From Gemmatimonadales bacterium (GTDB lineage Bacteria; Gemmatimonadota; Gemmatimonadetes; Gemmatimonadales; GWC2-71-9), in NCBI GenBank assembly GCA_041390145.1, contig JAWKQM010000003.1, positions 24,148 through 88,147 on the forward strand: a stretch of DNA of 64,000 bases, written 5' to 3'. Within the stretch, counting starts at the first letter, position 1. Each line of letters opens with the position of its first letter. Below the pieces are notes generated by a model. The model was not told the DNA's origin and did not search any database. It saw nothing but the letters and a program-made list of their open reading frames with translations. This document shows positions 1 through 64,000 of this stretch, one piece after another. The position numbers were made by a program, and so were the translations under genes.

Positions 1-834
1 GCGACGTCGAACAACACGGATCGGATCGCCATCCTCGGGAACTCAATCTCGCTCAACATCGGCCTCGGCATCGACCTGAGCAACAACGGGGTGACAACCA
101 ACGACGGCAACAAGCGCAACAACCGCACGAACGACGGCATGGACTATCCGGTTTTTACCTCGGCGTCGGTGAGCGGCGCCCTGCTGACGGTCGCGGGATA
201 TGTCGGCAGCGCGCCTGGGCAGTCCGCGTTCGGCGGCGCGCGGGTGGAGGTGTTCAAGTCGGACAACGATCCCACCGGCTACGGCGAGGGTCCGGTCTAC
301 CTTGGTTTCCTTACCGCCGATGCGAACGGCAACTTCAGCGGCTCTCTCTCCCTGGGAGGTGTGGGCGGCGGCGACCGAGTCACCGGCACCGCCACCGACG
401 CCAACAACAACACCTCGGAGTTCGGCCCGAATTTCCTGGTAAACTCGCCTCCGCCGGTGCTCACACTGACGAACACCGTCTTCCCGAGCGGCGCCCAGCA
501 GCCCGGCACCGACCTGGTGTACACCCTCACCTTTGCCAATACCGGGGGTGCTGCTGCCACGGGGGTGGTGCTCGTTGATTCGCTGACGCCCCGGGTTGAT
601 TTCAAGGTGGGCTCGGTCACGTCCAACCTCGGCACCACTGGCCTCACGGTCACGGTGACGTACTCGAACAACAACGGCGCCACCTTCGCCTACACGCCGG
701 TGAGCGGCGGCGGCGGGGCGCCGGCTGGGTACGACCGCAATGTGACCAATGTACGCTGGGCATTCACAGGAAGTTTGAGCGCCACGCCGCCCAACCACGC
801 TGGGAGCGTGGGGCTTGCGGGGCGCATCCGCTAG
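1..834 (+). CDS. C-terminal part of a large secreted/surface protein: beta-helix-like repeats followed by a DUF11 ('conserved repeat') domain. The 5' end lies outside the window.
   Basis: Frame 1 is open from base 1 (ORF track starts at 91). 'ILGNSISLNIGLGIDLSNNG' repeats are followed by 'LVYTLTFANTGGAAATGVVLVDSLTPRVDF...TVTVTYSNNNG'. Stop TAG at 832-834. Confidence 0.6.
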   Translation, partial: ATSNNTDRIAILGNSISLNIGLGIDLSNNGVTTNDGNKRNNRTNDGMDYPVFTSASVSGALLTVAGYVGSAPGQSAFGGARVEVFKSDNDPTGYGEGPVYLGFLTADANGNFSGSLSLGGVGGGDRVTGTATDANNNTSEFGPNFLVNSPPPVLTLTNTVFPSGAQQPGTDLVYTLTFANTGGAAATGVVLVDSLTPRVDFKVGSVTSNLGTTGLTVTVTYSNNNGATFAYTPVSGGGGAPAGYDRNVTNVRWAFTGSLSATPPNHAGSVGLAGRIR

Positions 835-851
835 CGCCCTCTCCGGCGCTA
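832..851. terminator. Inverted repeat TAGCGCC-N6-GGCGCTA that contains both convergent stop codons; possible shared stem-loop.
   Basis: A perfect 7-bp stem read directly from the sequence. There is no U-tract, so terminator function is speculative. Confidence 0.2.
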
Positions 852-1832
852 GAGGGCGAACACCATCCCCTCGCGCGCAATCGTGAACCCCCGCCGCACA
901 ATTTCCGTCTGTTGAGCCCCACCCTCGTCGAGGGCGGGGTTGGAGTTGTTGAGGTGGGTCAGCACGATCTGCGTTTCACCCTGGTCTGCCACCGCCTGCA
1001 GCGCGTCCATCGTCTGTGTCATCAGCGGATGCGGCACCTCCTCCACCGTCCGCCCAGGCAGTTCATCCATCGACCAGAACGAGCCATCCAGCAGCGCCAC
1101 ATTTACGCCCGCCACCGCCTCGGCGATGCTCCGTTTCCAGAGTGACCACGAGTTGATATCGGGAATGAAGAGGAGCGTCGCGTCTGGCCCGCGGAACAGG
1201 AACCCGACCGTGTCCGCCTGTTCGTCCCGGTGCGGAACCTTCCAGAGCTGGACTTCGAGGAGCGGATCGATGCGATGCCATCGGTCGAGCGACAGGGGCC
1301 GCAGGTCGATGCGACCCTGCTCGACCAGGAATCGCCAGGGATAGTTGCCGGCCAGGAAGTCGGCCATGGCCTGCGTGCAGTAGACCGGCGTCTTCTGCAT
1401 TCCCATCCCCTCGTTGCCCAGCACGGCAAGGCCGGCGTAGTGGCCGATGTGGGCATGGGTGAGGAAGATGCCGTCGAATGGGCGGCGTGCGGCAGCCCGT
1501 TGACGAAACGCCGGCTCGGTGATCAGGTCGATCTGCCGAGTGATGTCGGGAGTCGCGTCCACCAGGTAGAACCGCTCTGCCTCCGGCTCCACCAGGGCGA
1601 GGGACGAGACGAATCGTCCATGACCTGCCGCCTGGAGGGCGCGTCCCTCGTTGCAGCGGTCGGTATAGCAGCCGACCTGGGGGAAGCCGGCGTCCTGCAC
1701 CGAGCCAAGGACGAGGGCGTACAGGTCTGCGCCGGCGGGCCGGGAGATTGGTGGCCAGCCCGACGTCAGCCAGGACCGTGGCACCATTCCACTGGCGGCG
1801 AGGGCGGAGAGGAAGTGACGTCGGTTCATCAT
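849..1832 (-). CDS. PqqB-like MBL-fold protein with a twin-arginine (Tat) type signal peptide.
   Basis: ORF 849..1958 trimmed to the ATG at 1832, giving 'MMNRRHFLSALAASG'. 'LGSVQDAGFPQVGCYTDRCNEG' and 'FLTHAHIGHYAGL' resemble PqqB/metallo-beta-lactamase motifs. Confidence 0.7.
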   Translation of the reverse strand: MMNRRHFLSALAASGMVPRSWLTSGWPPISRPAGADLYALVLGSVQDAGFPQVGCYTDRCNEGRALQAAGHGRFVSSLALVEPEAERFYLVDATPDITRQIDLITEPAFRQRAAARRPFDGIFLTHAHIGHYAGLAVLGNEGMGMQKTPVYCTQAMADFLAGNYPWRFLVEQGRIDLRPLSLDRWHRIDPLLEVQLWKVPHRDEQADTVGFLFRGPDATLLFIPDINSWSLWKRSIAEAVAGVNVALLDGSFWSMDELPGRTVEEVPHPLMTQTMDALQAVADQGETQIVLTHLNNSNPALDEGGAQQTEIVRRGFTIAREGMVFAL

Positions 1833-1976
1833 GGAATGCGCTGCCCCCTCGTGGCCTGATCGCCTGATGCACCATCCAAGATGGAGCGTGGAGAGTGTCG
1901 ACGCCACCCGCCACGCTGTAGCCGGAACCGATGGCCGCATGGCTCCGTAGGGAAGCAATCACCAAGGAGAGTATTG

Positions 1977-3224
1977 ATGATGCTGTGGAACCGGAGCGCC
2001 CGGACCGTTGTGCTGTGCCTCCTGGCGGGCACCCCCCTCCAGGCGCAGCGCGCCATCCCGCCCGACACCCTGTTCACGGTGTTCGACGGCGACACCATTC
2101 CCGACATGGGGGCGGTCGGCGGCGTCGCCGTCGACAAGCTGGGTTACGTCTATGTGGCGGACTTCCGCAACCAGCTTTGGCGCTACACGCCCGGGGGCTC
2201 GGTCGAGCGGTATGCGGACGGGTTCTACGGCTCGTCCGGGAACGCCGTCGGTCCGCGGGGCGAGGTCTACCAGTCCAGCTTCCACGGGAACTACATCACG
2301 CGGGTCAACCGCGACGGCAGCACGGAGCTGTGGGCCGACCGGGGGCTCGACGGCCCCGTGGGGATCGCGGTGGGGGAGGGCGGGGAACTCTACGTCGTCA
2401 ATTGCCGCGGTGGCTTCGTTTCCGTGGTGCGACCCGACCACGAAGTCACGCGCCTGGTCGACGGGCCGCTCTTTGCATGCCCGAACGGGATTACACGGGA
2501 CGACCAGGGCGATTTCTTCGTGGTGAACTTCTCGAATACGACGATCGTGCGGGTTACCCCCGGGGGCATGGCCAGCGTCTTCGCCGACGTGCCGGGCGCT
2601 GGGGGCAACGGCCACATCGTGTATGCCCGCGGCGGGTTCTATGTCACCAAGCTCCGCGGCCACCAGGTATTTCGCGTGGAGCGGGACGGGACCGTCTCGG
2701 TCGTGGCGGGAACCGGGGTGCAAGGGCAGTCCGACGGGCCTGCCACGACGGCGTTGATGAGTCAGCCGAATGGAATCGCCGTGTCGCCCTCCGGGCAGGA
2801 GTTGTGGGTGAACGAGCTGGTGTCGGGCGGCGGCGTCACGGGCGGCGCCGCCCGGTCGGTGCTGCGGCGAATCCGGCTGGTGTCGATGACCGACGTGCTG
2901 TCGACGACCACCGCGGGGGACGGGAGCGTGGAAGCCGCCTACCTGGCCTATCGGACGGCGCGGCCCAACGAGGAGACCTCGGCGAGCGCCATTGCGGTTG
3001 GGTACCAGTTCCTGCAGACGGGGCGAATCCAGGACGCCCTCGCGGTGTTTCGCCTGAACGCCACGGACTTCCCTGACGACCCCACGAGCCAGTACCAGCT
3101 TGGCGAGGCGTACCGGTTTACCGGCCAGCCGGAGCAGGCTGCGGCTCAGTACAGGACCACCCTGCGACTCGATCCGAACTATCCGCAGGCGGCCGCCCGA
3201 CTGAAGGCGGTCGGCGGGGAGTGA
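1977..3224 (+). CDS. Secreted NHL/SMP-30-like beta-propeller protein with C-terminal TPR repeats.
   Basis: ATG at 1977 is preceded by AAGGAGA (1964-1970). Signal-like 'MMLWNRSARTVVLCLLAGTPLQAQ'. Repeated 'GPVGIAVGEGGELYVVN'-type blades. TPR-like 'QYQLGEAYRFTGQPEQAAAQYRTTLRLDPNYPQA'. Confidence 0.7.
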   Translation: MMLWNRSARTVVLCLLAGTPLQAQRAIPPDTLFTVFDGDTIPDMGAVGGVAVDKLGYVYVADFRNQLWRYTPGGSVERYADGFYGSSGNAVGPRGEVYQSSFHGNYITRVNRDGSTELWADRGLDGPVGIAVGEGGELYVVNCRGGFVSVVRPDHEVTRLVDGPLFACPNGITRDDQGDFFVVNFSNTTIVRVTPGGMASVFADVPGAGGNGHIVYARGGFYVTKLRGHQVFRVERDGTVSVVAGTGVQGQSDGPATTALMSQPNGIAVSPSGQELWVNELVSGGGVTGGAARSVLRRIRLVSMTDVLSTTTAGDGSVEAAYLAYRTARPNEETSASAIAVGYQFLQTGRIQDALAVFRLNATDFPDDPTSQYQLGEAYRFTGQPEQAAAQYRTTLRLDPNYPQAAARLKAVGGE

Positions 3225-3237
3225 CGGAATCGAGGCG

Positions 3238-3573
3238 CTAGATGGGCCTGGTGGACCGGGGGTCGAACGACAGCAGCGCTGCCAGGACCAGTGCAGCCAC
3301 CAGTCCCCATTCCAGCCCCGCGGGATGCGCGCCGACGACCCAGCATGTGAGGAGCATCCCGACATTCGCGATGATCGCGGCCACCCACAGCCCGCGCGCC
3401 TTCATGCCGTACCAGTAGTTGAGAATGTTGATGGCCCCGAGGTACACGAAGACCAGTCCGACGATGACGCCGATCTCGTCCATCCAGGGCGTCACTTCGA
3501 TGAAGGTGTTGGCGATGAAGTAGGCGCCCGTCAGCGCGATCGCGCTGCCGGCAATCAGGTAGAGGTACCGCAT
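3238..3573 (-). CDS. Small integral membrane protein (about 111 aa), function unknown.
   Basis: ORF 3238..3825 trimmed to the ATG at 3573 ('MRYLYLIAGSAIALTG...'). Several hydrophobic spans. The upstream ORF extension is Pro/Ala/Arg junk. Confidence 0.55.
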   Translation of the reverse strand: MRYLYLIAGSAIALTGAYFIANTFIEVTPWMDEIGVIVGLVFVYLGAINILNYWYGMKARGLWVAAIIANVGMLLTCWVVGAHPAGLEWGLVAALVLAALLSFDPRSTRPI

Positions 3574-3939
3574 CAGGCCTCCGTCGCGAGTGCGCTCGGA
3601 ATGGGGGGGGAGAACGGCTCTCCACGCAATCTGGAGGCCGTCCCCGTGTCTCTGCTGATGGAACGGTGCAACAGGGCGATGCAAGGCAAGACAGAGAAGG
3701 CGTTTGCGGCCGGCAGCTCCCGCTGCCGGGGCGGCGGTCGCGGAGGGGCGCGCGTGGGGGTACGGTGCCGCTGACGGGCGTTTTGGGGGCCGCAGGGGGA
3801 TTCTGCCGCAGTCCCTCCAGCCCACAGGAGGCGGTCCCCGTGGTTAGGATTCGAATGAGCGGACCGTCGGCCGAACTCGCGCAGCGAGGTGATTGCGCGG
3901 CGCGTCGTCGTCCGCAGGCCTGAAGGGAGGGTGCGCCGC

Positions 3940-5355
3940 ATGATCGCCAGTACCTCGATTCCCCCGATCATCCAGGGTGGCATGGGCGTCGGCATTTCCG
4001 ACTGGCGCCTGGCGCGGGCGGTGGCCGAGCGGGGGCAGCTGGGCGTGGTGTCTGGCACCGCCATCGATACGGTGCTGGTGCGCCGACTGCAGGACGGCGA
4101 TCCTGACGGCCATATGCGACGTGCCATGGCTGCCTTCCCGATACCCGACGTGGCTGCGGAGGTGGAACGGCGCTACTTCCTCCCTGAGGGCCGTGAGCCC
4201 GGCGCACCGTACAAGCTTCTTTCCATGGACAAGCAGGTGGCGAGCACGGCACGGCAACTGGTCGTCGTCCTGGCCTCGTTTGTCGAGGTCTATCTCGCGA
4301 AGGAGGGCCACGAGGGGATGGTGGGGATGAATCTCCTCACCAAGATCCAGAGCCCGACCCTGGGGGCGCTCTACGGCGCCATGCTGGCCGGGGTCGACGT
4401 GATCCTCATGGGTGCTGGCATTCCCCGGGAAATTCCCGCCGCGCTGGACCGCCTCGCCGAGCATGAACCTGCAAAGCTGCGCTTCGAGGTGGAGGGGCTT
4501 CCCGCGGGCCAGGAGGAATCCCTCACGTTCGACCCCGCGGCCCTCTGGGCCACGACCCCGCCGGTGCTCCGACGGCCCCAGTTCCTGGCCATCATCGCCA
4601 GCAATTCACTGGCAACGGTCCTGGCCCGGAAGGCCAGTGGCAAGGTGAACGGGTTCATCATCGAGGGGCCAACCGCCGGTGGCCACAACGCCCCGCCGCG
4701 TGGTGCGCCGACGTTCAACGAGCGTGGTGAGCCGGTGTACGGCGCGCGGGATGAGGTGGATCTTGCGAAAGTGGCGGAGCTGGGCTTGCCCTTCTGGCTG
4801 GCCGGCGGCACGGGTCGGCGCGGAAGCCTGGGGGAGGCGCTGGCCGCCGGGGCCAATGGCGTCCAGGTGGGGACCTTGTTCGCGTATTGCGATGAGTCGG
4901 GGCTGGCCGACGAACTGAAGTATGGGGTGCTCTCCCATGTCGAGTCGGGCGAGGTCACGGTAACGACCGACCCGCGAGCGTCCCCGACCGGGTTTCCATT
5001 CAAGGTGGTGACCTGGCCCGGGGCCTCCGGAGCCGGCGGGGGACGCGAGCGGATCTGCGACCTTGGGGTGCTCCGGGTGCCGTATCACACGCCGGAAGGC
5101 AAGATCGGGTATCGGTGTGCGGCCGAACCGGTCGATGCCTACGTCAAGAAGGGCGGCAAGGCCGAAGACACCGAGGGCCGCCGGTGCCTTTGCAACGGAC
5201 TCATGGCCGACCTCGGGCTGGGGCAGACCCGCGCGAATGACACAGTCGAGCCCCCTCTCGTCACCAGCGGCGACGACCTCCAGGCCATCGGTGCATTCCT
5301 GGCGGGACGGAGCCACTACAGCGCGGGGGACGTGCTCGACTACCTGTCCGCCTAG
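3940..5355 (+). CDS. Nitronate monooxygenase / NAD(P)H-dependent flavin oxidoreductase family protein (long form).
   Basis: ATG at 3940 follows GAAGGGAGGG. 'IIQGGMGVGISDWRLARAVAERGQLGVVSGTA' and 'GFIIEGPTAGGHN' are typical of the 2-nitropropane dioxygenase fold. Confidence 0.75.
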   Translation: MIASTSIPPIIQGGMGVGISDWRLARAVAERGQLGVVSGTAIDTVLVRRLQDGDPDGHMRRAMAAFPIPDVAAEVERRYFLPEGREPGAPYKLLSMDKQVASTARQLVVVLASFVEVYLAKEGHEGMVGMNLLTKIQSPTLGALYGAMLAGVDVILMGAGIPREIPAALDRLAEHEPAKLRFEVEGLPAGQEESLTFDPAALWATTPPVLRRPQFLAIIASNSLATVLARKASGKVNGFIIEGPTAGGHNAPPRGAPTFNERGEPVYGARDEVDLAKVAELGLPFWLAGGTGRRGSLGEALAAGANGVQVGTLFAYCDESGLADELKYGVLSHVESGEVTVTTDPRASPTGFPFKVVTWPGASGAGGGRERICDLGVLRVPYHTPEGKIGYRCAAEPVDAYVKKGGKAEDTEGRRCLCNGLMADLGLGQTRANDTVEPPLVTSGDDLQAIGAFLAGRSHYSAGDVLDYLSA

Positions 5356-5417
5356 CTCGAACGAACCAAGTCTGGCGCAGGCAGGTGGCGTCTGCGGTAT
5401 TTTGGTCGGCATCTTGT

Positions 5418-5433
5418 ATGTGATGTGATACAT
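5418..5433. promoter_or_regulatory. ATGT-N8-ACAT dyad (candidate PadR-type operator) inside an AT-rich island.
   Basis: Read directly: ATGT GATGTGAT ACAT. It overlaps TGATGT-N3-ACATCA (5421-5435). Hand count of 5411-5480 is 24/70 G+C. The ATGT-8N-ACAT dyad is the operator type described for PadR regulators. Confidence 0.35.
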
Positions 5434-5553
5434 CATGTTATAGACTGCAATCCATGCTATAGCAACGGATTATGTAGTTATACACAGGCGTGCCATACTG
5501 GCTGGACGGCCTCGCTGTCCCGGGGGTTCGCTTCCCTCAATGGTTCAGGGGGA

Positions 5554-5581
5554 TTGACACGATCCTGCGCCGTGCTATCTT
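5554..5581 (+). promoter_or_regulatory. Candidate sigma70-type promoter for the PadR-ADOP module (TTGACA-16 nt-TATCTT).
   Basis: TTGACA at 5554-5559 and TATCTT at 5576-5581, about 27 nt upstream of the PadR ATG. Confidence 0.35.
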
Positions 5582-5602
5582 CCCCTTAATTATTCAGGGG
5601 AA
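5580..5602 (+). promoter_or_regulatory. Perfect 7-bp inverted repeat TTCCCCT-N9-AGGGGAA; the 3' arm is the PadR Shine-Dalgarno sequence.
   Basis: Read directly. AGGGGAA ends 5 nt before the ATG at 5608. An analogous repeat lies before the second PadR gene (21952-21978). Confidence 0.4.
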
Positions 5603-5607
5603 ACAAA

Positions 5608-5934
5608 ATGGCCGACCTCGACCTGCTGCAGGGCACCCTCGACCTGATCATTCTGAAGGCGCTCATTTGGGGCCCCTCTCACGGCTATTCCATCGCGCGA
5701 TGGGTTGCCGAGACCACGGAGGGGGATCTCCAGGTCGAGGAGGGTGCACTCTACACGGGCCTGCACCGGATGGAGCGGCGCGGCTGGATCGCCGCCGAGT
5801 GGGGGCTGTCGGAGAACAACAGGAAGGCCAAGTTTTACAGCCTGACCCCGGTTGGCCGGCGCCAGCTGCACGACAAGACCGCCGAATGGAACCGCTACAC
5901 CCGTGCCCTCTCGCGTGTTCTGCAGACCGCCTGA
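5608..5934 (+). CDS. PadR-family transcriptional regulator (the acidobacterial type that pairs with ADOP permeases).
   Basis: 'LLQGTLDLIILKALIWGPSHGYSIARWV...EGALYTGLHRMERRGWIAAEWGLSENNRKAKFYSLT' is a winged-HTH PadR signature. Confidence 0.9.
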   Translation: MADLDLLQGTLDLIILKALIWGPSHGYSIARWVAETTEGDLQVEEGALYTGLHRMERRGWIAAEWGLSENNRKAKFYSLTPVGRRQLHDKTAEWNRYTRALSRVLQTA

Positions 5935-5949
5935 GGACGGACGCCTATC

Positions 5950-8661
5950 ATGCATCCCCGCTTCCGCCGCCTCTTCCGCATCGATCGCGGTGCCGTGGAC
6001 GTTCCCGCGGCCATCGCGGACGAGCTCGACTTCCACTTCGCCGCCACCATCGACGAGCTCACCTCCCAGGGCTGGACCACCGAGCGGGCAACGGCGGAGG
6101 CCCATCGTCGGTTCGGCGACTTCGACCGCACCCGCCGTGACTTGCAGGCGATCGACCGGGGCCGGGTCAGCCGGGAGCGGCGCGTCCGGTGGTGGAACGG
6201 CATAGCCCAGGACACCCGCTACGCGCTGCGCGGGCTTCGGCTCTCCCCCGGCTTCACGCTCGGAGTGATGCTCACGCTGGGCCTGGGGATCGGCGCCAAC
6301 GCGATGATGTTCGGGATCGTTGACCCGATGCTCTTCCGGACGCCCGACTACCTCGCCACGCCGGCGAACGCCAACCGGATCTACGTCCGGTCGGCCTATC
6401 AGGGGAGGACGTTCTATCGCGGGTCGCTCTCCTACGGCCTGCTGCAGGATATCTCGCGCGACACGCACAGCTTCTCACAGATCGTCGGATACTGGTCCTC
6501 CAAGCTGGCGGTTGGCGATGCCGACGCGGTGGAGGAACGGGTCTCCGGCGTCAGCGCCTCCTTCTGGCAGATGTTTCCTGTCCGGCCCGAGCTCGGCCGG
6601 CTCTTCTCCGAGGCGGAGGACCGGTATCCCGTCGGCGATCCGGTGATCGTGCTGAGCTGGCCCTACTGGCAGTCCCATTTCGGCGGCCAGCGGGATGTCC
6701 TGGGCAGCCATCTCAGGATCGGCCGGTTCGACTATACGGTCATCGGCGTCGCGCCCCGTGACCTGCTCGGCCTCGAGCGTCGCCGGACGATCGGTTTTGT
6801 CCCGCTGACCAGCCTCGCGGCCAATTCCTTTCCGGCTCGACGTTCCGGCATTCCCTACGACGGCTACAACATGAGCTGGTTGCAGGTGGCGGTCGAACGA
6901 CGGGCCGGAGTGGACCTGGCCGTGGCCGCCGCCGACCTGCAGGATGCCGTCCTGCGCTCCTACCAGCGACGCCACGAACTCGAGCCGCAAAGTGCTCCCG
7001 TGTCCGAGCTCAAGCCGCAGGGCATTCTCGCCCCGATCCAGGAAGAAGCGGGCCCGAATCGCTCGGCCGTCACCAGGGTCGGCACCTGGCTCGCCGGTGT
7101 CGCCCTGCTGGTGCTCCTGATCGCCTGCGCCAACGTCGGCAACCTGCTGCTCGCCCGCGCGCTCCGACGCCGTCGGGAGATTGCCCTGCGTCTGGCGCTC
7201 GGCGTGTCGCGCGGCCGGCTGCTCCGGCAGTTGCTTACCGAGAGCCTCCTCCTGGCCATGCTCGGGGGTGCGCTGGCCATTGGCATGGCCAGCGTCGGCG
7301 GCGGCCTCCTTCGGCGCACAATGCTGCCCGGCTCCGAGGGACTTGGCACGCTGAGCGACCCGCGGACGCTGGTGTTCTCGGCGGTCGTGGCGGTGCTGGC
7401 GGCGGTGCTCTGCGGCCTGGCGCCGGCGGCACAGCTGCTCCGTTCGGACCTCGCCAGCGCGCTCAAGGGGAGCAGCCGGGAGGGGAGCTACCAGCGGTCA
7501 CGCGTGCGGATCACCCTGCTGGTGCTGCAAGGCGCGCTGTCCGTGGTGCTGCTGGTCGGCGCGGGGTTGTTCGTTGCCTCGCTGCGGGCGGTCCGGGCCG
7601 ATCCACTGGGGTACGACGCCGATCGCGTGGTGTACGTGGAGTCGGTCTATCGCGGCGAGACGCTGACCCGCGACGCGATGGACCAGCTGCAACAGCGGCT
7701 GGTGACGCGGGCCGGTGCGCTCCCGGGGGTCGAGGCCGCCGCCCGGACTGCCACCGTGCCGTTCTACATGGATTGGGGGGAGGACATCTTCGTGCCGGGG
7801 GTGGATTCCGCCAGCAACCGGGGCGATTTCATCTTCCAGGCGGTCAGCGGCGACTACTTCCAGGCGATGGGGACGCGCATTCTGCAGGGGCGGGGCATCA
7901 CCAACGAGGACCGCGCGGGCTCGAGACCGGTCATCGTGGTGAGCGAATCGATGGCCGCCCTCCTCTGGCCCGGTCAGAATCCGCTGGAGAAGTGCGTCCG
8001 CGTGCGCAGTGAATCCGCGCCATGTCAGGACGTCATCGGGGTGGCCGAGGACATCAAGCGTGGATCCCTGCGGGAGGATCCGGGGCTGATGTACTACGTT
8101 CCGCTCGAACAGGTGCCGACGCCCACCAACGGAATCTTCGTCCGGACCACCGCTCCCGCGTCCGTTGCCGCGGCGGAGGTGCGCCGCCAGTTGCAGGCTG
8201 AAATGCCGGGCACCGCGTACCTCACGGCCGTTCCCCTGAGCGACCTCGTCGCGCCGGAAATGCGGTCCTGGCAGCTGGGGGCCACGCTGTTCACGGTGTT
8301 CGGCGGGCTGGCATTGCTCGTGGCCAGCATCGGCCTCTATAGCGTGGTGGCGTTCACTGTGGCGCAGCGGCGGCAGGAGATGGGAATCCGCGTGGCGCTG
8401 GGCGCGACGACCGGCGGCGTGGTGCGGATGGTGGTCGGCGACGCCGTCCGTGTCATGGGGCTGGCGGTCGGTCTCGGACTGGCAGCCTCACTCGCGGCCG
8501 CACGCTGGGTGGAGCCGATGCTCTTCCGGACGTCGCCTGGCGATCCGGTCATTCTCGGCGGCGTCGCGACGACCCTGCTCATCGTCGGCGTGGTCGCATC
8601 ACTCGCCCCGGCGTGGCGCGCAGCACAGACCGACCCGGTGGCCGCGCTCAAGAGCGAGTAG
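5950..8661 (+). CDS. ADOP-family duplicated FtsX/MacB-like permease without an ATPase domain.
   Basis: 903 aa. N-terminal 'ELDFHFAATIDELTSQGWTTERATAEAHRRFGDFD'. Two MacB-periplasmic plus FtsX-like 4-TM halves. Lies directly after PadR. Confidence 0.85.
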   Translation: MHPRFRRLFRIDRGAVDVPAAIADELDFHFAATIDELTSQGWTTERATAEAHRRFGDFDRTRRDLQAIDRGRVSRERRVRWWNGIAQDTRYALRGLRLSPGFTLGVMLTLGLGIGANAMMFGIVDPMLFRTPDYLATPANANRIYVRSAYQGRTFYRGSLSYGLLQDISRDTHSFSQIVGYWSSKLAVGDADAVEERVSGVSASFWQMFPVRPELGRLFSEAEDRYPVGDPVIVLSWPYWQSHFGGQRDVLGSHLRIGRFDYTVIGVAPRDLLGLERRRTIGFVPLTSLAANSFPARRSGIPYDGYNMSWLQVAVERRAGVDLAVAAADLQDAVLRSYQRRHELEPQSAPVSELKPQGILAPIQEEAGPNRSAVTRVGTWLAGVALLVLLIACANVGNLLLARALRRRREIALRLALGVSRGRLLRQLLTESLLLAMLGGALAIGMASVGGGLLRRTMLPGSEGLGTLSDPRTLVFSAVVAVLAAVLCGLAPAAQLLRSDLASALKGSSREGSYQRSRVRITLLVLQGALSVVLLVGAGLFVASLRAVRADPLGYDADRVVYVESVYRGETLTRDAMDQLQQRLVTRAGALPGVEAAARTATVPFYMDWGEDIFVPGVDSASNRGDFIFQAVSGDYFQAMGTRILQGRGITNEDRAGSRPVIVVSESMAALLWPGQNPLEKCVRVRSESAPCQDVIGVAEDIKRGSLREDPGLMYYVPLEQVPTPTNGIFVRTTAPASVAAAEVRRQLQAEMPGTAYLTAVPLSDLVAPEMRSWQLGATLFTVFGGLALLVASIGLYSVVAFTVAQRRQEMGIRVALGATTGGVVRMVVGDAVRVMGLAVGLGLAASLAAARWVEPMLFRTSPGDPVILGGVATTLLIVGVVASLAPAWRAAQTDPVAALKSE

Positions 8662-8696
8662 GGGATTCATCTGCTCCAGCGGGGACCGTGCCGGGG

Positions 8697-9053
8697 CTAG
8701 CTCTTGCCCCGACGCGGGCGGCGGGTCTTCTTCCGGCGCGAGACCACCAGCGCCGCCTCCACCCACTCCTGCAGCTCCTCGGGGTTCTCCAGCACGTCCT
8801 CGGGTACGGTGTAGTACTGCATGCTCCCGCCGCCCGGGCCGTAGGGCTCGAAGGGCCCCATGCCCCGCGCCTCGAACATCGCCCGGTTGCTGTCATCCAC
8901 CTTGAAATAGACGGTGTCCTCGTCGATCAAGGCGAAGAAGAGATCCGCGCTGTAGATCCCGACCCCGCCGAACATCGAACGAGCGCGGATGGCCGGCGCC
9001 ACGCGACCGAGCTGCTCCAGCACGTAGGTCCGGAACGATGGGGAGACGCTCAT
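8697..9053 (-). CDS. TfoX/Sxy N-terminal domain protein.
   Basis: 'FRTYVLEQLGRVAPAIRARSMFGGVGIYSADLFFALIDEDTVYFKVDD' matches the TfoX_N pattern. Confidence 0.7.
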   Translation of the reverse strand: MSVSPSFRTYVLEQLGRVAPAIRARSMFGGVGIYSADLFFALIDEDTVYFKVDDSNRAMFEARGMGPFEPYGPGGGSMQYYTVPEDVLENPEELQEWVEAALVVSRRKKTRRPRRGKS

Positions 9054-9068
9054 GGGACACCCGCGCGG

Positions 9069-12000
9069 TCAGGGGGCGCGTACTGGCCGCTCGCCGAGTA
9101 TGCGGTCCAGCGTCGACAGGAGATGGTCGATGTCATCGGCGTCCACAGTGAGCGGTGGGCGGATCTTCAGTACGTTGTCGTCCGGTCCCTCCGTCCCGAT
9201 CAGGATCCGTTCCTGGCGCAGCCGGTTCTTGACGTAGTGGGCCACCCGCGTCGCCGGCGCCCGGGTGGCGCGATCGGTCACGAGATCGACGCCCACGAAG
9301 AGCCCGAGTCCCCGCACGTCACCGATGACTTCATGCCGAGCGTGGAGCGCCCGCAGCCCGTCGAGGAGGTGGGTGCCGGTCGCTGCCGCGTTGGCCTGCA
9401 GGCGGTCCTCCACCACGAGCCGCAGCACCTCGGTGCCGATGCGGCAGGACAGCGTGCTCCCGCCGAACGTCGAGAAGAACTCGATCCCGTTGCCGAAGGA
9501 GCGTGCAATCGCCGCGGTCGTGATCACCGCTCCGATCGGATGCCCGTTCCCCAGCGGCTTGCCGAGCACCACGATGTCAGGATCGGCCTGCTGCTGCTCG
9601 AACCCCCAGTAGTACGCGCCCAGCCGCCCGAGCCCGGTCTGGACCTCGTCGGCGATGCAGACCCCTCCCGCCGCCCGGATGCGCTCGTAGACGGCGGGTA
9701 GATACCCTGTCGGCGGGATGATCTGCCCCGCGACGCTCGGGAAGGTCTCCGCGATGAACCCAGCCAGGCGGCCGCCGCGGGCCTTCACCCGCTCGAGCGC
9801 GCCATCGACGGTACGCGCATAGCGCACGGCCGCATTGTCCCCGCGGTGCTCCCCGCGATAGGTGTCAGGCACCGGCACGACATGGACCCAGTCTGGTGCT
9901 CCTCCCCCTCCTGGCTTGTTGAACTTGTACGCCGAGATGTCGATGGCCCCGGTGGTGTTGCCGTGGTAGCCGTGGTCCACGACCACCATGTCCTTGCCTC
10001 CGGTGTGGGCGCGCGCCAGGCGGAGAGCCAGCTCGTTGGCCTCGCTCCCTGAATTGACCAGGAAGACGTGAGTCATCTGTGCGGGCATCTTGGCCAGCAG
10101 CGCCTTGCGAACTCGATCTGGGCGGGATGGAGGTAGCGGGTGTTCGTGTTCAGCCGTCCCATCTGGTCACACGCGACCGCGGCGAGCCGCGGATGCGCAT
10201 GCCCCACGTGTGGCACGTTGTTGTAGGCGTCCAGGTGCGGGCGGCCCCACTGGTCGTACAGGTGCGTGCGCCAGCCGCGAACGAAAAGGCACGGTTCGTC
10301 GTAGCTGAGCCGGAGGTTCGACGCGAAGCGATCGCGCCGCTTGCCCGTGATCCCCGCAGTGTCGAGGGGCCGATACGCGACACGATCGTCCGGAAGGTTC
10401 AGGAGCGGGGCGGGGTTGGGAGAAATCGCACGCCAGAGGGCCAAGTCGTCGGGGTCGGCAACGCCGGGCCAGTTGGCCGGCATCGCCTCGGGCGCCGCCA
10501 CCAGCTGGAAATGGAGGTGGGGCTGCCAGCCGCCGTTCTCCCCGGGCTCTCCAAGGTTGGCGAACACCTCTCCCCTCGCCACACGCTGGCCAGGCTTCAG
10601 CGCATCAACCATCGCCGAGGAGAGGTGGCCGTACAGCGTCGCGAAATCGTCGCCCGCCGGGGTCGTATGACGCAGGACGACCATGCCGCCGTAGTCCAGG
10701 TGCCCCTCCCGATACGCCACGACAGCTACGACCGCGTCACAGGGTGCGTGCACCTGCGTGCCGGCCTCCATGAAGAGGTCCACGCCAAGGTGCACGGTGC
10801 GTCGAGGGGCGCCACGGTAGGGTCCCGCGCGAAAGGCGGCGTCGGTGTAGATGCCGCGCGGCTCGCCGTAGCGACCAATCCATGCGGCCGTGCCGTGGAC
10901 GTCCGGCCCGAGCGCCCGCGCCTCGGCATCGCGCATCTGGTCGAGATCCCGCGGCATCGCCGATTCGGCGAAGGCCAGGGAAACGACGGGGGCGGAAGGC
11001 AGGTCGGCGGGTACAACCGGGGCAAAGGAGCCGCGTGAGGAGTCGAGCCACGCAAGCACGCGGCCCGCCGCGTCCGTCGCCGGCAGTCCGCAGGCTGCCC
11101 GCAGGTGAGCCGCCATGCGCGCTTCCGAAAAGTCCTGCGCCCGCTCGAGGAATCGCCAGGCGGGTGCCTCGGAGACGACGACATACGAGTCACCCGGCCG
11201 CTCCTTTGCCACCATTGCCGAGTTGACGACGCTCACCGCCAGGCGCGTCAGCAGTAGCGGCCAGATCAGCTCGAGCTGCGCGCCCGACAGCGGTGTCTCG
11301 GCGTGGTAGCCGGCCACCAGTGCGGCGATCGCACGCTCCGGATGCGGATGATCGAGCGCCACGTAGGCAGCCGCGATGGCAATTTCCGCGACGATCGGCC
11401 CGAGGATGAGATCGCCGAGATCGAGGATGCCGGTGACGCGTGGGGTGCCGTCCTCCTCCGGCGCGACGAGGACGTTGTAGTCGTTCACGTCGTTGTGAAT
11501 CGGTGCCAGTGGTTGCCCGCTGAGCGCGGACAGGAGCTTGGCGTGGCGCGCCAGCACGCGGCCGAGCAACGCCCGGCGATCAAGGTCCCCAATGCGGTCG
11601 AGATGCGCGGCGATCCATCCGGCGTGTCGCAGGTCCCACTTCATGCCCCGCTGCAGTTGCGGATGCGTGAAGCCCACCAGTGCACGATCCAGGCGGGCCA
11701 CGCAGCCGCCGAGCTCATGGATGAGGGGAAGGGTGTGGGGGAAAGTGGAGGCGTACACCTCCCCGGGCAGGGCGGCGAGGAGCCACAGGAACCGGGGCTG
11801 CCCACGCTCGTCAGGCCGGGCACACCACAGCTCTCCGGAAGGAAGCGGTAGCACTGGCGGGACCGGGACCGTGTCGTCGCGTGTCCGGATCTGGACGTGC
11901 GCGGTGCAGAGCATCTCGACGAACGCGTGGTCCGATGACGACCGCATGACCTTCAGCACGAACTGTCGGCCATCGTGCGCGTCCACCCGGAAGTTCAGGT

Positions 12001-12088
12001 CGAACTCGCCCGCGAGCGGGTGCAGGTCGCCCTCGATTCCCCAAGCCTGGTGCAGCTGCTCCGCCCAATGCGCCCTGCCGTCCGTCAT
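9069..12088 (-). pseudogene. Fusion of an APH-like kinase, an M23/LytM-like domain and a class-III PLP aminotransferase (phospho-lyase-like). The frame is broken once, by an apparent 1-nt loss near 10103-10107.
   Basis: ORFs 10073..12088 and 9069..10088 join as '...YLHPAQIEFA|(K)ALLAKMPAQMTHVFLVNSGSEANELALRLA'. Total length is 3020 nt (2 mod 3). Motifs: 'HNDVNDYN' and 'ILDLGD' (kinase); 'HLGVDLF...HAP...PHLHFQL' (M23); 'NVPHVGHAHPR', 'DEVQTGLGR' and 'VVLGKPLGNGHP' (aminotransferase). Confidence 0.75.
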
Positions 12089-12133
12089 TGCGGCTCCCGT
12101 GGGTTGCCCTGCCGCAAAGCTAATCGGGGACGG

Positions 12134-12586
12134 CTACGCGCCGTCTGGAATGTTGGGCTCAACGAGGTGGGCCAGCAGCGCCAGCGACTCCTGCCAACCG
12201 AGGTGGCAGAACTCGACCGGAATGGGGGCCGGAATCCCTTCTTGGACGACCGTGAGTTCCGTCCCGCACGAGACGGGAGCCAGCGAGATCGAGACCTGCA
12301 TTTCACCCGGTAGATTCGGGTCGTCGAATCGATCGGTATACCGAATTCGCTCGTTCGGGGTGAGTTCGACGTAGGTACCACCGAAAGAGTGGCTCGATCC
12401 GGTGCCGAAGTTGGTGAAGGACATGGTGTAGCCGCCACCCACGCGCGCGTCCATTTGGTGGACCCTGCCGGTGAAACCGTGTGGCGGCAGCCACTTTGCC
12501 ATCGCATCAGGGTCAAGCAACGCACGGTAGACGCGCTCCGGCGGCGCCCGGAGGACCCGGTAAAGGCGGACGGTGCCTGTGGACAT
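12134..12586 (-). CDS. SRPBCC / AHSA1 (Aha1-like) domain protein.
   Basis: Trimmed to the ATG at 12586. 'RVLRAPPERVYRALLDPDAMAKWLPPHGF...GGTYVELTPNERIRYTDRFDD' is typical of AHSA1/START-like proteins. Confidence 0.75.
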   Translation of the reverse strand: MSTGTVRLYRVLRAPPERVYRALLDPDAMAKWLPPHGFTGRVHQMDARVGGGYTMSFTNFGTGSSHSFGGTYVELTPNERIRYTDRFDDPNLPGEMQVSISLAPVSCGTELTVVQEGIPAPIPVEFCHLGWQESLALLAHLVEPNIPDGA

Positions 12587-12611
12587 CGGTGGTCTCCGGC
12601 CCGGGTAACTG

Positions 12612-13034
12612 TCAGGTGGTGGATCGGCCGCGGGCGAGCCAGGCGTCGAGACTGTATGGGCCGGCGCCCCAGGCCGCAAAGGTCAGCCAGATGAAGGAAT
12701 AGAGCAGCACCATCTCACCGCGATTGCTCCACCACCAGATCTGGCCGCTGTTGGCGGCATGGACCCAGAAGTAGGCCACGGCCATCTCGCCCGAAGCGAT
12801 GAAGGCCGCGAGGCGGGTGCCGAGGCCCAGCACCAGGCAGGTGCCCGCGACCACTTCGATGACGCCCGCTGCGCCGAACCGTGTCATGAGGTCCACGGTG
12901 CCACCGTCGGAGCCCATGCCGCCAAACCACCCGAACAGCTTCTGCGCGCCGTGGGAGAAGTAGGTCAGGCCGGCCGCAATGCGGAGGGCTGTCTGGGCCG
13001 CGGGGAGGTAACGGCTGTTCGTGGGAGGGGTCAC
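12612..13034 (-). CDS. DoxX-family membrane protein.
   Basis: 'RIAAGLTYFSHGAQKLFGWFGG...VIEVVAGTCLVLGLGTRLAA'. GTG at 13034 is preceded by GAGGTG; the longer start at 13100 has no SD. Confidence 0.7.
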   Translation of the reverse strand: MTPPTNSRYLPAAQTALRIAAGLTYFSHGAQKLFGWFGGMGSDGGTVDLMTRFGAAGVIEVVAGTCLVLGLGTRLAAFIASGEMAVAYFWVHAANSGQIWWWSNRGEMVLLYSFIWLTFAAWGAGPYSLDAWLARGRSTT

Positions 13035-13127
13035 GGAATCACCTCGGGACGGAAGAAGAAAGTCTGGAGCGGTGCCCTCCGCGCTGCGCGCAGAGGACAC
13101 CGCTACAGTGCCCGGTCAGAATGTCAG

Positions 13128-14549
13128 TTATTGCACTCGCTGGATTCCCGGTGGCAGCCACGTCCCGTTGAGCGCCTCCTCCTTCGGCCAATACAGGCGG
13201 AGCACCATGTAGATCGGGCCATTCGGCGCCGGCAGCCAGTTGGCCTTCCGGGCAGGGTCGGTGGGTGCGTCGTGCTGGATGTACATCGTCAGCGACCCGT
13301 CGGCGTTCTTCTTCAGCTGGGGGAGCATTGGCGAATTGATGAGGTAACGATTGATCGGGTTCTCGACCAGGAGTTGCGACTTGGCGTCGTACATCGTCAC
13401 CGACCAGAACGCGTTCACCGGCGGCAGGGCATCGGCTGGAAAGGTCAGCGTATAGTTGGCCTGGGAGCCGTCTAGTATCCCGCCGTCGGCGTCGTTGTGC
13501 GTAATGGCATACGCCGCCTCCGCGGGGTCATTGGCCAGGATGCCGCCGACCGCCACCGCCGAGAGCTGTGCCCAATCACCGTTGTACACGCTGCGGTCGC
13601 CGATGCCCGAGGTGACATACACCCACCCAGCGACCTCCTTGCCGAGGGTCTGCAGCTTCGTCTTGATCGCCGCCTCGGCCGGCTTGATGGCCTCGGCCAT
13701 CGCCGCCTTCGTGGAATCGCTCAGCGCGACGGTGGGGTAGGGCTTGCCGGCCTCGATGCCGATGCTGGCGAACTGCTTCCGGAGCGGCACCTCGACCGCG
13801 GCCGGTCCGGTGGGTGGGGCAAACTGGAGCAGGAAGGCGAGGTAGCGGAACACACCCGATCGCTGATCCGCCTTGTTGGTCGCCGGCCAATCGATTGCGG
13901 GAGCCGCCGGGGGGGCGGCCTGACCCAGGAACGCCGACAGCGGCTGGACCTGGTACTTCGCCTGAATCGCCTTCACGTTGTCGAGGTCGGCCGCGTTGAA
14001 CAGCTGCGTCCTGAATGTGGCAAGCGCAAAGTCCGTCCCGGAAATGAAGACCTTGCCCACGCCGTCGGGAGTCGCGCCGGTCCAGGAGGGGCCGCCCACC
14101 ATGTAACAGCCAGCGCCGTTACCGGTGGTCCGACTGCCCATGTACCCAAAATTGTAAGTGTAGAGCGACGTCAGCATGACCGAGTAGTAGCGATCCTTCT
14201 CGATCTCCGGCACACAGATCACCATGGGCTCCGCGCGCAGGTCCATCCAGAGCCAGGAGTATGGCGTGTCGCTGTTGGGAGTGATGATGGCGCTGTCGAG
14301 GGGAGTGTACACCTTCGGGACATTGGCGATCGTATTGAATGGCCCCTTGTACTCGCTGGAGCTCGTGTCAATCGCGTAGGGGTACATGATCCCGTACACC
14401 ATGGACATGGGCAGTCCGTAGAGGAACGCCTGCTCCGCGATCGGCGTGACGTCGGCCGGGGATGGCGCGGGCTTGGCACAACCCGTCGCCAGGGAGATCG
14501 CCAGCGCAGCGGCAAGCGGGATGCGAAGTGCAGCGGCATGCGTCGTCAT
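13128..14549 (-). CDS. DUF1254/DUF1214 two-domain lipoprotein.
   Basis: Lipobox 'SLATGC'. 'NSDTPYSWLWMDLRAEPMVICVPEIEKDRYYSVMLTSLYTYNFGY' is DUF1254-like; the C-terminal 'FWSVTMYD...NWLPAPNGPIYMVLRLYWP' is DUF1214-like. Confidence 0.8.
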   Translation of the reverse strand: MTTHAAALRIPLAAALAISLATGCAKPAPSPADVTPIAEQAFLYGLPMSMVYGIMYPYAIDTSSSEYKGPFNTIANVPKVYTPLDSAIITPNSDTPYSWLWMDLRAEPMVICVPEIEKDRYYSVMLTSLYTYNFGYMGSRTTGNGAGCYMVGGPSWTGATPDGVGKVFISGTDFALATFRTQLFNAADLDNVKAIQAKYQVQPLSAFLGQAAPPAAPAIDWPATNKADQRSGVFRYLAFLLQFAPPTGPAAVEVPLRKQFASIGIEAGKPYPTVALSDSTKAAMAEAIKPAEAAIKTKLQTLGKEVAGWVYVTSGIGDRSVYNGDWAQLSAVAVGGILANDPAEAAYAITHNDADGGILDGSQANYTLTFPADALPPVNAFWSVTMYDAKSQLLVENPINRYLINSPMLPQLKKNADGSLTMYIQHDAPTDPARKANWLPAPNGPIYMVLRLYWPKEEALNGTWLPPGIQRVQ

Positions 14550-14734
14550 GGATATCGATTCGGTTGAGTGGGGGATGGAGCCATGGTGGATTGCGAATGG
14601 GGCGAACGCCCACCTGGTACCGAATCATAGGACGGACCTGCTGCCGGGGAAAGTGCACGTCCGATTGGGCGCCCGCCCGGCGCCAACCGGCCCCACTTGT
14701 CGATGGGTCGGCCAGCCGCCACGCCCCCCCCCTG

Positions 14735-16114
14735 CTACTGGCCTTGGGAAGCCTGCTGCCGCTGGAGTTCCGTGACCGCCGCCTCAAGCGCGGCGTCCCG
14801 GTTGGCGAGAAAGTCCTGAACCGTCCGTGGCACCAGGAGCTGAGGCTGTACCCCACGGCCCACCAGGTCGGTGCCGACGTTTGCCGAGGTGGAGACGCGC
14901 CCAAACCCGCCGCCGGGCAGCGCGAAGCCCACCGGGTCACCCGTGGTGCCTCCGGTCGCTTCGCCGATGATCGTTCCTCGTTCCATGGCCCGGAAGGTCT
15001 CGGCGAACACGTCCGTCGCCGAAATCGACCGGGGGCCGGTCAGGAGCACCACCGGCTTCCTGTAGTAGGCACTGGGCTGGCCCGGCGCGGTCTGCTTGTC
15101 GGCCGTGTACCAGGACCCGGCCGTGCCCCAGGCGCGCAGGGTCGGTACATACTGGCGCGACTTCCACTGCGGCAGGGGAATCGCGACCGGGGAGAGATAG
15201 CCGAGGATCGCGTACGCGATCAGCCCGCTCCCGCCATCGTTTTGCCGCACATCGATGATCAGACCATCGCTGGCCAGAACGGCGGGCCACGCGGCGAGCA
15301 GCGGCTCCTCGATGGCCGGGTCCCCGAAGGTATTGATGGCCAGGTAGGCCAGGTTGCCGGGCAGCTGGCGAAACTCCATCGCCGGAAGGGAGGTGACCTT
15401 CGTGTATCCTGAGCGAGTGAGTCGCAGCGTGAACTCGGCTCCCGTGGGCCGCCGGAAGCCGACCGTTACGGGAGTCTCGCGGTCACCGGCAAGCAGCCCG
15501 TAGGTGTACCGCAGGACCTCGGTGTGCTGCGGCGAATTGCTGCTCACGTATGGCGCGCGCTCACGCGCGACGAAGGCGGGGAGCGGCGTCCCGTCGATCG
15601 ACACAATCTCGAGACCGCGCGACACGCCGAGCGAGTCCAGCGACGGGCTCTCCACCGCGGCCACGAACACGCGGTGGTCGATGACCTCGAGGCGAAGCGG
15701 TGGCGCGCCTTGCCGCCTCGTGATGTCCTTGGGCATGAAGACGTCGGTGTGCCCATCGTGGAGGAGGGCGACCATCGACTGGAGGACCCGATAGTACTCA
15801 TAGGTGCTCGTCGTGGCGCGCACCTTCGGGATGTAGTCGATGAAGGTCTTGTCCCAGTCGAGGTCCGGCACCAGCGCGAAGTTCGGGAAGTTGATCTTCA
15901 CCTCCATCCAGAGGCGACTGAGGCCGGCAATCTTCTCGTCTTCCGTGATGTTCTCGGCATAGGGCACACCCCAGGCGGCGTCGCTTCCCCAGATGACGCC
16001 GTCCCGTTCGAGCAGTTCCTGCCGGGAGGGTGTGGGCGATTGTGCGGCGGCAAGCGGGGCAGTGGCGAGGAGGATGGGCATGAGCAACAGGACCGGGAGT
16101 CGGCGGGGCACCAT
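14735..16114 (-). CDS. Secreted S41-family (tail-specific-protease-like) peptidase.
   Basis: Signal 'LLLMPILLATAPLAAAQ'. 'LIIDVRQNDGGSG' and 'VVLLTGPRSISATDVFAETF' match the S41 Ser/Lys dyad region. Confidence 0.75.
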   Translation of the reverse strand: MVPRRLPVLLLMPILLATAPLAAAQSPTPSRQELLERDGVIWGSDAAWGVPYAENITEDEKIAGLSRLWMEVKINFPNFALVPDLDWDKTFIDYIPKVRATTSTYEYYRVLQSMVALLHDGHTDVFMPKDITRRQGAPPLRLEVIDHRVFVAAVESPSLDSLGVSRGLEIVSIDGTPLPAFVARERAPYVSSNSPQHTEVLRYTYGLLAGDRETPVTVGFRRPTGAEFTLRLTRSGYTKVTSLPAMEFRQLPGNLAYLAINTFGDPAIEEPLLAAWPAVLASDGLIIDVRQNDGGSGLIAYAILGYLSPVAIPLPQWKSRQYVPTLRAWGTAGSWYTADKQTAPGQPSAYYRKPVVLLTGPRSISATDVFAETFRAMERGTIIGEATGGTTGDPVGFALPGGGFGRVSTSANVGTDLVGRGVQPQLLVPRTVQDFLANRDAALEAAVTELQRQQASQGQ

Positions 16115-16310
16115 CGTGGCGGGCTCCTCAGGCGGCAGGTTCCAGTGCGGGGACGATGGTATGTCCTACGGACCGGGCGTCGGAAAGTGTCGCCTGGTTT
16201 GCGGCTCGGAAGCGGCCAGCGTACTGTAGATGTCGACTGCGACCAATTGTCACACACCGGCATCCCGACAGAGGTCCATGGCCACTCCAACCCTTCCCCA
16301 GAACCGGAGC

Positions 16311-16775
16311 ATGACACCGATGCTACGTACCCTGTGCTGCCTGATGGTGCTGAACGCCACCGCACTCGCCGCCCAGCAGTCTCCCTTTGCCGGGACATGG
16401 CGGATTTCCTATCCGGTCGGGGCAACGATTGAAAACGGGGTAGCCACCCCGATCCTGGGCTCCGGTACGCTCGCCATCGCCACCGTAGCCGACTCCCTGG
16501 TCGGTGAACTCAACATGGACCCCGATCCCGAATTTCCCCCCCGGCCGGCACAGCGCCTGGCGGCCAAGGCAGCGGCGCCCGAGGCCACGTTCGTGTCGCA
16601 CACGGAGGCTACCCTGAGCATGAACGGATCGGAGAGCAAGGCGACCGTGATCAGCACGTGGAAGCTGACCGTGAAAGGCGATTCGCTGTCCGGGACGGTG
16701 GAGCGGGTGCTGGAAGGGTACGAGGCCGCCAACCAGCCGCCGCACGAGGTGACCGGGGTGCGGCAGAAGAACTGA
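16311..16775 (+). CDS. Secreted hypothetical protein.
   Basis: Trimmed to the ATG at 16311. Signal 'MTPMLRTLCCLMVLNATALAAQQ'. High GC3. No family recognised. Confidence 0.55.
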   Translation: MTPMLRTLCCLMVLNATALAAQQSPFAGTWRISYPVGATIENGVATPILGSGTLAIATVADSLVGELNMDPDPEFPPRPAQRLAAKAAAPEATFVSHTEATLSMNGSESKATVISTWKLTVKGDSLSGTVERVLEGYEAANQPPHEVTGVRQKN

Positions 16776-16789
16776 GGGGGCGGGGCAGC

Positions 16790-17413
16790 CTAGAAGCGAA
16801 ATCCCACGCCGAACCCAATGGTCATCGGATCGATCTTCAGCTCCGCCAGATCGCTGCCGGACGATTGAAAGGTGAGGCGGTCGGTATTCCACCGCAGGTC
16901 AAGATTGAGCAGGACGGCCGGGGCGAGCGCGAACTCGACCCCGGCCTGGACCGCCGGGCCGAGGTACGGGGGAACATCAAGAGTGTCCAGCACCCCGGAC
17001 TTTTCCCAAGCCACGGTGAAGGTCGCGCCGAGCCCCAGATATGGTTGCCAGGCTCCGTGGACTCGGGGCTGATACTGGACGAGCAGACTCATCGGCAACA
17101 ACTCCACCGACCCATACCGCAGGGAAGGCCCGCTCGAGGGCACGGAATCGACTTCGCGGGACTCCGTGCGCAGGGTGAACGCCGCCGCCCAGCGCGCCCC
17201 GATCTGTCGCTGGAGCGCGATCTCCAGGCCGATCCCGCTGTAGCTCTCGAAGCCCGCCGGGGAAGAGCTGTACGAGCCGCCGGCGACAAAGGCCCGGGTA
17301 AACAGCGTCCAGTTCGGGGCTGTGGCCTCCTGGGCCTGTGTCGTTCCGATCACCCCGACAAGGAACAGGGTGAGCGCGAGGGCGGGTCGGTACTGGGTAC
17401 GGAGGAGACGCAT
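16790..17413 (-). CDS. Outer-membrane beta-barrel protein (OmpW-like).
   Basis: Trimmed to the ATG at 17413. Signal '...GVIGTTQAQE'. Alternating beta-strand pattern. C-terminal 'IGFGVGFRF' ends in Phe. Confidence 0.65.
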   Translation of the reverse strand: MRLLRTQYRPALALTLFLVGVIGTTQAQEATAPNWTLFTRAFVAGGSYSSSPAGFESYSGIGLEIALQRQIGARWAAAFTLRTESREVDSVPSSGPSLRYGSVELLPMSLLVQYQPRVHGAWQPYLGLGATFTVAWEKSGVLDTLDVPPYLGPAVQAGVEFALAPAVLLNLDLRWNTDRLTFQSSGSDLAELKIDPMTIGFGVGFRF

Positions 17414-17661
17414 CGGTCGGTCCCGTGGAAGTCGCCACAATGATGCGGGCCCAGTCCTGAAGACCCCGTGAATTCGTGCTGAATCCATTGCACGGGGCCC
17501 GGCTTCAACCCATGCAACCCCCTGTTCGCGGTCCACCTGGGTCCACCCGATCGAGCGCTTGAGGAATCGCGGGGAGAGAGCCAGGGCGGCGAGAGCACCA
17601 CGCCGTGCAGCCGGCACCAATACTGGGCTGATGGTAGGCTAAGGCCAGGGGAGGTAAATGG

Positions 17662-18240
17662 TTATGGCGTCAGGAATCGGGCGACGTGCAGCGGTGCCGT
17701 CATCGGGGTCAGGGGATCCAGGGCAGGAGGGAGGAACAGGCCGAGCAGGGTGAGCGCCAGGATCAGGGTGCCGAAGATGATGAGGGCGACGTTGGCGCCT
17801 GAAAAGTGGTCGTTCCGGGGGGCCTCGGGTGTCAGCTGGGCGTTGATGGCGTTCGCGGTCCTCTGTGCAGGGAGGAGCGGAAGAAAAGAGAATATTGTGA
17901 TGAGCCAGTACGGATCGGGGAGGCGCCAGCACCCAAGCATGATGAAGTAGGCCGTTGCCATGGCGCCGGCGCTGAGGGCCGGCACGCCGGTCAGCCGTGC
18001 GCCCTCCCCGCGGATGCGCTTGAACAGGCTGTACGCAAAGAGCGGCGAGAAGAAGGCGCGCCAGAAGAGCGAGAGTGGCTCACCGGTCTGCGCGCGTTCA
18101 AACTTCCACTGCTGGTAGAACCAATAGACGTCGTACATGCCAAGTGAAGCGATCGAGAGCACGGACAGCTTGACGGCCGAGACGGCGAAGAACCGTGGTG
18201 TTGGTGCGGTGTCAGCGCCGGGTCCTGGCGTAGCGCTCAT
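17662..18240 (-). CDS. Integral membrane protein, function unknown.
   Basis: ATG at 18240 is preceded by GGAGGGTGAG, which contains the upstream gene's stop codon. 4-5 hydrophobic spans ('LSVLSIASLGMYDVYWFY'). Confidence 0.6.
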   Translation of the reverse strand: MSATPGPGADTAPTPRFFAVSAVKLSVLSIASLGMYDVYWFYQQWKFERAQTGEPLSLFWRAFFSPLFAYSLFKRIRGEGARLTGVPALSAGAMATAYFIMLGCWRLPDPYWLITIFSFLPLLPAQRTANAINAQLTPEAPRNDHFSGANVALIIFGTLILALTLLGLFLPPALDPLTPMTAPLHVARFLTP

Positions 18241-18241
18241 C

Positions 18242-18838
18242 TCACCCTCCATGGCATGTCAGAGCGGCCGGGGGATCGGGCGTCCCGTAGCTGGCCCGGA
18301 GGAGCCGGGGCGGCAGGCTGTCGGGCAGCTCGAGAACAAAGATGGTCGCGTTCTCGCCATCGCAGAGCTCCGGCACTGCCGGCCCACCCAGCGCGGCGAT
18401 AAGCAGCCCAACCGTATTGGAATGCCCCACAATCAGCGCCGCGCTGCCGGGCTCCATCAATCGGATGGCTTGCGCGGTGGCCGCGGCCTGGGCCGTCTTG
18501 TCGCCGTGAATGGGAATGGACGTCGGCGTCAGGTGGAACGCCTCCGCTGTCGGGGCCGCCGTCAGCAGCGTGCGCCGGTATTCCGATACAAAGATCCCCT
18601 GGAGTGGAAACTCGGCGAGCGTGGTGCGCAGCGCCTGCGCGCGAGCCATCCCTGCCTCGGTCAGTGCCGGGTCTCCGCTCTCGGCCTGTTTCTCCGCGTG
18701 ACGGACGATGACCACCGCGGACGCCTGGGCGGCCAGGGGGGTGGTGGTGAAGACGACGGCCAGCGCCAGTGCAGGGAGGAGCCCCTTGGCGGGGATCAGT
18801 CGGGCGACCCGAAGATCGCCGGCCAGTGCGCATGCCAT
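18242..18838 (-). CDS. Secreted histidine-phosphatase superfamily protein (SixA/PGAM-like).
   Basis: 'VVIVRHAEK' (RHxE catalytic His) and 'LIVGHSNT'. Trimmed to the ATG at 18838 because the longer ORF overlaps the ADOP gene. Confidence 0.7.
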   Translation of the reverse strand: MACALAGDLRVARLIPAKGLLPALALAVVFTTTPLAAQASAVVIVRHAEKQAESGDPALTEAGMARAQALRTTLAEFPLQGIFVSEYRRTLLTAAPTAEAFHLTPTSIPIHGDKTAQAAATAQAIRLMEPGSAALIVGHSNTVGLLIAALGGPAVPELCDGENATIFVLELPDSLPPRLLRASYGTPDPPAALTCHGG

Positions 18839-18947
18839 GAGCTCGTCTCCCGCCTTCAGTCCAATGCGGTACAGGAAATCCCAGTGTAACCCCGGGTTGA
18901 CTTGCGTCAAGCGGGCCGCGGAGAGGAAGGGGGGAGACGAGCCCCGG

Positions 18948-21584
18948 TCACTGCACGAGGAGATTCCTGGCGGGATCGAGCCGGGCGGCGCGCCACGCAG
19001 GGATGATGGCAGCCGCGAGCGCCACGGCGAGGAGGGTGAGCATCCCGATCGCGAAGGACCACGGATCGGCGGGCCCGACCTCGACAAGCATCGCCGCCAG
19101 CACCCGAGTAAGGAGGAACGCACCGACGAGTCCGACAAGTGCGCCCGGCAGGACAATCGTGGCGGCCCAGCGGACGACGAGTCCGATCAATTGCCCGGGC
19201 GTTGCCCCCAGCGCCGTGCGGACGGCCAACTCCCGCGTGCGCTGCACGACCGCGTGGGCGAGGACGCCATAGACGCCGATGGCGGCGAGCAGGAGTGCCA
19301 CGCCGGCAAAACCAGTCAGGAGCGACAGGGTGAGCAGCCGGGGTGCGAGCTGACTCCGGAGGCGTTGGTCGAGCGTGCCGATATCGGCAGGGATCTGCGG
19401 GTCGATGCCCAGCAGGCGTGAGCGCACCGCCGCCATGAGCAGCGCGGCGGGCATGTCGGAGCGGACGACGAGGGTCATGCCCCGCGACCAGAAGGGAAGC
19501 TGACGGACGGAGGTGTACATCTCTGGCTCTGGTTCCGCTTCGAGTCCCCACTGCCGCACGTTGTCCACGACCCCCACCACCGTGATCCACGGGGCCGGCG
19601 ATCCGTCGGGGCTGAATTCCATGCTGGTGGCTCGCACCCGCTTGCCGATCGGGTCCTGGTCGGGCCAGTACCGGTCCACCATGGCGCGATTGACGACTCC
19701 CACGCGTTGCGCGCCGGACGCATCGGCCTGTGTCAGCACCCGGCCCCGGAGCAGTGGGATCTCCATCGCCGAGAAATAGTCGTCGGTCACCACGCGGTAC
19801 CCTGCGCCGGCACCCGGGCGCTCGAGGCCTTCGACCTCGACAAACGAGGTGCCTGCAAATCCGAGGGGAATCCAATTCCCCGCGCCGGCTGCGGTCACGC
19901 CAGGGAGCGTTCGCATCGCGGTGAGCGCGGCATCCCAGTAGGCCAGCCGCTGGGCCGGATCGGAGTCATAGCGCGGACCCGTCAGGGTGATCTCGGCGGT
20001 CACCACACCACGGTCGAAGCCGAGATTGCGGTCAAGGAGGGTCTGGAAGGAGCGAATGAGCAGGCCGGCGCCAATGAGCAGCAGCAACGCCACAGCGACC
20101 TCGCCGCCGACGAGGACGGCGCCGGCGACCCCCCGATTCCCGCGAGTGGAACTGCGTCCACCGCTGGCCAGCAGTTGGCGCAGGGAGACGCGGGAACCCA
20201 CGAAGGCGGGGACGATGCCGGCGGCGACACCGGCCACCAACGACAGCCCGACGGCGAAGAGCATCACGCCGACATCGAGATGCACGTGGTTGGAGCGGGG
20301 GATTTCCGCGCCCCAGGCGGCGAGGACGGCGCGCAGGCCCGCCGCGGCCAGCCCCATGCCCAGGGCCCCACCGGCCAGCGCCAGCAGCAGGTGCTCCACC
20401 AGCAGCTGTTGCACCAGCCGACCGCGTCCCGCTCCAATCGAGGCGCGGATCGCCATCTCGACGCTTCGCGAAGCGCCGCGGCCCAGGGTGGCGGTCGCCA
20501 CGTTGGCGCACACAATGAGCAGCAAGAGCACCACCGCCCCCATCAGCAGGCGGAGGTAGGTTGCGGCGTCGCCCACGAGCGCGTCCTGCAGCGGGGTGAC
20601 CCCGACCCCGTACGAGTAGAGCGCCTGCGGGTCGTCCGCCCGGATACCCTGCGCCACCCGGGAGAGGTCCGTCTCCGCCTCCTGGGGGGAGACTCCGGGC
20701 CGCAGGCGGGCAATGGCGAGGAAGTTGATGTTGGTCCGGGCGCCTTCACTGCGTACCGTGCGAGGGAGCCAGACATCTGTCCCCTCGGGATAGACGTCGG
20801 CGGAGGCAACGACGCCGATGACGGTGTAGGGACGGGAGTCCACCCGGAGTGTCATCCCGAGGGTCGTTGCGGCACTCAGCTGTTCACGCCAGAGGGCCTC
20901 GCTCACCACCGCGACCGCGGCATGGGCCTCGACCTCGTCCGGGCTGAACCCACGGCCCGCCACGAAGCGTCCCCCGAGAACACGAAAGAAATCCGCGGTC
21001 ACCCGCTGCCCCGATACCTTGCGCGAGCCGGACTCGTCACTCAGCGCCATCCGGGAGCCGTACGTGTACAGCGCGGTTGATTCGAGGGTCCGCGACTCGC
21101 GTTGCCAGTCGAGCCAGTCGGCGGCGGACACGGTTGTGACCTGCTGATGCAGTGAATCCTGGCCGGTCAGTGCGACCAGCTGCTCCGCGGCGGGGAAGGG
21201 AAGCGGCCGGAGCAGGATGCGCTCCACCAGCGTGAACATCATCGTGGCGACGCCGATGCCCAGCGCGAGGGTCAGCATGGCCAGCACGGCAAATCCGCGC
21301 GCCCGTCGCAGCTGATGGAACGCGCCGCGCGCATCGGACCAGAGGGCACCGAGACGATCGCGCGAATGGAGCCGGGCGTGACGGTCCCGTGCCGCACGGT
21401 GGAGCTGGCGGCGCGCCGTGTCGAAATCCCCAAAACGGGACCGGGCCTCCCGGGCGGCGGCCTCGGCTGACATTCCGCTTCGCACGAGGTCGTCGATCCG
21501 GAGTTGGAGGTGCGCCTCGAGTTCCTGGTCCATCTCCTCGTCGGCGCGAGGACGCAGCCGGAAGAACCGCCGGTAGGTGCTCAT
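18948..21584 (-). CDS. ADOP-family duplicated FtsX/MacB-like permease (second copy).
   Basis: 878 aa. N-terminal 'ELEAHLQLRIDDLVRSGMSAEAAAREARSRFGDFD'. Same two-half architecture as 5950..8661. Lies directly downstream of a PadR gene. Confidence 0.85.
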   Translation of the reverse strand: MSTYRRFFRLRPRADEEMDQELEAHLQLRIDDLVRSGMSAEAAAREARSRFGDFDTARRQLHRAARDRHARLHSRDRLGALWSDARGAFHQLRRARGFAVLAMLTLALGIGVATMMFTLVERILLRPLPFPAAEQLVALTGQDSLHQQVTTVSAADWLDWQRESRTLESTALYTYGSRMALSDESGSRKVSGQRVTADFFRVLGGRFVAGRGFSPDEVEAHAAVAVVSEALWREQLSAATTLGMTLRVDSRPYTVIGVVASADVYPEGTDVWLPRTVRSEGARTNINFLAIARLRPGVSPQEAETDLSRVAQGIRADDPQALYSYGVGVTPLQDALVGDAATYLRLLMGAVVLLLLIVCANVATATLGRGASRSVEMAIRASIGAGRGRLVQQLLVEHLLLALAGGALGMGLAAAGLRAVLAAWGAEIPRSNHVHLDVGVMLFAVGLSLVAGVAAGIVPAFVGSRVSLRQLLASGGRSSTRGNRGVAGAVLVGGEVAVALLLLIGAGLLIRSFQTLLDRNLGFDRGVVTAEITLTGPRYDSDPAQRLAYWDAALTAMRTLPGVTAAGAGNWIPLGFAGTSFVEVEGLERPGAGAGYRVVTDDYFSAMEIPLLRGRVLTQADASGAQRVGVVNRAMVDRYWPDQDPIGKRVRATSMEFSPDGSPAPWITVVGVVDNVRQWGLEAEPEPEMYTSVRQLPFWSRGMTLVVRSDMPAALLMAAVRSRLLGIDPQIPADIGTLDQRLRSQLAPRLLTLSLLTGFAGVALLLAAIGVYGVLAHAVVQRTRELAVRTALGATPGQLIGLVVRWAATIVLPGALVGLVGAFLLTRVLAAMLVEVGPADPWSFAIGMLTLLAVALAAAIIPAWRAARLDPARNLLVQ

Positions 21585-21593
21585 GGGACGACC

Positions 21594-21947
21594 TCAGGCC
21601 GTGCGGGTCGCAAGCGTCAGGATCGCGGTCACGGATCGGGTGTAGCGAAGCCAGGTGGCGGTCTCGGCGCGGAGGTGATCCCGGCCTGGTCGAGATATGG
21701 TGTAGTACCGGGCGCGGCGGTTGTTCTCCGTCAGCCCCCACTCGGCCGTTACCCAGCCGCGGCCTTCCATCCGCTGCAGTGCCTGGTAGAGTGCGCTGTC
21801 GTCGACGGAGATTTCCTTCCGCGACTGCTGCTCCAGCCACGAGGCGATCCCGTAGCCGTGCATTGGTCCGAAGGAGAGCGCCTTCAGGATCAGGAAATCG
21901 AGGGTGCCCTTCAGCAAGGGCAGGGCGGGTGTGTCAGTCGTGGCCAC
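21594..21947 (-). CDS. PadR-family transcriptional regulator (second copy).
   Basis: 'LLKGTLDFLILKALSFGPMHGYGIASWL...SALYQALQRMEGRGWVTAEWGLTENNRRARYYTIS'. GTG start at 21947. Confidence 0.9.
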   Translation of the reverse strand: MATTDTPALPLLKGTLDFLILKALSFGPMHGYGIASWLEQQSRKEISVDDSALYQALQRMEGRGWVTAEWGLTENNRRARYYTISRPGRDHLRAETATWLRYTRSVTAILTLATRTA

Positions 21948-21951
21948 TCTT

Positions 21952-21978
21952 CTCTCCCCGTGTGTGCTAAGGGGAGAG
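21952..21978 (-). promoter_or_regulatory. Perfect 8-bp inverted repeat CTCTCCCC-N11-GGGGAGAG; in gene orientation the 3' arm is the SD of the second PadR gene.
   Basis: Read directly. In minus-strand orientation: CTCTCCCC ttagcacacac GGGGAGAG aaga GTG. Confidence 0.4.
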
Positions 21979-22131
21979 TCTACCGGGGAAGGCGCGGCGC
22001 GTCAAGGCCGGTGCGGGGCAGGTCGGGATGTCCGCTGTGGCGTTGTTCCGTGTGCACCTGAGCCACGGCGAGTCGTCCTCGTCATCGTGCCGCTACTGCC
22101 CACCTCTCCACTTGATCACGGGAGCCACTGC

Positions 22132-22641
22132 ATGCGCCGTCCCTCGACACCGACCCTCCTGGTCCTCCTGGCCCTGGCGTGCGCCCCGCCGCTGATCGCC
22201 CAGTCGCCCGGTGCCTCGGCATATTTGGAGGCGTCAGACTCGTCCCGTACCGTCGGACAGGAGTACCTCCAGGCCTACATCGCGCTGGACTGGGATCGGA
22301 TCGAATCGATGCTCGGCGACGCCGCCAGCTTCCAGGATCCCACAGCCGAATTGATCTTCGGCGGAAAGCTCGTGTCCGGCCGCGACAACATGATGGCGAA
22401 GTTTCGCACGGGATACGCGGGAATCCAGATGTCGTTTGTCGAGACGCGGGCCGTCTACTCGGGGCACTACGCGATCATCGAGGGGCTGCTGACCTGGTCG
22501 GCGCCGCTCGGGGACGGACGGCGGGTTACCGCCAAGGACTCTCCGTTTGTGCTGATCCTGCGCATCGAGGGCGGCTTGGTGGTGGAGCATCGGGACTACG
22601 CCGACTACCATCCCTTCATCACGGCGATGCGCGCGATGTGA
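22132..22641 (+). CDS. Secreted SnoaL/NTF2-like fold protein.
   Basis: Trimmed to the ATG at 22132. Signal 'LLVLLALACAPPLIAQ'. 'YLQAYIALDWDRIESML...LILRIEGGLVVEHRDYADY' is typical of SnoaL-like proteins. Confidence 0.65.
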   Translation: MRRPSTPTLLVLLALACAPPLIAQSPGASAYLEASDSSRTVGQEYLQAYIALDWDRIESMLGDAASFQDPTAELIFGGKLVSGRDNMMAKFRTGYAGIQMSFVETRAVYSGHYAIIEGLLTWSAPLGDGRRVTAKDSPFVLILRIEGGLVVEHRDYADYHPFITAMRAM

Positions 22642-22671
22642 CCCTCCCGGCCCTCACCATGCCACATGCCC

Positions 22672-23190
22672 CTAGTGCGCCATCATCCCAGTTGAGTCGT
22701 GCGCCATGGCGTGGTGCGCGTGGCGCTGGTAGGCCAGGAACTCGTGTACCGCCGCCACGGCGGTCGAATCGCTGGTCCGGATCATCACCTCGCCGCCGCG
22801 GGGCAGGGTATCCATCGTATAGGTGATCTCGTTGCGCTGCGCGGCCATGACGGCGGTGCCCGGCACCGTCTCGCCGTGCACGAACCCGGGAAGGTCGAAA
22901 TCCCCTTCCGCAAACGCGGCGGCAATCGACGCGAGATGCGCGCGGATCGTTCCCGTACCGGCGGTGTCGGGCGCGTTCCGCTGGAGCACGATGCGGCCCC
23001 CGTCCGGCAGCGGCTCGAAGATATGTGACGAGGAATACTGGTCAACGCCCATCGCCATCTTGCCGCGCTCCTGCATGGCGGCGAAACTGGTGTCCGCGGC
23101 TGCCGTCGGTTGGGCGACCGGTGTCGAGTGGGCGCATGCCGCGAGTGCTGCGGCCGCGAGTGTCACCGTGGTCGAGCGGATGGTCCGCAC
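22672..23190 (-). CDS. Lipoprotein with a His-rich C-terminus, function unknown.
   Basis: GTG at 23190, 1 nt after the upstream gene's stop (1 intervening base). Lipobox 'AALAAC'. C-terminal 'YQRHAHHAMAHDSTGMMAH'. Confidence 0.5.
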   Translation of the reverse strand: MRTIRSTTVTLAAAALAACAHSTPVAQPTAAADTSFAAMQERGKMAMGVDQYSSSHIFEPLPDGGRIVLQRNAPDTAGTGTIRAHLASIAAAFAEGDFDLPGFVHGETVPGTAVMAAQRNEITYTMDTLPRGGEVMIRTSDSTAVAAVHEFLAYQRHAHHAMAHDSTGMMAH

Positions 23191-23191
23191 C

Positions 23192-23659
23192 CTAGCCTTC
23201 TCCCAGACGAGGTGGGTCGTCACCGGGCTTGAGCGCAGGCCCCGCGCGTCGGGCGAGCAGCAGGGCCGCCGTGGCCGAGCCGCTGCCGAGCACCACAAAG
23301 ATGGTCAGGTTGGCCAGGGCGGCGGGGAGGGACCAGGCGTGCCAGGCGTTGGCCGCCAGCACCCCGTAGAGCAGCAGGCCGCCGCCGGCACCCAGCGCGG
23401 CAATCCGGGGGACGGTGAGCTTCTCGAACGAACGGCCGCGTGCCGTTAGCGCCAGGAACCCCGCAAAGGCCATCCCGATCGGGAAGGCCCACATGGCGCT
23501 CGCGACGACGACCCTGATGAGCTCAACATTGCGCTCCATCCCCGTGACCAGCCAGGCGACACCCGCAATGACCGACGCGATCACGCCGACGCCCACGGAG
23601 AAGATCAGTCCGGTCCCGACCATCCCGCGAAGAACTCTCAACCAGCGTGGCATGTCCAA
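23192..23659 (-). CDS. Four-TM membrane protein, function unknown.
   Basis: 155 aa with hydrophobic spans ('GLIFSVGVGVIASVIAGVAWLV'). High GC3. Confidence 0.55.
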   Translation of the reverse strand: MDMPRWLRVLRGMVGTGLIFSVGVGVIASVIAGVAWLVTGMERNVELIRVVVASAMWAFPIGMAFAGFLALTARGRSFEKLTVPRIAALGAGGGLLLYGVLAANAWHAWSLPAALANLTIFVVLGSGSATAALLLARRAGPALKPGDDPPRLGEG

Positions 23660-23740
23660 CCTCCTTCGGTGATGCCAGCGTGCCCCGGATCGTATACCAG
23701 CCGGAGAATGCGCGGCAACGAAGGCCGCGGGTGTTGCCGG

Positions 23741-24925
23741 CTAGATCGTGTAATCGGGCAACGTGATATCGTCGCGCATGTCGCGGCCGACCAGCAGGTC
23801 GGCGACGACCGGCAGGCGCAGGAGGCGACTCACCTTGTCCCGGAAGAAGACGCCGAGGGCGGTCTTCGGCGCAAAGGCGGACGCGAACGCTGCCGCGGAT
23901 TCCTGCTTGCGCTTCAGAAAGGGCCGCATCCGCTCCTCGTACCTCGCGAAGGCCGTGCGATGATCATCGTGGGCCCGGGCGAGTTCGCCAGCCAGCACGT
24001 AGGCCTCGGCCATGGCGAGCCCCGTGCCCTCCCCGGCCAGCAGCGACACGCATGCAGCGGCGTCGCCGACCAGTGCCGTGCGACCCTGGGTCCAGAACGG
24101 CATCCGAATCTGGCTCACGCGGTCGAAATAGACATCACGGACCTCCCGCATGGCCTCGAGCACCTGTGGGCATTCCCATCCGACATCGGCAAAGACGTCA
24201 GCGAGGACGGCCTTGCGGTCGTGCGCGCCCACCGCCCCCCCGCCCGGCAGGTACTCGTCGCGGAAGACGAAGAGAAACAGGGTCTTGTCGTCGCGCATTG
24301 AGAACCGGGAGATCTGCCTCCCGGGGGCCCCGTGGCTGACATAGACGAGTTCGTCCCGCGGGCGATACCCCTCCAGCTCGAACGCGGCGACGTGGTAGCC
24401 GAGGGAGGCCTCGCAGTGCTCCCGGGAGCCGAACGCGAGCTGGCGGACGCGTGAATGGAGGCCGTCGGCGCCGATGACCAGGTCGACGTCGCGCGGATCG
24501 GCGTGCTCGAAAGTGACGCGCGCGCCGGTTGCGCTCTCCTCGATGGTCGCGATGGAGTCGCCGAAAATCGTCTCGACCTGCTGGGCCAGCGCCTCGTGGA
24601 TCGTGGCTGCGAGATCCGATCGGCGGAGGCTCGTGAAGCGACCCGATGTCATGCGGGCAAACACCTCGGCCGGGAATCCGCCGCGCGTGCGGCCGCGTGC
24701 ATCGACGTACCGGACCTCCCGCACCTGGTACCCCAACGCGTGCAGCCGGGGCAGGAGGCCCATCCGCTCGGCGATGTCGTAGCCCACTCCCCAGAAATCG
24801 ATCACGTAGCCGCCGCGGCGGAGCCGGGGTGCCTCTTCGACGAGGAGCACCTCGTGGCCAGACCGCTGGAGCCAGTAGGCGAGCGTTGGGCCGGCAATCC
24901 CGGCACCGTTGATGACGATCTTCAT
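23741..24925 (-). CDS. FAD-dependent monooxygenase (UbiH/PheA/TetX-like).
   Basis: N-terminal dinucleotide fold 'MKIVINGAGIAGPTLAYWL'. 'GADGLHSRVR' and 'ALVGDAAACVSLLAGEG' motifs. Confidence 0.85.
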   Translation of the reverse strand: MKIVINGAGIAGPTLAYWLQRSGHEVLLVEEAPRLRRGGYVIDFWGVGYDIAERMGLLPRLHALGYQVREVRYVDARGRTRGGFPAEVFARMTSGRFTSLRRSDLAATIHEALAQQVETIFGDSIATIEESATGARVTFEHADPRDVDLVIGADGLHSRVRQLAFGSREHCEASLGYHVAAFELEGYRPRDELVYVSHGAPGRQISRFSMRDDKTLFLFVFRDEYLPGGGAVGAHDRKAVLADVFADVGWECPQVLEAMREVRDVYFDRVSQIRMPFWTQGRTALVGDAAACVSLLAGEGTGLAMAEAYVLAGELARAHDDHRTAFARYEERMRPFLKRKQESAAAFASAFAPKTALGVFFRDKVSRLLRLPVVADLLVGRDMRDDITLPDYTI

Positions 24926-24983
24926 GTTGGTGTTCCGCCCAGCCGGATCGTGCGATGCAGTTCTTGCCGTTCCTCGCCAGCGT

Positions 24984-25406
24984 TCAGGTAGCGAAGATCT
25001 GCGCGTCGTTGTGGAACGCCTTGAACTCGAGGGCGTTGCCCGAGGGATCGAGGAAGAACATGGTGGCCTGCTCGCCGACCTCGCCCTCGAACCGGATGTA
25101 GGGCTCGATCACGAAGGCGACGCCTGCCTGGCGGAGCCGGTCGCGCAGCGCCTTCCAGTCGTCCATTGTCAGCACGACACCGAAGTGCGGGACCGGCACG
25201 TCGTGCCCGTCCACCGCGTTGTGGTGCGGGGCCTCCGTGGGGGCCGGCTTGCGGTGTGCCACCAATTGGTGACCGAAGAAGTCAAAGTCCACCCAGTGGT
25301 CGGAACTCCGTCCCTCGGCACAGCCCAGCAGCCCGCCGTAAAAGCGGCGGGCCTCGTCGATGTCCCGGACCGGGAAGGCCAGGTGGAAGGGGCGCACAGC
25401 CGTCAT
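24984..25406 (-). CDS. VOC/glyoxalase-family protein.
   Basis: Trimmed to the ATG at 25406. '[23 protein letters not shown]...HFGVVL...[13 protein letters not shown]'. Confidence 0.8.
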
Positions 25407-25906
25407 GGCTTGAGGGCCTCCCACTCCTGCGGGGTCGCCGCCGCGAACTGGTGCTCCATCACGACGACCCAGCGGCCGTTCGCGCGGATGAGGAGCGACT
25501 CCATTGGGATGTGGTAGGAGGTGGCCTTCCCGGCGCTGTCCACCACGGTGTACTTGAACATGCCGGTCTCGAAGGCGGTCTCGGCGTTGTCCAGCCGCTT
25601 CGTGAACCGGAACTCGACCGTGGCAGTTTCGCCCCGTGCCTTGGCCGTTTCCATGTCCTTGCCCCACTGGGGGAGCTGAGTCCGGGCCGGCACGGTCCTT
25701 CCCGGCGTCACCACCACGGCATCGGGATGGTAGGTGGCGGCCATCGCGTCGATGTCCTGGTCGACCACCGACGCCGAAATGGCTGACCAGACCTGCTGGT
25801 CGATGGCGGCGGTGGAGCCGGCGCCGCCCGCCGGAGTGCTCGACTGGGCCACGGCGGCGGCAGGCAGGGTGAGGGCGATCGCGGCGAGGGCAGTGAGGAG
25901 CTTCAT
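25403..25906 (-). CDS. Secreted SnoaL-like/DUF4440-like protein.
   Basis: Trimmed to the ATG at 25906. Signal '[21 protein letters not shown]'. 4-nt ATGA overlap with the VOC gene. Confidence 0.6.
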
Positions 25907-25999
25907 CGGCGTACCCCGGGGGTGGACGGTGGCGCATGGCTGGGCACAGGGATATCGGAGCCTACGCCCGCCGCGAGGTAATCGTTTCACGGGCATGAC

Positions 26000-26542
26000 T
26001 CAGACCTGAAGCAGTCCGCGGAAGCCCCTGCCCGCGTAGTACGACTCCGCGCCGTTGTGGTAGGTGAACACCGTGTCGTAGCGACGATCGCAAAAGAGCG
26101 CGCCGCCCAGCGCCCGGATCCCCGGCGGCGTGAGGATCCAGCTTGAGGTCTTCCGGTCAAACTCTCCCAACTCCTGCAACCCCCGATACTGCTGCTCCGT
26201 GAGCACCGTAATGCCCATCGAGGATGCCATCTCCATCGCGCTGCCGCCCGGCTTGTTCGCCTTGCGGGCGTCGAGCGCCTTGCGGTCGTAGCAGAGGCTG
26301 CGCCGGCCGGCCGGGCTTTCCGGGGAACAGTCCACGAAGAGAAACCCGTCGGAATCCACCGCACGACCGATCACGTCGGGTTCGCCCCCGGTGCGTTCCA
26401 TCTCCCGCAGGACCTTCAGGCTCTTGGGAGCGGCCAGCAGTCGCGCCTGCACCGAGCTCCAGTCGATCCCTGCGTGGCGGGGCATGTTCGCGCCGAAGCG
26501 GGCCATGAGGGTCTTGAGAAGGAGGTCCGGTGCTGCTGCCAT
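26000..26542 (-). CDS. DUF4256-family protein.
   Basis: 'LLKTLMARFGANMPRHAGIDWSSVQARL...MERTGGEPDVIG...FVDCSPESPAGRRSLCYD' matches DUF4256 as I recall it. The start could instead be 26557. Confidence 0.65.
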   Translation of the reverse strand: MAAAPDLLLKTLMARFGANMPRHAGIDWSSVQARLLAAPKSLKVLREMERTGGEPDVIGRAVDSDGFLFVDCSPESPAGRRSLCYDRKALDARKANKPGGSAMEMASSMGITVLTEQQYRGLQELGEFDRKTSSWILTPPGIRALGGALFCDRRYDTVFTYHNGAESYYAGRGFRGLLQV

Positions 26543-26597
26543 GTCACAGGCTCCCATGTTGGAGGTGAGCCGTTCGCGTGGCTCCTGAGCCCGCTCG

Positions 26598-27020
26598 CTA
26601 TGCGGCGCCGTCGGCGGGCAGGGCGATCGTCAGCAGTTCGTGGGCCGCGCTGGTGGCTTCGGTGCGAATCGTGAGCACGCGGAGAACTCCGTCAAGCCGG
26701 ACGTGCAATTCTCCTTCCTGGACTGGCACACGGCCGGTGTCCAGTACCGCCATGACCTTGAACCGGTTGATGAGGGTGCTGAACACCTTGATCGGGAGCT
26801 GCATGACCGGTTGCCATTGGCCATCGATGTCGTAGTCGATGCCCCCATGCTCGGCATCGACCGGTACGGCCCGTATGCCACGTGCACCGCTCTTGAAGGC
26901 GTCCGTCAGCATGAGGTTGCACAAGTTGACAATCGGTGGGGCGGACACGTGGCCAACCGCCAGATCGTATTCCTGTCGGAACAGCTTCGCCACCGCGTCT
27001 CGGTCCCTGGTCATACTCAC
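26598..27020 (-). CDS. Stand-alone homologue of the N2 (pre-ATPase) domain of GspE/PilB-type secretion ATPases; no Walker motifs.
   Basis: 'APPIVNLCNLMLTDAFKSGARGIRAVP...IDYDIDGQWQPVMQLPIKVFSTLINRFKVMAVLD...GELHVRLDG...LTIRTEATSAAHELLTIAL' aligns by eye with 'APVVRLVN.IL.DAIK.GASDIH.EP...R.RIDG.L.....P......L..R.K.MA.LDI...R.PQDGRI......R.ST.PT..GEK.VLRIL'. The start could be GTG at 27020 or ATG at 27014. Confidence 0.6.
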   Translation of the reverse strand: MSMTRDRDAVAKLFRQEYDLAVGHVSAPPIVNLCNLMLTDAFKSGARGIRAVPVDAEHGGIDYDIDGQWQPVMQLPIKVFSTLINRFKVMAVLDTGRVPVQEGELHVRLDGVLRVLTIRTEATSAAHELLTIALPADGAA

Positions 27021-27070
27021 CCCCGTTTGCGCACCGCAACGCGCTGTCCGGCGGTTGCCGAAGGTGGGCC

Positions 27071-27505
27071 TCAGCCCGCCGTTTCGATGAGGGGCAACAG
27101 TCGCGAGTCCTCGATTGCCGCGAGCCGATGGCCCAGACCGCCAAGGTATGCCTCATTCGAGGCAAACGACAGGAAACTCTCCTGGCTTCGATGGCGCACC
27201 AGCACCGCCAGGTCCCAGCGTTCGTCTGGCGGACCAATTAGATAGTCGCCGCCCGACCCGACAAACAGAATGTCGCCACCGGCCTCGGTGAGGAAGGGCA
27301 ACGTGTGTGCGACGTACCGATCGTAGGCTTCGGCCCCGGAGACTGGGGCCGTCGGAGCCAGCGACGGGGTGGCCGAATAGTCCGCGACCGCCCGGAAGCG
27401 CAACAGGTTCAGCATGACGACAGGGCCGACCAGTCCACGCGAGAAGTAGCGCCGGCCGGCGTCCTGTGTCGGCTCAAGATATGGTTTACCTGGTTGCTCG
27501 GTCAT
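27071..27505 (-). CDS. DUF1330-family protein.
   Basis: 'VVMLNLLRFR...AYDRYVAHTLPFLTEAGGDILFVG...WDLAVLVRHRSQESFLSFASNEAY'. Confidence 0.7.
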   Translation of the reverse strand: MTEQPGKPYLEPTQDAGRRYFSRGLVGPVVMLNLLRFRAVADYSATPSLAPTAPVSGAEAYDRYVAHTLPFLTEAGGDILFVGSGGDYLIGPPDERWDLAVLVRHRSQESFLSFASNEAYLGGLGHRLAAIEDSRLLPLIETAG

Positions 27506-27559
27506 GTCGGGGCTTTTGTGTTGAAGTGAGAGTGTGGGCGCCGCCTGCGGGCGCGGGCG

Positions 27560-27949
27560 TCATTCGGCCGAAGCAAGCTCGTACTCGAACAGGTACGAGT
27601 GTCTCCCGCCTTCAACGATGATCTGCATCGATCCCGACAGTCCCGACAGTTCCTCCGTGCCGGAATCAGGGACGACGGTCAGATGGAGGCTCGGCTCCCC
27701 CCGGTTCATCGTGCCGCTGTGCTGCAGCACGAAACTGCCCTGCCGACCCTGGAGCGTGCCGGTGACCTGCTCCATGGCCACATAGCCGGCGGAGCCCTTC
27801 ACCGACGTGTTGAACGCCAGCATGTGCCCCTTGCTGGTGGCCTCCAGGTCGCCGTGAAAGGCCTTGTCGATGGCCAGGCTGCCAAGGCTCGCCGCCCAGT
27901 CGAGCAGCTGGGGAGTGAGCTTCACGTCAAAGGGGCCGCTGGCAGTCAT
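27560..27949 (-). CDS. DUF3224-family protein.
   Basis: 'FDVKLTPQ...IDKAFHGDLEATSKGHML...GYVAMEQVTGTLQGRQGSFVLQHSGTM'. Confidence 0.7.
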   Translation of the reverse strand: MTASGPFDVKLTPQLLDWAASLGSLAIDKAFHGDLEATSKGHMLAFNTSVKGSAGYVAMEQVTGTLQGRQGSFVLQHSGTMNRGEPSLHLTVVPDSGTEELSGLSGSMQIIVEGGRHSYLFEYELASAE

Positions 27950-28117
27950 TGTTCACCGAAAGGCAGGGGGGAGTGGCACCGAGGCGCAACAGTAATCGTC
28001 ATCCGAATATAGGCAGCGAACGGGGAACTCGCTGGCGAGCAAGGTCTCCCGTCGGTATGTTGCACCATCGAGTCGTGTGAGTACCCCCCGCCTTTCCGCC
28101 GACGCTTGGAGTCGTAT

Positions 28118-28834
28118 ATGAAGAAGACGCCCACGCGCAAACCGGCCAAGAAGGCTGCCGCTGCCACGCCCACCCGCTCCCCCATTTCGATCGTGCTCAT
28201 CGATGACAACCGGCTCATGCGGGAGGGGCTCACCGCGATGATCCACAGGCAACCGGGCTTTCGGGTGCTGGCCGCGTCCGCGGACGTCGAGGAGGCGCTC
28301 GCGAAGGTTCGGGAGGAGCAGCCGGACATCGTCCTGCTGGACTTCGGACTGGCCGACCACGACAGCATCGGCCTGACCGCCACGGTCCGTGCCGATGTCC
28401 CCTCGGCGCGGGTCATCGTGATGGGCCTCCTGCCCCTCCAGGAGCATGTCGCGGACTACGTGCACGCCGGCGCGTCGGGCTTCATCATGCTCAATGCGTC
28501 GTTCGACGAATTCTTTGAGACCATCCGTGCCGTGGCGGACGGCGCCGAAGTCCTGCCGGCCGCGCTTACCAGCTCGCTCTTTTCCCAGATCGTCCGCAAC
28601 GCACCGCTCGAGAACCGGGCACTCGCGCTCGAATCGGTCCGCCTGACCCTCCGGGAACAGGAGATCGTCGCGCTCCTCGGCGAAGGGCTGAGCAACAAGG
28701 AGATCGCGGCGCGGATGGGTGTCGCGGTGCATACCGTCAAGAGCCACGTCCACAACGTGCTCGAGAAGCTCGCCCTGAACAGCCGTCTCGAAGTCGCGGC
28801 GTTCTCCCACAGCCGGGGACCCTCCATCGACTAG
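28118..28834 (+). CDS. NarL/FixJ (LuxR-type) response regulator with a Lys/Pro/Ala-rich N-terminal tail. No histidine kinase lies adjacent.
   Basis: Receiver: 'IVLIDDN...DIVLLDFGLAD'. HTH: 'LTLREQEIVALLGEGLSNKEIAARMGVAVHTVKSHVHNVLEKL'. ATG at 28118 is preferred to TTG at 28106. Confidence 0.85.
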   Translation: MKKTPTRKPAKKAAAATPTRSPISIVLIDDNRLMREGLTAMIHRQPGFRVLAASADVEEALAKVREEQPDIVLLDFGLADHDSIGLTATVRADVPSARVIVMGLLPLQEHVADYVHAGASGFIMLNASFDEFFETIRAVADGAEVLPAALTSSLFSQIVRNAPLENRALALESVRLTLREQEIVALLGEGLSNKEIAARMGVAVHTVKSHVHNVLEKLALNSRLEVAAFSHSRGPSID

Positions 28835-29144
28835 GCGGCTCGTCCCGGGCGTCCCGTCCCGGTCAATGCCGTCAGTGCAGTCGTCGTCCTCCCCTGGATC
28901 TAGTCCCTAATCCAACCCATCGAGCGATACCCGGCCCCGGGCCCGGTGCGTAGCCTTCTATCGTGAAGGTCGCGCACCCTGTGGTCGTTGCTCTGGTCGA
29001 TGGATGAAACCGGGTTGCAGCGCGTGCGGGGTCCTGATCGGCATGAAGCAACATCGAGGCGGGAGTCGCCGGCATCGGCCTGTGGTTCCACCTGCGGTGA
29101 GCAGTCCCGGCGCGATTGCGCCGTTTCACCCAATAGAGGTCAAG

Positions 29145-29771
29145 ATGGCAAACATGATGATGGCCGGGCTCGTCGCAATCAACTTCCTCGCTTGCGGCCA
29201 GGGCGCACCGGCAGGAACGGCGGCGAAGGCCGCCGCCAACCCGTCGCTGGCCAACGGCACCACGATCGACGTGACGACCTCCAGGACGATCACCTCCCGC
29301 AGTGACAAGGAGGGCGCGTCGCTGATGACGACCGTCGACGCCGACGTCAAGAACAGCGCGGGACGGGTTGTCATCCCCGCCGGGTCCACCGTCGAGCTGG
29401 TCATCACCGAGATCTCGCCGGCCAAGACCAAGAGCGCGAAGGACGGCACCCTGACTCTGCGTGTCGCCGGCGTCACGGTGGGTGGACAGACCTATCCCCT
29501 GGCCGCGGACATCACCTCCATCTCTCACTCGCTCAAGGGGCGTGGCGTCACCGTGGGTGAGGTGGAAAAGGTGGCGGCGGGTACGGCCATCGGTGCGGTC
29601 GCGGGGCGGATCATCGGCGGCGACTCCAAGGGCACGATTATCGGGGCCGCGGTCGGGACCGCGGGCGGGGCCGTAGTGGCCAACGAGACAGCGAGCCGGG
29701 ACGTCGTGATCGATGCTGGATCGCCCATCGAGCTGACGCTGACCGGTCCACTGACCTTGGCGGCACGATGA
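29145..29771 (+). CDS. Lipoprotein with a C-terminal glycine-zipper segment.
   Basis: Trimmed to the ATG at 29145. Lipobox 'NFLAC'. 'AAGTAIGAVAGRIIGGDSKGTIIGAAVGTAGGAVVA'. Confidence 0.65.
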   Translation: MANMMMAGLVAINFLACGQGAPAGTAAKAAANPSLANGTTIDVTTSRTITSRSDKEGASLMTTVDADVKNSAGRVVIPAGSTVELVITEISPAKTKSAKDGTLTLRVAGVTVGGQTYPLAADITSISHSLKGRGVTVGEVEKVAAGTAIGAVAGRIIGGDSKGTIIGAAVGTAGGAVVANETASRDVVIDAGSPIELTLTGPLTLAAR

Positions 29772-29989
29772 ACCGCACCGTGAGCCTGGCTGCCGGCGTC
29801 GTATTGATCTGTCTGGGCGCGTTCGTGCTGCTCAAGGGCGCCAACGTCACGTCCCGGAAGGACGTGCTCAGCGTGGGCGATGTGAAGATCACGGCCAATG
29901 AATCGCGCAGCGTCCCGCCATGGGCGGCGGGCATCGCCGTCGCCGCCGGCGTCGTGCTGCTCGTGGCCGGCGCGCGGCAGCGCACGTGA
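29768..29989 (+). CDS. 73-aa two-TM membrane protein (DUF3185-like).
   Basis: ATGA overlap with the previous gene. Two hydrophobic spans, 'LAAGVVLICLGAFVLL' and 'AAGIAVAAGVVLLVAGA'. Confidence 0.55.
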   Translation: MNRTVSLAAGVVLICLGAFVLLKGANVTSRKDVLSVGDVKITANESRSVPPWAAGIAVAAGVVLLVAGARQRT

Positions 29990-30138
29990 AAAAGCCCGCG
30001 CCCTCGCGCTCGAAGAGACCGATCCGCCCACGACTCGAGGTAGATCCCTCGCGGGAGGCGGCGCGGATCGCATACGACAAGGCCAAGGCAGCGCACGAGG
30101 CGGCCGAGAAGGCGTCCCCGAGGGGGCTGCCCCGATGA
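29986..30138 (+). CDS. 50-aa highly basic small protein (tentative).
   Basis: GTG at 29986 overlaps the TGA of the previous ORF (GTGA). By my hand count about 41 of 50 third positions are G/C. It ends in an ATGA overlap with the next ORF. Confidence 0.4.
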   Translation: MKKPAPSRSKRPIRPRLEVDPSREAARIAYDKAKAAHEAAEKASPRGLPR

Positions 30139-30245
30139 TGCAGGAATATGCGGTGCACACGGGATGGATGTGGGTGCCGGCGGTCGTTGGGATCCTTGTC
30201 CTGTTCCTGCTGATGCTGATGATCGGCAGGACGTCCAAGAAGTAG
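30135..30245 (+). CDS. 36-aa single-TM micro-protein (tentative).
   Basis: ATGA overlap with the previous ORF. 'MMQEYAVHTGWMWVPAVVGILVLFLLMLMIGRTSKK'. Confidence 0.4.
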   Translation: MMQEYAVHTGWMWVPAVVGILVLFLLMLMIGRTSKK

Positions 30246-30279
30246 TCCTTCCATCCGGACTTCGGTCCAGGAGCACACC

Positions 30280-30537
30280 ATGGATATCGTCACCTGGCTG
30301 ATCGTCGGCCTGGTCGCCGGCCTGCTTGCGAGCTTTGCCATCGGGGGAGTGGGGTACGGCATTCTGGGGGACATCGTCGTCGGTATCGTCGGTGCGTTTG
30401 TCGGAGGCTGGTTGTTCAACCAGCTGAACATCGCCTCGCCGTGGGGCGGCCTCGCCGGCGTCATCTTCGTCGCCTTCGTCGGCGCCGTGGTGCTCCTCCT
30501 CGGCTTGCGCGCCCTGCGGCCGATGCGCGCGCGATAG
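30280..30537 (+). CDS. GlsB/YeaQ/YmgE-family (transglycosylase-associated) stress membrane protein.
   Basis: 'IVTWLIVGLVAGLLA...GILGDIVVGIVGAFVGGWLF' is the family signature. Confidence 0.85.
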   Translation: MDIVTWLIVGLVAGLLASFAIGGVGYGILGDIVVGIVGAFVGGWLFNQLNIASPWGGLAGVIFVAFVGAVVLLLGLRALRPMRAR

Positions 30538-30600
30538 CCCGACCGGTGGCAGACCACAACCGGCGCCAGACCTAACTCAACACCACTAAGGACAGCACAC

Positions 30601-31056
30601 ATGGCAACACGACGTATCGTTCCCGCTCTCATCCTGCTGCTTGCCCTCCTGTTCGCGGGCACGGCGCAGGCGCAGTCCCAATCTGTGCATTTCGGTCCCC
30701 GGCTGTCGTACCAGTTTGATGCCGAGGCCATCGGGCTGGGCGCCCAGCTCAGCGTGCCGATCGCCAGTCACGTCGAGTTCTATCCCTCGTTCGATGTCTT
30801 CTTCGTCGATCCAGGGTCGCTCTGGAGCCTGAATGTCGACCTCAAGTGGCGGGTGGCGCCGGCGTCGGCCAGCTGGCTCTACCTCGGCACCGGTTTGAAC
30901 ATCATGGATGGCGGTGGGGATTCGCAGGCGGGGCTCAACCTGTTCGGTGGCATCCAGTCGCTGAAGGGGCAGGTCCATCCCTTTGCCGAAATGCGGTTCG
31001 TGGTGAATGACAACTCCACCGCGCAGCTCGCCGCCGGCCTGAACTTCGTCCTGTAG
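30601..31056 (+). CDS. Small outer-membrane beta-barrel protein.
   Basis: Signal 'ILLLALLFAGTAQAQ'. Alternating-residue strands ('WLYLGTGLNIM', 'AQLAAGLNFVL'). Confidence 0.55.
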   Translation: MATRRIVPALILLLALLFAGTAQAQSQSVHFGPRLSYQFDAEAIGLGAQLSVPIASHVEFYPSFDVFFVDPGSLWSLNVDLKWRVAPASASWLYLGTGLNIMDGGGDSQAGLNLFGGIQSLKGQVHPFAEMRFVVNDNSTAQLAAGLNFVL

Positions 31057-31086
31057 GTCGGTGCCCATGCCGGGAGCAGTGTCCGC

Positions 31087-32130
31087 ATGACCAATGCCGC
31101 ACCACGGATGCCGACGAGCTTGCTCGTCGGCATCTTCCTCATACTCCTGACGGCGGCACTTCGCCTCGGCGCCGGCCTCCTGCTCCCCATCGCGATCGCC
31201 GGGATGTTCACGCTGCTGCTCGACCCCGCCGTCCGCGCCCTGCGGCGGCTGGGGCTTCCGACGACCCTCGGCGCGTTCCTGGTGGTGTTCGGGACGGTGG
31301 GTGTCCTGGCCGGTGGGGCGACCATGCTGGCCAAGCCGGCATCGGAGTGGATGGTGTCTGCCCCGGCCGTGCTGACGAAGGCGCAAAAGAAGATTCGCCG
31401 CATGACGAGGTCGATCCAGGAAACCGCCATCCAGGTCGAGAAGGCCACCGAGGCGACGCCGCAGTCCGGCCCTCCGACCGTACAGATCAAGGCCCCCGGG
31501 CTGCTCCAGCGCCTCCAAGTGAGTACCACGAGCCTGGCCGTCACCTCCGTGACCGTCGTGTTCCTCACCTATTTCCTGCTGGCCATGTTGCCGCGGTTCC
31601 GGAAGAAGCTGGCTGACCTGATCGGCGACCTGGCGGGAACGAAGGACATGGAGTCGGTGATCACGGAAATCGAGACCCAGATGTCGCGGTATGTCCTGCT
31701 CAACACCGTGACCCGCGCGGGAGTGAGCCTGGCCGTCTGGGTGCTGCTGGCGGCGGCGGGGCTCCCCGGGGCCATCTTCTGGGCGTTGCTGACCTTCCTG
31801 CTCAGCTTCATCCCGTATGCGGGCGCGCTGGCAGCGACGTTCCTGGTCGGCCTCGCCGCCTTGGTGTCGTTCGACGACACGGGCCGGATCCTGGTCGTGT
31901 TTCTCGGCAGCGGCCTGATTCACGTGGTCGAGGGCAATTTCGTGACCCCGCACCTGATGGGGCGGCATCTGCCGCTCAACCCGGTGGCGATCTTCGTCTG
32001 CCTGCTCTACTGGGGGTGGGTGTGGGGACCGGTCGGCGCGCTGATGGCGGTGCCGCTGACGGTCATGCTGCAGATTCTTCTCCTGCGCAGTGCCCGGTTG
32101 CGTCCGGTCGGCATTCTCCTGGACAACTGA
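31087..32130 (+). CDS. AI-2E (PerM/YdiK) family transporter.
   Basis: 'FLLSFIPYAGALAATFLVGL...HVVEGNFVTPHLMGRHLPLNPVAIFVCLLYWGWVWGPVGALMAVPLT'. Confidence 0.85.
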   Translation: MTNAAPRMPTSLLVGIFLILLTAALRLGAGLLLPIAIAGMFTLLLDPAVRALRRLGLPTTLGAFLVVFGTVGVLAGGATMLAKPASEWMVSAPAVLTKAQKKIRRMTRSIQETAIQVEKATEATPQSGPPTVQIKAPGLLQRLQVSTTSLAVTSVTVVFLTYFLLAMLPRFRKKLADLIGDLAGTKDMESVITEIETQMSRYVLLNTVTRAGVSLAVWVLLAAAGLPGAIFWALLTFLLSFIPYAGALAATFLVGLAALVSFDDTGRILVVFLGSGLIHVVEGNFVTPHLMGRHLPLNPVAIFVCLLYWGWVWGPVGALMAVPLTVMLQILLLRSARLRPVGILLDN

Positions 32131-32198
32131 GCGGGGGGCCGCCACCCGGCGCCGTCATCACGACGCCGAGTGGATCCGGGCCCGGGCCACGGAGCCTC

Positions 32199-33455
32199 CT
32201 AGATGAACTGTGCCGTCTCCGTGCTCCCCTCCAGCGCCAGCGTCGAGCTCTGGCCCGCCGACACCACCTGCGCCACGGCGTCGAAATACCCGGCGCCCAC
32301 CTCCCGCTGGTGCTTGGTGGCCGTGTACCCGTGGGCTTCGGAGGCGAACTCGGCTTGCTGCAACTCCGAATAGGCCGACATTGCCCGCTCCCGGTACGCT
32401 CGCGCCAGCTCGAACATCGAGTGGTTGATGGAGTGGAACCCGGCCAAGGTCACGAACTGGAACTTGTAGCCCATCTCGGCCAGTTCCCGCTGGAACTTGG
32501 CGATGGTCGGCTTGTCGAGATGCTTCTCCCAGTTGAACGACGGGCTGCAGTTGTAGGTCAGCAACTTGCCGGGGAACTTGGCATGGACGCCCTCGGCGAA
32601 CTGCCGTGCCTCATCCAGGTCCGGCGTCGAGGTCTCACACCACAGCATGTCGGCGTACGGGGCGTATTCGATGGCCCGTGCAATGGCCATCTCGACGCCG
32701 TTCCGGATATGGAAGAATCCTTCCGGGGTCCGCGGCTCGTCCTTGATGAAGGGGCGGTCGCGCGGGTCGGCGTCGCTGGTGATCAGCGTGGCGGAGTCGG
32801 CGTCGGTGCGCGCAATGAGAATCGTCGGCACGTCGGACACGTCGGCGGCGAGCCGCGCGGCTACCAGCGTCCGGATGAACTGGCTGGTCGGTACCAGCAC
32901 CTTGCCGCCGAGGTGGCCGCACTTCTTCTCGGAGCTCAGCTGGTCCTCGAAGTGCACGCCGGCCGCCCCCGCCTCGATCATCGCCTTCATCAATTCGAAG
33001 GCGTTCAACGCGCCGCCGAACCCCGCCTCCGCGTCCGCCACGATCGGCGCAAACCAGTGCGTCTTGCTCGGCTTCCCCTCGGCGTACTCGATCTGGTCAG
33101 CCCGCTGCAGTGCGTTGTTGATCCGCCGCACCATCATCGGGACCGAGTTCACCGGGTAGAGGCTCTGGTCGGGATACATCGAGCAGGCGTCGTTCCCGTC
33201 GGCCGCCACCTGCCAGCCGGAGCAATAGACAGCCGGCAGCCCCGCCCGGACCTGCTGCATCGCCTGGTTGCCGGTCACGGCGCCCAGCGACTGCACGTAT
33301 TCCGTTGTGTGCAACAAATCCCAGAGCCGCTCGGCGCCGAGGCGGGCCAGGGTGTGTTCCACGCGCACGCTGCCGCGGAGACGGGTGACATCGGCGTCAG
33401 TATACGGGCGCGTGATGCCGGCCCAGCGGTTGCCTTTGCCATTGGTCGAAGACAT
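32199..33455 (-). CDS. aceA: Isocitrate lyase.
   Basis: '[12 protein letters not shown]', the catalytic '[13 protein letters not shown]', and 'IARTDA'. 418 aa. Confidence 0.95.
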
Positions 33456-33471
33456 GGGGGCTCTCAGTCGG

Positions 33472-35070
33472 TCAGGGGGTGTCGAGCATGGGATACGCCG
33501 GGAGCGTCAGGAACTCGACGAACTCCCTGGCGGTGGACAGTTCGGTAAACAGGTCGCGCGCCTCGTCGTACCGCGCCGCGGTGAAGCGCGCCTCGCCGAC
33601 TTCGTCCTTGATGCCGGCATACTCCTCAGTCACCATCCGGCGAAAGGCGGCGTCAGTCAGCACGGCCGAGGTCCCGTCGGCCATCGTGATATCGACCTCA
33701 TTGTGCAGCCACTGCCACACCTGCGAGCGGCAGATTTCCGCGGTGGCGGCGTCTTCCATCAGGTCGTAGAGCGGGACGCAGCCGTTGCCCGACAGCCATG
33801 CCGCCAGGTAGTGGATGCCGACCCGGATATTGTGCCGCAGCCCCGCCTCGGTCCGGGTCCCTTCCGGTACCGCCAGCAGGTCCGCGGCGGTGACCTGCAC
33901 ATCCTCGCGGAGCACGCCGAGCTGGTTGCGCTTCGTGCCGAGGACGCTGGTGAAGACCTCCAGCGCGATCGGGACCAGGCCGGGATGGGCCACCCAGGTG
34001 CCGTCGTGTCCGTCGCCCGCCTCGCGCCGCTTGTCAACGCGGACCTTTTCCAGGGCCGCCTCGTTGCGCGCGTCATCTCCCTTGATCGGGATCTGCGCCG
34101 CCATCCCGCCCATGGCGAAGGCGCCCCGGCGGTGACAGGTCTTGATGAGGAGGGTGGTGTACGAGCGCATGCAGTGCGCCGCCATCGTCACCTGGGCGCG
34201 GTCGGGGAGAACGCGGCCCGGGACCGCCTTGAGCGTCTTGATGACGGAGAAGATGTAGTCCCAGCGGCCGCAATTGAGCCCGACGATATGGTCGCGCAGT
34301 TCGTACAGGATCTCGTCCATCTCGAAGGCCGCCGGCAGCGTCTCGATGAGGATGGTCGCGCGCGCGGTGCCGACCGGCAGGCCGAGCGTCTGCTCAGCGT
34401 AGGTCATCACCTCGTTCCACCACCGCGCCTCGAGATGCCCCTGCAGCTTCGGGAGGTAGTAGTAGGGGCCGGACTTCCGCGCGAGGAGCTCCTTCGCGTT
34501 GTGGAAGAGGTAGAGGCCGAAGTCGAAGAGCGGTGCCGGAACCGGGGCGCCGTCCACGGCGAAGTGGCGCTCCTCGAGGTGCAGCCCGCGAGGCCGCACC
34601 AGCAGCACGGCGATCTTCTTGTCGAGCCGGTACGACTTCCCGCTGTTCGGGTCCACGTAGTCGATCTGGCGCCGGACCGCGTCCATCAGGTTCCCCTGGC
34701 CCGCGATCACGTTGTCCCAGGTGGGGGAAAGGGAGTCCTCGAAGTCGGCCATGAACACCTGCGCCCCGGAGTTGAGCGCGTTGATGATCATCTTCCGGTC
34801 GACCGGCCCGGTGATCTCGACCCGGCGGTCGAGGAGGTCGGCGGGAATCGGCGCTACCGTCCAGTCGGACGCCCGGACCTCGGCGGTATCCTCCAGGAAG
34901 TCCAGCTGTTCGGTGCCGGCATCGAGACGCGCCTGGCGCGCGGCGCGCGCCGCCAGCAACTCCTGGAGGGGAGCTCGAAACCGGCGGGTCAGGTCTTCAA
35001 TGAAGGCGCGCGCCTCAGGGCTGAGAACGCGAGCGAGATCGGCGGGCGCGGGGGCGGCCTGCAGGGCCAT
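33472..35070 (-). CDS. aceB: Malate synthase A.
   Basis: Trimmed to the ATG at 35070. '[33 protein letters not shown]' and '[12 protein letters not shown]'. Lies directly upstream of aceA. Confidence 0.95.
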
Positions 35071-35219
35071 GACAGGTGCTCCGGTAAGAGTCACACGAAA
35101 AGTGGTGCGGGGTGGTACTGGAGACCGTGGGATTATCGTGAAAATCCGGTGCGGCTCACGGAGCGACACGAGAGGCAAGTTCCGGGCTTGGAAGGGAGTC
35201 CCTGTCGGATCTCGTAAGG

Positions 35220-35248
35220 TATTAAATATCAAAGACTTAAAGCAGCAA
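35220..35248 (-). promoter_or_regulatory. Candidate promoter for aceBA in an AT-rich patch (minus strand: TTGCTG-17 nt-TTAATA).
   Basis: Hand count of 35211-35250 is 13/40 G+C. The nearby dyad CATCC-ATAC-GGATG (about 35309-35322) could be an operator. Confidence 0.3.
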
Positions 35249-35339
35249 GTCGAGCGGCGCTGTTGCATGCAGGAAACGGTCAGGCCGAGGCCCCCTGCGA
35301 CAACATCCGTATGGATGCGGAGTGGTGACGCGTTCGGAC

Positions 35340-36407
35340 CTATGGCCCAGCCGCCCCGCTGCCCCGCTGCCCCGCCAACTGCCCACACGCCGCCTTGATG
35401 TCCAGCCCCCGGCTCCGCCGGACCACCGCCTCCACGCCGCGCGCCTGCAACCGCCCAGCAAAGTTCTTGATCTTGTTCGATGGAGTCGGCTCCAGCCCCG
35501 GCGCCCCGCCCGGATGAAGCGGCAGCAGGTTTACCAGCGCGCCGTGCCTATTGGCCAGGGCCGCCAGGGCGTCGGCGTCCTGGTCGCTGTCATTCTTCCC
35601 GGCGATCATCACGTACTCGAAGGTGATCCGCTTCCGGAACGCCGTCGCCGCCTGGAGGACCGCCTCCAGGTCGTATTTCTTCTCGATCGGCATGATCGCC
35701 AGCCGCCGCGCCGCCGTGGGTGCGTGCAGCGAGATGGCCAGCCGGAACTGTTCCGGGCGGGCCGCCAGCTTCTTCATGCCCGGGATGATGCCGACGGTGC
35801 TCACCGTGATGTGCCGCGCGCCGATGCCGAGCCCGTCCGGGTTGTTCAGGATGCTCAGGGAGACGTCCACCCCCGGCCAGTTGAGGAGCGGCTCCCCCAT
35901 CCCCATGTACACGATGTTGCTCGGTTTGTCGGCCGGGTCGCGCAGCATCACCTCGCGCACCTGGCCGGCGATCTCGAAGGGGCTCAGGTTCCGGCGAAAC
36001 CCCATCAACCCTGTCGCGCAGAACACGCATCCGAGGGCGCAGCCTGCCTGTGAGGAGATGCAGAGAGTACGGCGCGAGCCGGACGGAATGAGCACCGACT
36101 CCACCGCCTCGCCGTCGTCCAGCCGCCAGAGGAACTTCCGCGTCCCGTCCTGGGAGAGCTCCGAGAGCTCCTCCTTGAGACGTCGGAGTGGAAAAGTCTC
36201 GTCCAGCTCGACGCGGAGTGCCGCCGGGAGCTCGGTCGCGTCGCTCCAGGCCCTGATTGGCTGAACCCAGAGCCGGCGGTGAAGTTGATCCGCGCGGTAG
36301 TTCGGGAGCCCCCGCTCCTCGACCCACGTCGTCAGCCGCGCACGCGCGGCATCAGGGGTGAGGTCGAGAATGGTATCGGCCGGTGGAGCGACTCGAGGAG
36401 ATGTCAT
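35340..36407 (-). CDS. rlmN: 23S rRNA/tRNA (adenine-C2)-methyltransferase, radical SAM.
   Basis: Trimmed to the ATG at 36407. '[18 protein letters not shown]' CxxxCxxC cluster and 'MGMGEPLLN'. Confidence 0.9.
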
Positions 36408-36582
36408 GCTCGAAAGATACTCGCTCGGTCGTGGCGAGGGGTCCGCCAGCGCGGGCCGACACGGCGATCCGGGGCACCTAAGCCCTTCTGTTTGAATTAC
36501 TTGCCCGTCCCTCGGGCGGCGGTTACGTTTCCCGTAGCCGCGGCCCTCCGCCGCCCTCCCGACTCCGCAAGGAAACCGCCGC

Positions 36583-38355
36583 ATGACGGCTACCGCACAC
36601 CGTACGCACCTCTGTGGAGCCCTGACCCGCGACGACGCGGGCCAGACCGTCCGCCTCGGCGGCTGGGTGCACCGGCGCCGCGATCTCGGCGGCCTCGTCT
36701 TCCTCGATCTACGCGACCGCGCCGGCCTGGTGCAGCTCTCCTTCGATCCGCGCTGGAGCCCGCCCGATGTCATCGCGCGCGCCGCCTCGGTCGGCCCCGA
36801 GACCGTCGTGCTGGTCGAGGGCGAAGTCGAGGTTCGCCCCGAGATCGGCCGCGACGCGGGGATGGCCTCGCGTGAGGTCGAGGTGCACGTGCGGCAGCTG
36901 ACGGTCGCAGGCCCGGCGGTCACTCCCGCCATTCCGGTGGCGCGGAAGGAGGGCGAGGAACTCCCGTCGGAGGAACTCCGTCTCCGTCACCGGGTGCTGG
37001 ACCTCCGCCGCCCCGAACTCCAGCGCAACCTGATCCTCCGGCACCGGCTCCTGCAGCGGAGCCGCCGGACGATGTCCGAGCTCGGCTTCCTGGAAATCGA
37101 AACGCCGATCCTCACCAAGCCGACCCCGGAGGGTGCGCGCGACTACCTCGTCCCCAGCAGCGTCCATCGCGGCGAGTTCTACGCGCTCCCGCAGTCGCCG
37201 CAGATCTACAAGCAGCTGCTGATGGTGGCCGGGTACGACCGCTACTTCCAGCTGGCGCGCTGTTTCCGCGACGAGGATCTCCGCGCCGATAGGCAGCCCG
37301 AGTTCACCCAGATCGATATCGAAGCGTCGTTCGTCGGCCCGGAGGATGTGCAGGCCGTCGTCGAGCAGGTGCTGGTGGACCTCTGGGCCGAGGCGGGGCA
37401 TGCGATCGCGCATCCCTTCCGCCGGATCACCTACCGGCAGGCGATGGAGTTGTATGGCGTGGACAAGCCCGACCTGCGCTACGGCTTCGAGATCCAGGAC
37501 CTGACTGCGCTCGTCGCGCCGGACGCCGCCCCGTTTGTCCGGACCGCCATCGACGGGGGTGGCCGGGTGCGCGGCATCGTCGCGGCGGGCCAGGCCGACG
37601 CCAGCCGCAAGGAACTCGACGCGCTCGGCGCGCTCGCGAAGGACGCCGGCGCCGGTGGCCTCATCTGGGCCAAGCGGACCGCCGCCGGGTGGGAAGGGCA
37701 GGGGGTCAAGGCCATCGGCGCCGCGACGCTCGCGCAGCTCGGCGGCACCGTGGGCGACCTGCTCCTCGCGGTCGCCGGCCCCGACGCGGTGACCTCCCCG
37801 GCGCTGCATGCGGTCCGCAGCGGGCTCACCCGGCGCCCGGGCGTCCTTCCATCCACGGAGCACGCCTTCTGCTGGGTGGTGGACTTTCCGCTCTTTGAGC
37901 AGGATCCGGCCAGCGGCGAGTGGTCGCCGGCGCACCATCCATTTACGGCACCGCATCCCGACGACGCTGCGCGGCTCCGCAGCGAGCCCTGGTCGTGCCG
38001 CGCCCTCCACTATGACGCCGTATACAACGGGAACGAACTCGGCAGCGGGTCGATCCGCATCACGACGCCGGAACTCCAGACCACGATCTTCGAGCTGCTG
38101 AAGATTCCGGAGCCCGACATCCGCCGCCGCTTCGGCTTTCTCCTCGACGGCCTCGCCGCCGGCGCGCCGCCGCATGGCGGCTTCGCGCTCGGTTTCGACC
38201 GGATCGTCATGCTCCTCGCCGGCGCCACGTCGCTTCGCGACGTGATCGCCTTCCCGAAATCCACCGCCGCCCGTGCCCTCTTCGAGGGCGCCCCCACCAC
38301 CGTGGACGCGAAGGATCTCGCCGCGCTCCACCTGGAGGTCACTGGTGAAGGCTGA
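36583..38355 (+). CDS. aspS: Aspartate--tRNA ligase.
   Basis: 'GWVHRRRDLGGLVFLDLRDRAGLVQ', 'FYALPQSPQIYKQLLM', 'FRDEDLRADRQPEFTQID', 'GGFALGFDR'. Confidence 0.95.
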   Translation: MTATAHRTHLCGALTRDDAGQTVRLGGWVHRRRDLGGLVFLDLRDRAGLVQLSFDPRWSPPDVIARAASVGPETVVLVEGEVEVRPEIGRDAGMASREVEVHVRQLTVAGPAVTPAIPVARKEGEELPSEELRLRHRVLDLRRPELQRNLILRHRLLQRSRRTMSELGFLEIETPILTKPTPEGARDYLVPSSVHRGEFYALPQSPQIYKQLLMVAGYDRYFQLARCFRDEDLRADRQPEFTQIDIEASFVGPEDVQAVVEQVLVDLWAEAGHAIAHPFRRITYRQAMELYGVDKPDLRYGFEIQDLTALVAPDAAPFVRTAIDGGGRVRGIVAAGQADASRKELDALGALAKDAGAGGLIWAKRTAAGWEGQGVKAIGAATLAQLGGTVGDLLLAVAGPDAVTSPALHAVRSGLTRRPGVLPSTEHAFCWVVDFPLFEQDPASGEWSPAHHPFTAPHPDDAARLRSEPWSCRALHYDAVYNGNELGSGSIRITTPELQTTIFELLKIPEPDIRRRFGFLLDGLAAGAPPHGGFALGFDRIVMLLAGATSLRDVIAFPKSTAARALFEGAPTTVDAKDLAALHLEVTGEG

Positions 38356-39303
38356 CGCCAACGACGTCGTCCATCGCATCTCCACCGAGGGCGCTGATCC
38401 GCTCCTCCTCGGCGGCGTGAACGACGTGAACCTGCTCGAACTCCAGCGGGCCCTCGGGGTGCGCGCCACCCTCCGCGGCGAGACGTTGACGCTGGGTGGA
38501 ACCCTCGAGCAGATCGAACGGGCCACCCCGTCGTCCAGGGGCTCATCGACCTGGCGCGGATGGGCGAGTCGATCGCCCCGGAGGACGTCTATCGGATCGC
38601 CTCGGAGCCGGGCGCCGAGTTGCCGGCCACCAACACCGACGGGCGGATCGTGCTGCCCGGGATGCGCCGGGCCATCGTCGCCAAGACCGGCGGGCAGAAG
38701 GAGTATCTCGCCGCCATTACCGCGCATGACATCGTGGTGGGCATCGGGCCCGCGGGCACCGGCAAGACCTATCTTGCCGTCGCCAAGGCCGTCGAGGCGC
38801 TGGCCCGCAAGCGCGTCAAGCGGATCATTCTCGCCCGTCCCGCGGTTGAGGCCGGTGAATCACTCGGCTTCTTGCCGGGCGACCTGCAGGCCAAGGTCGA
38901 TCCGTATCTCCGTCCCCTCTACGACGCGCTCGAGGACATGATGCCCTCGGAGAAGGTGCAGAAGGCGCTCGAGACCCGCATCATCGAGATCGCGCCGCTT
39001 GCCTACATGCGTGGGCGCACCCTCTCGGACGCCTTCATCATCCTCGACGAGGCGCAGAACGCCACCGGCGCCCAGATGAAGATGTTCCTCACCCGTTTGG
39101 GCGTGAACAGCCGGGTGGTCGTGACCGGCGACAAGACGCAGGTGGACCTCCCCAAGCGCGAGGACTCCGGCCTGATCCAGGTGGAGCGCATCCTCCCCGG
39201 GATCGAGGGGATCTCCTTCTGCTACCTCCAGGACACCGACGTCGTCCGCCACCGGCTGGTGCGCGACATCATCCGCGCCTACGCGGAAGACCAGGTCGGC
39301 TGA
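38345..39303 (+). pseudogene. phoH: PhoH-like ATPase. The frame is broken once at the C-run 38526-38529 (apparent 1-nt loss): either an assembly error or a recent frameshift.
   Basis: The N-terminal part reads from GTG 38345 ('...[30 protein letters not shown]') and continues one frame over ('[21 protein letters not shown]...[13 protein letters not shown]...LDEAQN'). Length is 959 nt (2 mod 3). Confidence 0.8.
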
Positions 39304-39318
39304 TGGGGAAGGGGCAGC

Positions 39319-39744
39319 GTGGCCGCGGCCGCTGACGTGACGGTGCACGGACGGGTGATTCCGGTCCCGGCCGCCGCCGTGCGCAAGGCCGTGCGCACCG
39401 TGTTGGCCGGTGAGCGCCGCCATGCCTCGGTGTCCGTCACGTTTCTCGGGCGCGAAGCGATGCGCCAGATGAACCTCCGCCACAAGGGCCACGATTTTCC
39501 GACCGACGTGATCAGCTTTGCCCTCCCCGATCCGCGCGGCGGGCTGCTCGGCGATCTCTACCTCTGCCGCTGGCAGGCGGAGCGCGAGGCCCGCCGCCGC
39601 GACTTGCCCCTGCGCGAGGAGTTGCTGCGTCTGGTCATCCACGGCACGCTGCACATCCTCGGCTGGGACCACGACGAGGGCGCCGGTCGCGAGGCGTCCG
39701 CGATGTGGGTCAGGCAAGAGCGTTACCTGCGGAAGGTCCTGTGA
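39319..39744 (+). CDS. ybeY: rRNA maturation endoribonuclease YbeY.
   Basis: 'HGTLHILGWDHDEG' metal-binding motif. GTG start. Confidence 0.9.
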   Translation: MAAAADVTVHGRVIPVPAAAVRKAVRTVLAGERRHASVSVTFLGREAMRQMNLRHKGHDFPTDVISFALPDPRGGLLGDLYLCRWQAEREARRRDLPLREELLRLVIHGTLHILGWDHDEGAGREASAMWVRQERYLRKVL

Positions 39745-40919
39745 GCGCCTTCTTCCACGGCATGCTGTCGCCCGCGGCCCTCGTCGGGTTCACGCTCTGG
39801 GCGGCGTGGCTCGCGCTCGCCGCCGAGTCGGAGGGCGACCTCCCCCGCGCCGACGGGGACGTGACGCTGCCGCTCGCCCGTCGTCTCCACATCGCACACC
39901 TCGCCTTGCTGGTCATCGCCGGCGCCGCGGCCGCGACGTCCGTCGTCTGGTGGGCGTGGCCGCCGCTGCGGGGCGGCCTCTACCTCGCGCTGGCCGTGAC
40001 GGTGGTGTGGGTGGTGGGTGACCTCCTCCCGCGGCTCCTCGCGGCCATTGCGCCGGAACTCGCGCGGCTGGTGCGCCCCGGCGCGGCGCGCTCGCTTGCC
40101 ATCTTCCGTCCCCTCTTCTACCTGGTGACCCGTGTCGACCAGCGCGGCATGCGGCAGAGCCTGGCCCCGGCCCGACCCGGCGCGCGCACGCAGCGCGACG
40201 CGGTCATCGGCGTCTTTGCCCTCTCCGACATGACCGTCGCCGAGGTGATGACGCCGCGGATCGACATCGTGAGCGTCGACGTGGGAGACTCCCGCGAAGA
40301 GGTGGTGTCCACGCTCAGCCGGGCCGAGCACGCCCGGCTCCCCGTCTTCGAGGGGCAGCCCGATGCAGTCGCCGGCGTGGTGTACGCCAAGGACATGCTC
40401 GCGCATCTCGACGACGCCGATGACGACCCCCTGCGGTGGACCGCGCTGATCCGTCCCGTGCCGTTCGTGCCCGAGGGCAAGACGCTCGACCGCCAACTGC
40501 GGGACTTCCAGCGCGGGCCGAGTCATCTTGCGGTGGTGGTGGACGAGTTCGGCGGGACGGCGGGCCTGATCACGCTCGAGGACATTCTCGAGCAGGTGGT
40601 CGGCGAGATTCACGACGAGTACGACGTCGACGAGGTCGAGCCGGTGGTGACGGTCGACGCCGACACCTTTCGGGTGCTCGGTGGGGTGGCGCTCACCGAA
40701 CTGGAGGCGCTCTTCCATCAGGACCTCGGCCACGAGGATGTCAGCACCGTCGGCGGCCTCGTCCTGGCCCAGCTGGGTCGGGTTCCCCGCGCCGGCGACG
40801 AAATCCGGGTCGGTGAGGTCGAACTTCGTGTCGAACAGGTGAGCCGCCGCCGTGTCCGGCGCGTGCTGGCCAGGCGGGTCCCGGCCAGCGCCGGCCCGGC
40901 ACCGGAGGAGGCGGCATGA
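39741..40919 (+). CDS. CNNM/CorC/TlyC-family protein (DUF21 TM domain, CBS pair, CorC_HlyC domain).
   Basis: The GTG at 39741 overlaps the ybeY stop (GTGA). 'TVAEVMTPRIDIVSV', 'HLAVVVDEFGGTAGLITLEDILEQVVGEIHDEYD'. Confidence 0.8.
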   Translation: MSAFFHGMLSPAALVGFTLWAAWLALAAESEGDLPRADGDVTLPLARRLHIAHLALLVIAGAAAATSVVWWAWPPLRGGLYLALAVTVVWVVGDLLPRLLAAIAPELARLVRPGAARSLAIFRPLFYLVTRVDQRGMRQSLAPARPGARTQRDAVIGVFALSDMTVAEVMTPRIDIVSVDVGDSREEVVSTLSRAEHARLPVFEGQPDAVAGVVYAKDMLAHLDDADDDPLRWTALIRPVPFVPEGKTLDRQLRDFQRGPSHLAVVVDEFGGTAGLITLEDILEQVVGEIHDEYDVDEVEPVVTVDADTFRVLGGVALTELEALFHQDLGHEDVSTVGGLVLAQLGRVPRAGDEIRVGEVELRVEQVSRRRVRRVLARRVPASAGPAPEEAA

Positions 40920-42112
40920 TCTGGGGAGTCTTTGCCCTCGGCATGGCGCTGACCCTGCTCGGGTCCATGGCGGGGGCGGCCCTCGTCTATGTGAGCCGCG
41001 CCGAGTTGGCGCGTGCCGTCTCCCGGCAGCTGCGCGGCGGTTCGTCGGCGCTCGCGTGGCTCTCGCGCATCGAGTCGATCCTCACCGCTGCCGCCGCCAC
41101 CTCCGCCTTCGGCGTGATTCTCCTCGGCGCCGCCTTTCCCGCCGTCTTTGCCCGGCAGGGCGCCGTGCTCCTCGCACCCCTGATCGCGCTGGTGGCGGTG
41201 CCCTTTGTCCTCTTCAGCGGATACCTGGCCCCGCGGTGGCTCAGCGCCTCGCGCGCCGAGCGCGTCACCAGCATCGCCATGCCGCTCCTCGAGCCCTGGG
41301 CCCGGTTCCTCGGCGTGCTCCTGCCGGCGCGCCGGCCGTCCCGGGCCACGGAGTTCCGCACCCTCTGGCGGGAAGGGGCCGCGGTCGGCCTCCGCGCCGA
41401 CGAAGACCTGAACACCGTCAGCGGCGTGATGGCGTTTGCCAGCCGACCGATTCGCGAGATCATGACGCCGCGGACCGACCTCATCGCCATTCCCGAGGAT
41501 GCGACCCTCGCCGACATCGTGCAGGTGTTCGCGCAGAGCGGCTACAGCCGAATCCCGGTCTACCGCGGGACCCTCGACGAGATCGTGGGCATGCTGCACG
41601 CCTTCGACCTCTTCAAGCTGCGGCCCGGCGATCCGCTCCCGGTGCGCCCCGTTGCCATCGCCGCGCCCGGCCGCGCCGCGGGCGAACTCTTCCTCGACAT
41701 GCAGCGCGAACGGCGCCACCTCGCGGTCGTGATCGACGAGTTCGGCGGCACCCTGGGTCTGGTGTCGCTCGAGGACCTGCTGGAGGAACTGGTCGGGGAG
41801 ATCTACGATGAGCACGACCAGGTGCCGGTCAGCGTGCCGTCCGTGGGTGGTGCCGCATTGGCCGACGTCGACGGGTCCACCCCCATCGTCGACCTGGCGG
41901 CGCAGTTTGATGTCGCCTTGCCGACGTCTGGCGCATCCACCATCGGCGGCCTCCTCGCCGGCCTGGCGGGGCGCATTCCGGCCGCAGGCGAGCGGTTCAT
42001 CATCGGCGGAGTGGAAATCGACGTGGTGACCGCGACCGCCACCCGCGTGGAACGGGTGCTCGTGCGTCCTGGGCCGGTCGCGCTGGTCCCCCTCGCGAGG
42101 GAGCCCTCATGA
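40916..42112 (+). CDS. Second CNNM/CorC-family protein.
   Basis: ATGA overlap with the previous gene. 'IREIMTPRTDLIAI', 'HLAVVIDEFGGTLGLVSLEDLLEELVGEIYDEHD'. Confidence 0.8.
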   Translation: MIWGVFALGMALTLLGSMAGAALVYVSRAELARAVSRQLRGGSSALAWLSRIESILTAAAATSAFGVILLGAAFPAVFARQGAVLLAPLIALVAVPFVLFSGYLAPRWLSASRAERVTSIAMPLLEPWARFLGVLLPARRPSRATEFRTLWREGAAVGLRADEDLNTVSGVMAFASRPIREIMTPRTDLIAIPEDATLADIVQVFAQSGYSRIPVYRGTLDEIVGMLHAFDLFKLRPGDPLPVRPVAIAAPGRAAGELFLDMQRERRHLAVVIDEFGGTLGLVSLEDLLEELVGEIYDEHDQVPVSVPSVGGAALADVDGSTPIVDLAAQFDVALPTSGASTIGGLLAGLAGRIPAAGERFIIGGVEIDVVTATATRVERVLVRPGPVALVPLAREPS

Positions 42113-43449
42113 GCCCGCGGGCCGCGAAGAAGAAGAAAGAGAGCCTGCCCGATCTCCTCCGCGCCGGGCGGATTGACGAATTCGTCAAGCTCGCGCTCGA
42201 CATGGAGCCGGTCGACCTGGCCGATGTCCTCTCCTCGCTCGATGACGACGAGCGGCTGACCGCCGTCCGCGCCCTGCCGCCGGAGGTCTCCGGCGAGGCG
42301 TTGACCGAGATGCCGGAGGACGAGCACGCCGAGGACACGCTCGCCGCGCTCGAACCGGAACAGGCCGCCGACATCGTCGACGAGATGGCGGACGACGACG
42401 CCGCCGACCTCCTGCAGGACCTCGATCCCGAGGAGCAGGAACGCATCCTCTCCGAGGTGGAGGATCGGACCGAAGTGGACCGCCTCCTCGCCTATGACGA
42501 GGAGTCGGCCGGCGGCCTGATGACGTCGCACGTCGTGACCGTGCTCGATTCGGCCACGGCAGGGCAGGCGATCGAGGCGATTCGTCGGCAGGCGGAAGAA
42601 ATGGAGGGGTTCTACCAGGTGTTCGTGGTTGACACCGGGCACCACCTCATCGGCCTCCTCCCGCTCAAGGACCTGGTCACCAGTCCTCCCGACCGGAGCA
42701 TCCGGGAGTTCATGGAGACGGCCGACATCACTGTCACCCCCGACCGCGACCAGGAAGAGGTTGCACGGCTGATGGCGCGCTATAACGTGCCGAGCGTGCC
42801 GGTCGTCGACGCCACCGGGGTCCTGCTCGGACGGGTCACCTTCGACGACGTGATCGATGTGGTCGAAGCGGAGACCACCGAGGACCTCCTGCAGTTCGGT
42901 GGCGTGTCGGCGGACGAAGAACTCAGCGCTCCCTGGACCGACGCGGTCCGGAGCCGGCTGCCCTGGCTCTATGTGAATCTGCTGACGGCGTTCGCGGCCG
43001 CCTCCGTCGTCCTCGTCTTTTCCGATGCCATTCAGGAGCTGAAGTGGCTGGCGGTCTTCATGCCGATCATCGCCGGGATGGGGGGCAACGCCGGCACCCA
43101 GGCGCTGGCGGTGTCGGTCCGCCGGATTGCGCTGGGGCAGGTGCCGGCGGGGGACGAAATTGGCATCGTCGGCAAGGAGATGCTGGTCGGACTGGTCAAC
43201 GGACTTGCCAGCGCCCTCGTGGCCGGCGGCATCGGGTGGATGGCGGCGGGACCGGAGTTCGGGGGTGTCGTGGCGCTTGCCATGGTGGCCAACCTGGGCG
43301 TCGCCGGATTCGCCGGGGCCTTCGTCCCGCTCTTTCTCGAGCGCCTCCGGATCGACCCCGCCATCGCCAGTTCGGTCTTTGTCACCACCTTCACGGACAT
43401 GTGCGGCTTTTTCCTCCTGTTGGGGATGGCCACACACTTCCTGCTCTAG
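42109..43449 (+). CDS. mgtE: Magnesium transporter MgtE.
   Basis: ATGA overlap with the previous gene. MgtE_N acidic domain, CBS pair, and 'IIAGMGGNAGTQALAVSVR' in the membrane domain. Confidence 0.9.
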   Translation: MSPRAAKKKKESLPDLLRAGRIDEFVKLALDMEPVDLADVLSSLDDDERLTAVRALPPEVSGEALTEMPEDEHAEDTLAALEPEQAADIVDEMADDDAADLLQDLDPEEQERILSEVEDRTEVDRLLAYDEESAGGLMTSHVVTVLDSATAGQAIEAIRRQAEEMEGFYQVFVVDTGHHLIGLLPLKDLVTSPPDRSIREFMETADITVTPDRDQEEVARLMARYNVPSVPVVDATGVLLGRVTFDDVIDVVEAETTEDLLQFGGVSADEELSAPWTDAVRSRLPWLYVNLLTAFAAASVVLVFSDAIQELKWLAVFMPIIAGMGGNAGTQALAVSVRRIALGQVPAGDEIGIVGKEMLVGLVNGLASALVAGGIGWMAAGPEFGGVVALAMVANLGVAGFAGAFVPLFLERLRIDPAIASSVFVTTFTDMCGFFLLLGMATHFLL

Positions 43450-43484
43450 CTTGCCCCGGTTCCTCTTCCGGGTGACTTTTCGTC

Positions 43485-44525
43485 ATGGATCGTGAAGCCC
43501 TGCTTGCCGGCCTGCGAGAACGCCAACCTGCGGCGCTGGCCCGGGCTATTTCGGTGGTCGAGAACGGGCGCGAAGGGTTTGAACCGCTCCTCAGCGCGCT
43601 GCATCCCCAGCTGGGCCGCGCGCACCGGATCGGGATCACCGGGCCGCCCGGGGCGGGCAAGTCCACGCTCACCGAGCGCCTGGTGGGTGCGTTCCGGGCC
43701 CAGGGACACACCGTTGCGGTGGTGGCGGTCGACCCCACCAGTCCCTTCTCCGGCGGCGCCCTCCTCGGTGACCGGATCCGGATGGAGAGCATCGCCCTCG
43801 ACCCGGGTGTGTTCATCCGGTCGATGGCCACGCGGGGATCCCTGGGCGGCCTCGCCACTTCCACCCGCGAGGTGTGTGACGTCCTCGACGCCGCGGGATT
43901 CGACCGGATCCTGGTGGAAACGGTTGGGGTAGGACAGTCGGAGCTGGCCGTGTCGCGGATGGCGGATACCAGCCTGCTGCTCCTGGTGCCCGAGTCGGGC
44001 GACGGCATCCAGACGCTGAAGTCGGGCGTCATGGAGGTGGCCGACGTCTTCGTGGTGAACAAGGCCGATCGCCCCGGTGCCGACAAGCTGAGGCAGGAAA
44101 TCGAGATCACGCTTGGCATCCGGCGTGGGAACGCCTTCCGCCACGTCCCGGCCCACCACGGATTCAAGGCCCGCGCCAGGGCGGAGGCCGATGCGCATGC
44201 CGCGGAGTCGAGTGAAGCGTGGAAGCACCCGGTCCTCGCGACGATCGCCGCAAAAGGTGAAGGCGTCGAGGAGGTGATGGCGGCGCTGGATGCCCACCGC
44301 GCGTGGCTGGAGGCCTCGGGCACGATGCGCGAACGGCGGCGGCGCCGGTTGGAAGAGCGCACCCGCGAGGTCGTGGACCGCGCGCTGGTGCGCTGGGTCT
44401 GGGACGAGACCGCCGCCGAGCAGGCCATCCGCGACCGGCTGGACGAGCTCGAGTCAGGGCAGGTGAGCCCGTACGAACTGGCGGCAAATATTCTGGACGC
44501 ACTCAAGCAGGGGGCACGGCCATGA
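43485..44525 (+). CDS. meaB: Methylmalonyl-CoA mutase-associated G-protein chaperone (MeaB/ArgK).
   Basis: '[13 protein letters not shown]', 'ETVGVGQSE', 'VVNKADR'. Confidence 0.9.
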
Positions 44526-46225
44526 GCGCAGCGGACACCAACGGCGATCGGGAGCAACTCGCGGCCCAGGCACGGGAACTCGCCGCCCTGCGGTCCGAGG
44601 TCGCCGCGTGGCGGGAGCGGTTCGGCAAGCTCCCCCTCCGGGACGATTCCGACTTCACCTCGGTGTCCGGCCGGGCCGTCGAGCCGGTCTACACGCCGCT
44701 CGACCTCTCGCCGGAGCTCCTCGGCCAGGGGATCCTGCCCGGCCAGTTCCCCTACACCCGCGGTGTCCATCCCAGCGGGTACCGGGGCAAGCTCTGGACG
44801 ATGCGCCAGTTTGCCGGGTTCGGCACCGCCCAGGACACCAACGAGCGCTACAAGTTCCTCCTCTCCCGGGGCCAGACCGGCCTCTCGGTGGCCTTCGACT
44901 TTCCCACCTTGATGGGCTACGACGGCGACCATCCCCGCTCCGAGGGCGAAGTCGGCAAGTGCGGCGTCGCCATTTCCTCGCTCGCCGACATGGAGACCCT
45001 CTTCGACGGGATTCCGCTCGACCAGGTCTCCACCTCGATGACGATCAACGGCCCCGCCGCCATCATCTTCTGCTTCTACGTGGCCGCCGCCGAGAAGCAG
45101 GGCGTGTCCATCGAGAAGCTGCAGGGGACGATCCAGAACGACATCCTCAAGGAGTACATGGCGCAGCACGCCTGGATCTTCCCGGCGGAACCGGCGCTGA
45201 AGGTGATCGTGGACATGTTCGAGTGGGCGGCGGAACACACGCCCAAGTGGAACACGATCTCCATCTCCGGCTACCACATCCGGGAGGCGGGGGCCACGGC
45301 GGTCCAGGAACTGGCGTTTACCCTGGCCAACGGCTTCTGCTACGTGGAGCATGGCGTCGCGCGGGGACTCGACGTCGACAGCTTCGCCCCCCGGCTCTCG
45401 TTCTTCTGGGACGTCCACAACGACTTCTTCGAGGAGATCGCCAAGATGCGGGCCGCCCGGCGGATCTGGGCGCGTCACATGCGCGAGCGGTACAACGCGC
45501 GCGATCCCCGCAGCTGGATCATGCGGTTCCACAGCCAGACGGCCGGCGTGACGCTCGCCGCGCAGCAGCCGCTCATCAACATCGTGCGTGTCGCCTACCA
45601 GGCGATGGCCGCCACCCTCGGTGGCACCCAGTCGCTCCATACCAACGCCTTCGACGAGACGCTGGCGCTCCCGACCGAAGATTCGGTGCGCATCGCGCTC
45701 CGGACCCAGCAAATCCTTGCCTACGAGACCGGCATTCCGAACGTGACCGACCCGCTGGGCGGCAGCTACTACGTCGAGGCACTGACCGATCGGCTGGAAA
45801 GCGAGGCGGAAGCCATCTTTGCGGAAATCGAGGCGCAGGGTGGCGTGGTCAAGGCGATCGAGGCGGGATGGTCGCAGCGGCAGATTGCACGCTCCGCCGC
45901 GCGCTTCCAACACGAGATCGAGCAGCACCAGCGCACCATCGTCGGGGTGAACGAATTTGTGGAAGAGGACGAGACGGCGGTGGAAATTCTGAAGATCGGC
46001 AACGAAGCCGAGGCGTCGCAGCGCGAGCGGCTCGCCCGGCTGCGTGCCACCCGAGACCAGGCGCTGGTGGAGCAGCGCCTGGAGGCGCTCCGCCAGGCGG
46101 CCGCCGAGGACCGAAACGTGATGCCTGCGATGCTTGACTGCGCGCGGGCCTATTGCACTCTCTTTGAAATCCGCCACGTGCTCGAAGGGGTCTTTGGAAC
46201 CTACCGGGAACCGGTGTTCTTCTGA
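44522..46225 (+). CDS. B12-dependent methylmalonyl-CoA-mutase-family catalytic (large) subunit, without a B12-binding domain.
   Basis: ATGA overlap with meaB. '[29 protein letters not shown]', '[13 protein letters not shown]', '[13 protein letters not shown]'. Confidence 0.9.
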
Positions 46226-46253
46226 CCCCTCGGCCGTCGGCCTGGAGGAAGTC

Positions 46254-47426
46254 ATGGCACGTACCACCAAGCCCGCTGCGGGCAGCATCGCGGCGCAACT
46301 CGACCGCCTCAACAACTTCCGTCCCGGGACGCACCGGGTCGTCAGCTGCTACCTGAAGGTCGAACCCCGCGATCGCGCGCGTGGCAAGTACCTCATCAAG
46401 GTGAAGAACCGGGTCCGCGACCTCGAGGCTGCGCTGCCGGAGCTCGGGCTCGAGCGCGCGGCGATGGAGGCCATCAAGGCGGATCTTGCGCGCCTGCTCG
46501 CATTCCTCAAGCAGCCGGGCAATCTCCCCCATTCCCAGGGCCTCGCCATCTTTGCCTGCGGACCGCAAAAACTGTGGGAAGTCGTCCCGTTGCCGTTCGT
46601 CCACCGGTCCCGGCTCGCCGTCGACCGCACGCCGCTCGTCCGCGAACTCGCCGCCGCCGAGGACGAATTCGGGCGCATCCTGACCGCGGTACTCGACCGG
46701 ACCGCCGCCCGATTCTTCCAGGTGACGGCGTTCGGTGCCACGGAGGTGGCCGACATCACCGCCGACGCCACGCGCGGGAGCCGCTTCTCCGGGTCGCAAG
46801 ACGGCCGCCCAGGATGGGGAGAGCACAACTACAACAACCGGCTTCGCACCGAGCGGCAACGGCATCTCGAGGCGGCCGCACTCCAGATCCAGGCGCTCGA
46901 CAAGGCGGATCCGGTGCGCGGTATCGTGCTCGCCGGCATCGGCACGGACGCCGGCGTGCTGCAACCGTACCTGCACCCCTACCTGCTCGACCGCGTGATG
47001 GGGTCGGTCCGGCTCAATGCCAAGAAGGTCACGGCCGCGGAGGTGCTCGAGGCGACGCTGGCGGTGCGGGCCGATTGGGAGCGCACCTCGGAGTTGCTGC
47101 TGATGCACGACCTCGAGGAAGGCCTCGGCACCGGCTGGGCCGTGGACGGAGTGCACGAGACACTGAAGGCACTGGCCCGCGGCCAGGTGCGCACGCTGCT
47201 GGTCGATCCGGACGTCGCCGAACCAGGATTCCGCGGTATCTCGTCGGGCCGCCTGGCGCTGATGGAGGCGGACCTCCGCGGGGAGAAGGACGTGGTCGCC
47301 GTCATCGATGTGATCGACGACGCGATCGAAGAGGCGCTGCGGCAGCGGGTCACCGTCAATGTGGTGTTCGAGCCGGCGGCCAAGCAGGCGATTCACGGGC
47401 TGGCGGCGCTGCTGCGCTTCCGGTAG
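46254..47426 (+). CDS. Archaeo-eukaryotic release factor (eRF1/Pelota) fold protein, bacterial baeRF1-type, with a GSQ loop.
   Basis: ATG at 46254 lies 5 nt after GGAGGA. '[10 protein letters not shown]', 'GLAIFACGP...VPLP'. '[25 protein letters not shown]' compares with eRF1 '[25 protein letters not shown]'. The C-terminal '[12 protein letters not shown]' resembles the eRF1/Pelota 'GGIGAILRY' end. Confidence 0.7.
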
Positions 47427-47458
47427 CCCCGCACCATTCCAGACAGGAGCTCGCGCGC

Positions 47459-47884
47459 ATGACACGCACGAAGTCGCTCTCCCGGCCGATCCGGGTGCTC
47501 GTGGCCAAGCCCGGCCTCGATGGGCACGACCGGGGGGCCAAGGTCGTCGCCGCCGCCCTGCGTGACGCGGGGATGGAGGTGATCTACACCGGCCTGCACC
47601 AGACGCCGGAGATGATCGCCGCCGCGGCGGTGCAGGAGGATGTCGACGTCGTGGGGTTGTCGATTCTCTCCGGCGCCCACATGACGCTCTTTCCGCGGGT
47701 GCGCCAGATGCTCGACGCCCAGGGCCGGAAGGACGTGCTTCTCACCGGCGGGGGCATCCTGCCGACGGAAGACGTCGAGGCGCTCGAGAAGCTCGGAACG
47801 GGGCGGCTCTTCGGGCCCGGAACCCCCACCTCCGACCTGGTGGAGTACATCCAGGCCTGGGCCGCCGACCACTTGAAGGACTGA
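47459..47884 (+). CDS. B12-binding (small) subunit of the split acyl-CoA mutase.
   Basis: '[20 protein letters not shown]' (DxHxxG), '[11 protein letters not shown]', 'GGGILP'. Confidence 0.9.
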
Positions 47885-47885
47885 C

Positions 47886-49532
47886 GTGAAGCCTTCCCGC
47901 ACGGACCCCCACGCCGGCCGGCTCCGCACCCTGACCGACGAATATCGTGAGTTGGCCCGCCGCCTGGAGCAGGGCGGCGGCGCCAAGCGCGTCGCCAAGA
48001 TGCACGCCAAGGGGCAGCTCTCCCCCCGCGAGCGCGTCGAGCAGCTCCGCGACCCCGGCACACCCTGGGTCGAGATCGGGCTGCTCATCGCCTACGACCA
48101 GTACGACGGCCAGGCACCGGGCGCCGGGGTCATCACCGGCGTCGGCGTCGTCGAGGGGAGGGAGGTCGTGATCGTTTCCAACGACGCGACCGTCAAGGCG
48201 GGATCGTGGTGGCCGGAGACGATCAGGAAGATCCTGCGCGCGCAGGAAGTGGCCATGCGCCAGCGGATCCCGATCATCTACCTGGTGGACAGCGCCGGAG
48301 TGAACCTGCCCTACCAGGGCGGCGTCTTCCCGGGCCAGTACGGCGCGGCCCGGATTTTCTACTACAACTCGATCATGCGTCGCTACCTGCATGTGCCGCA
48401 GGTCAGCGCGGTCATGGGCAGCTGCGTGGCGGGTGGCGCGTACCTCCCGGCGTTGTCCGACGTGATCTTCATGGTCGAGGGCACCAGCTTCATGGGACTC
48501 GGCGGCCCCAATCTCGTGAAGGGCGCGACCGGGCAGACGGTGGATGGCGAGTCGCTTGGCGGGGCGCGTACGCACACCGAAGTGAGCGCCGTCGCCCATT
48601 ATCGCGCCGCGACCGATGTGGAGTGCCTCAAGCGGATTCGCGAATACGTCGGCCGGCTCCCCCGGCTCCCAGGGGTACGGCAGAGCGTGCGCGAGGCGCA
48701 CCCCCCGAAGCGGGACCTGGCCGAACTGTACGACGTGCTCCCGCAGGATCACCGCATGTCGTACGACATGCAGCACCTCCTCGACTGCCTCCTCGACGAC
48801 GGGGCGTTGGACGAGTTCCAGCCCGACGTCGCCAAGGAGATGATCTGCGGGCACGCCCACCTCGAAGGATGGCCGGTGGCGGTCATCGTCAACCGGCGCG
48901 GCCTCGTCAAGGGTGCGGCGGGCACGCGACCCAAGTTCGGTGGCATCGTCTATACCGAGAGCGCCGAGAAGGTGGCCTACTTCATCGAGACGGCCAGCCG
49001 GGAACGAATCCCCCTCCTGTTCATCCAGGATGTGAGCGGCTTCATGGTCGGACCCGAAGCGGAACACTCCGGGATCATCCGGGCGGGCGCGCGGTTCGTC
49101 GAGGCGATGGCCACGGCCGTGGTCCCGAAGATCGTGCTGACGGTGAATCACGCTTCTGGCGCCGGGTACTACGCGATGGCGGGGCAGGGGTTCGATCCCG
49201 ACTTCATCCTCTCCTGGCCCACTGGCCGGATGGCGGTCATGGAGGGGGAGTCGGCGGTCACGGCCGTCCACGGCCCCGATATCGAAAAGGCCCGGCAGGC
49301 GGGCGGCGAGCCGTCCGACGCGGTGCAAGCCTCCATGGACTCGATGCGCGAGGACTATGAGCATCAGCTCGACGCCAAGTTTGCCGCCGCCCGCGGCTAC
49401 GTCGACGCCATCATCACCCCGGAAGAGACGCGCGACCAGCTCGCCTTCCTCCTCCGCACCGTCGCCAATTACGGCGGACCGCATCTCGGTCCCTTTGTCC
49501 TTCCCCCGCTTGATTCGGTGCCCCAGCGCTAA
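47886..49532 (+). CDS. Acyl-CoA carboxylase carboxyltransferase (beta) subunit, MccB/AtuC-like.
   Basis: GTG start. 'VIVSNDATVKAGSWWPETIRKILRAQEVA', 'IYLVDSAGVNLP', 'VMGSCVAGGAYLPALSD'. Confidence 0.85.
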   Translation: MKPSRTDPHAGRLRTLTDEYRELARRLEQGGGAKRVAKMHAKGQLSPRERVEQLRDPGTPWVEIGLLIAYDQYDGQAPGAGVITGVGVVEGREVVIVSNDATVKAGSWWPETIRKILRAQEVAMRQRIPIIYLVDSAGVNLPYQGGVFPGQYGAARIFYYNSIMRRYLHVPQVSAVMGSCVAGGAYLPALSDVIFMVEGTSFMGLGGPNLVKGATGQTVDGESLGGARTHTEVSAVAHYRAATDVECLKRIREYVGRLPRLPGVRQSVREAHPPKRDLAELYDVLPQDHRMSYDMQHLLDCLLDDGALDEFQPDVAKEMICGHAHLEGWPVAVIVNRRGLVKGAAGTRPKFGGIVYTESAEKVAYFIETASRERIPLLFIQDVSGFMVGPEAEHSGIIRAGARFVEAMATAVVPKIVLTVNHASGAGYYAMAGQGFDPDFILSWPTGRMAVMEGESAVTAVHGPDIEKARQAGGEPSDAVQASMDSMREDYEHQLDAKFAAARGYVDAIITPEETRDQLAFLLRTVANYGGPHLGPFVLPPLDSVPQR

Positions 49533-52381
49533 TGCATATTCGTCCAGTCGCACTCCTCGGTGTCTTCGCGCTCGCATGCGCCCCTGCAATCCAGCAGCCC
49601 AAGCCCAACATCGATCCAGGCCGTGCCGAGGCCCCGGTGGTCACGGTGCCGGAACCTGGCACGCCGCCGCCGACGGTGCCGCTCGCTCCGGCAGATGCGG
49701 CCTACGCCAAGGGGTGGATGCCGCTTGCCGCCACGGGCATCCCGGATTTCCTCGCGCTGCATCCCGTATGGGATGGCCGCGGGGTCCTGATCGGCATTCT
49801 CGACAGCGGGATTGACGCCGGTGTCCCCGGTCTGCAGCGGACCCCGAACGGCAGCCCGAAACTGCTCGACCTGCGCGACTTTTCCGGAGAAGGCGCGGTG
49901 ACGCTGTCACCGCTCTCGCCCAAGGGGGACTCGGTCCGCATCGGCGGCATCACGGTCGGCGGGATGAGCCGCGTCCGCGCCCTGAGCGCCGCCGGCCCGT
50001 GGTATGGCGGCATTCTGTACGAACGTCCACTGGGCGACCTCCCTGCCTCGGACCTGAACGGCGACGGCGACAATGCCGACTCGCTGGCGGTCCTGGTGAC
50101 CCAGGCCAGCGACGGCTGGATCGTCATGGTGGACACGGACGGCAACGGTACGTTTGCGGGCGAGCGGCCGGTGCACGACTACCTGCGCGGGCGCGATACC
50201 TTCGGCTGGGCCCAGCCCGGCCAACCCTCGCCGCTTTCGGTGGCGGTCAACATCACCGTGACCGACGGCACGCCCACACTCGACCTCTTCTTCGACACGA
50301 GCGGCCACGGGACGCACGTGGCGGGTATCGCGGCCGGCAACGACATGTACGGCGTCGGCGGGTTCGACGGCGTGGCGCCTGGCGCTCAGCTGCTCGGGCT
50401 CAAGATCGCCAACAACGCCCACGGTGGTGTCACCGTGACAGGCAGCATGCTCTCGGCCATGGACTACGCGATCCGCTTTGCGAAGGCGCGGAAGATGCCG
50501 CTGGTGCTCAACATGAGCTTCGGCGTCGGGAACGAGGCCGAGGGTACCGCCCGGATGGACCGGATCGTGGACTCGGTGCTCGCGGCGAATCCCGATGTGG
50601 TCATGGCCATCAGTGCCGGCAACGAGGGACCGGGGCTGTCCACCGTCGGGTTTCCCGGGTCGGCGAACCTCGTGCTGACCGTGGGCGCCACCTTCCCGCT
50701 TGCATTCCTTGCCGGCGCACCGGAAGACGGCAGCCCCGACCCGGTGGCCTATTTCTCCTCCCGCGGCGGTGAACTCGCGAAGCCGGACATCGTCACGCCC
50801 GGCGTCGCCTTTTCGACGGTGCCCCGATGGAACACCGGCGACGAGCGGAAGGGTGGCACCAGCATGGCGTCGCCCTACGCCGCCGGGTTGCTGGCGCTGC
50901 TCCGTTCGGCTGCGGTTGCCGAGCGGATGACGCCGAACGCACGGCAACTGAAACAGGCGCTGATGGTCACGGCGCGGCCGTTGGTCAACGCCACCTACCT
51001 CGACCAGGGCACCGGCATCCCCAATGTCGGGTCGGCGTGGACGTGGTTGCGCGAAGGCCGCGAGGTTCCGAACGTGGTGAGCTTCGTGCTCGGTGCCACC
51101 CCCGCCGCGTTCGACGAGCCCGGCGGGCACACCGACTCGATGCCGACGTTCTTCGTCGGGGGGACGGCGGACGGGACGCTCACCGCCATCACCCTGCGCA
51201 GTGACAGCCCCTGGCTGGAAACCCCGCCGTCCCTCGGCGAGAGGTACCAGGGGACCACCATCGATGCGGGTGGGGCGGTATCGGGTCGGCTCGTGCGACT
51301 GCGCTACAATTCGAGCAAGCTTGGGACGCCGGGTGCTCATGTCGGGATTGTCACCGGCTGGGGACCCGATACTCTGACCGGCCCGCTCTTCCGTCTCGTC
51401 AACACCGTGGTCGTCCCCGTGCCCTCTGACACCACTCTCGACCGGATTGCCCTGGAAGCCGGATCAACCGAGCGCGCCTTCTTCCCGGTGGACTCCGGCC
51501 GGCCGTTCATGGTACGGATAACGTCCGGTGCGGATAGCCCGACCCTGCTCGGCGCGCTCTTCGCGCCAGGCGGCCGCCCGTCGCTCGACGACAATGTGCT
51601 CCCGGCCGGCGGCGGTGCACCGGCCGAGTTTGTGGTGGATGGGGACGATGCGACCCAGGGACTCTGGGAGGCCGATGCGATCGGGTCACCAGTGGCCCGG
51701 GGAACGACGAGCCTCTCGTTGCAGAGCTCTCCTGTTCGGATCGACCTGGGCCGGAACCCGAAGGGCGTCGACCTCTCGATGGAGAACCTCTCGACGCACG
51801 CCGCCACGCTGCAGGTCGGGGCCGCCCTCATCGGCGGGGAGCGAGGTGCCGTGATCCCGGGGCGGGGAAGCCACGAGGAGTCGATCTCCTTCACCGTGCC
51901 GGCATGGGCGCGCGAGCTCGTGATCGACGCGGTCATGCCGAAGCTCGACTGGCCGCGCTTCACCGACTTTGCCTTCACGCTCTATGACCGCGCCGGGAGA
52001 ATTGTCGCCGAGGAGCCGTTGAACTTCGCCGACGTCAGGTTGCGACTGGAAGTTCCCGACTCGCTTGCCGGAGAGACGCTGACCCTGCGCCTCACCCCGG
52101 CGTTCGCCGACAGTACCGACACGGGGGTCTGGAATCTGAAGGTACGGATCCGGCTTTTTGCCTCGGAGGCCGCTCCGCTCGATGTGGCGAGTGACGAGGA
52201 GCACCGCACGGTCTTTCTCGAGCCGGGTGCCAAGGCGGCCGTTCGGTTCCTGATGGCCACCTCGCCCTGGCCGCTCCCCGATGGGTTCTTCCCGCTGGGG
52301 CAGGGGGTCGTGATGGAGGGTGACACAATTTGGACGCGGACCGGCGGATTGCCGGTCCCGACTGGACCGGTGATGCGATGA
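49532..52381 (+). CDS. Large S8 (subtilase) peptidase, tripeptidyl-peptidase-II-like, with a signal/lipobox.
   Basis: 'VFALAC' lipobox-like. Catalytic triad contexts 'GILDSGID', '[11 protein letters not shown]' and '[11 protein letters not shown]'. 949 aa. Confidence 0.85.
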
Positions 52382-53754
52382 CAGGCAAGGTCGTGCGAAT
52401 TGCGGGCGGGCAGGGCTTCTGGGGCGACTGGCTCGAGGCGCCAGTCCGCCAGGTGCGCGACGGCCCCATCGACTACCTGATGATGGACTACCTGGCCGAA
52501 GTCACGATGTCCATCATGCAGAAGCAGCGGTCGCGGAATCCGCACGCGGGTTACGCGCGGGACTTCGTGCCGCTGATGGAGCGGATTCTCCCGGACATCG
52601 TCGAGAAGGGAATCCGCGTCACCTCCAACGCCGGCGGCGTCAATCCGCGCGGGTGCGCGGAAGCGGTGCTCGAGTCGGCGCGGAAGCTCGGGCTCGGCGG
52701 GAAGCTCAAGATCGGCCTGGTCACCGGGGACGACCTCCTCCCGGACCTCGACGCGCTCATCGCCGCCGGCCATGAAATGCGGGACATGGAAACCGGACGC
52801 CCGCTCTCCGACATCCGCAACCGGGTCCTCTCCGCCAACGCCTACCTCGGCATGCAGCCGATGGTCGAGGCGCTGGCACGGGGTGCGCAGGTCGTGATCA
52901 CGGGGCGGGTGACCGACACCGGACTCACCCTGGCCCCGATGTTCCACGAGTTCGGGTGGGATTTTGACGACTGGGACAAGGTCGCCGCGGGCACCGTGGC
53001 GGGCCACATCATTGAATGCGGGGCACAGAGCTCCGGCGGCAACCTGTTGAAGGACTGGCGCACGGTGAAGGGGCTCGCCAACCCCGGCTTCCCGATCGTC
53101 GAGGCCTCTGCCGACGGCAGCTTCGTCGTCACGAAGCACCCCGGCACCGGCGGGGTGGTCTCGATTCCGTCGGTCTCCGAGCAGCTGGTCTACGAGATGG
53201 GCGACCCCCACGAATACATCACGCCGGACGGCGTGGCGGACTTCACCACCATCCAGCTCACGCAGGCCGGGAAGAACCGGGTCAAGGTGAGCGGCATTCG
53301 GGGCGGACCGAAGACCGACAAGCTCAAGGTGTCCATCGCCTACTTCTACGGCTACAAGGCGGTCGGCACCCTCGTATACGGCTGGCCCGACGCCTACGAG
53401 AAGGCCAAGGCCGCCGACGGCATCCTCAGGCAGCGGCTCAAGAACCTCGGGCTGCAGTTCGAACAGATCCTGACCGAGTATGTAGGGGTGGATGCCACCC
53501 ACGGCAGGCTGGCCGGCAAGGCCAGCCCCGACCTGCCAGAGGTGCAGCTCCGGGTCGGCGTCCGGTCGACCGACAAGGCGGCCGTTGAGCGGTTCACCCG
53601 GGAAATTGCCCCCCTGGTCCTGACCGGCCCGCCCAGCGTGACCGGCTTTGCTGGCGGCCGGCCACAGGTCGAGGAAATCGTGGCCTACTGGCCTGCCCTG
53701 ATCGACCGGACCGCCGTCGAACCGGGTGTCCGGGTCGAGATCCTGGAGGCATGA
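52378..53754 (+). CDS. AtuA-like protein (DUF1446, acyclic terpene utilisation family).
   Basis: ATGA overlap with the S8 gene. '[13 protein letters not shown]...[16 protein letters not shown]' and '[14 protein letters not shown]'. Confidence 0.8.
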
Positions 53755-54119
53755 TGGCCACCGCCAAGCCCGTTTTGATGCAACTCAGGTATCTGGCCCA
53801 CGCCCGTTCCGGGGACAAGGGGAACACAGCGAATGTCGGCTTGATAGCACTTGAACCTGAATGGTATGATGTTCTGGTTAAACAGGTTACTGTGGCACGG
53901 GTGAGAAGGCACTTTAAGGGAATGGTGAGCGATGTGGAAAGATTCGAGTTGCCGAATCTCCATGCCCTGAACTTCCTCCTCCACGACGCACTCGATGGCG
54001 GCGGGACGATTTCCCTCAAGACCGACGCGCAGGGGAAGGTCTATTCCACGGCATTGCTGCGGATGGAGATTCCGGTGCCGGCCGCGGTGGCGCGCCAGGC
54101 GAAGAAGAGGGCGGCATGA
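53751..54119 (+). CDS. DUF4387-family protein (the usual small partner of AtuA-like proteins).
   Basis: ATGA overlaps on both sides. '[22 protein letters not shown]'. Confidence 0.7.
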
Positions 54120-54874
54120 CCGACTCCCTCCTCGTGGCGCTCGACGCCGGGGTCCTGACCCTGACCCTCAACCGCCCCGACAAGCGAAACGCTCTCGACA
54201 CCCCGACGCTCGACGCCCTCCACGCCGAGCTGGAGCGCGCCGATCTGGACGCGGAGGTGCGGGTGGTGGCTATCCGGGGGGCCGGGAAGGACTTCTGTGC
54301 CGGGGCCGACCTTGCCGAGCTGCTGGCCAGCGCCGGGCAGACCGCCGAGGAGAACGAGCGGGCGGCGCTCCACCTCGGGGGGCTCTTCGTCAAGTTTCGG
54401 GAATTGCCGAAGCCGGTCGTTGCGGTGGTCCACGGTCGGGCGCTCGCCGGGGGGGCCGGGCTCGCCACCGCCTGCGACCTCGTCCTGTCCACCGCCAGCG
54501 CCAAGTTCGGCTACCCGGAAATCCAGCGCGGCTTCGTGCCCGCCATGGTGATGACACTCCTCCGTCGACTGACGGGAGAAAAGCTCGCCTTCGATCTCGC
54601 CGCCACGGGGCGAGTCCTGACCGCCGTGGAGGCGCACGCTGCCGGCCTGGTCTCCAGGGTCATCGACGACAGGGATTTCGAGGCCGAATCCGCGCGCATA
54701 CTCGGGGCGCTGTCGTCCGCGAGCGGGTCGGCTCTCGCCCTGACCAAACGGCAGTTCTACCAGCTCGACGGGATGAGCTTCGAGGAGGGCATCGCCCTCG
54801 GTGCGCAGGTCAACGCCCTTGCACGGAGCACCCCCGACTTCAAGCGCGCCATCTCGGCCTTCCTCGACAAGTGA
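54116..54874 (+). CDS. Enoyl-CoA hydratase/isomerase (crotonase) family protein.
   Basis: 'LTLNRPDKRNAL', 'AIRGAGKDFCAGADL', 'VHGRALAGGAGLATACDL'. Confidence 0.9.
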   Translation: MTDSLLVALDAGVLTLTLNRPDKRNALDTPTLDALHAELERADLDAEVRVVAIRGAGKDFCAGADLAELLASAGQTAEENERAALHLGGLFVKFRELPKPVVAVVHGRALAGGAGLATACDLVLSTASAKFGYPEIQRGFVPAMVMTLLRRLTGEKLAFDLAATGRVLTAVEAHAAGLVSRVIDDRDFEAESARILGALSSASGSALALTKRQFYQLDGMSFEEGIALGAQVNALARSTPDFKRAISAFLDK

Positions 54875-55062
54875 ACCCACTCCGGCTCTTTACCGCCCTG
54901 ATGGGCTTCCTGGCGGCGGCGCTCGCCATCGCCCGGGACGACAGCACACTCGTGTGGATCGCGATCGGCCTGCTCGGCTCCTCCATGGCGGTCCGGATTG
55001 TTCAGAAGCTCCAGTCGAAGGATCGGCCGGACGATGCCGACCCATCCGACCGCGACAGCTGA
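54871..55062 (+). CDS. 63-aa two-TM small membrane protein (tentative).
   Basis: GTGA overlap with the crotonase stop. 'LFTALMGFLAAALAIA...LVWIAIGLLGSSMAV'. Confidence 0.4.
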   Translation: MNPLRLFTALMGFLAAALAIARDDSTLVWIAIGLLGSSMAVRIVQKLQSKDRPDDADPSDRDS

Positions 55063-55133
55063 CCCGCGTTTGCAGGCACCTCAGCGCAGGCCCCCGGTGA
55101 CACCACCGACCGACTGAAGCCCCATCGTACGGG

Positions 55134-56498
55134 GTGACGACTCCCCTCCCCGCGCGCCTCGCCCTCGCCCGTGCTGCCCTCCTTCGCCATTTCGGTTTCC
55201 CCGATTTCCGCCCCGCCCAGCGGCGAGTGGTCCAGTCCGTCCTTGCGGGGCGCGATACGCTGGCCGTGCTTCCGACCGGAGGCGGCAAGTCGGTCTGCTT
55301 CCAGGTGCCGGCGCTGGTGCTTGACGGCCTGACGGTGGTCGTTTCGCCGCTCCTCTCGCTGATGCAGGACCAGGTGGAGTCGGCGCGGAGGCGCGGGATG
55401 GCCGCCGCGGCGCTCAACAGCGCCCAGGAACCGGTGGCACAGCGCGCCGTGCTCGAGGCGGTCAGGGCGGGTGAGGTCAAGCTGCTCTACGTCTCACCGG
55501 AGCGGCTCGAGCGGCTGGCGGGGCGGCTGACCGCGCTCGGCGTGCGGGTGGGGCTGCTGGCGGTGGACGAGGCGCACTGCATCAGCGAGTGGGGTCATGA
55601 TTTTCGGCCGAGCTATCGGCTGCTCCTGCAGGCGCGCATCCGGCTTGGTCGTCCCCCCGTGGTGGCCCTCACCGGCAGCGCGACGCCGGAGGTCCGGCAG
55701 GACATCGCCACGTCGCTCCGGCTCGGGGCCGGTGGGCGCTGGGACCTCCATCTCGATTCCTTCGACCGGGCCAATCTCTGGTTCGGCGTGGAGCGGGTGA
55801 AGACCGACCGGGATCGGTTCCGCGTGCTCATATCGCAACTCGCCCCGCGGCGCGGCACGGCCATCGTCTATGGCCCCACGCGCCGGATCACGGAGGGGCT
55901 GGCGCGGTCCATTCACTACGCGGGCTTTCGGTCCGCGGCGTATCACGCGGGACTCGATCGCGAACGCCGGGAGGAGGTGCTGCATCGCTTCCTGTCGGGC
56001 GGGCTCGATGTGGTGACGGCCACGAGTGCCTTCGGCATGGGCATCGACAAGCCCGACGTGCGGGTGGTGGTCCATTGGATGACGCCACCGACGCCGGAGT
56101 CGTATTACCAGGAGGCGGGCAGGGCAGGGCGGGACGGCGCTCCGTCGCGCTGTGTACTCCTGTTCGCCAAGGGAGACGCGGCACTGCACCGGCGTCAGCT
56201 CAACGTCACCTTCCCGGCGGAGCGAACGGTCGAAGCGGCGTGGAGGGACCCTGCGGCGCTGGCCAAACTGCCGGCAAATGTGAAGGAGTCGGTCGAACGA
56301 TTGCGGAAGGAACTCGGTGTCGATGGCACCGCTACCGATTGGAGGCGGGTCCGCGAGCGCCGGAAACGCGCGGAGGCGCGCATTGCGGCGATGGAACGGT
56401 ATGCGTCCGCCGCGCGATGCCGCCGCGGTGCGCTGCTGCGCTACTTTGGCGAGAAGCTGGAGCGATGCGCCGGTTGTGACAGGCACTCGGTGCGCTAG
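55134..56498 (+). CDS. recQ: RecQ-family DNA helicase, short form ending just after the Zn-binding module.
   Basis: 'PTGGGKSVCFQVPAL', 'DEAHCISEWGHDFRPSY', 'ATSAFGMGIDKPDVR', 'CRRGALLRYFGE...CAGCD'. GTG start. Confidence 0.85.
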   Translation: MTTPLPARLALARAALLRHFGFPDFRPAQRRVVQSVLAGRDTLAVLPTGGGKSVCFQVPALVLDGLTVVVSPLLSLMQDQVESARRRGMAAAALNSAQEPVAQRAVLEAVRAGEVKLLYVSPERLERLAGRLTALGVRVGLLAVDEAHCISEWGHDFRPSYRLLLQARIRLGRPPVVALTGSATPEVRQDIATSLRLGAGGRWDLHLDSFDRANLWFGVERVKTDRDRFRVLISQLAPRRGTAIVYGPTRRITEGLARSIHYAGFRSAAYHAGLDRERREEVLHRFLSGGLDVVTATSAFGMGIDKPDVRVVVHWMTPPTPESYYQEAGRAGRDGAPSRCVLLFAKGDAALHRRQLNVTFPAERTVEAAWRDPAALAKLPANVKESVERLRKELGVDGTATDWRRVRERRKRAEARIAAMERYASAARCRRGALLRYFGEKLERCAGCDRHSVR

Positions 56499-56505
56499 GT
56501 TCTGC

Positions 56506-56553
56506 CCCGCATACCCGCTTACCCGCTTACCCGCTTACCCGCTTCCCCGCCTA
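56506..56553. repeat. Tandem octamer repeat: six units of CCCGCTTA (the outer units are degenerate).
   Basis: Read directly: CCCGCATA CCCGCTTA CCCGCTTA CCCGCTTA CCCGCTTC CCCGCCTA. The last unit contains the stop codon of the minus-strand gene. Confidence 0.9.
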
Positions 56554-57027
56554 CTTCAGGCTCAGCGCCGCGGTATCCGCGCCACTCGCGACAAAGATGC
56601 CGCGAGCCTGGCCCGTCCCCAGGCGCACCTGCAGGGTCGTCGCGTCGTCCGGCGTCCGCATTCGGAGCGACGGTGCGCCGCTGCGCTGCAGGTTCAGCGT
56701 GACGACCGGCTGAGCCACGGTGTCGAGCAGGAACATCGCAGGCCGCCCCGTGGGATCAACGAGGAAGCCGGCACGCCAGAGCCCGCGGTCGTCCTGCAGG
56801 TTCAAGCCGACACCGGCCGCGTCATACGCGAAGGTGCCGCGCGTCGCGCCGGCGTCATCGGTCACCACGAACCCCTTCGCCTCGATGACCCCGTTCCTGG
56901 GCCACACCCGCCCCCACATCAGGCTCAGGATGGAGAGGATCAGGGTGAGCAGCACGGTCCACCGCAGGCTCCGGTTGTGCTTTTCAAGTACCCGCACCCG
57001 TGATTCGATTTCCTCGACGTCTGACAC
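56551..57027 (-). CDS. Membrane-anchored hypothetical protein.
   Basis: GTG at 57027 is preceded by AAGGGGG. N-terminal 'EEIESRVRVLEKHNRSLRWTVLLTLILSILSLMW' is followed by a beta-rich domain. Confidence 0.5.
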   Translation of the reverse strand: MSDVEEIESRVRVLEKHNRSLRWTVLLTLILSILSLMWGRVWPRNGVIEAKGFVVTDDAGATRGTFAYDAAGVGLNLQDDRGLWRAGFLVDPTGRPAMFLLDTVAQPVVTLNLQRSGAPSLRMRTPDDATTLQVRLGTGQARGIFVASGADTAALSLK

Positions 57028-57157
57028 GTAGCCCCCTTGTGCATCGATGCATGTTGCCCAACAGATTGTCACCCCGGCGACAGCCGGGGTCCATATGCTC
57101 CCGGGTACATGGATACGGGCTTGCGCCGGGATGACAGCTCGTCCGACGTATACCTGT

Positions 57158-57181
57158 CTCCCTGCCTCCCTGCCTCCCTGA
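57158..57181. repeat. Tandem octamer repeat: three units of CTCCCTGC.
   Basis: Read directly: CTCCCTGC CTCCCTGC CTCCCTGA. It abuts the stop codon (57182-57184) of the minus-strand pseudogene. Confidence 0.85.
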
Positions 57182-58360
57182 CTACTCCGCCACCAGCTTG
57201 TACACCCGCCCGCTCGCCATCGCGATATACACCTCGCCATGCGCATCCTCGCCGAAGCCGGCCACATTGTCCGCGGGAATCGCCGGGCTCCAGACGGTCA
57301 CGTCGCTGACGGTACCGGTCGAGGATCCGTGTCATGCCGCGGAAGGTATTCCGCAGAAGTCGCCGCAGAGATAAATCCCCGTCGCCCCGGAATCGCGGAG
57401 CCCCGGTACACACACCGCCGGATGACCGAACACCCGTCGGCATGGGAGTAGGCGTAGAGCGGCGCGGTCAGTCCCGCCGATGGGCAATCCGTTGCCGGAA
57501 TCCAGCAGTCGTTCCCCGCGATACGGCCATCCGTAGTTGAGCCCGCCCACGCCGGCGCGCGAGAAGTTGGATCTCCTCCTGCTGTCCTCACCCACGTCTC
57601 CCCACCAGAGATCGCCGGTCTGCCGGTCCACGCTCCAGCGGTAGGATTACGCAGACCCAGGTGGTAGATCTCCCGCGCCATCCCGGACGCCTAATGAATG
57701 GATTGTCGCCCGGAATGCCATAGGTGTCGCGCCATCGACGCTGATGCGGAGCATCTTGCCAGCGATGACGTGCTGTCCTGAGCCGGGCTGGTCAGGACGG
57801 CACCGGTCTCTCCATCGCCGGTGGCGAGCAGACCGTCCTTCCGAACGTCACCGTGCCGCCGTAGTGGATGGCATAGCTTGGCTGGGAGAACTGGAGGATG
57901 GTACGCACGGGGACCGGGCTGGCGTGGTCGAAGCTCGCCGAGGCGGTCAGCTCGATCAGCCGCGTGTCCTCGTTCTGGTCGATCAGGTAAGCGAAGAGCC
58001 GTCGGTTGGTGGTGGCGTATTGCGGGTGAAAGGCGATGCTGAGCACGCCGTATTCGCGCGCCACACCGGGGACGCCGGTGAGGGCCTGACAGGTTCACGA
58101 ACGCGGAATCGACACGCACGCCGTTCTTCCGAGCATGACGCGCCCTCCTGTTCCAGGCCATGAGCCGGCCGGGTGTCGCCGAGGGCGATGACCTGGATTG
58201 AAGTCGTAGCCGCTGCTGTCGATCGCCGCCAGCGTCAGGTCGGCTGTAGGGCGGGGCGGAGGGCCCCTGACGCGTCGCTCGCACAACCGGCCGCGACCCG
58301 AGCAGGATGGGAGGGCAAGGCGAATGGCGTGGTCGAACGGGGCACGTGATCCTGCCGACA
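57182..58360 (-). pseudogene. PQQ-dependent soluble sugar (glucose/sorbosone) dehydrogenase, disrupted many times by frameshifts and stops.
   Basis: Family motifs are scattered over all three minus-strand frames: 'EYGVLSIAFHPQYATTNRRLFAY', 'HYGGTVTFG', 'KDGLLATGDG', 'GKMLRISVDG', 'YGIPGDNPF', 'EIYHLGLRNP', 'DRQTGDLWWGDVGED', 'LNYGWPYRGE', 'APLYAYSHADGCSVI', 'GDFCG', 'FGEDAHGEVYIAMASGRVYKLVAE*'. Confidence 0.8.
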
Positions 58361-58488
58361 TTGCAACTCCTGCGACGTAGTTCTGGGAGCGCCCCTGGGC
58401 GCCGACGGAATCTAATGGGTGGGGCGGGGTGAAACCCCGCGCCCCCGGTGGGAGATTGCAAGGACCATTCCCCCTGCATGGACGGCCC

Positions 58489-59706
58489 ATGGACCTGCCA
58501 TTCTATTTCGGCGAAGAGCACCTCCAGGTGCGCGAGATGGTTCGCGACTTCGCCCAGACCGAAGTCGTGCCCGTCGCCAAGGAGCTCGACCGCACCTCCG
58601 AGTTCCTCTGGGACAACGTCGCGAAGATGGGGTCGCTCGGCCTGCTCGGCGTCCCCTGGCCCGAAGAGCTCGGCGGGGCGGGGATGGATCAGATCTCCTA
58701 CTACATCGTGCTCCATGAGCTCGCCAAGGTCGACGCCAGCCACGCCCTGACCATCAGCGCGCATACCAATCTCGGCACCTCCCCGATTGTCGAATTCGGC
58801 ACCCAGGCCCAGCGCGAGCGGTACGTTCCGCTCCTCGCCTCGGGCACGGTGCTCGGCGGGTTCGGCCTGACCGAGCCGGGTGCCGGCAGCGACGCGGGCG
58901 GCACCGCGACCACCGCCGTGGACAAGGGCGACCATTACGTCCTGAACGGCTCCAAGGTGTTCATCACCCACGCCGGCGTCGGGGAGATCTTCTCCGTCAC
59001 CGCGCGCACTTCGCCCGGGTCCGACCACCGCGGGATAACCAGCTTCATCGTCACCAAGGACACGGTGGACCTCGACCGGTGCCGTGCCCTCGGCGTCGGG
59101 CACGCGGAAGAGCTGCCGAAGACCAAGGGGCTGCGCGCGGGGAAGAAGGAAGACAAGATGGGGTGGCGCTCGTCCGACACCCGCGAGCTCATTCTCGAGG
59201 ATGCGATCGTCCCGAAGGAAAACGTGCTCGGCACCGTCGGCGAGGGCTTCGTCAACTTCCTCAAGACGCTGGATGCCGGCCGGATCGGCATCGCGGCCGT
59301 CTCCCTCGGCATCGCCGAGGGGGCGTATGAGGAGGCGCTCCGGTACGCCGCGGTCCGGAAGCAGTTTGGCAAGACCATCGCGAGCTTCCAGGGGATCAGT
59401 TTTCAGCTGGCGGACATGGCCACCGAGATCCAGGCCGGCACTCATCTCCTCTACCACGCCGCGTGGCTGAAGCAGAACGGCAAGCCGTTCAAGCAGGAGG
59501 CGGCCATGGCCAAGCTGTACTGCTCCGAACTGGCCATGCGGGCCACGACCAAGGCGGTGCAGATCTTCGGTGGGTACGGCTACACCACCGACTATCCGGT
59601 CGAGCGGATGATGCGCGACGCCAAGGTCTGTGAGATCGGGGAAGGGACCAGCGAAATCCAGCGTATCGTCATTGCCAGGAACATCTTGGCGGCGCTCCAG
59701 GCCTAG
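58489..59706 (+). CDS. Acyl-CoA dehydrogenase (short/branched-chain type).
   Basis: Trimmed to the ATG at 58489. '[16 protein letters not shown]' and '[35 protein letters not shown]'. Confidence 0.9.
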
Positions 59707-60152
59707 CAACCGCGGCGCTATTGCCCCAATCAGGGGCATGTCCTATGATTGTAACATGAAGTCGGCTTCACCTACTCCTATTGCTGTCATTTTCGCCTCC
59801 CGGGTCCGAGCCTGGGGGGCGACTGTGTTTGGTCTGATTTCTCGGTTGTCCGGGCTCACCCCATCCCACGAATGCCCCCTGCCGGTCGGTCCGGCGGGGC
59901 ACTCGGCGACGGGGAGCCCGGAATTGCATTTTCGTCGTTCTGATTTGCTGCCGGCGGGTTCCCCGCCTTCTGTCTTGTCCCACCTGAGTTCGATCCTCAC
60001 CCTCCACGCCGGGGCGGGCCTGCGGGCTGTCCGGCGTGGCCTGGGCGAGGGATGGTCGACCCTGTGGGATTCCCTCGTACTGATCGGTTCCGCCTTCGAC
60101 CGGGCCCTGCTGGGCCCTGCCGCTGCATGGCAGCCGATCGAGGTCTTCACGC
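59707..60152 (+). other. 446-nt non-coding region upstream of RNase E/G: probably a long structured 5' leader and/or an unrecognised small RNA.
   Basis: No ORF with convincing GC3. Multiple hairpins (GCCCC-aatca-GGGGC, GGCGGG-ttc-CCCGCC, GCTGC-atg-GCAGC). The 14-nt palindrome CTTCACGCGTGAAG (60145-60158) contains the GTG start. Confidence 0.35.
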
Positions 60153-61754
60153 GTGAAGCGCGAAATTCTTATCAATGGAGGCCGGCGGGAGACCCGCGTG
60201 GCCATCCTCGAGGACGATCGGCTCGTCGAGCTCCTCTACGATCGTCCTGATCAGCGCCGTTCCCTCGGCGACATCTATCTTGGCCGCGTCGACGCGGTGC
60301 TCCCCGGCATCCAGGCCGCCTTTGTAGACATCGGCCTGGAAAAGTCGGCGTTCCTCCACGCCTCCGACCTCCTCGAACCCGAGGAGGACGACGATCCCGA
60401 TGAGGACGATGTCGCGGATGTCCCCGAGACCGATGCCGCGGAAACATCCGCCGGCAACGGCCGGGACAAGGCCGCCCCTCGCCAGCGCGAGGTCGACCAC
60501 CGGGCCGCCGTCCCCGACATCTCGGAGCTCCTGAAGAAGGGGCAGACCATCCTGGTGCAGGTCACCAAGGAGCCGATCAGCACCAAGGGCTCCCGCGTGA
60601 CCGCGCAGATTTCCCTCCCCGGGCGCTTCCTTGTCTACATGCCCTTCGCCTCGCGCGTCGGCGTCAGCCGCAAGATCGAGAGCCGGGAGGCCCGGTCCAA
60701 GCTGCGCGAGATGGTGCGCAAGGCGCTGCCCGAGGACGCCGGTGGCGTCATCGTCCGCACGGTGGCCGAAGGGGTGACCGAGGAGCAGGTGACCAGGGAA
60801 ATCGAGTCCCTCCTCGCGCTCTGGAAGAAGATCAACCGGAAAAAGGGGTTCGTGAAGGCGCCGGCCCTGGTGCAGCGGGAGACGAGCCTGACGCGCGGGA
60901 TCATCCGGGATCTCTTCAGCGCCAAGGTCGACGCGCTCCACGTCGACTCGAAGGAGCTCTTCAACGAGGTGGAGCAGTACCTCGAGCAGGTCGACCCCGA
61001 CCTGCTGTCGCGGGTGCATCACTACACCGAGGACCAGCCCCTCTTCGACAAGTTCGACATCGAGTCGGAAATCCGGGACCTCTTCAAGCCGCGGTGCGAG
61101 CTTCCCACCGGCGGGTCGATCATCATCCAGCCGACCGAGGCGCTGGTCTCCATCGACGTGAACACCGGCCGGTACACCGGCAAGAAGGATCCCGAGAAGA
61201 CGATTCTTCGCACGAACATGGAGGCGGCCAAGGAAATCGCGCGGCAGCTCCGGTTGCGCGATGTCGGCGGCATCATCGTCTGTGACTTCATCGACATGGA
61301 CACCCGGTCCAACCGGGAAAAGGTGCTGCAGGAGCTGCGAACCCACCTGACCCGCGACCGGGCCCGAACCAAGGCCTTCGCCGTGTCGGAACTGGGCCTG
61401 ATCGAGATGACTCGCCAGCGGGTCCGCCCGTCCCTCTGGGCCTCCCAGACTACCGAGTGCCCCACCTGCGCCGGCAGCGGCCGGGTGTTCAAGCCCGAAA
61501 TCGTCACCCGGAGGCTGGAGCGCTCCCTCCGAAGGGCCGGCCACGAGCACCGGGAACGGCAGCTGGCGGTCCGGCTCCACCCCGAGGTGGCCATCTACCT
61601 GCTGGAGGAGGAGCCCAAGCTCCTCCAGGCCCTTATCCGGGCCACCGGCTTGGAGTTGGAGCTCCGGGACGATCCGATGATGCGCCTCGACGAGTTCCGG
61701 CTCATGAGCCGGCCGGCTGGCCGGGATGTAACGGAGCTTTACGCGGTCGCGTAG
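60153..61754 (+). CDS. rng: Rne/Rng-family ribonuclease (RNase G/E catalytic domain only) with an acidic insert.
   Basis: S1 domain 'GDIYLGRVDAVLPGIQAAFVDIG'. 'GGSIIIQPTEALVSIDVNTG' and 'GGIIVCDFIDM'. Zn-link 'CPTCAGSG'. Confidence 0.9.
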   Translation: MKREILINGGRRETRVAILEDDRLVELLYDRPDQRRSLGDIYLGRVDAVLPGIQAAFVDIGLEKSAFLHASDLLEPEEDDDPDEDDVADVPETDAAETSAGNGRDKAAPRQREVDHRAAVPDISELLKKGQTILVQVTKEPISTKGSRVTAQISLPGRFLVYMPFASRVGVSRKIESREARSKLREMVRKALPEDAGGVIVRTVAEGVTEEQVTREIESLLALWKKINRKKGFVKAPALVQRETSLTRGIIRDLFSAKVDALHVDSKELFNEVEQYLEQVDPDLLSRVHHYTEDQPLFDKFDIESEIRDLFKPRCELPTGGSIIIQPTEALVSIDVNTGRYTGKKDPEKTILRTNMEAAKEIARQLRLRDVGGIIVCDFIDMDTRSNREKVLQELRTHLTRDRARTKAFAVSELGLIEMTRQRVRPSLWASQTTECPTCAGSGRVFKPEIVTRRLERSLRRAGHEHRERQLAVRLHPEVAIYLLEEEPKLLQALIRATGLELELRDDPMMRLDEFRLMSRPAGRDVTELYAVA

Positions 61755-61804
61755 AGCGGCGGGGCAGGGGAGCAGTGGGGCGGGGAGGCAGGAGGGCCGG
61801 GCGC

Positions 61805-61833
61805 TTGACCTAACGCCTGCCCCCGGCTAGACT
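61805..61833 (+). promoter_or_regulatory. Candidate sigma70-type promoter for rplU-rpmA (TTGACC-17 nt-TAGACT).
   Basis: Read directly. It lies 44 nt upstream of the rplU ATG. Confidence 0.45.
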
Positions 61834-61876
61834 TCAGGGCTTGCAACGGAACCACCTTTTGGCAACGAGTTAAGTC

Positions 61877-62191
61877 ATGTACGCGATTTTCAAGGCGCTG
61901 GGCAAGCAGTTCCGTGCGGAGAAGGGCAAAGTCGTGCGCCTTCCCCTCATGGAAGCCGAGCCGGGCTCCAAGGTCACCTTCGACGAGGTGCTCCTCTCCT
62001 CCGACGGCACCACGGTCAAGGCCGGTACCCCGTTGGTCAAGGGCGCCAAGGTCACTGCCGAGGTGGTCGGCGACGGCAAGGAAAAGAAGATCTACGTCTT
62101 CAAGTTCAAGCGGCGGAAGGGCTATCGCCGGAAGACCGGTCACCGCCAGAAGTTCACGGAAGTCCTGATCACTGACGTCAAGGTAGGGTGA
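61877..62191 (+). CDS. rplU: 50S ribosomal protein L21.
   Basis: '[17 protein letters not shown]...[22 protein letters not shown]'. Confidence 0.97.
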
Positions 62192-62198
62192 GGCTCTC

Positions 62199-62465
62199 AT
62201 GGCTCATAAAAAGGGCGTAGGCTCCAGCCGCAACGGCCGCAACAGCAATCCCCAGTATCTCGGCATCAAGAAGTTTGGTGGCGAGAACGTGATTGCCGGC
62301 AACATCCTGGTCCGCCAGCGGGGCACAGTCATCCATGCCGGCAAGAACGTCGGCCAGGGCACGGACGACACCCTCTTCGCCAAGGTCGACGGCGTGGTCA
62401 AGTTCGAGTACCGCGACAAGGGGCGGAAGAAGGTTTCGGTCTACCCGAAGGAAGCCACCGCGTAA
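62199..62465 (+). CDS. rpmA: 50S ribosomal protein L27.
   Basis: '[29 protein letters not shown]...VRQRGT..HAG.NVG.G.DDTLFA'. Confidence 0.97.
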
Positions 62466-62486
62466 GCCGGGCGGCTCCGATGACAA

Positions 62487-62523
62487 CGGGGGATGCGGCT
62501 GGCGCCGCATCCCCCTTATTATT
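62487..62523 (+). terminator. Rho-independent terminator after rpmA.
   Basis: An 11-bp perfect stem GGGGGATGCGG / CCGCATCCCCC with a 6-nt loop, followed by TTATTATT. Confidence 0.75.
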
Positions 62524-62611
62524 GCCCAGAACCCCCAGTCCAGGGTTCGAAATGAAACATTCCGGCCCTGTCGGCCGTCAGGTGCGCAGATCCCGAACAC
62601 GGAGAACCACC

Positions 62612-63004
62612 ATGTCATCCATCTTTTCCAAACTGAACACCGAACTCGAGAGCTTCGGCCGGCGCGCCAGCGCGGCGCTGGATGAGGGCCGCCTCCAGAT
62701 CGAGTTGCTTCGCGTCAAGCGGCGTCGCGACAATGCGGCCCGCGACCTCGGCATGATCGCCTATCATCGTGAGAAGGGTGTGGAGCAGGACCAGCGCCGG
62801 GTGGATGCCCTGGTCCTCAAGCTTGGCGACCTCGAGACGCAGATTGCCTCGATCGAGGCCCAGATCGCGACGCAGAAGGCGGTGGTGGTCTCCGTGACCG
62901 ACACGCCGGATGAAGCGGCGGAGGCTGCGGACGAGGTGGAGCTGGACGCCGAGGAGCCGATCATTGACGAAGCGGCGGCCGCCCCCCAGGGGGATGGGAG
63001 CTAG
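62612..63004 (+). CDS. Coiled-coil hypothetical protein with an acidic C-terminal tail.
   Basis: Trimmed to the ATG at 62612. Heptad-like 'LQIELLRVKRRRDNAARDLG...LGDLETQIASIEAQIATQKA'. C-terminal 'DEAAEAADEVELDAEEPIIDE'. Confidence 0.55.
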   Translation: MSSIFSKLNTELESFGRRASAALDEGRLQIELLRVKRRRDNAARDLGMIAYHREKGVEQDQRRVDALVLKLGDLETQIASIEAQIATQKAVVVSVTDTPDEAAEAADEVELDAEEPIIDEAAAAPQGDGS

Positions 63005-63007
63005 TCG

Positions 63008-63754
63008 CTACAGACCGCTGCTCGAGACCAGTTCGAACTTCAGGGGGGCGCCGCTCATCTCCACTTTCAGGACGGTGTGCGGCGCCCGCTTGAGAATCAG
63101 GAACTCGACGTCTGTCGCGCCCCCCGACAGGCGAACCCGGTAGGCATCGAAGGCGCCAGCTGGCACCATCGCCGTTTCCTCGCCCAGCACGTAGAGCACC
63201 ATCTCCGTCACCGAGTTCGTTCCCGCGCTGTACATCCAGAAGTTCCACCCCGCCCCTTTGGCCCACGGCAGGGAGGGAAGCAGCGCCTGCACTGAGTTGT
63301 CGTCCACCGTACCCGTTGGCACGGTGGTGTCGACGGTGAAGTGCTTCGGCCCGGTGGAGGTGACCGCGTCGACGGTGCCGGTCACCCGTCCATTCGCGTA
63401 GGCGATGTTGATGCCGCCGGGAGTGTCGCGCACCTTGCCCGACTGGGTCACCCGCCGCGGCTCACCGGACTTGGTCATTTCCACCGTGGTGATCTGCGAC
63501 ATGGCCGTGCCGATGGTGGTGTTCTCATGCGTCACGAAGCCGTCGCCCTGCTTCTCAATCCCCCAGACGCTGGTGCCCATCGGCTGATTGTTGACCAGCA
63601 CGGTCATGCTGTCCCGGTGCGGGATGAGCCGCTTCGCCTCCACGGGCAGGGGCCGCGCCAGTGAGGCATCGGCCGCCGGCGCCGGGTCCTGGGCATGGGC
63701 GGGCGCGGAGAGCGCGAGGGCAAGTGCGCCGAGGGCAGCGAGGGTGTGACGCAT
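63008..63754 (-). CDS. Secreted hypothetical protein.
   Basis: Trimmed to the ATG at 63754. Signal 'LAALGALALALSAPAHAQ'. Beta-rich. No family recognised. Confidence 0.55.
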   Translation of the reverse strand: MRHTLAALGALALALSAPAHAQDPAPAADASLARPLPVEAKRLIPHRDSMTVLVNNQPMGTSVWGIEKQGDGFVTHENTTIGTAMSQITTVEMTKSGEPRRVTQSGKVRDTPGGINIAYANGRVTGTVDAVTSTGPKHFTVDTTVPTGTVDDNSVQALLPSLPWAKGAGWNFWMYSAGTNSVTEMVLYVLGEETAMVPAGAFDAYRVRLSGGATDVEFLILKRAPHTVLKVEMSGAPLKFELVSSSGL

Positions 63755-63777
63755 CACGACAGGCTCCTGGTGGCGTT

Positions 63778-64000
63778 CAGCGAGTGAGAGTGGGAAAGAG
63801 CCGAAGGCTCGTCTCGGACAAAATAGCGCGCTGTACCTCGGGCGGCAGCGGCAGCGCACGGAAGGCGTCGAGGTTCTTGCGCAGGTCGTGGACGCCGGGA
63901 CTCGGCCAGTCGGTGCCCCAGATCGTCTTGTGGGAAATATCTGTCAGCCGGGGAAAGTACTCGAGGAGCCGCGCCGGCGGGATGCCGGACAGCTCCAGGA
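63778..64000 (-). CDS. C-terminal end of an amidohydrolase-2 (TIM-barrel metal hydrolase) family protein. The 5' part lies outside the window.
   Basis: My translation: '...IWGTDWPSPGVHDLRKNLDAFRALPLPPEVQRAILSETSLRLFPTLTR*'. Stop codon at 63778-63780. Confidence 0.6.

Follow-up and report, generated by a model that had tools for sequence, protein, structure and literature searches.

A bacterial relative of eRF1 that most resembles the Balon ribosome hibernation factors is encoded between split acyl-CoA mutase genes in Gemmatimonadales

Introduction

What does a protein related to translation termination factors do between the two halves of a B12-dependent acyl-CoA mutase? The question is raised by one gene in the window, that is, the whole stretch of 64,000 nucleotides of Gemmatimonadales DNA that was analysed. 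The gene is called baeRF here. The aeRF1-like superfamily to which it was assigned includes experimentally established ribosome hibernation factors, the Balon proteins (PMC10901736; Helena-Bueno et al. 2024). Family 10 of the bacterial homologues, together with its conserved Gln, has already been discussed by Burroughs and Aravind 2019 (PMC6514570). The locus poses three linked problems: the identity of the protein, the nature of the loop that would face the peptidyl-transferase centre, and the meaning of its position among the mutase genes.

Results

The baeRF gene and its neighbours

The baeRF gene occupies nt 46254–47426 of the forward strand, and the ORF call and translation confirm the 390 residues given in the first-pass annotation. 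It encodes a three-domain bacterial aeRF1 homologue, on the basis of the ORF and its translation, Pfam PF18854, the AF2 model, Foldseek and profile searches of the PDB, and it is labelled as a Balon/Msmeg1130-like protein at the periphery of baeRF family 10. The putative Shine-Dalgarno sequence GGAGGA reported upstream is present at nt 46244–46249, though its spacing to the ATG is 4 nt and not 5 nt as claimed.

The neighbouring genes, all on the forward strand, form a split B12-dependent acyl-CoA mutase operon in which Pfam and NCBIfam models identify the large subunit, the B12-binding small subunit and MeaB together. The MeaB G-protein chaperone is encoded at nt 43485–44525 (Pfam MeaB 2e-92, TIGR00750 3e-100). 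The large, substrate-binding subunit follows at nt 44519–46225 (Pfam MM_CoA_mutase 2e-227). It is of the HcmA/IcmA-like split type, with HcmA 4r3u_A as the nearest solved chain (1.5e-167). Its translation includes a twelve-residue stretch with a Gln at what we take to be the position equivalent to Arg207 of MCM. The B12-binding small subunit lies at nt 47459–47884 (TIGR00640 1.5e-50 and ORF translation), and the next gene of the co-directional array, at nt 47886–49532, encodes an acyl-CoA carboxyltransferase (Pfam Carboxyl_trans 1e-127). The gap between the stop of the large subunit gene and baeRF is 28 nt, and that between baeRF and the start of the B12-binding subunit gene is 32 nt. The coordinates and domain matches thus agree with the first-pass description of a baeRF gene between split mutase subunits, with MeaB upstream on the same strand.

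The long co-directional array reads AspS, PhoH, YbeY, CorC, CorC, MgtE, MeaB, mutase, baeRF, B12 subunit, carboxyltransferase, S8 peptidase and AtuA. The baeRF gene is probably co-transcribed with this array. A promoter and terminator scan and a composition profile of the locus gave nothing above shuffle expectation, a result that decides co-transcription neither way.

Fold and family

Pfam baeRF_family10 (PF18854), which covers the central RNase-H-fold (M) domain and is carried by all the homologues listed, matches residues 127–271 with 40.2 bits against a gathering threshold of 27.1 (E = 5e-10). The AF2 model has a mean pLDDT of 75.7 and displays the three-domain aeRF1 fold. The best Foldseek match to this model is Balon Msmeg1130 (8v9j_z, E = 6e-20), followed by 8v9l_z (E about 1e-19), with TM 0.63–0.67; 8rdw_B and 8v9k_z are also retrieved. 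Matches to Balon, aRF1, eRF1 and Pelota span E values of 6e-20 to 1e-4, and Balon ranks above the other three. A PDB search with the clade profile also puts Balon first: the Msmeg1130 match spans its full length (8e-18), and Rv2629 (3e-10) and aRF1 (2e-9) come after it. The eRF1/Pelota-fold (baeRF1-type) assignment of the first reading is therefore borne out by an above-threshold Pfam match and by structural matches to all four groups, both the profile and the structure comparisons being significant. The gene is a genuine bacterial relative of archaeal and eukaryotic eRF1, and its product most resembles the known Balon ribosome hibernation factors.

The resemblance to aRF1/eRF1 and Pelota/Dom34 extends over the overall fold (Foldseek E 3.5e-16 to 1e-4), the C-terminal motif (LAALLRFR here, GGIGAILRY-type there) and the basic helix after the tip loop. 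However, the NIKS and GGQ strings and the YxCxxxF stop-codon motif are absent from the protein by sequence scan, the host is a bacterium, where termination is carried out by RF1/RF2, and the clade profile is nearer to Balon than to aRF1, eRF1 or Pelota. The aRF1/eRF1 model TIGR03676 gives 15.5 bits, below its cut-off of 234.7.

Toward core family 10 the homology is full-length (hhalign probability 100%, E = 2e-63, 29% identity), with the same domain order and a conserved Arg/His-rich helix after the loop. In core PF18854 members the loop reads GGW[S/A]Q and the zinc ribbon contains four Cys (PMC6514570). The window protein differs in its lower score (40 bits against 73–116 bits in core members) and in a loop about 7 residues longer, and its clade has P-G in place of GG and Glu in place of the highlighted conserved Gln.

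The Balon proteins (Msmeg1130, Rv2629; PDB 8v9j, 8v9k) share the three-domain aeRF1 fold, provide the best structural and profile match, and likewise contain neither NIKS nor GGQ. The identity is only about 19–20%. Three NCBIfam models of Balon-type ribosome hibernation factors match weakly, with alignments that span nearly the full length, and all three equivalogs (NF052287/8/9) score below cut-off: MSMEG_1130 with 48.4 against 480 bits, AOC03_06830 with 47.4 against 330, and Rv2629 with 22.5 against 320. That the best of these scores falls so far short is a point against reading the protein as a Balon.

The tip of the central domain

The codons for G180-S181-Q182 are located at nt 46791–46799 of the forward strand, as first annotated, but the GSQ was also taken to be a retained GGQ, and this equivalence is not supported. 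The stretch of loop that holds GSQ varies. Among 60 close relatives, 44 have Gln at position 182; among 80 family representatives its column contains Gln in only 2 and is mostly Arg or a gap, and in 22 of the 32 representatives of at least 35% identity it is Arg. Loop residues 170–187 have a pLDDT of about 52 in the AF2 model, and the M-domain helix begins at residue 188.

The conserved element lies a few residues further on. P186-G187-W188-G189-E190-H191, encoded at nt 46809–46826 of the forward strand, form a 'GxuE' tip that caps the N-terminus of the long M-domain helix. G187, G189 and E190 are invariant across 60 relatives, as are many other residues, and E190 stays invariant in 28 sequences with identity down to 32%. 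Column 190 holds Glu in 60/80 representatives and Gln in 9/80, and Glu in every one of the 32 with at least 35% identity. The motif PGWGE[H/R] is strongly conserved and the loop length tightly constrained; the tip loop contains no di-glycine.

The single-sequence PDB search and the profile built from close relatives gave marginal eRF1 matches with mutually inconsistent loop registers, and the register of the first reading recurs in a single one (4af1) of the three HMMER alignments made with release factors of known structure. The register was settled by a more diverse profile and by profile-profile alignment to core family 10. The latter places the GG at P186-G187 and the Gln of the family-10 'GGxSQ' at E190; hhalign pairs APGWGE of the window clade with QGGWSQ of core family 10. 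The HNY said to be kept from eRF1 is out of register, a ten-residue segment of the window protein pairing with eRF1 'ARLRxEKRHN', and HNY was rejected as an eRF1-homologous motif. On these alignments PGWGEH is the true counterpart of the release-factor GG...Q catalytic loop, and GSQ, for all its look of a 'catalytic' motif, leads astray. The argument from a retained Gln to a competent peptidyl-tRNA hydrolase is not supported: that Gln is lineage-specific, and the column homologous to the catalytic Gln is an invariant Glu.

If the protein were active in peptidyl-tRNA hydrolysis or ribosome rescue, as the first reading proposed, catalysis would have to fall to G187-x-G189-E190 and not to GSQ, and Glu would take the part of the catalytic Gln. 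In release factors, hydrolysis is not known to depend strictly on the side chain of this Gln. The tight conservation of the tip and of its length would suit an enzyme, and the tip fits the 'GxuQ/GGxSQ' scaffold of VLRF1-type hydrolases except for the change of Q to E. Family 10, moreover, is the one singled out as possibly active (PMC6514570). Against such an activity stand the variability of Q182, the Glu found in every clade member and the lack of a di-glycine, as well as the neighbours of the relatives, which are HPF, Usp and Hsp20 and not RNA-repair or rescue genes. Msmeg1130, the nearest characterised relative, has Gln in that very column and is yet described as a non-releasing hibernation factor (PMC10901736). 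We consider hydrolysis by this protein unlikely.

At the positions aligned to the invariant PGWGE[H/R] of the window clade, Msmeg1130 reads RAGQM. In the baeRF families deemed inactive by Burroughs and Aravind the motif is far less conserved and the length of the loop far less fixed, an observation that runs against the Balon reading. Judged from the sequences, such tight conservation may point to a particular chemistry or contact for which Balon offers no described precedent.

The C-terminal domain and the N-terminal loop

The C-terminal (Pelota-type) domain contains a putative beta-hairpin insert at about residues 325–341 (nt 47226–47276, forward strand), suggested by DSSP and by alignment to Msmeg1130. 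DSSP assigns strands to residues 325–328 and 334–335 of the AF2 model, where pLDDT is only 70–85. The region aligns to Msmeg1130 without large gaps, and the aRF1/Pelota alignments end at about residue 329. In the model, residues 325–341 look like the degenerate zinc-ribbon or EF-Tu-side hairpin region in common with Balon. Core family-10 members carry the 4-Cys ribbon here; Cys328 and Cys341 persist in 35 of 60 relatives. The ribbon cysteines are down to two, or to none in the window protein, which has lost both. In the N domain, the loop that sequence alignment pairs with Balon '..EHPAND..' is a ten-residue stretch with an invariant R41 and no clear HP, and sequence alone points to no bL27 trap loop.

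Conservation of the gene order

A profile built from close relatives returned loci from Gemmatimonadales only; 229 genome loci were confirmed, and the analysis covered the best 80 of them. The order MeaB, mutase, baeRF, (HAD), B12 subunit, carboxyltransferase is found in 67/68 and 70/71 informative loci of this sample, and the downstream carboxyltransferase is conserved in 72 related loci. The arrangement is thus not unique to this genome, and the slot between the mutase halves persists while the baeRF protein diverges to 55% identity. In 48 of the 72 loci an extra insert of ~700 nt separates baeRF from the B12 subunit gene; in one of them (L002) it is a HAD hydrolase gene.

Such fixation bears on the proposal of a selfish insertion. 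A recently acquired or decaying gene in an accidental location was suggested by the split of an otherwise coherent enzyme pair, and lateral transfer is a known trait of baeRF proteins (PMC6514570). The GC content of baeRF (0.67–0.71), however, is similar to that of its neighbours, the window annotation contains no mobile-element genes or repeats flanking it, no promoter or terminator rises above shuffle expectation, the ORF is intact with many residues invariant in 60 relatives, and fixation of the gene is all but complete across the Gemmatimonadales loci sampled. Selfish insertion was rejected on composition and order-wide fixation; as a class, recent acquisition or decay is largely refuted and highly improbable.

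Outside Gemmatimonadales, gene order was sampled from the contigs of five relatives, and none of the relatives at 41–48% identity adjoins a mutase. Among the sampled loci, the slot between B12-mutase genes is seen only in the order Gemmatimonadales. One relative of the 42–43% identity class (L089) lies in the order Usp-baeRF-PLD-Hsp20-HPF(S30AE)-CBS, another of that class (L087) beside Usp/Hsp20/OsmC/CBS, and a third (L085) adjoins a NiFe-hydrogenase cluster. The outgroup P0139 is an orphan; nothing is closer to it than the Gemmatimonadales clade, with which it shares about 47%. The stress contexts of the relatives (Usp, Hsp20, OsmC, HPF/RaiA) match those published for Balon (PMC10901736, PMC6514570). 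The window locus has no RaiA/HPF, Hsp20, Usp or OsmC gene; unlike Balon, its gene is set in a catabolic or housekeeping array, next to MeaB, mutase, carboxyltransferase and S8 peptidase. The location of the Gemmatimonadales gene outside any recognisable stress operon is a further observation against the Balon reading.

A functional tie to the mutase, in which the protein might help assembly, set stoichiometry or act on translation so as to couple synthesis of the two subunits, would account for the short gaps, for MeaB in the same cluster and for a slot kept through an order-level radiation. The tie is weakened by a locus (L023) in which baeRF-HAD, motif intact, has outlasted the loss of MeaB, mutase and B12 subunit, and by the stress and hibernation loci of relatives outside the order. 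Most loci also hold another, unrelated gene in the same slot. The whole protein is modelled as an aeRF1/Balon fold with no additional domain, and a literature search gave no link between baeRF proteins and B12 mutase. A role in mutase biochemistry is accordingly improbable, and the linkage probably reflects co-transcription only. Neutral inertia of gene order may not fully explain a slot that persists at 55% identity.

Discussion

The reading we prefer, with a probability of about 0.6, is that baeRF encodes a Balon-type aeRF1 homologue, likely a non-GGQ silencing or hibernation factor of the ribosomal A site, and that its linkage to the mutase concerns expression and gene order and not mutase biochemistry. 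The tRNA-shaped, three-domain protein would enter the A site with its N domain at the decoding centre, the tip of its M domain at the peptidyl-transferase centre and its C domain towards EF-Tu. For the window protein, binding to the A site and to EF-Tu is predicted by analogy with Balon. With an invariant P-G-W-G-E-[H/R] at the tip, Glu replacing the usual Gln of the family, it would silence the ribosome instead of promoting release. In Gemmatimonadales the gene became a fixed part of a split HcmA-like acyl-CoA mutase locus, between the gene for the large subunit and that for the small one.

A more far-reaching scheme combines two of the points raised above. The Gemmatimonadales clade would then be a functionally distinct baeRF/Balon branch, and the GWGE tip would have a task of its own at the peptidyl-transferase centre, be it a reaction or a contact, for example peptidyl-tRNA hydrolysis that depends on the Glu, or capture of the N-terminus of bL27. 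The order-wide embedding among mutase genes would reflect a real coupling of ribosome silencing or rescue to the switching-on of an acyl-CoA catabolic operon of the starvation type. We regard this combination as a long shot.

Two corrections follow for the annotation of such genes. What is truly conserved is PGWGE[H/R], which has Glu in the Gln column of the family, and the mutase linkage should not be taken as evidence of a role in B12 maturation. The switch from Q to E on a GxuQ-like scaffold raises a small, testable question, namely which baeRF proteins still hydrolyse peptidyl-tRNA. If the preferred reading of a Balon-type silencing factor is true, a large clade of an uncultured lineage, the Gemmatimonadales that are common in soils, would join the organisms with Balon-type hibernation factors, and metabolic operons, not just classic stress operons, would be seen to have such factors built in.

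Fold and family of baeRF

The forward-strand ORF at 46254–47426 is real and encodes a 390-residue protein, baeRF. The first-pass annotation was right about its GGAGGA Shine-Dalgarno sequence (46244–46249), though the spacing to the ATG is 4 bases rather than 5. The central domain matches Pfam baeRF_family10 with 40.2 bits (gathering score 27.1). In NCBIfam the only matches, all sub-threshold, are to three Balon-type "ribosome hibernation factor" equivalogs (the MSMEG_1130, AOC03_06830 and Rv2629 families), and they span nearly the whole protein. Modelled with AlphaFold2 from 60 homologues, the protein has three domains (mean pLDDT 75.7). In a Foldseek search of the PDB, ribosome-bound Msmeg1130 Balon ranked first (8v9j_z, E=6e-20, TM 0.63–0.67), followed by aRF1, eRF1, Psychrobacter Balon, Rv2629 and Pelota/Dom34. 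A clade profile of 28 members, reaching down to 32% identity, matched Msmeg1130 over its full length (8e-18), Rv2629 (3e-10), aRF1 (2e-9), Pelota (5e-9) and the P. urativorans Balon (2e-7). The eRF1/baeRF1-type fold first assigned to the protein is thus correct, and its nearest characterised relatives are hibernation factors, not release factors (PMC10901736). Both the family (Pfam PF18854; Burroughs & Aravind 2019, PMC6514570) and the functional class (Balon, 2024, PMC10901736) are already known.

The tip loop

The G180-S181-Q182 sequence had been taken as a retained GGQ with a catalytic Gln, which the alignments do not support. Residue 182 is Gln in 44 of 60 relatives of 59–94% identity, the others having S, D, R, A or E. 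In a set of 80 full-length sequences (the window protein and 79 representatives of 50%-identity clusters) the column is Gln in 2; it is Arg in 22 of the 32 sequences with identities of at least 35%, and a gap in most of the others. In HMMER, three alignments with release factors of known structure are offset from each other by a few residues, and GSQ falls in register with GGQ in only one. The supposed match to the HNY of eRF1 is likewise out of register, with window [10 protein letters not shown] standing opposite eRF1 ARLRxEKRHN. A search for the motif strings NIKS and GGQ of aRF1/eRF1 found neither in the window protein.

The family Gln column corresponds to E190. G187, G189 and E190 are invariant among the 60 relatives and W188 and H191 nearly so; E190 and G187 remain invariant down to 32% identity, and column 190 is E in 60 of the 80 sequences and Q in another 9. 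In the AlphaFold2 model residues 170–187 form a low-confidence loop and the long M-domain helix starts at residue 188, which places P-G-W-G-E at the helix N-cap. Profile-profile alignment of the clade with core family-10 members, which carry a GGW[S/A]Q loop, gave a probability of 100% (E=2e-63) and set A-P-G-W-G-E opposite Q-G-G-W-S-Q; the core GGwsq in turn aligned with GGQSA and GGQSQ of aRF1. Burroughs and Aravind described GGxSQ and GxuQ as catalytic-loop variants of VLRF1-type hydrolases, drew special attention to the conserved Gln of family 10 and raised the idea that this Gln may be catalytic (PMC6514570). By these pairings the window protein is a "GxuE" form, in which the scaffold is retained and an invariant Glu occupies the Gln column.

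The main rival to the role proposed below is a hydrolase or rescue factor working through GxuE, which the unusually strong conservation of the tip loop and its constant length would suit. This is an unlikely reading, considering the change from Q to E at the tip and the fact that Msmeg1130, which has Gln where the window protein has E190, is nevertheless reported to be non-releasing (PMC10901736).

The C-domain hairpin also varies. Core family-10 proteins have a four-Cys zinc ribbon there (RCxxCG...CPxCG), 35 of the 60 relatives have two Cys at residues 328 and 341 (GFRC...DCRGEG; window 47235–47276), and the window protein has G328 and L341 instead. The ribbon thus seems to have decayed in steps from four Cys to two to none, a decay already conjectured by Burroughs and Aravind (PMC6514570).

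Genomic context

The baeRF gene lies in one long array on the forward strand. The array begins with an AspRS-type tRNA synthetase (36583), PhoH (YbeZ-like, 38560) and YbeY (39319), followed by two CorC/CBS proteins, MgtE, MeaB (43485–44525), the acyl-CoA mutase large subunit (44519–46225), baeRF, the B12-binding small subunit (from 47459; TIGR00640, 1.5e-50), a carboxyltransferase, an S8 peptidase and AtuA. The gaps flanking baeRF are 28 and 32 nt, as first annotated, and the likely mutase ATG at 44519 overlaps the MeaB stop. Co-transcription of baeRF with its neighbours is likely from this spacing; a scan found promoter-like and terminator-like sites no more often than in shuffled sequence, and none bracketing the gene. 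The genes from PhoH to MgtE (38560–43449) stand directly 5′ of MeaB with overlaps or tiny gaps, so that a probable ribosome-factor gene belongs to the same array as a cluster related to the ribosome and to Mg2+ homeostasis. YbeY is a nuclease of ribosome maturation and quality control. An odd member of the acyl-CoA catabolic cluster is the S8 subtilase (49532–52381, 949 aa), which starts exactly at the carboxyltransferase stop and is kept, at about 49% identity, in 57 loci among the best 80 of 229 relatives.

The mutase large subunit (Pfam MM_CoA_mutase, 2e-227; TIGR00641, 7e-230) is nearest to 2-hydroxyisobutyryl-CoA mutase HcmA (4r3u_A, 1.5e-167), with methylmalonyl-CoA mutases behind. Its sequence has [12 protein letters not shown] at what we take to be the place of the carboxylate-binding Arg of methylmalonyl-CoA mutase. 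Together with the adjacent carboxyltransferase and AtuA, these features suggest, rather than propionate metabolism, a pathway for branched-chain or terpenoid acyl-CoA.

Scanning the GTDB species genomes gave 229 confirmed relatives, and the window neighbours were mapped by tblastn onto the best 80. Of the 68 loci among these that extend far enough upstream, 67 have the mutase large subunit directly upstream of baeRF; of the 71 that extend far enough downstream, 70 have the B12 subunit downstream. Where any downstream B12 match exists (72 loci), it is directly adjacent in 24, while 48 (such as L012–L015 and L017) have an insert of about 700 nt that is absent from the window and 23 other loci; in locus L002 the insert (9233–9901) is a HAD-family hydrolase gene. 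Relative to the window proteins, the median identity in these loci is 59% for baeRF, 81% for both mutase subunits, 80% for the carboxyltransferase, 71% for MeaB and 49% for the S8 peptidase. Judged by this conserved order, the arrangement is old and stable within Gemmatimonadales, and it is not unique to this genome. A selfish insertion was suggested in the first-pass annotation; a recent one is essentially excluded by that stability and by a GC content across baeRF (0.67–0.71) like that of its neighbours.

The 80 relatives are all labelled Gemmatimonadales, Gemmatimonadaceae or Gemmatimonadota except one "Bacillota bacterium" MAG (L045). It carries the complete set of MeaB, mutase, baeRF, B12 subunit, carboxyltransferase and S8 peptidase at identities as in Gemmatimonadales genomes, and is probably mis-binned or mislabelled. 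In the closest long-read assembly (L001, 5186–7972) MeaB and the mutase large subunit appear split into short ORFs and baeRF and the B12 subunit are intact; the fragmentation could be real pseudogenisation or assembly frameshift errors.

Positional stability, striking as it is, is the sole support for a true functional tie between baeRF and the mutase, which we consider improbable. In the Gemmatimonadales MAG locus L023 (6224–9850) the order is MgtE, SulP, baeRF, HAD and carboxyltransferase; MeaB and both mutase subunits are lost, yet an intact baeRF remains, carrying GDQ...PGWGEH, which shows that in this one genome it is independent of the mutase. The literature searched revealed no link between baeRF or Balon and B12 mutases. 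L023 also carries a different mutase-like gene of 38% identity on the opposite strand (16110–17156).

Outside the order the mutase link is gone, as seen in the neighbourhoods of five representative proteins at 41–48% identity. P0139 (L089) lies among Usp, PLD, Hsp20, HPF/RaiA (Ribosomal_S30AE), CBS and P-type ATPase genes, and P0137 (L087) in an island of Usp, Hsp20, OsmC, CBS proteins and a P-type ATPase. P0132 (L085/L086) is flanked by AsnC and MarR regulators, with a NiFe-hydrogenase/Hyp cluster downstream; P0124 (L084) lies before a PAS/GAF histidine kinase and response regulator, and P0130 (L083) after an HHH_8 protein. In the database P0139 is closest to the Gemmatimonadales clade itself (about 47%), and so behaves as an outgroup to it. 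The Usp, Hsp20, OsmC and RaiA contexts of these relatives, a stress setting of the ancestral type, match those published for Balon (PMC10901736) and baeRF families (PMC6514570).

Proposed role

We favour, at a probability of about 60%, a Balon-like role for baeRF. The protein would enter the ribosomal A site and silence or protect ribosomes without using GGQ-type release, and its expression inside a metabolic and housekeeping array would result from lineage-specific fixation of gene order. Ribosome binding, EF-Tu involvement and this physiological role are what we infer for baeRF. New here are a clade in Gemmatimonadales whose tip reads PGWGE[H/R], with Glu at the Gln column, an apparent stepwise loss of the C-domain zinc-ribbon Cys, and an order-wide embedding of baeRF between the split mutase genes.
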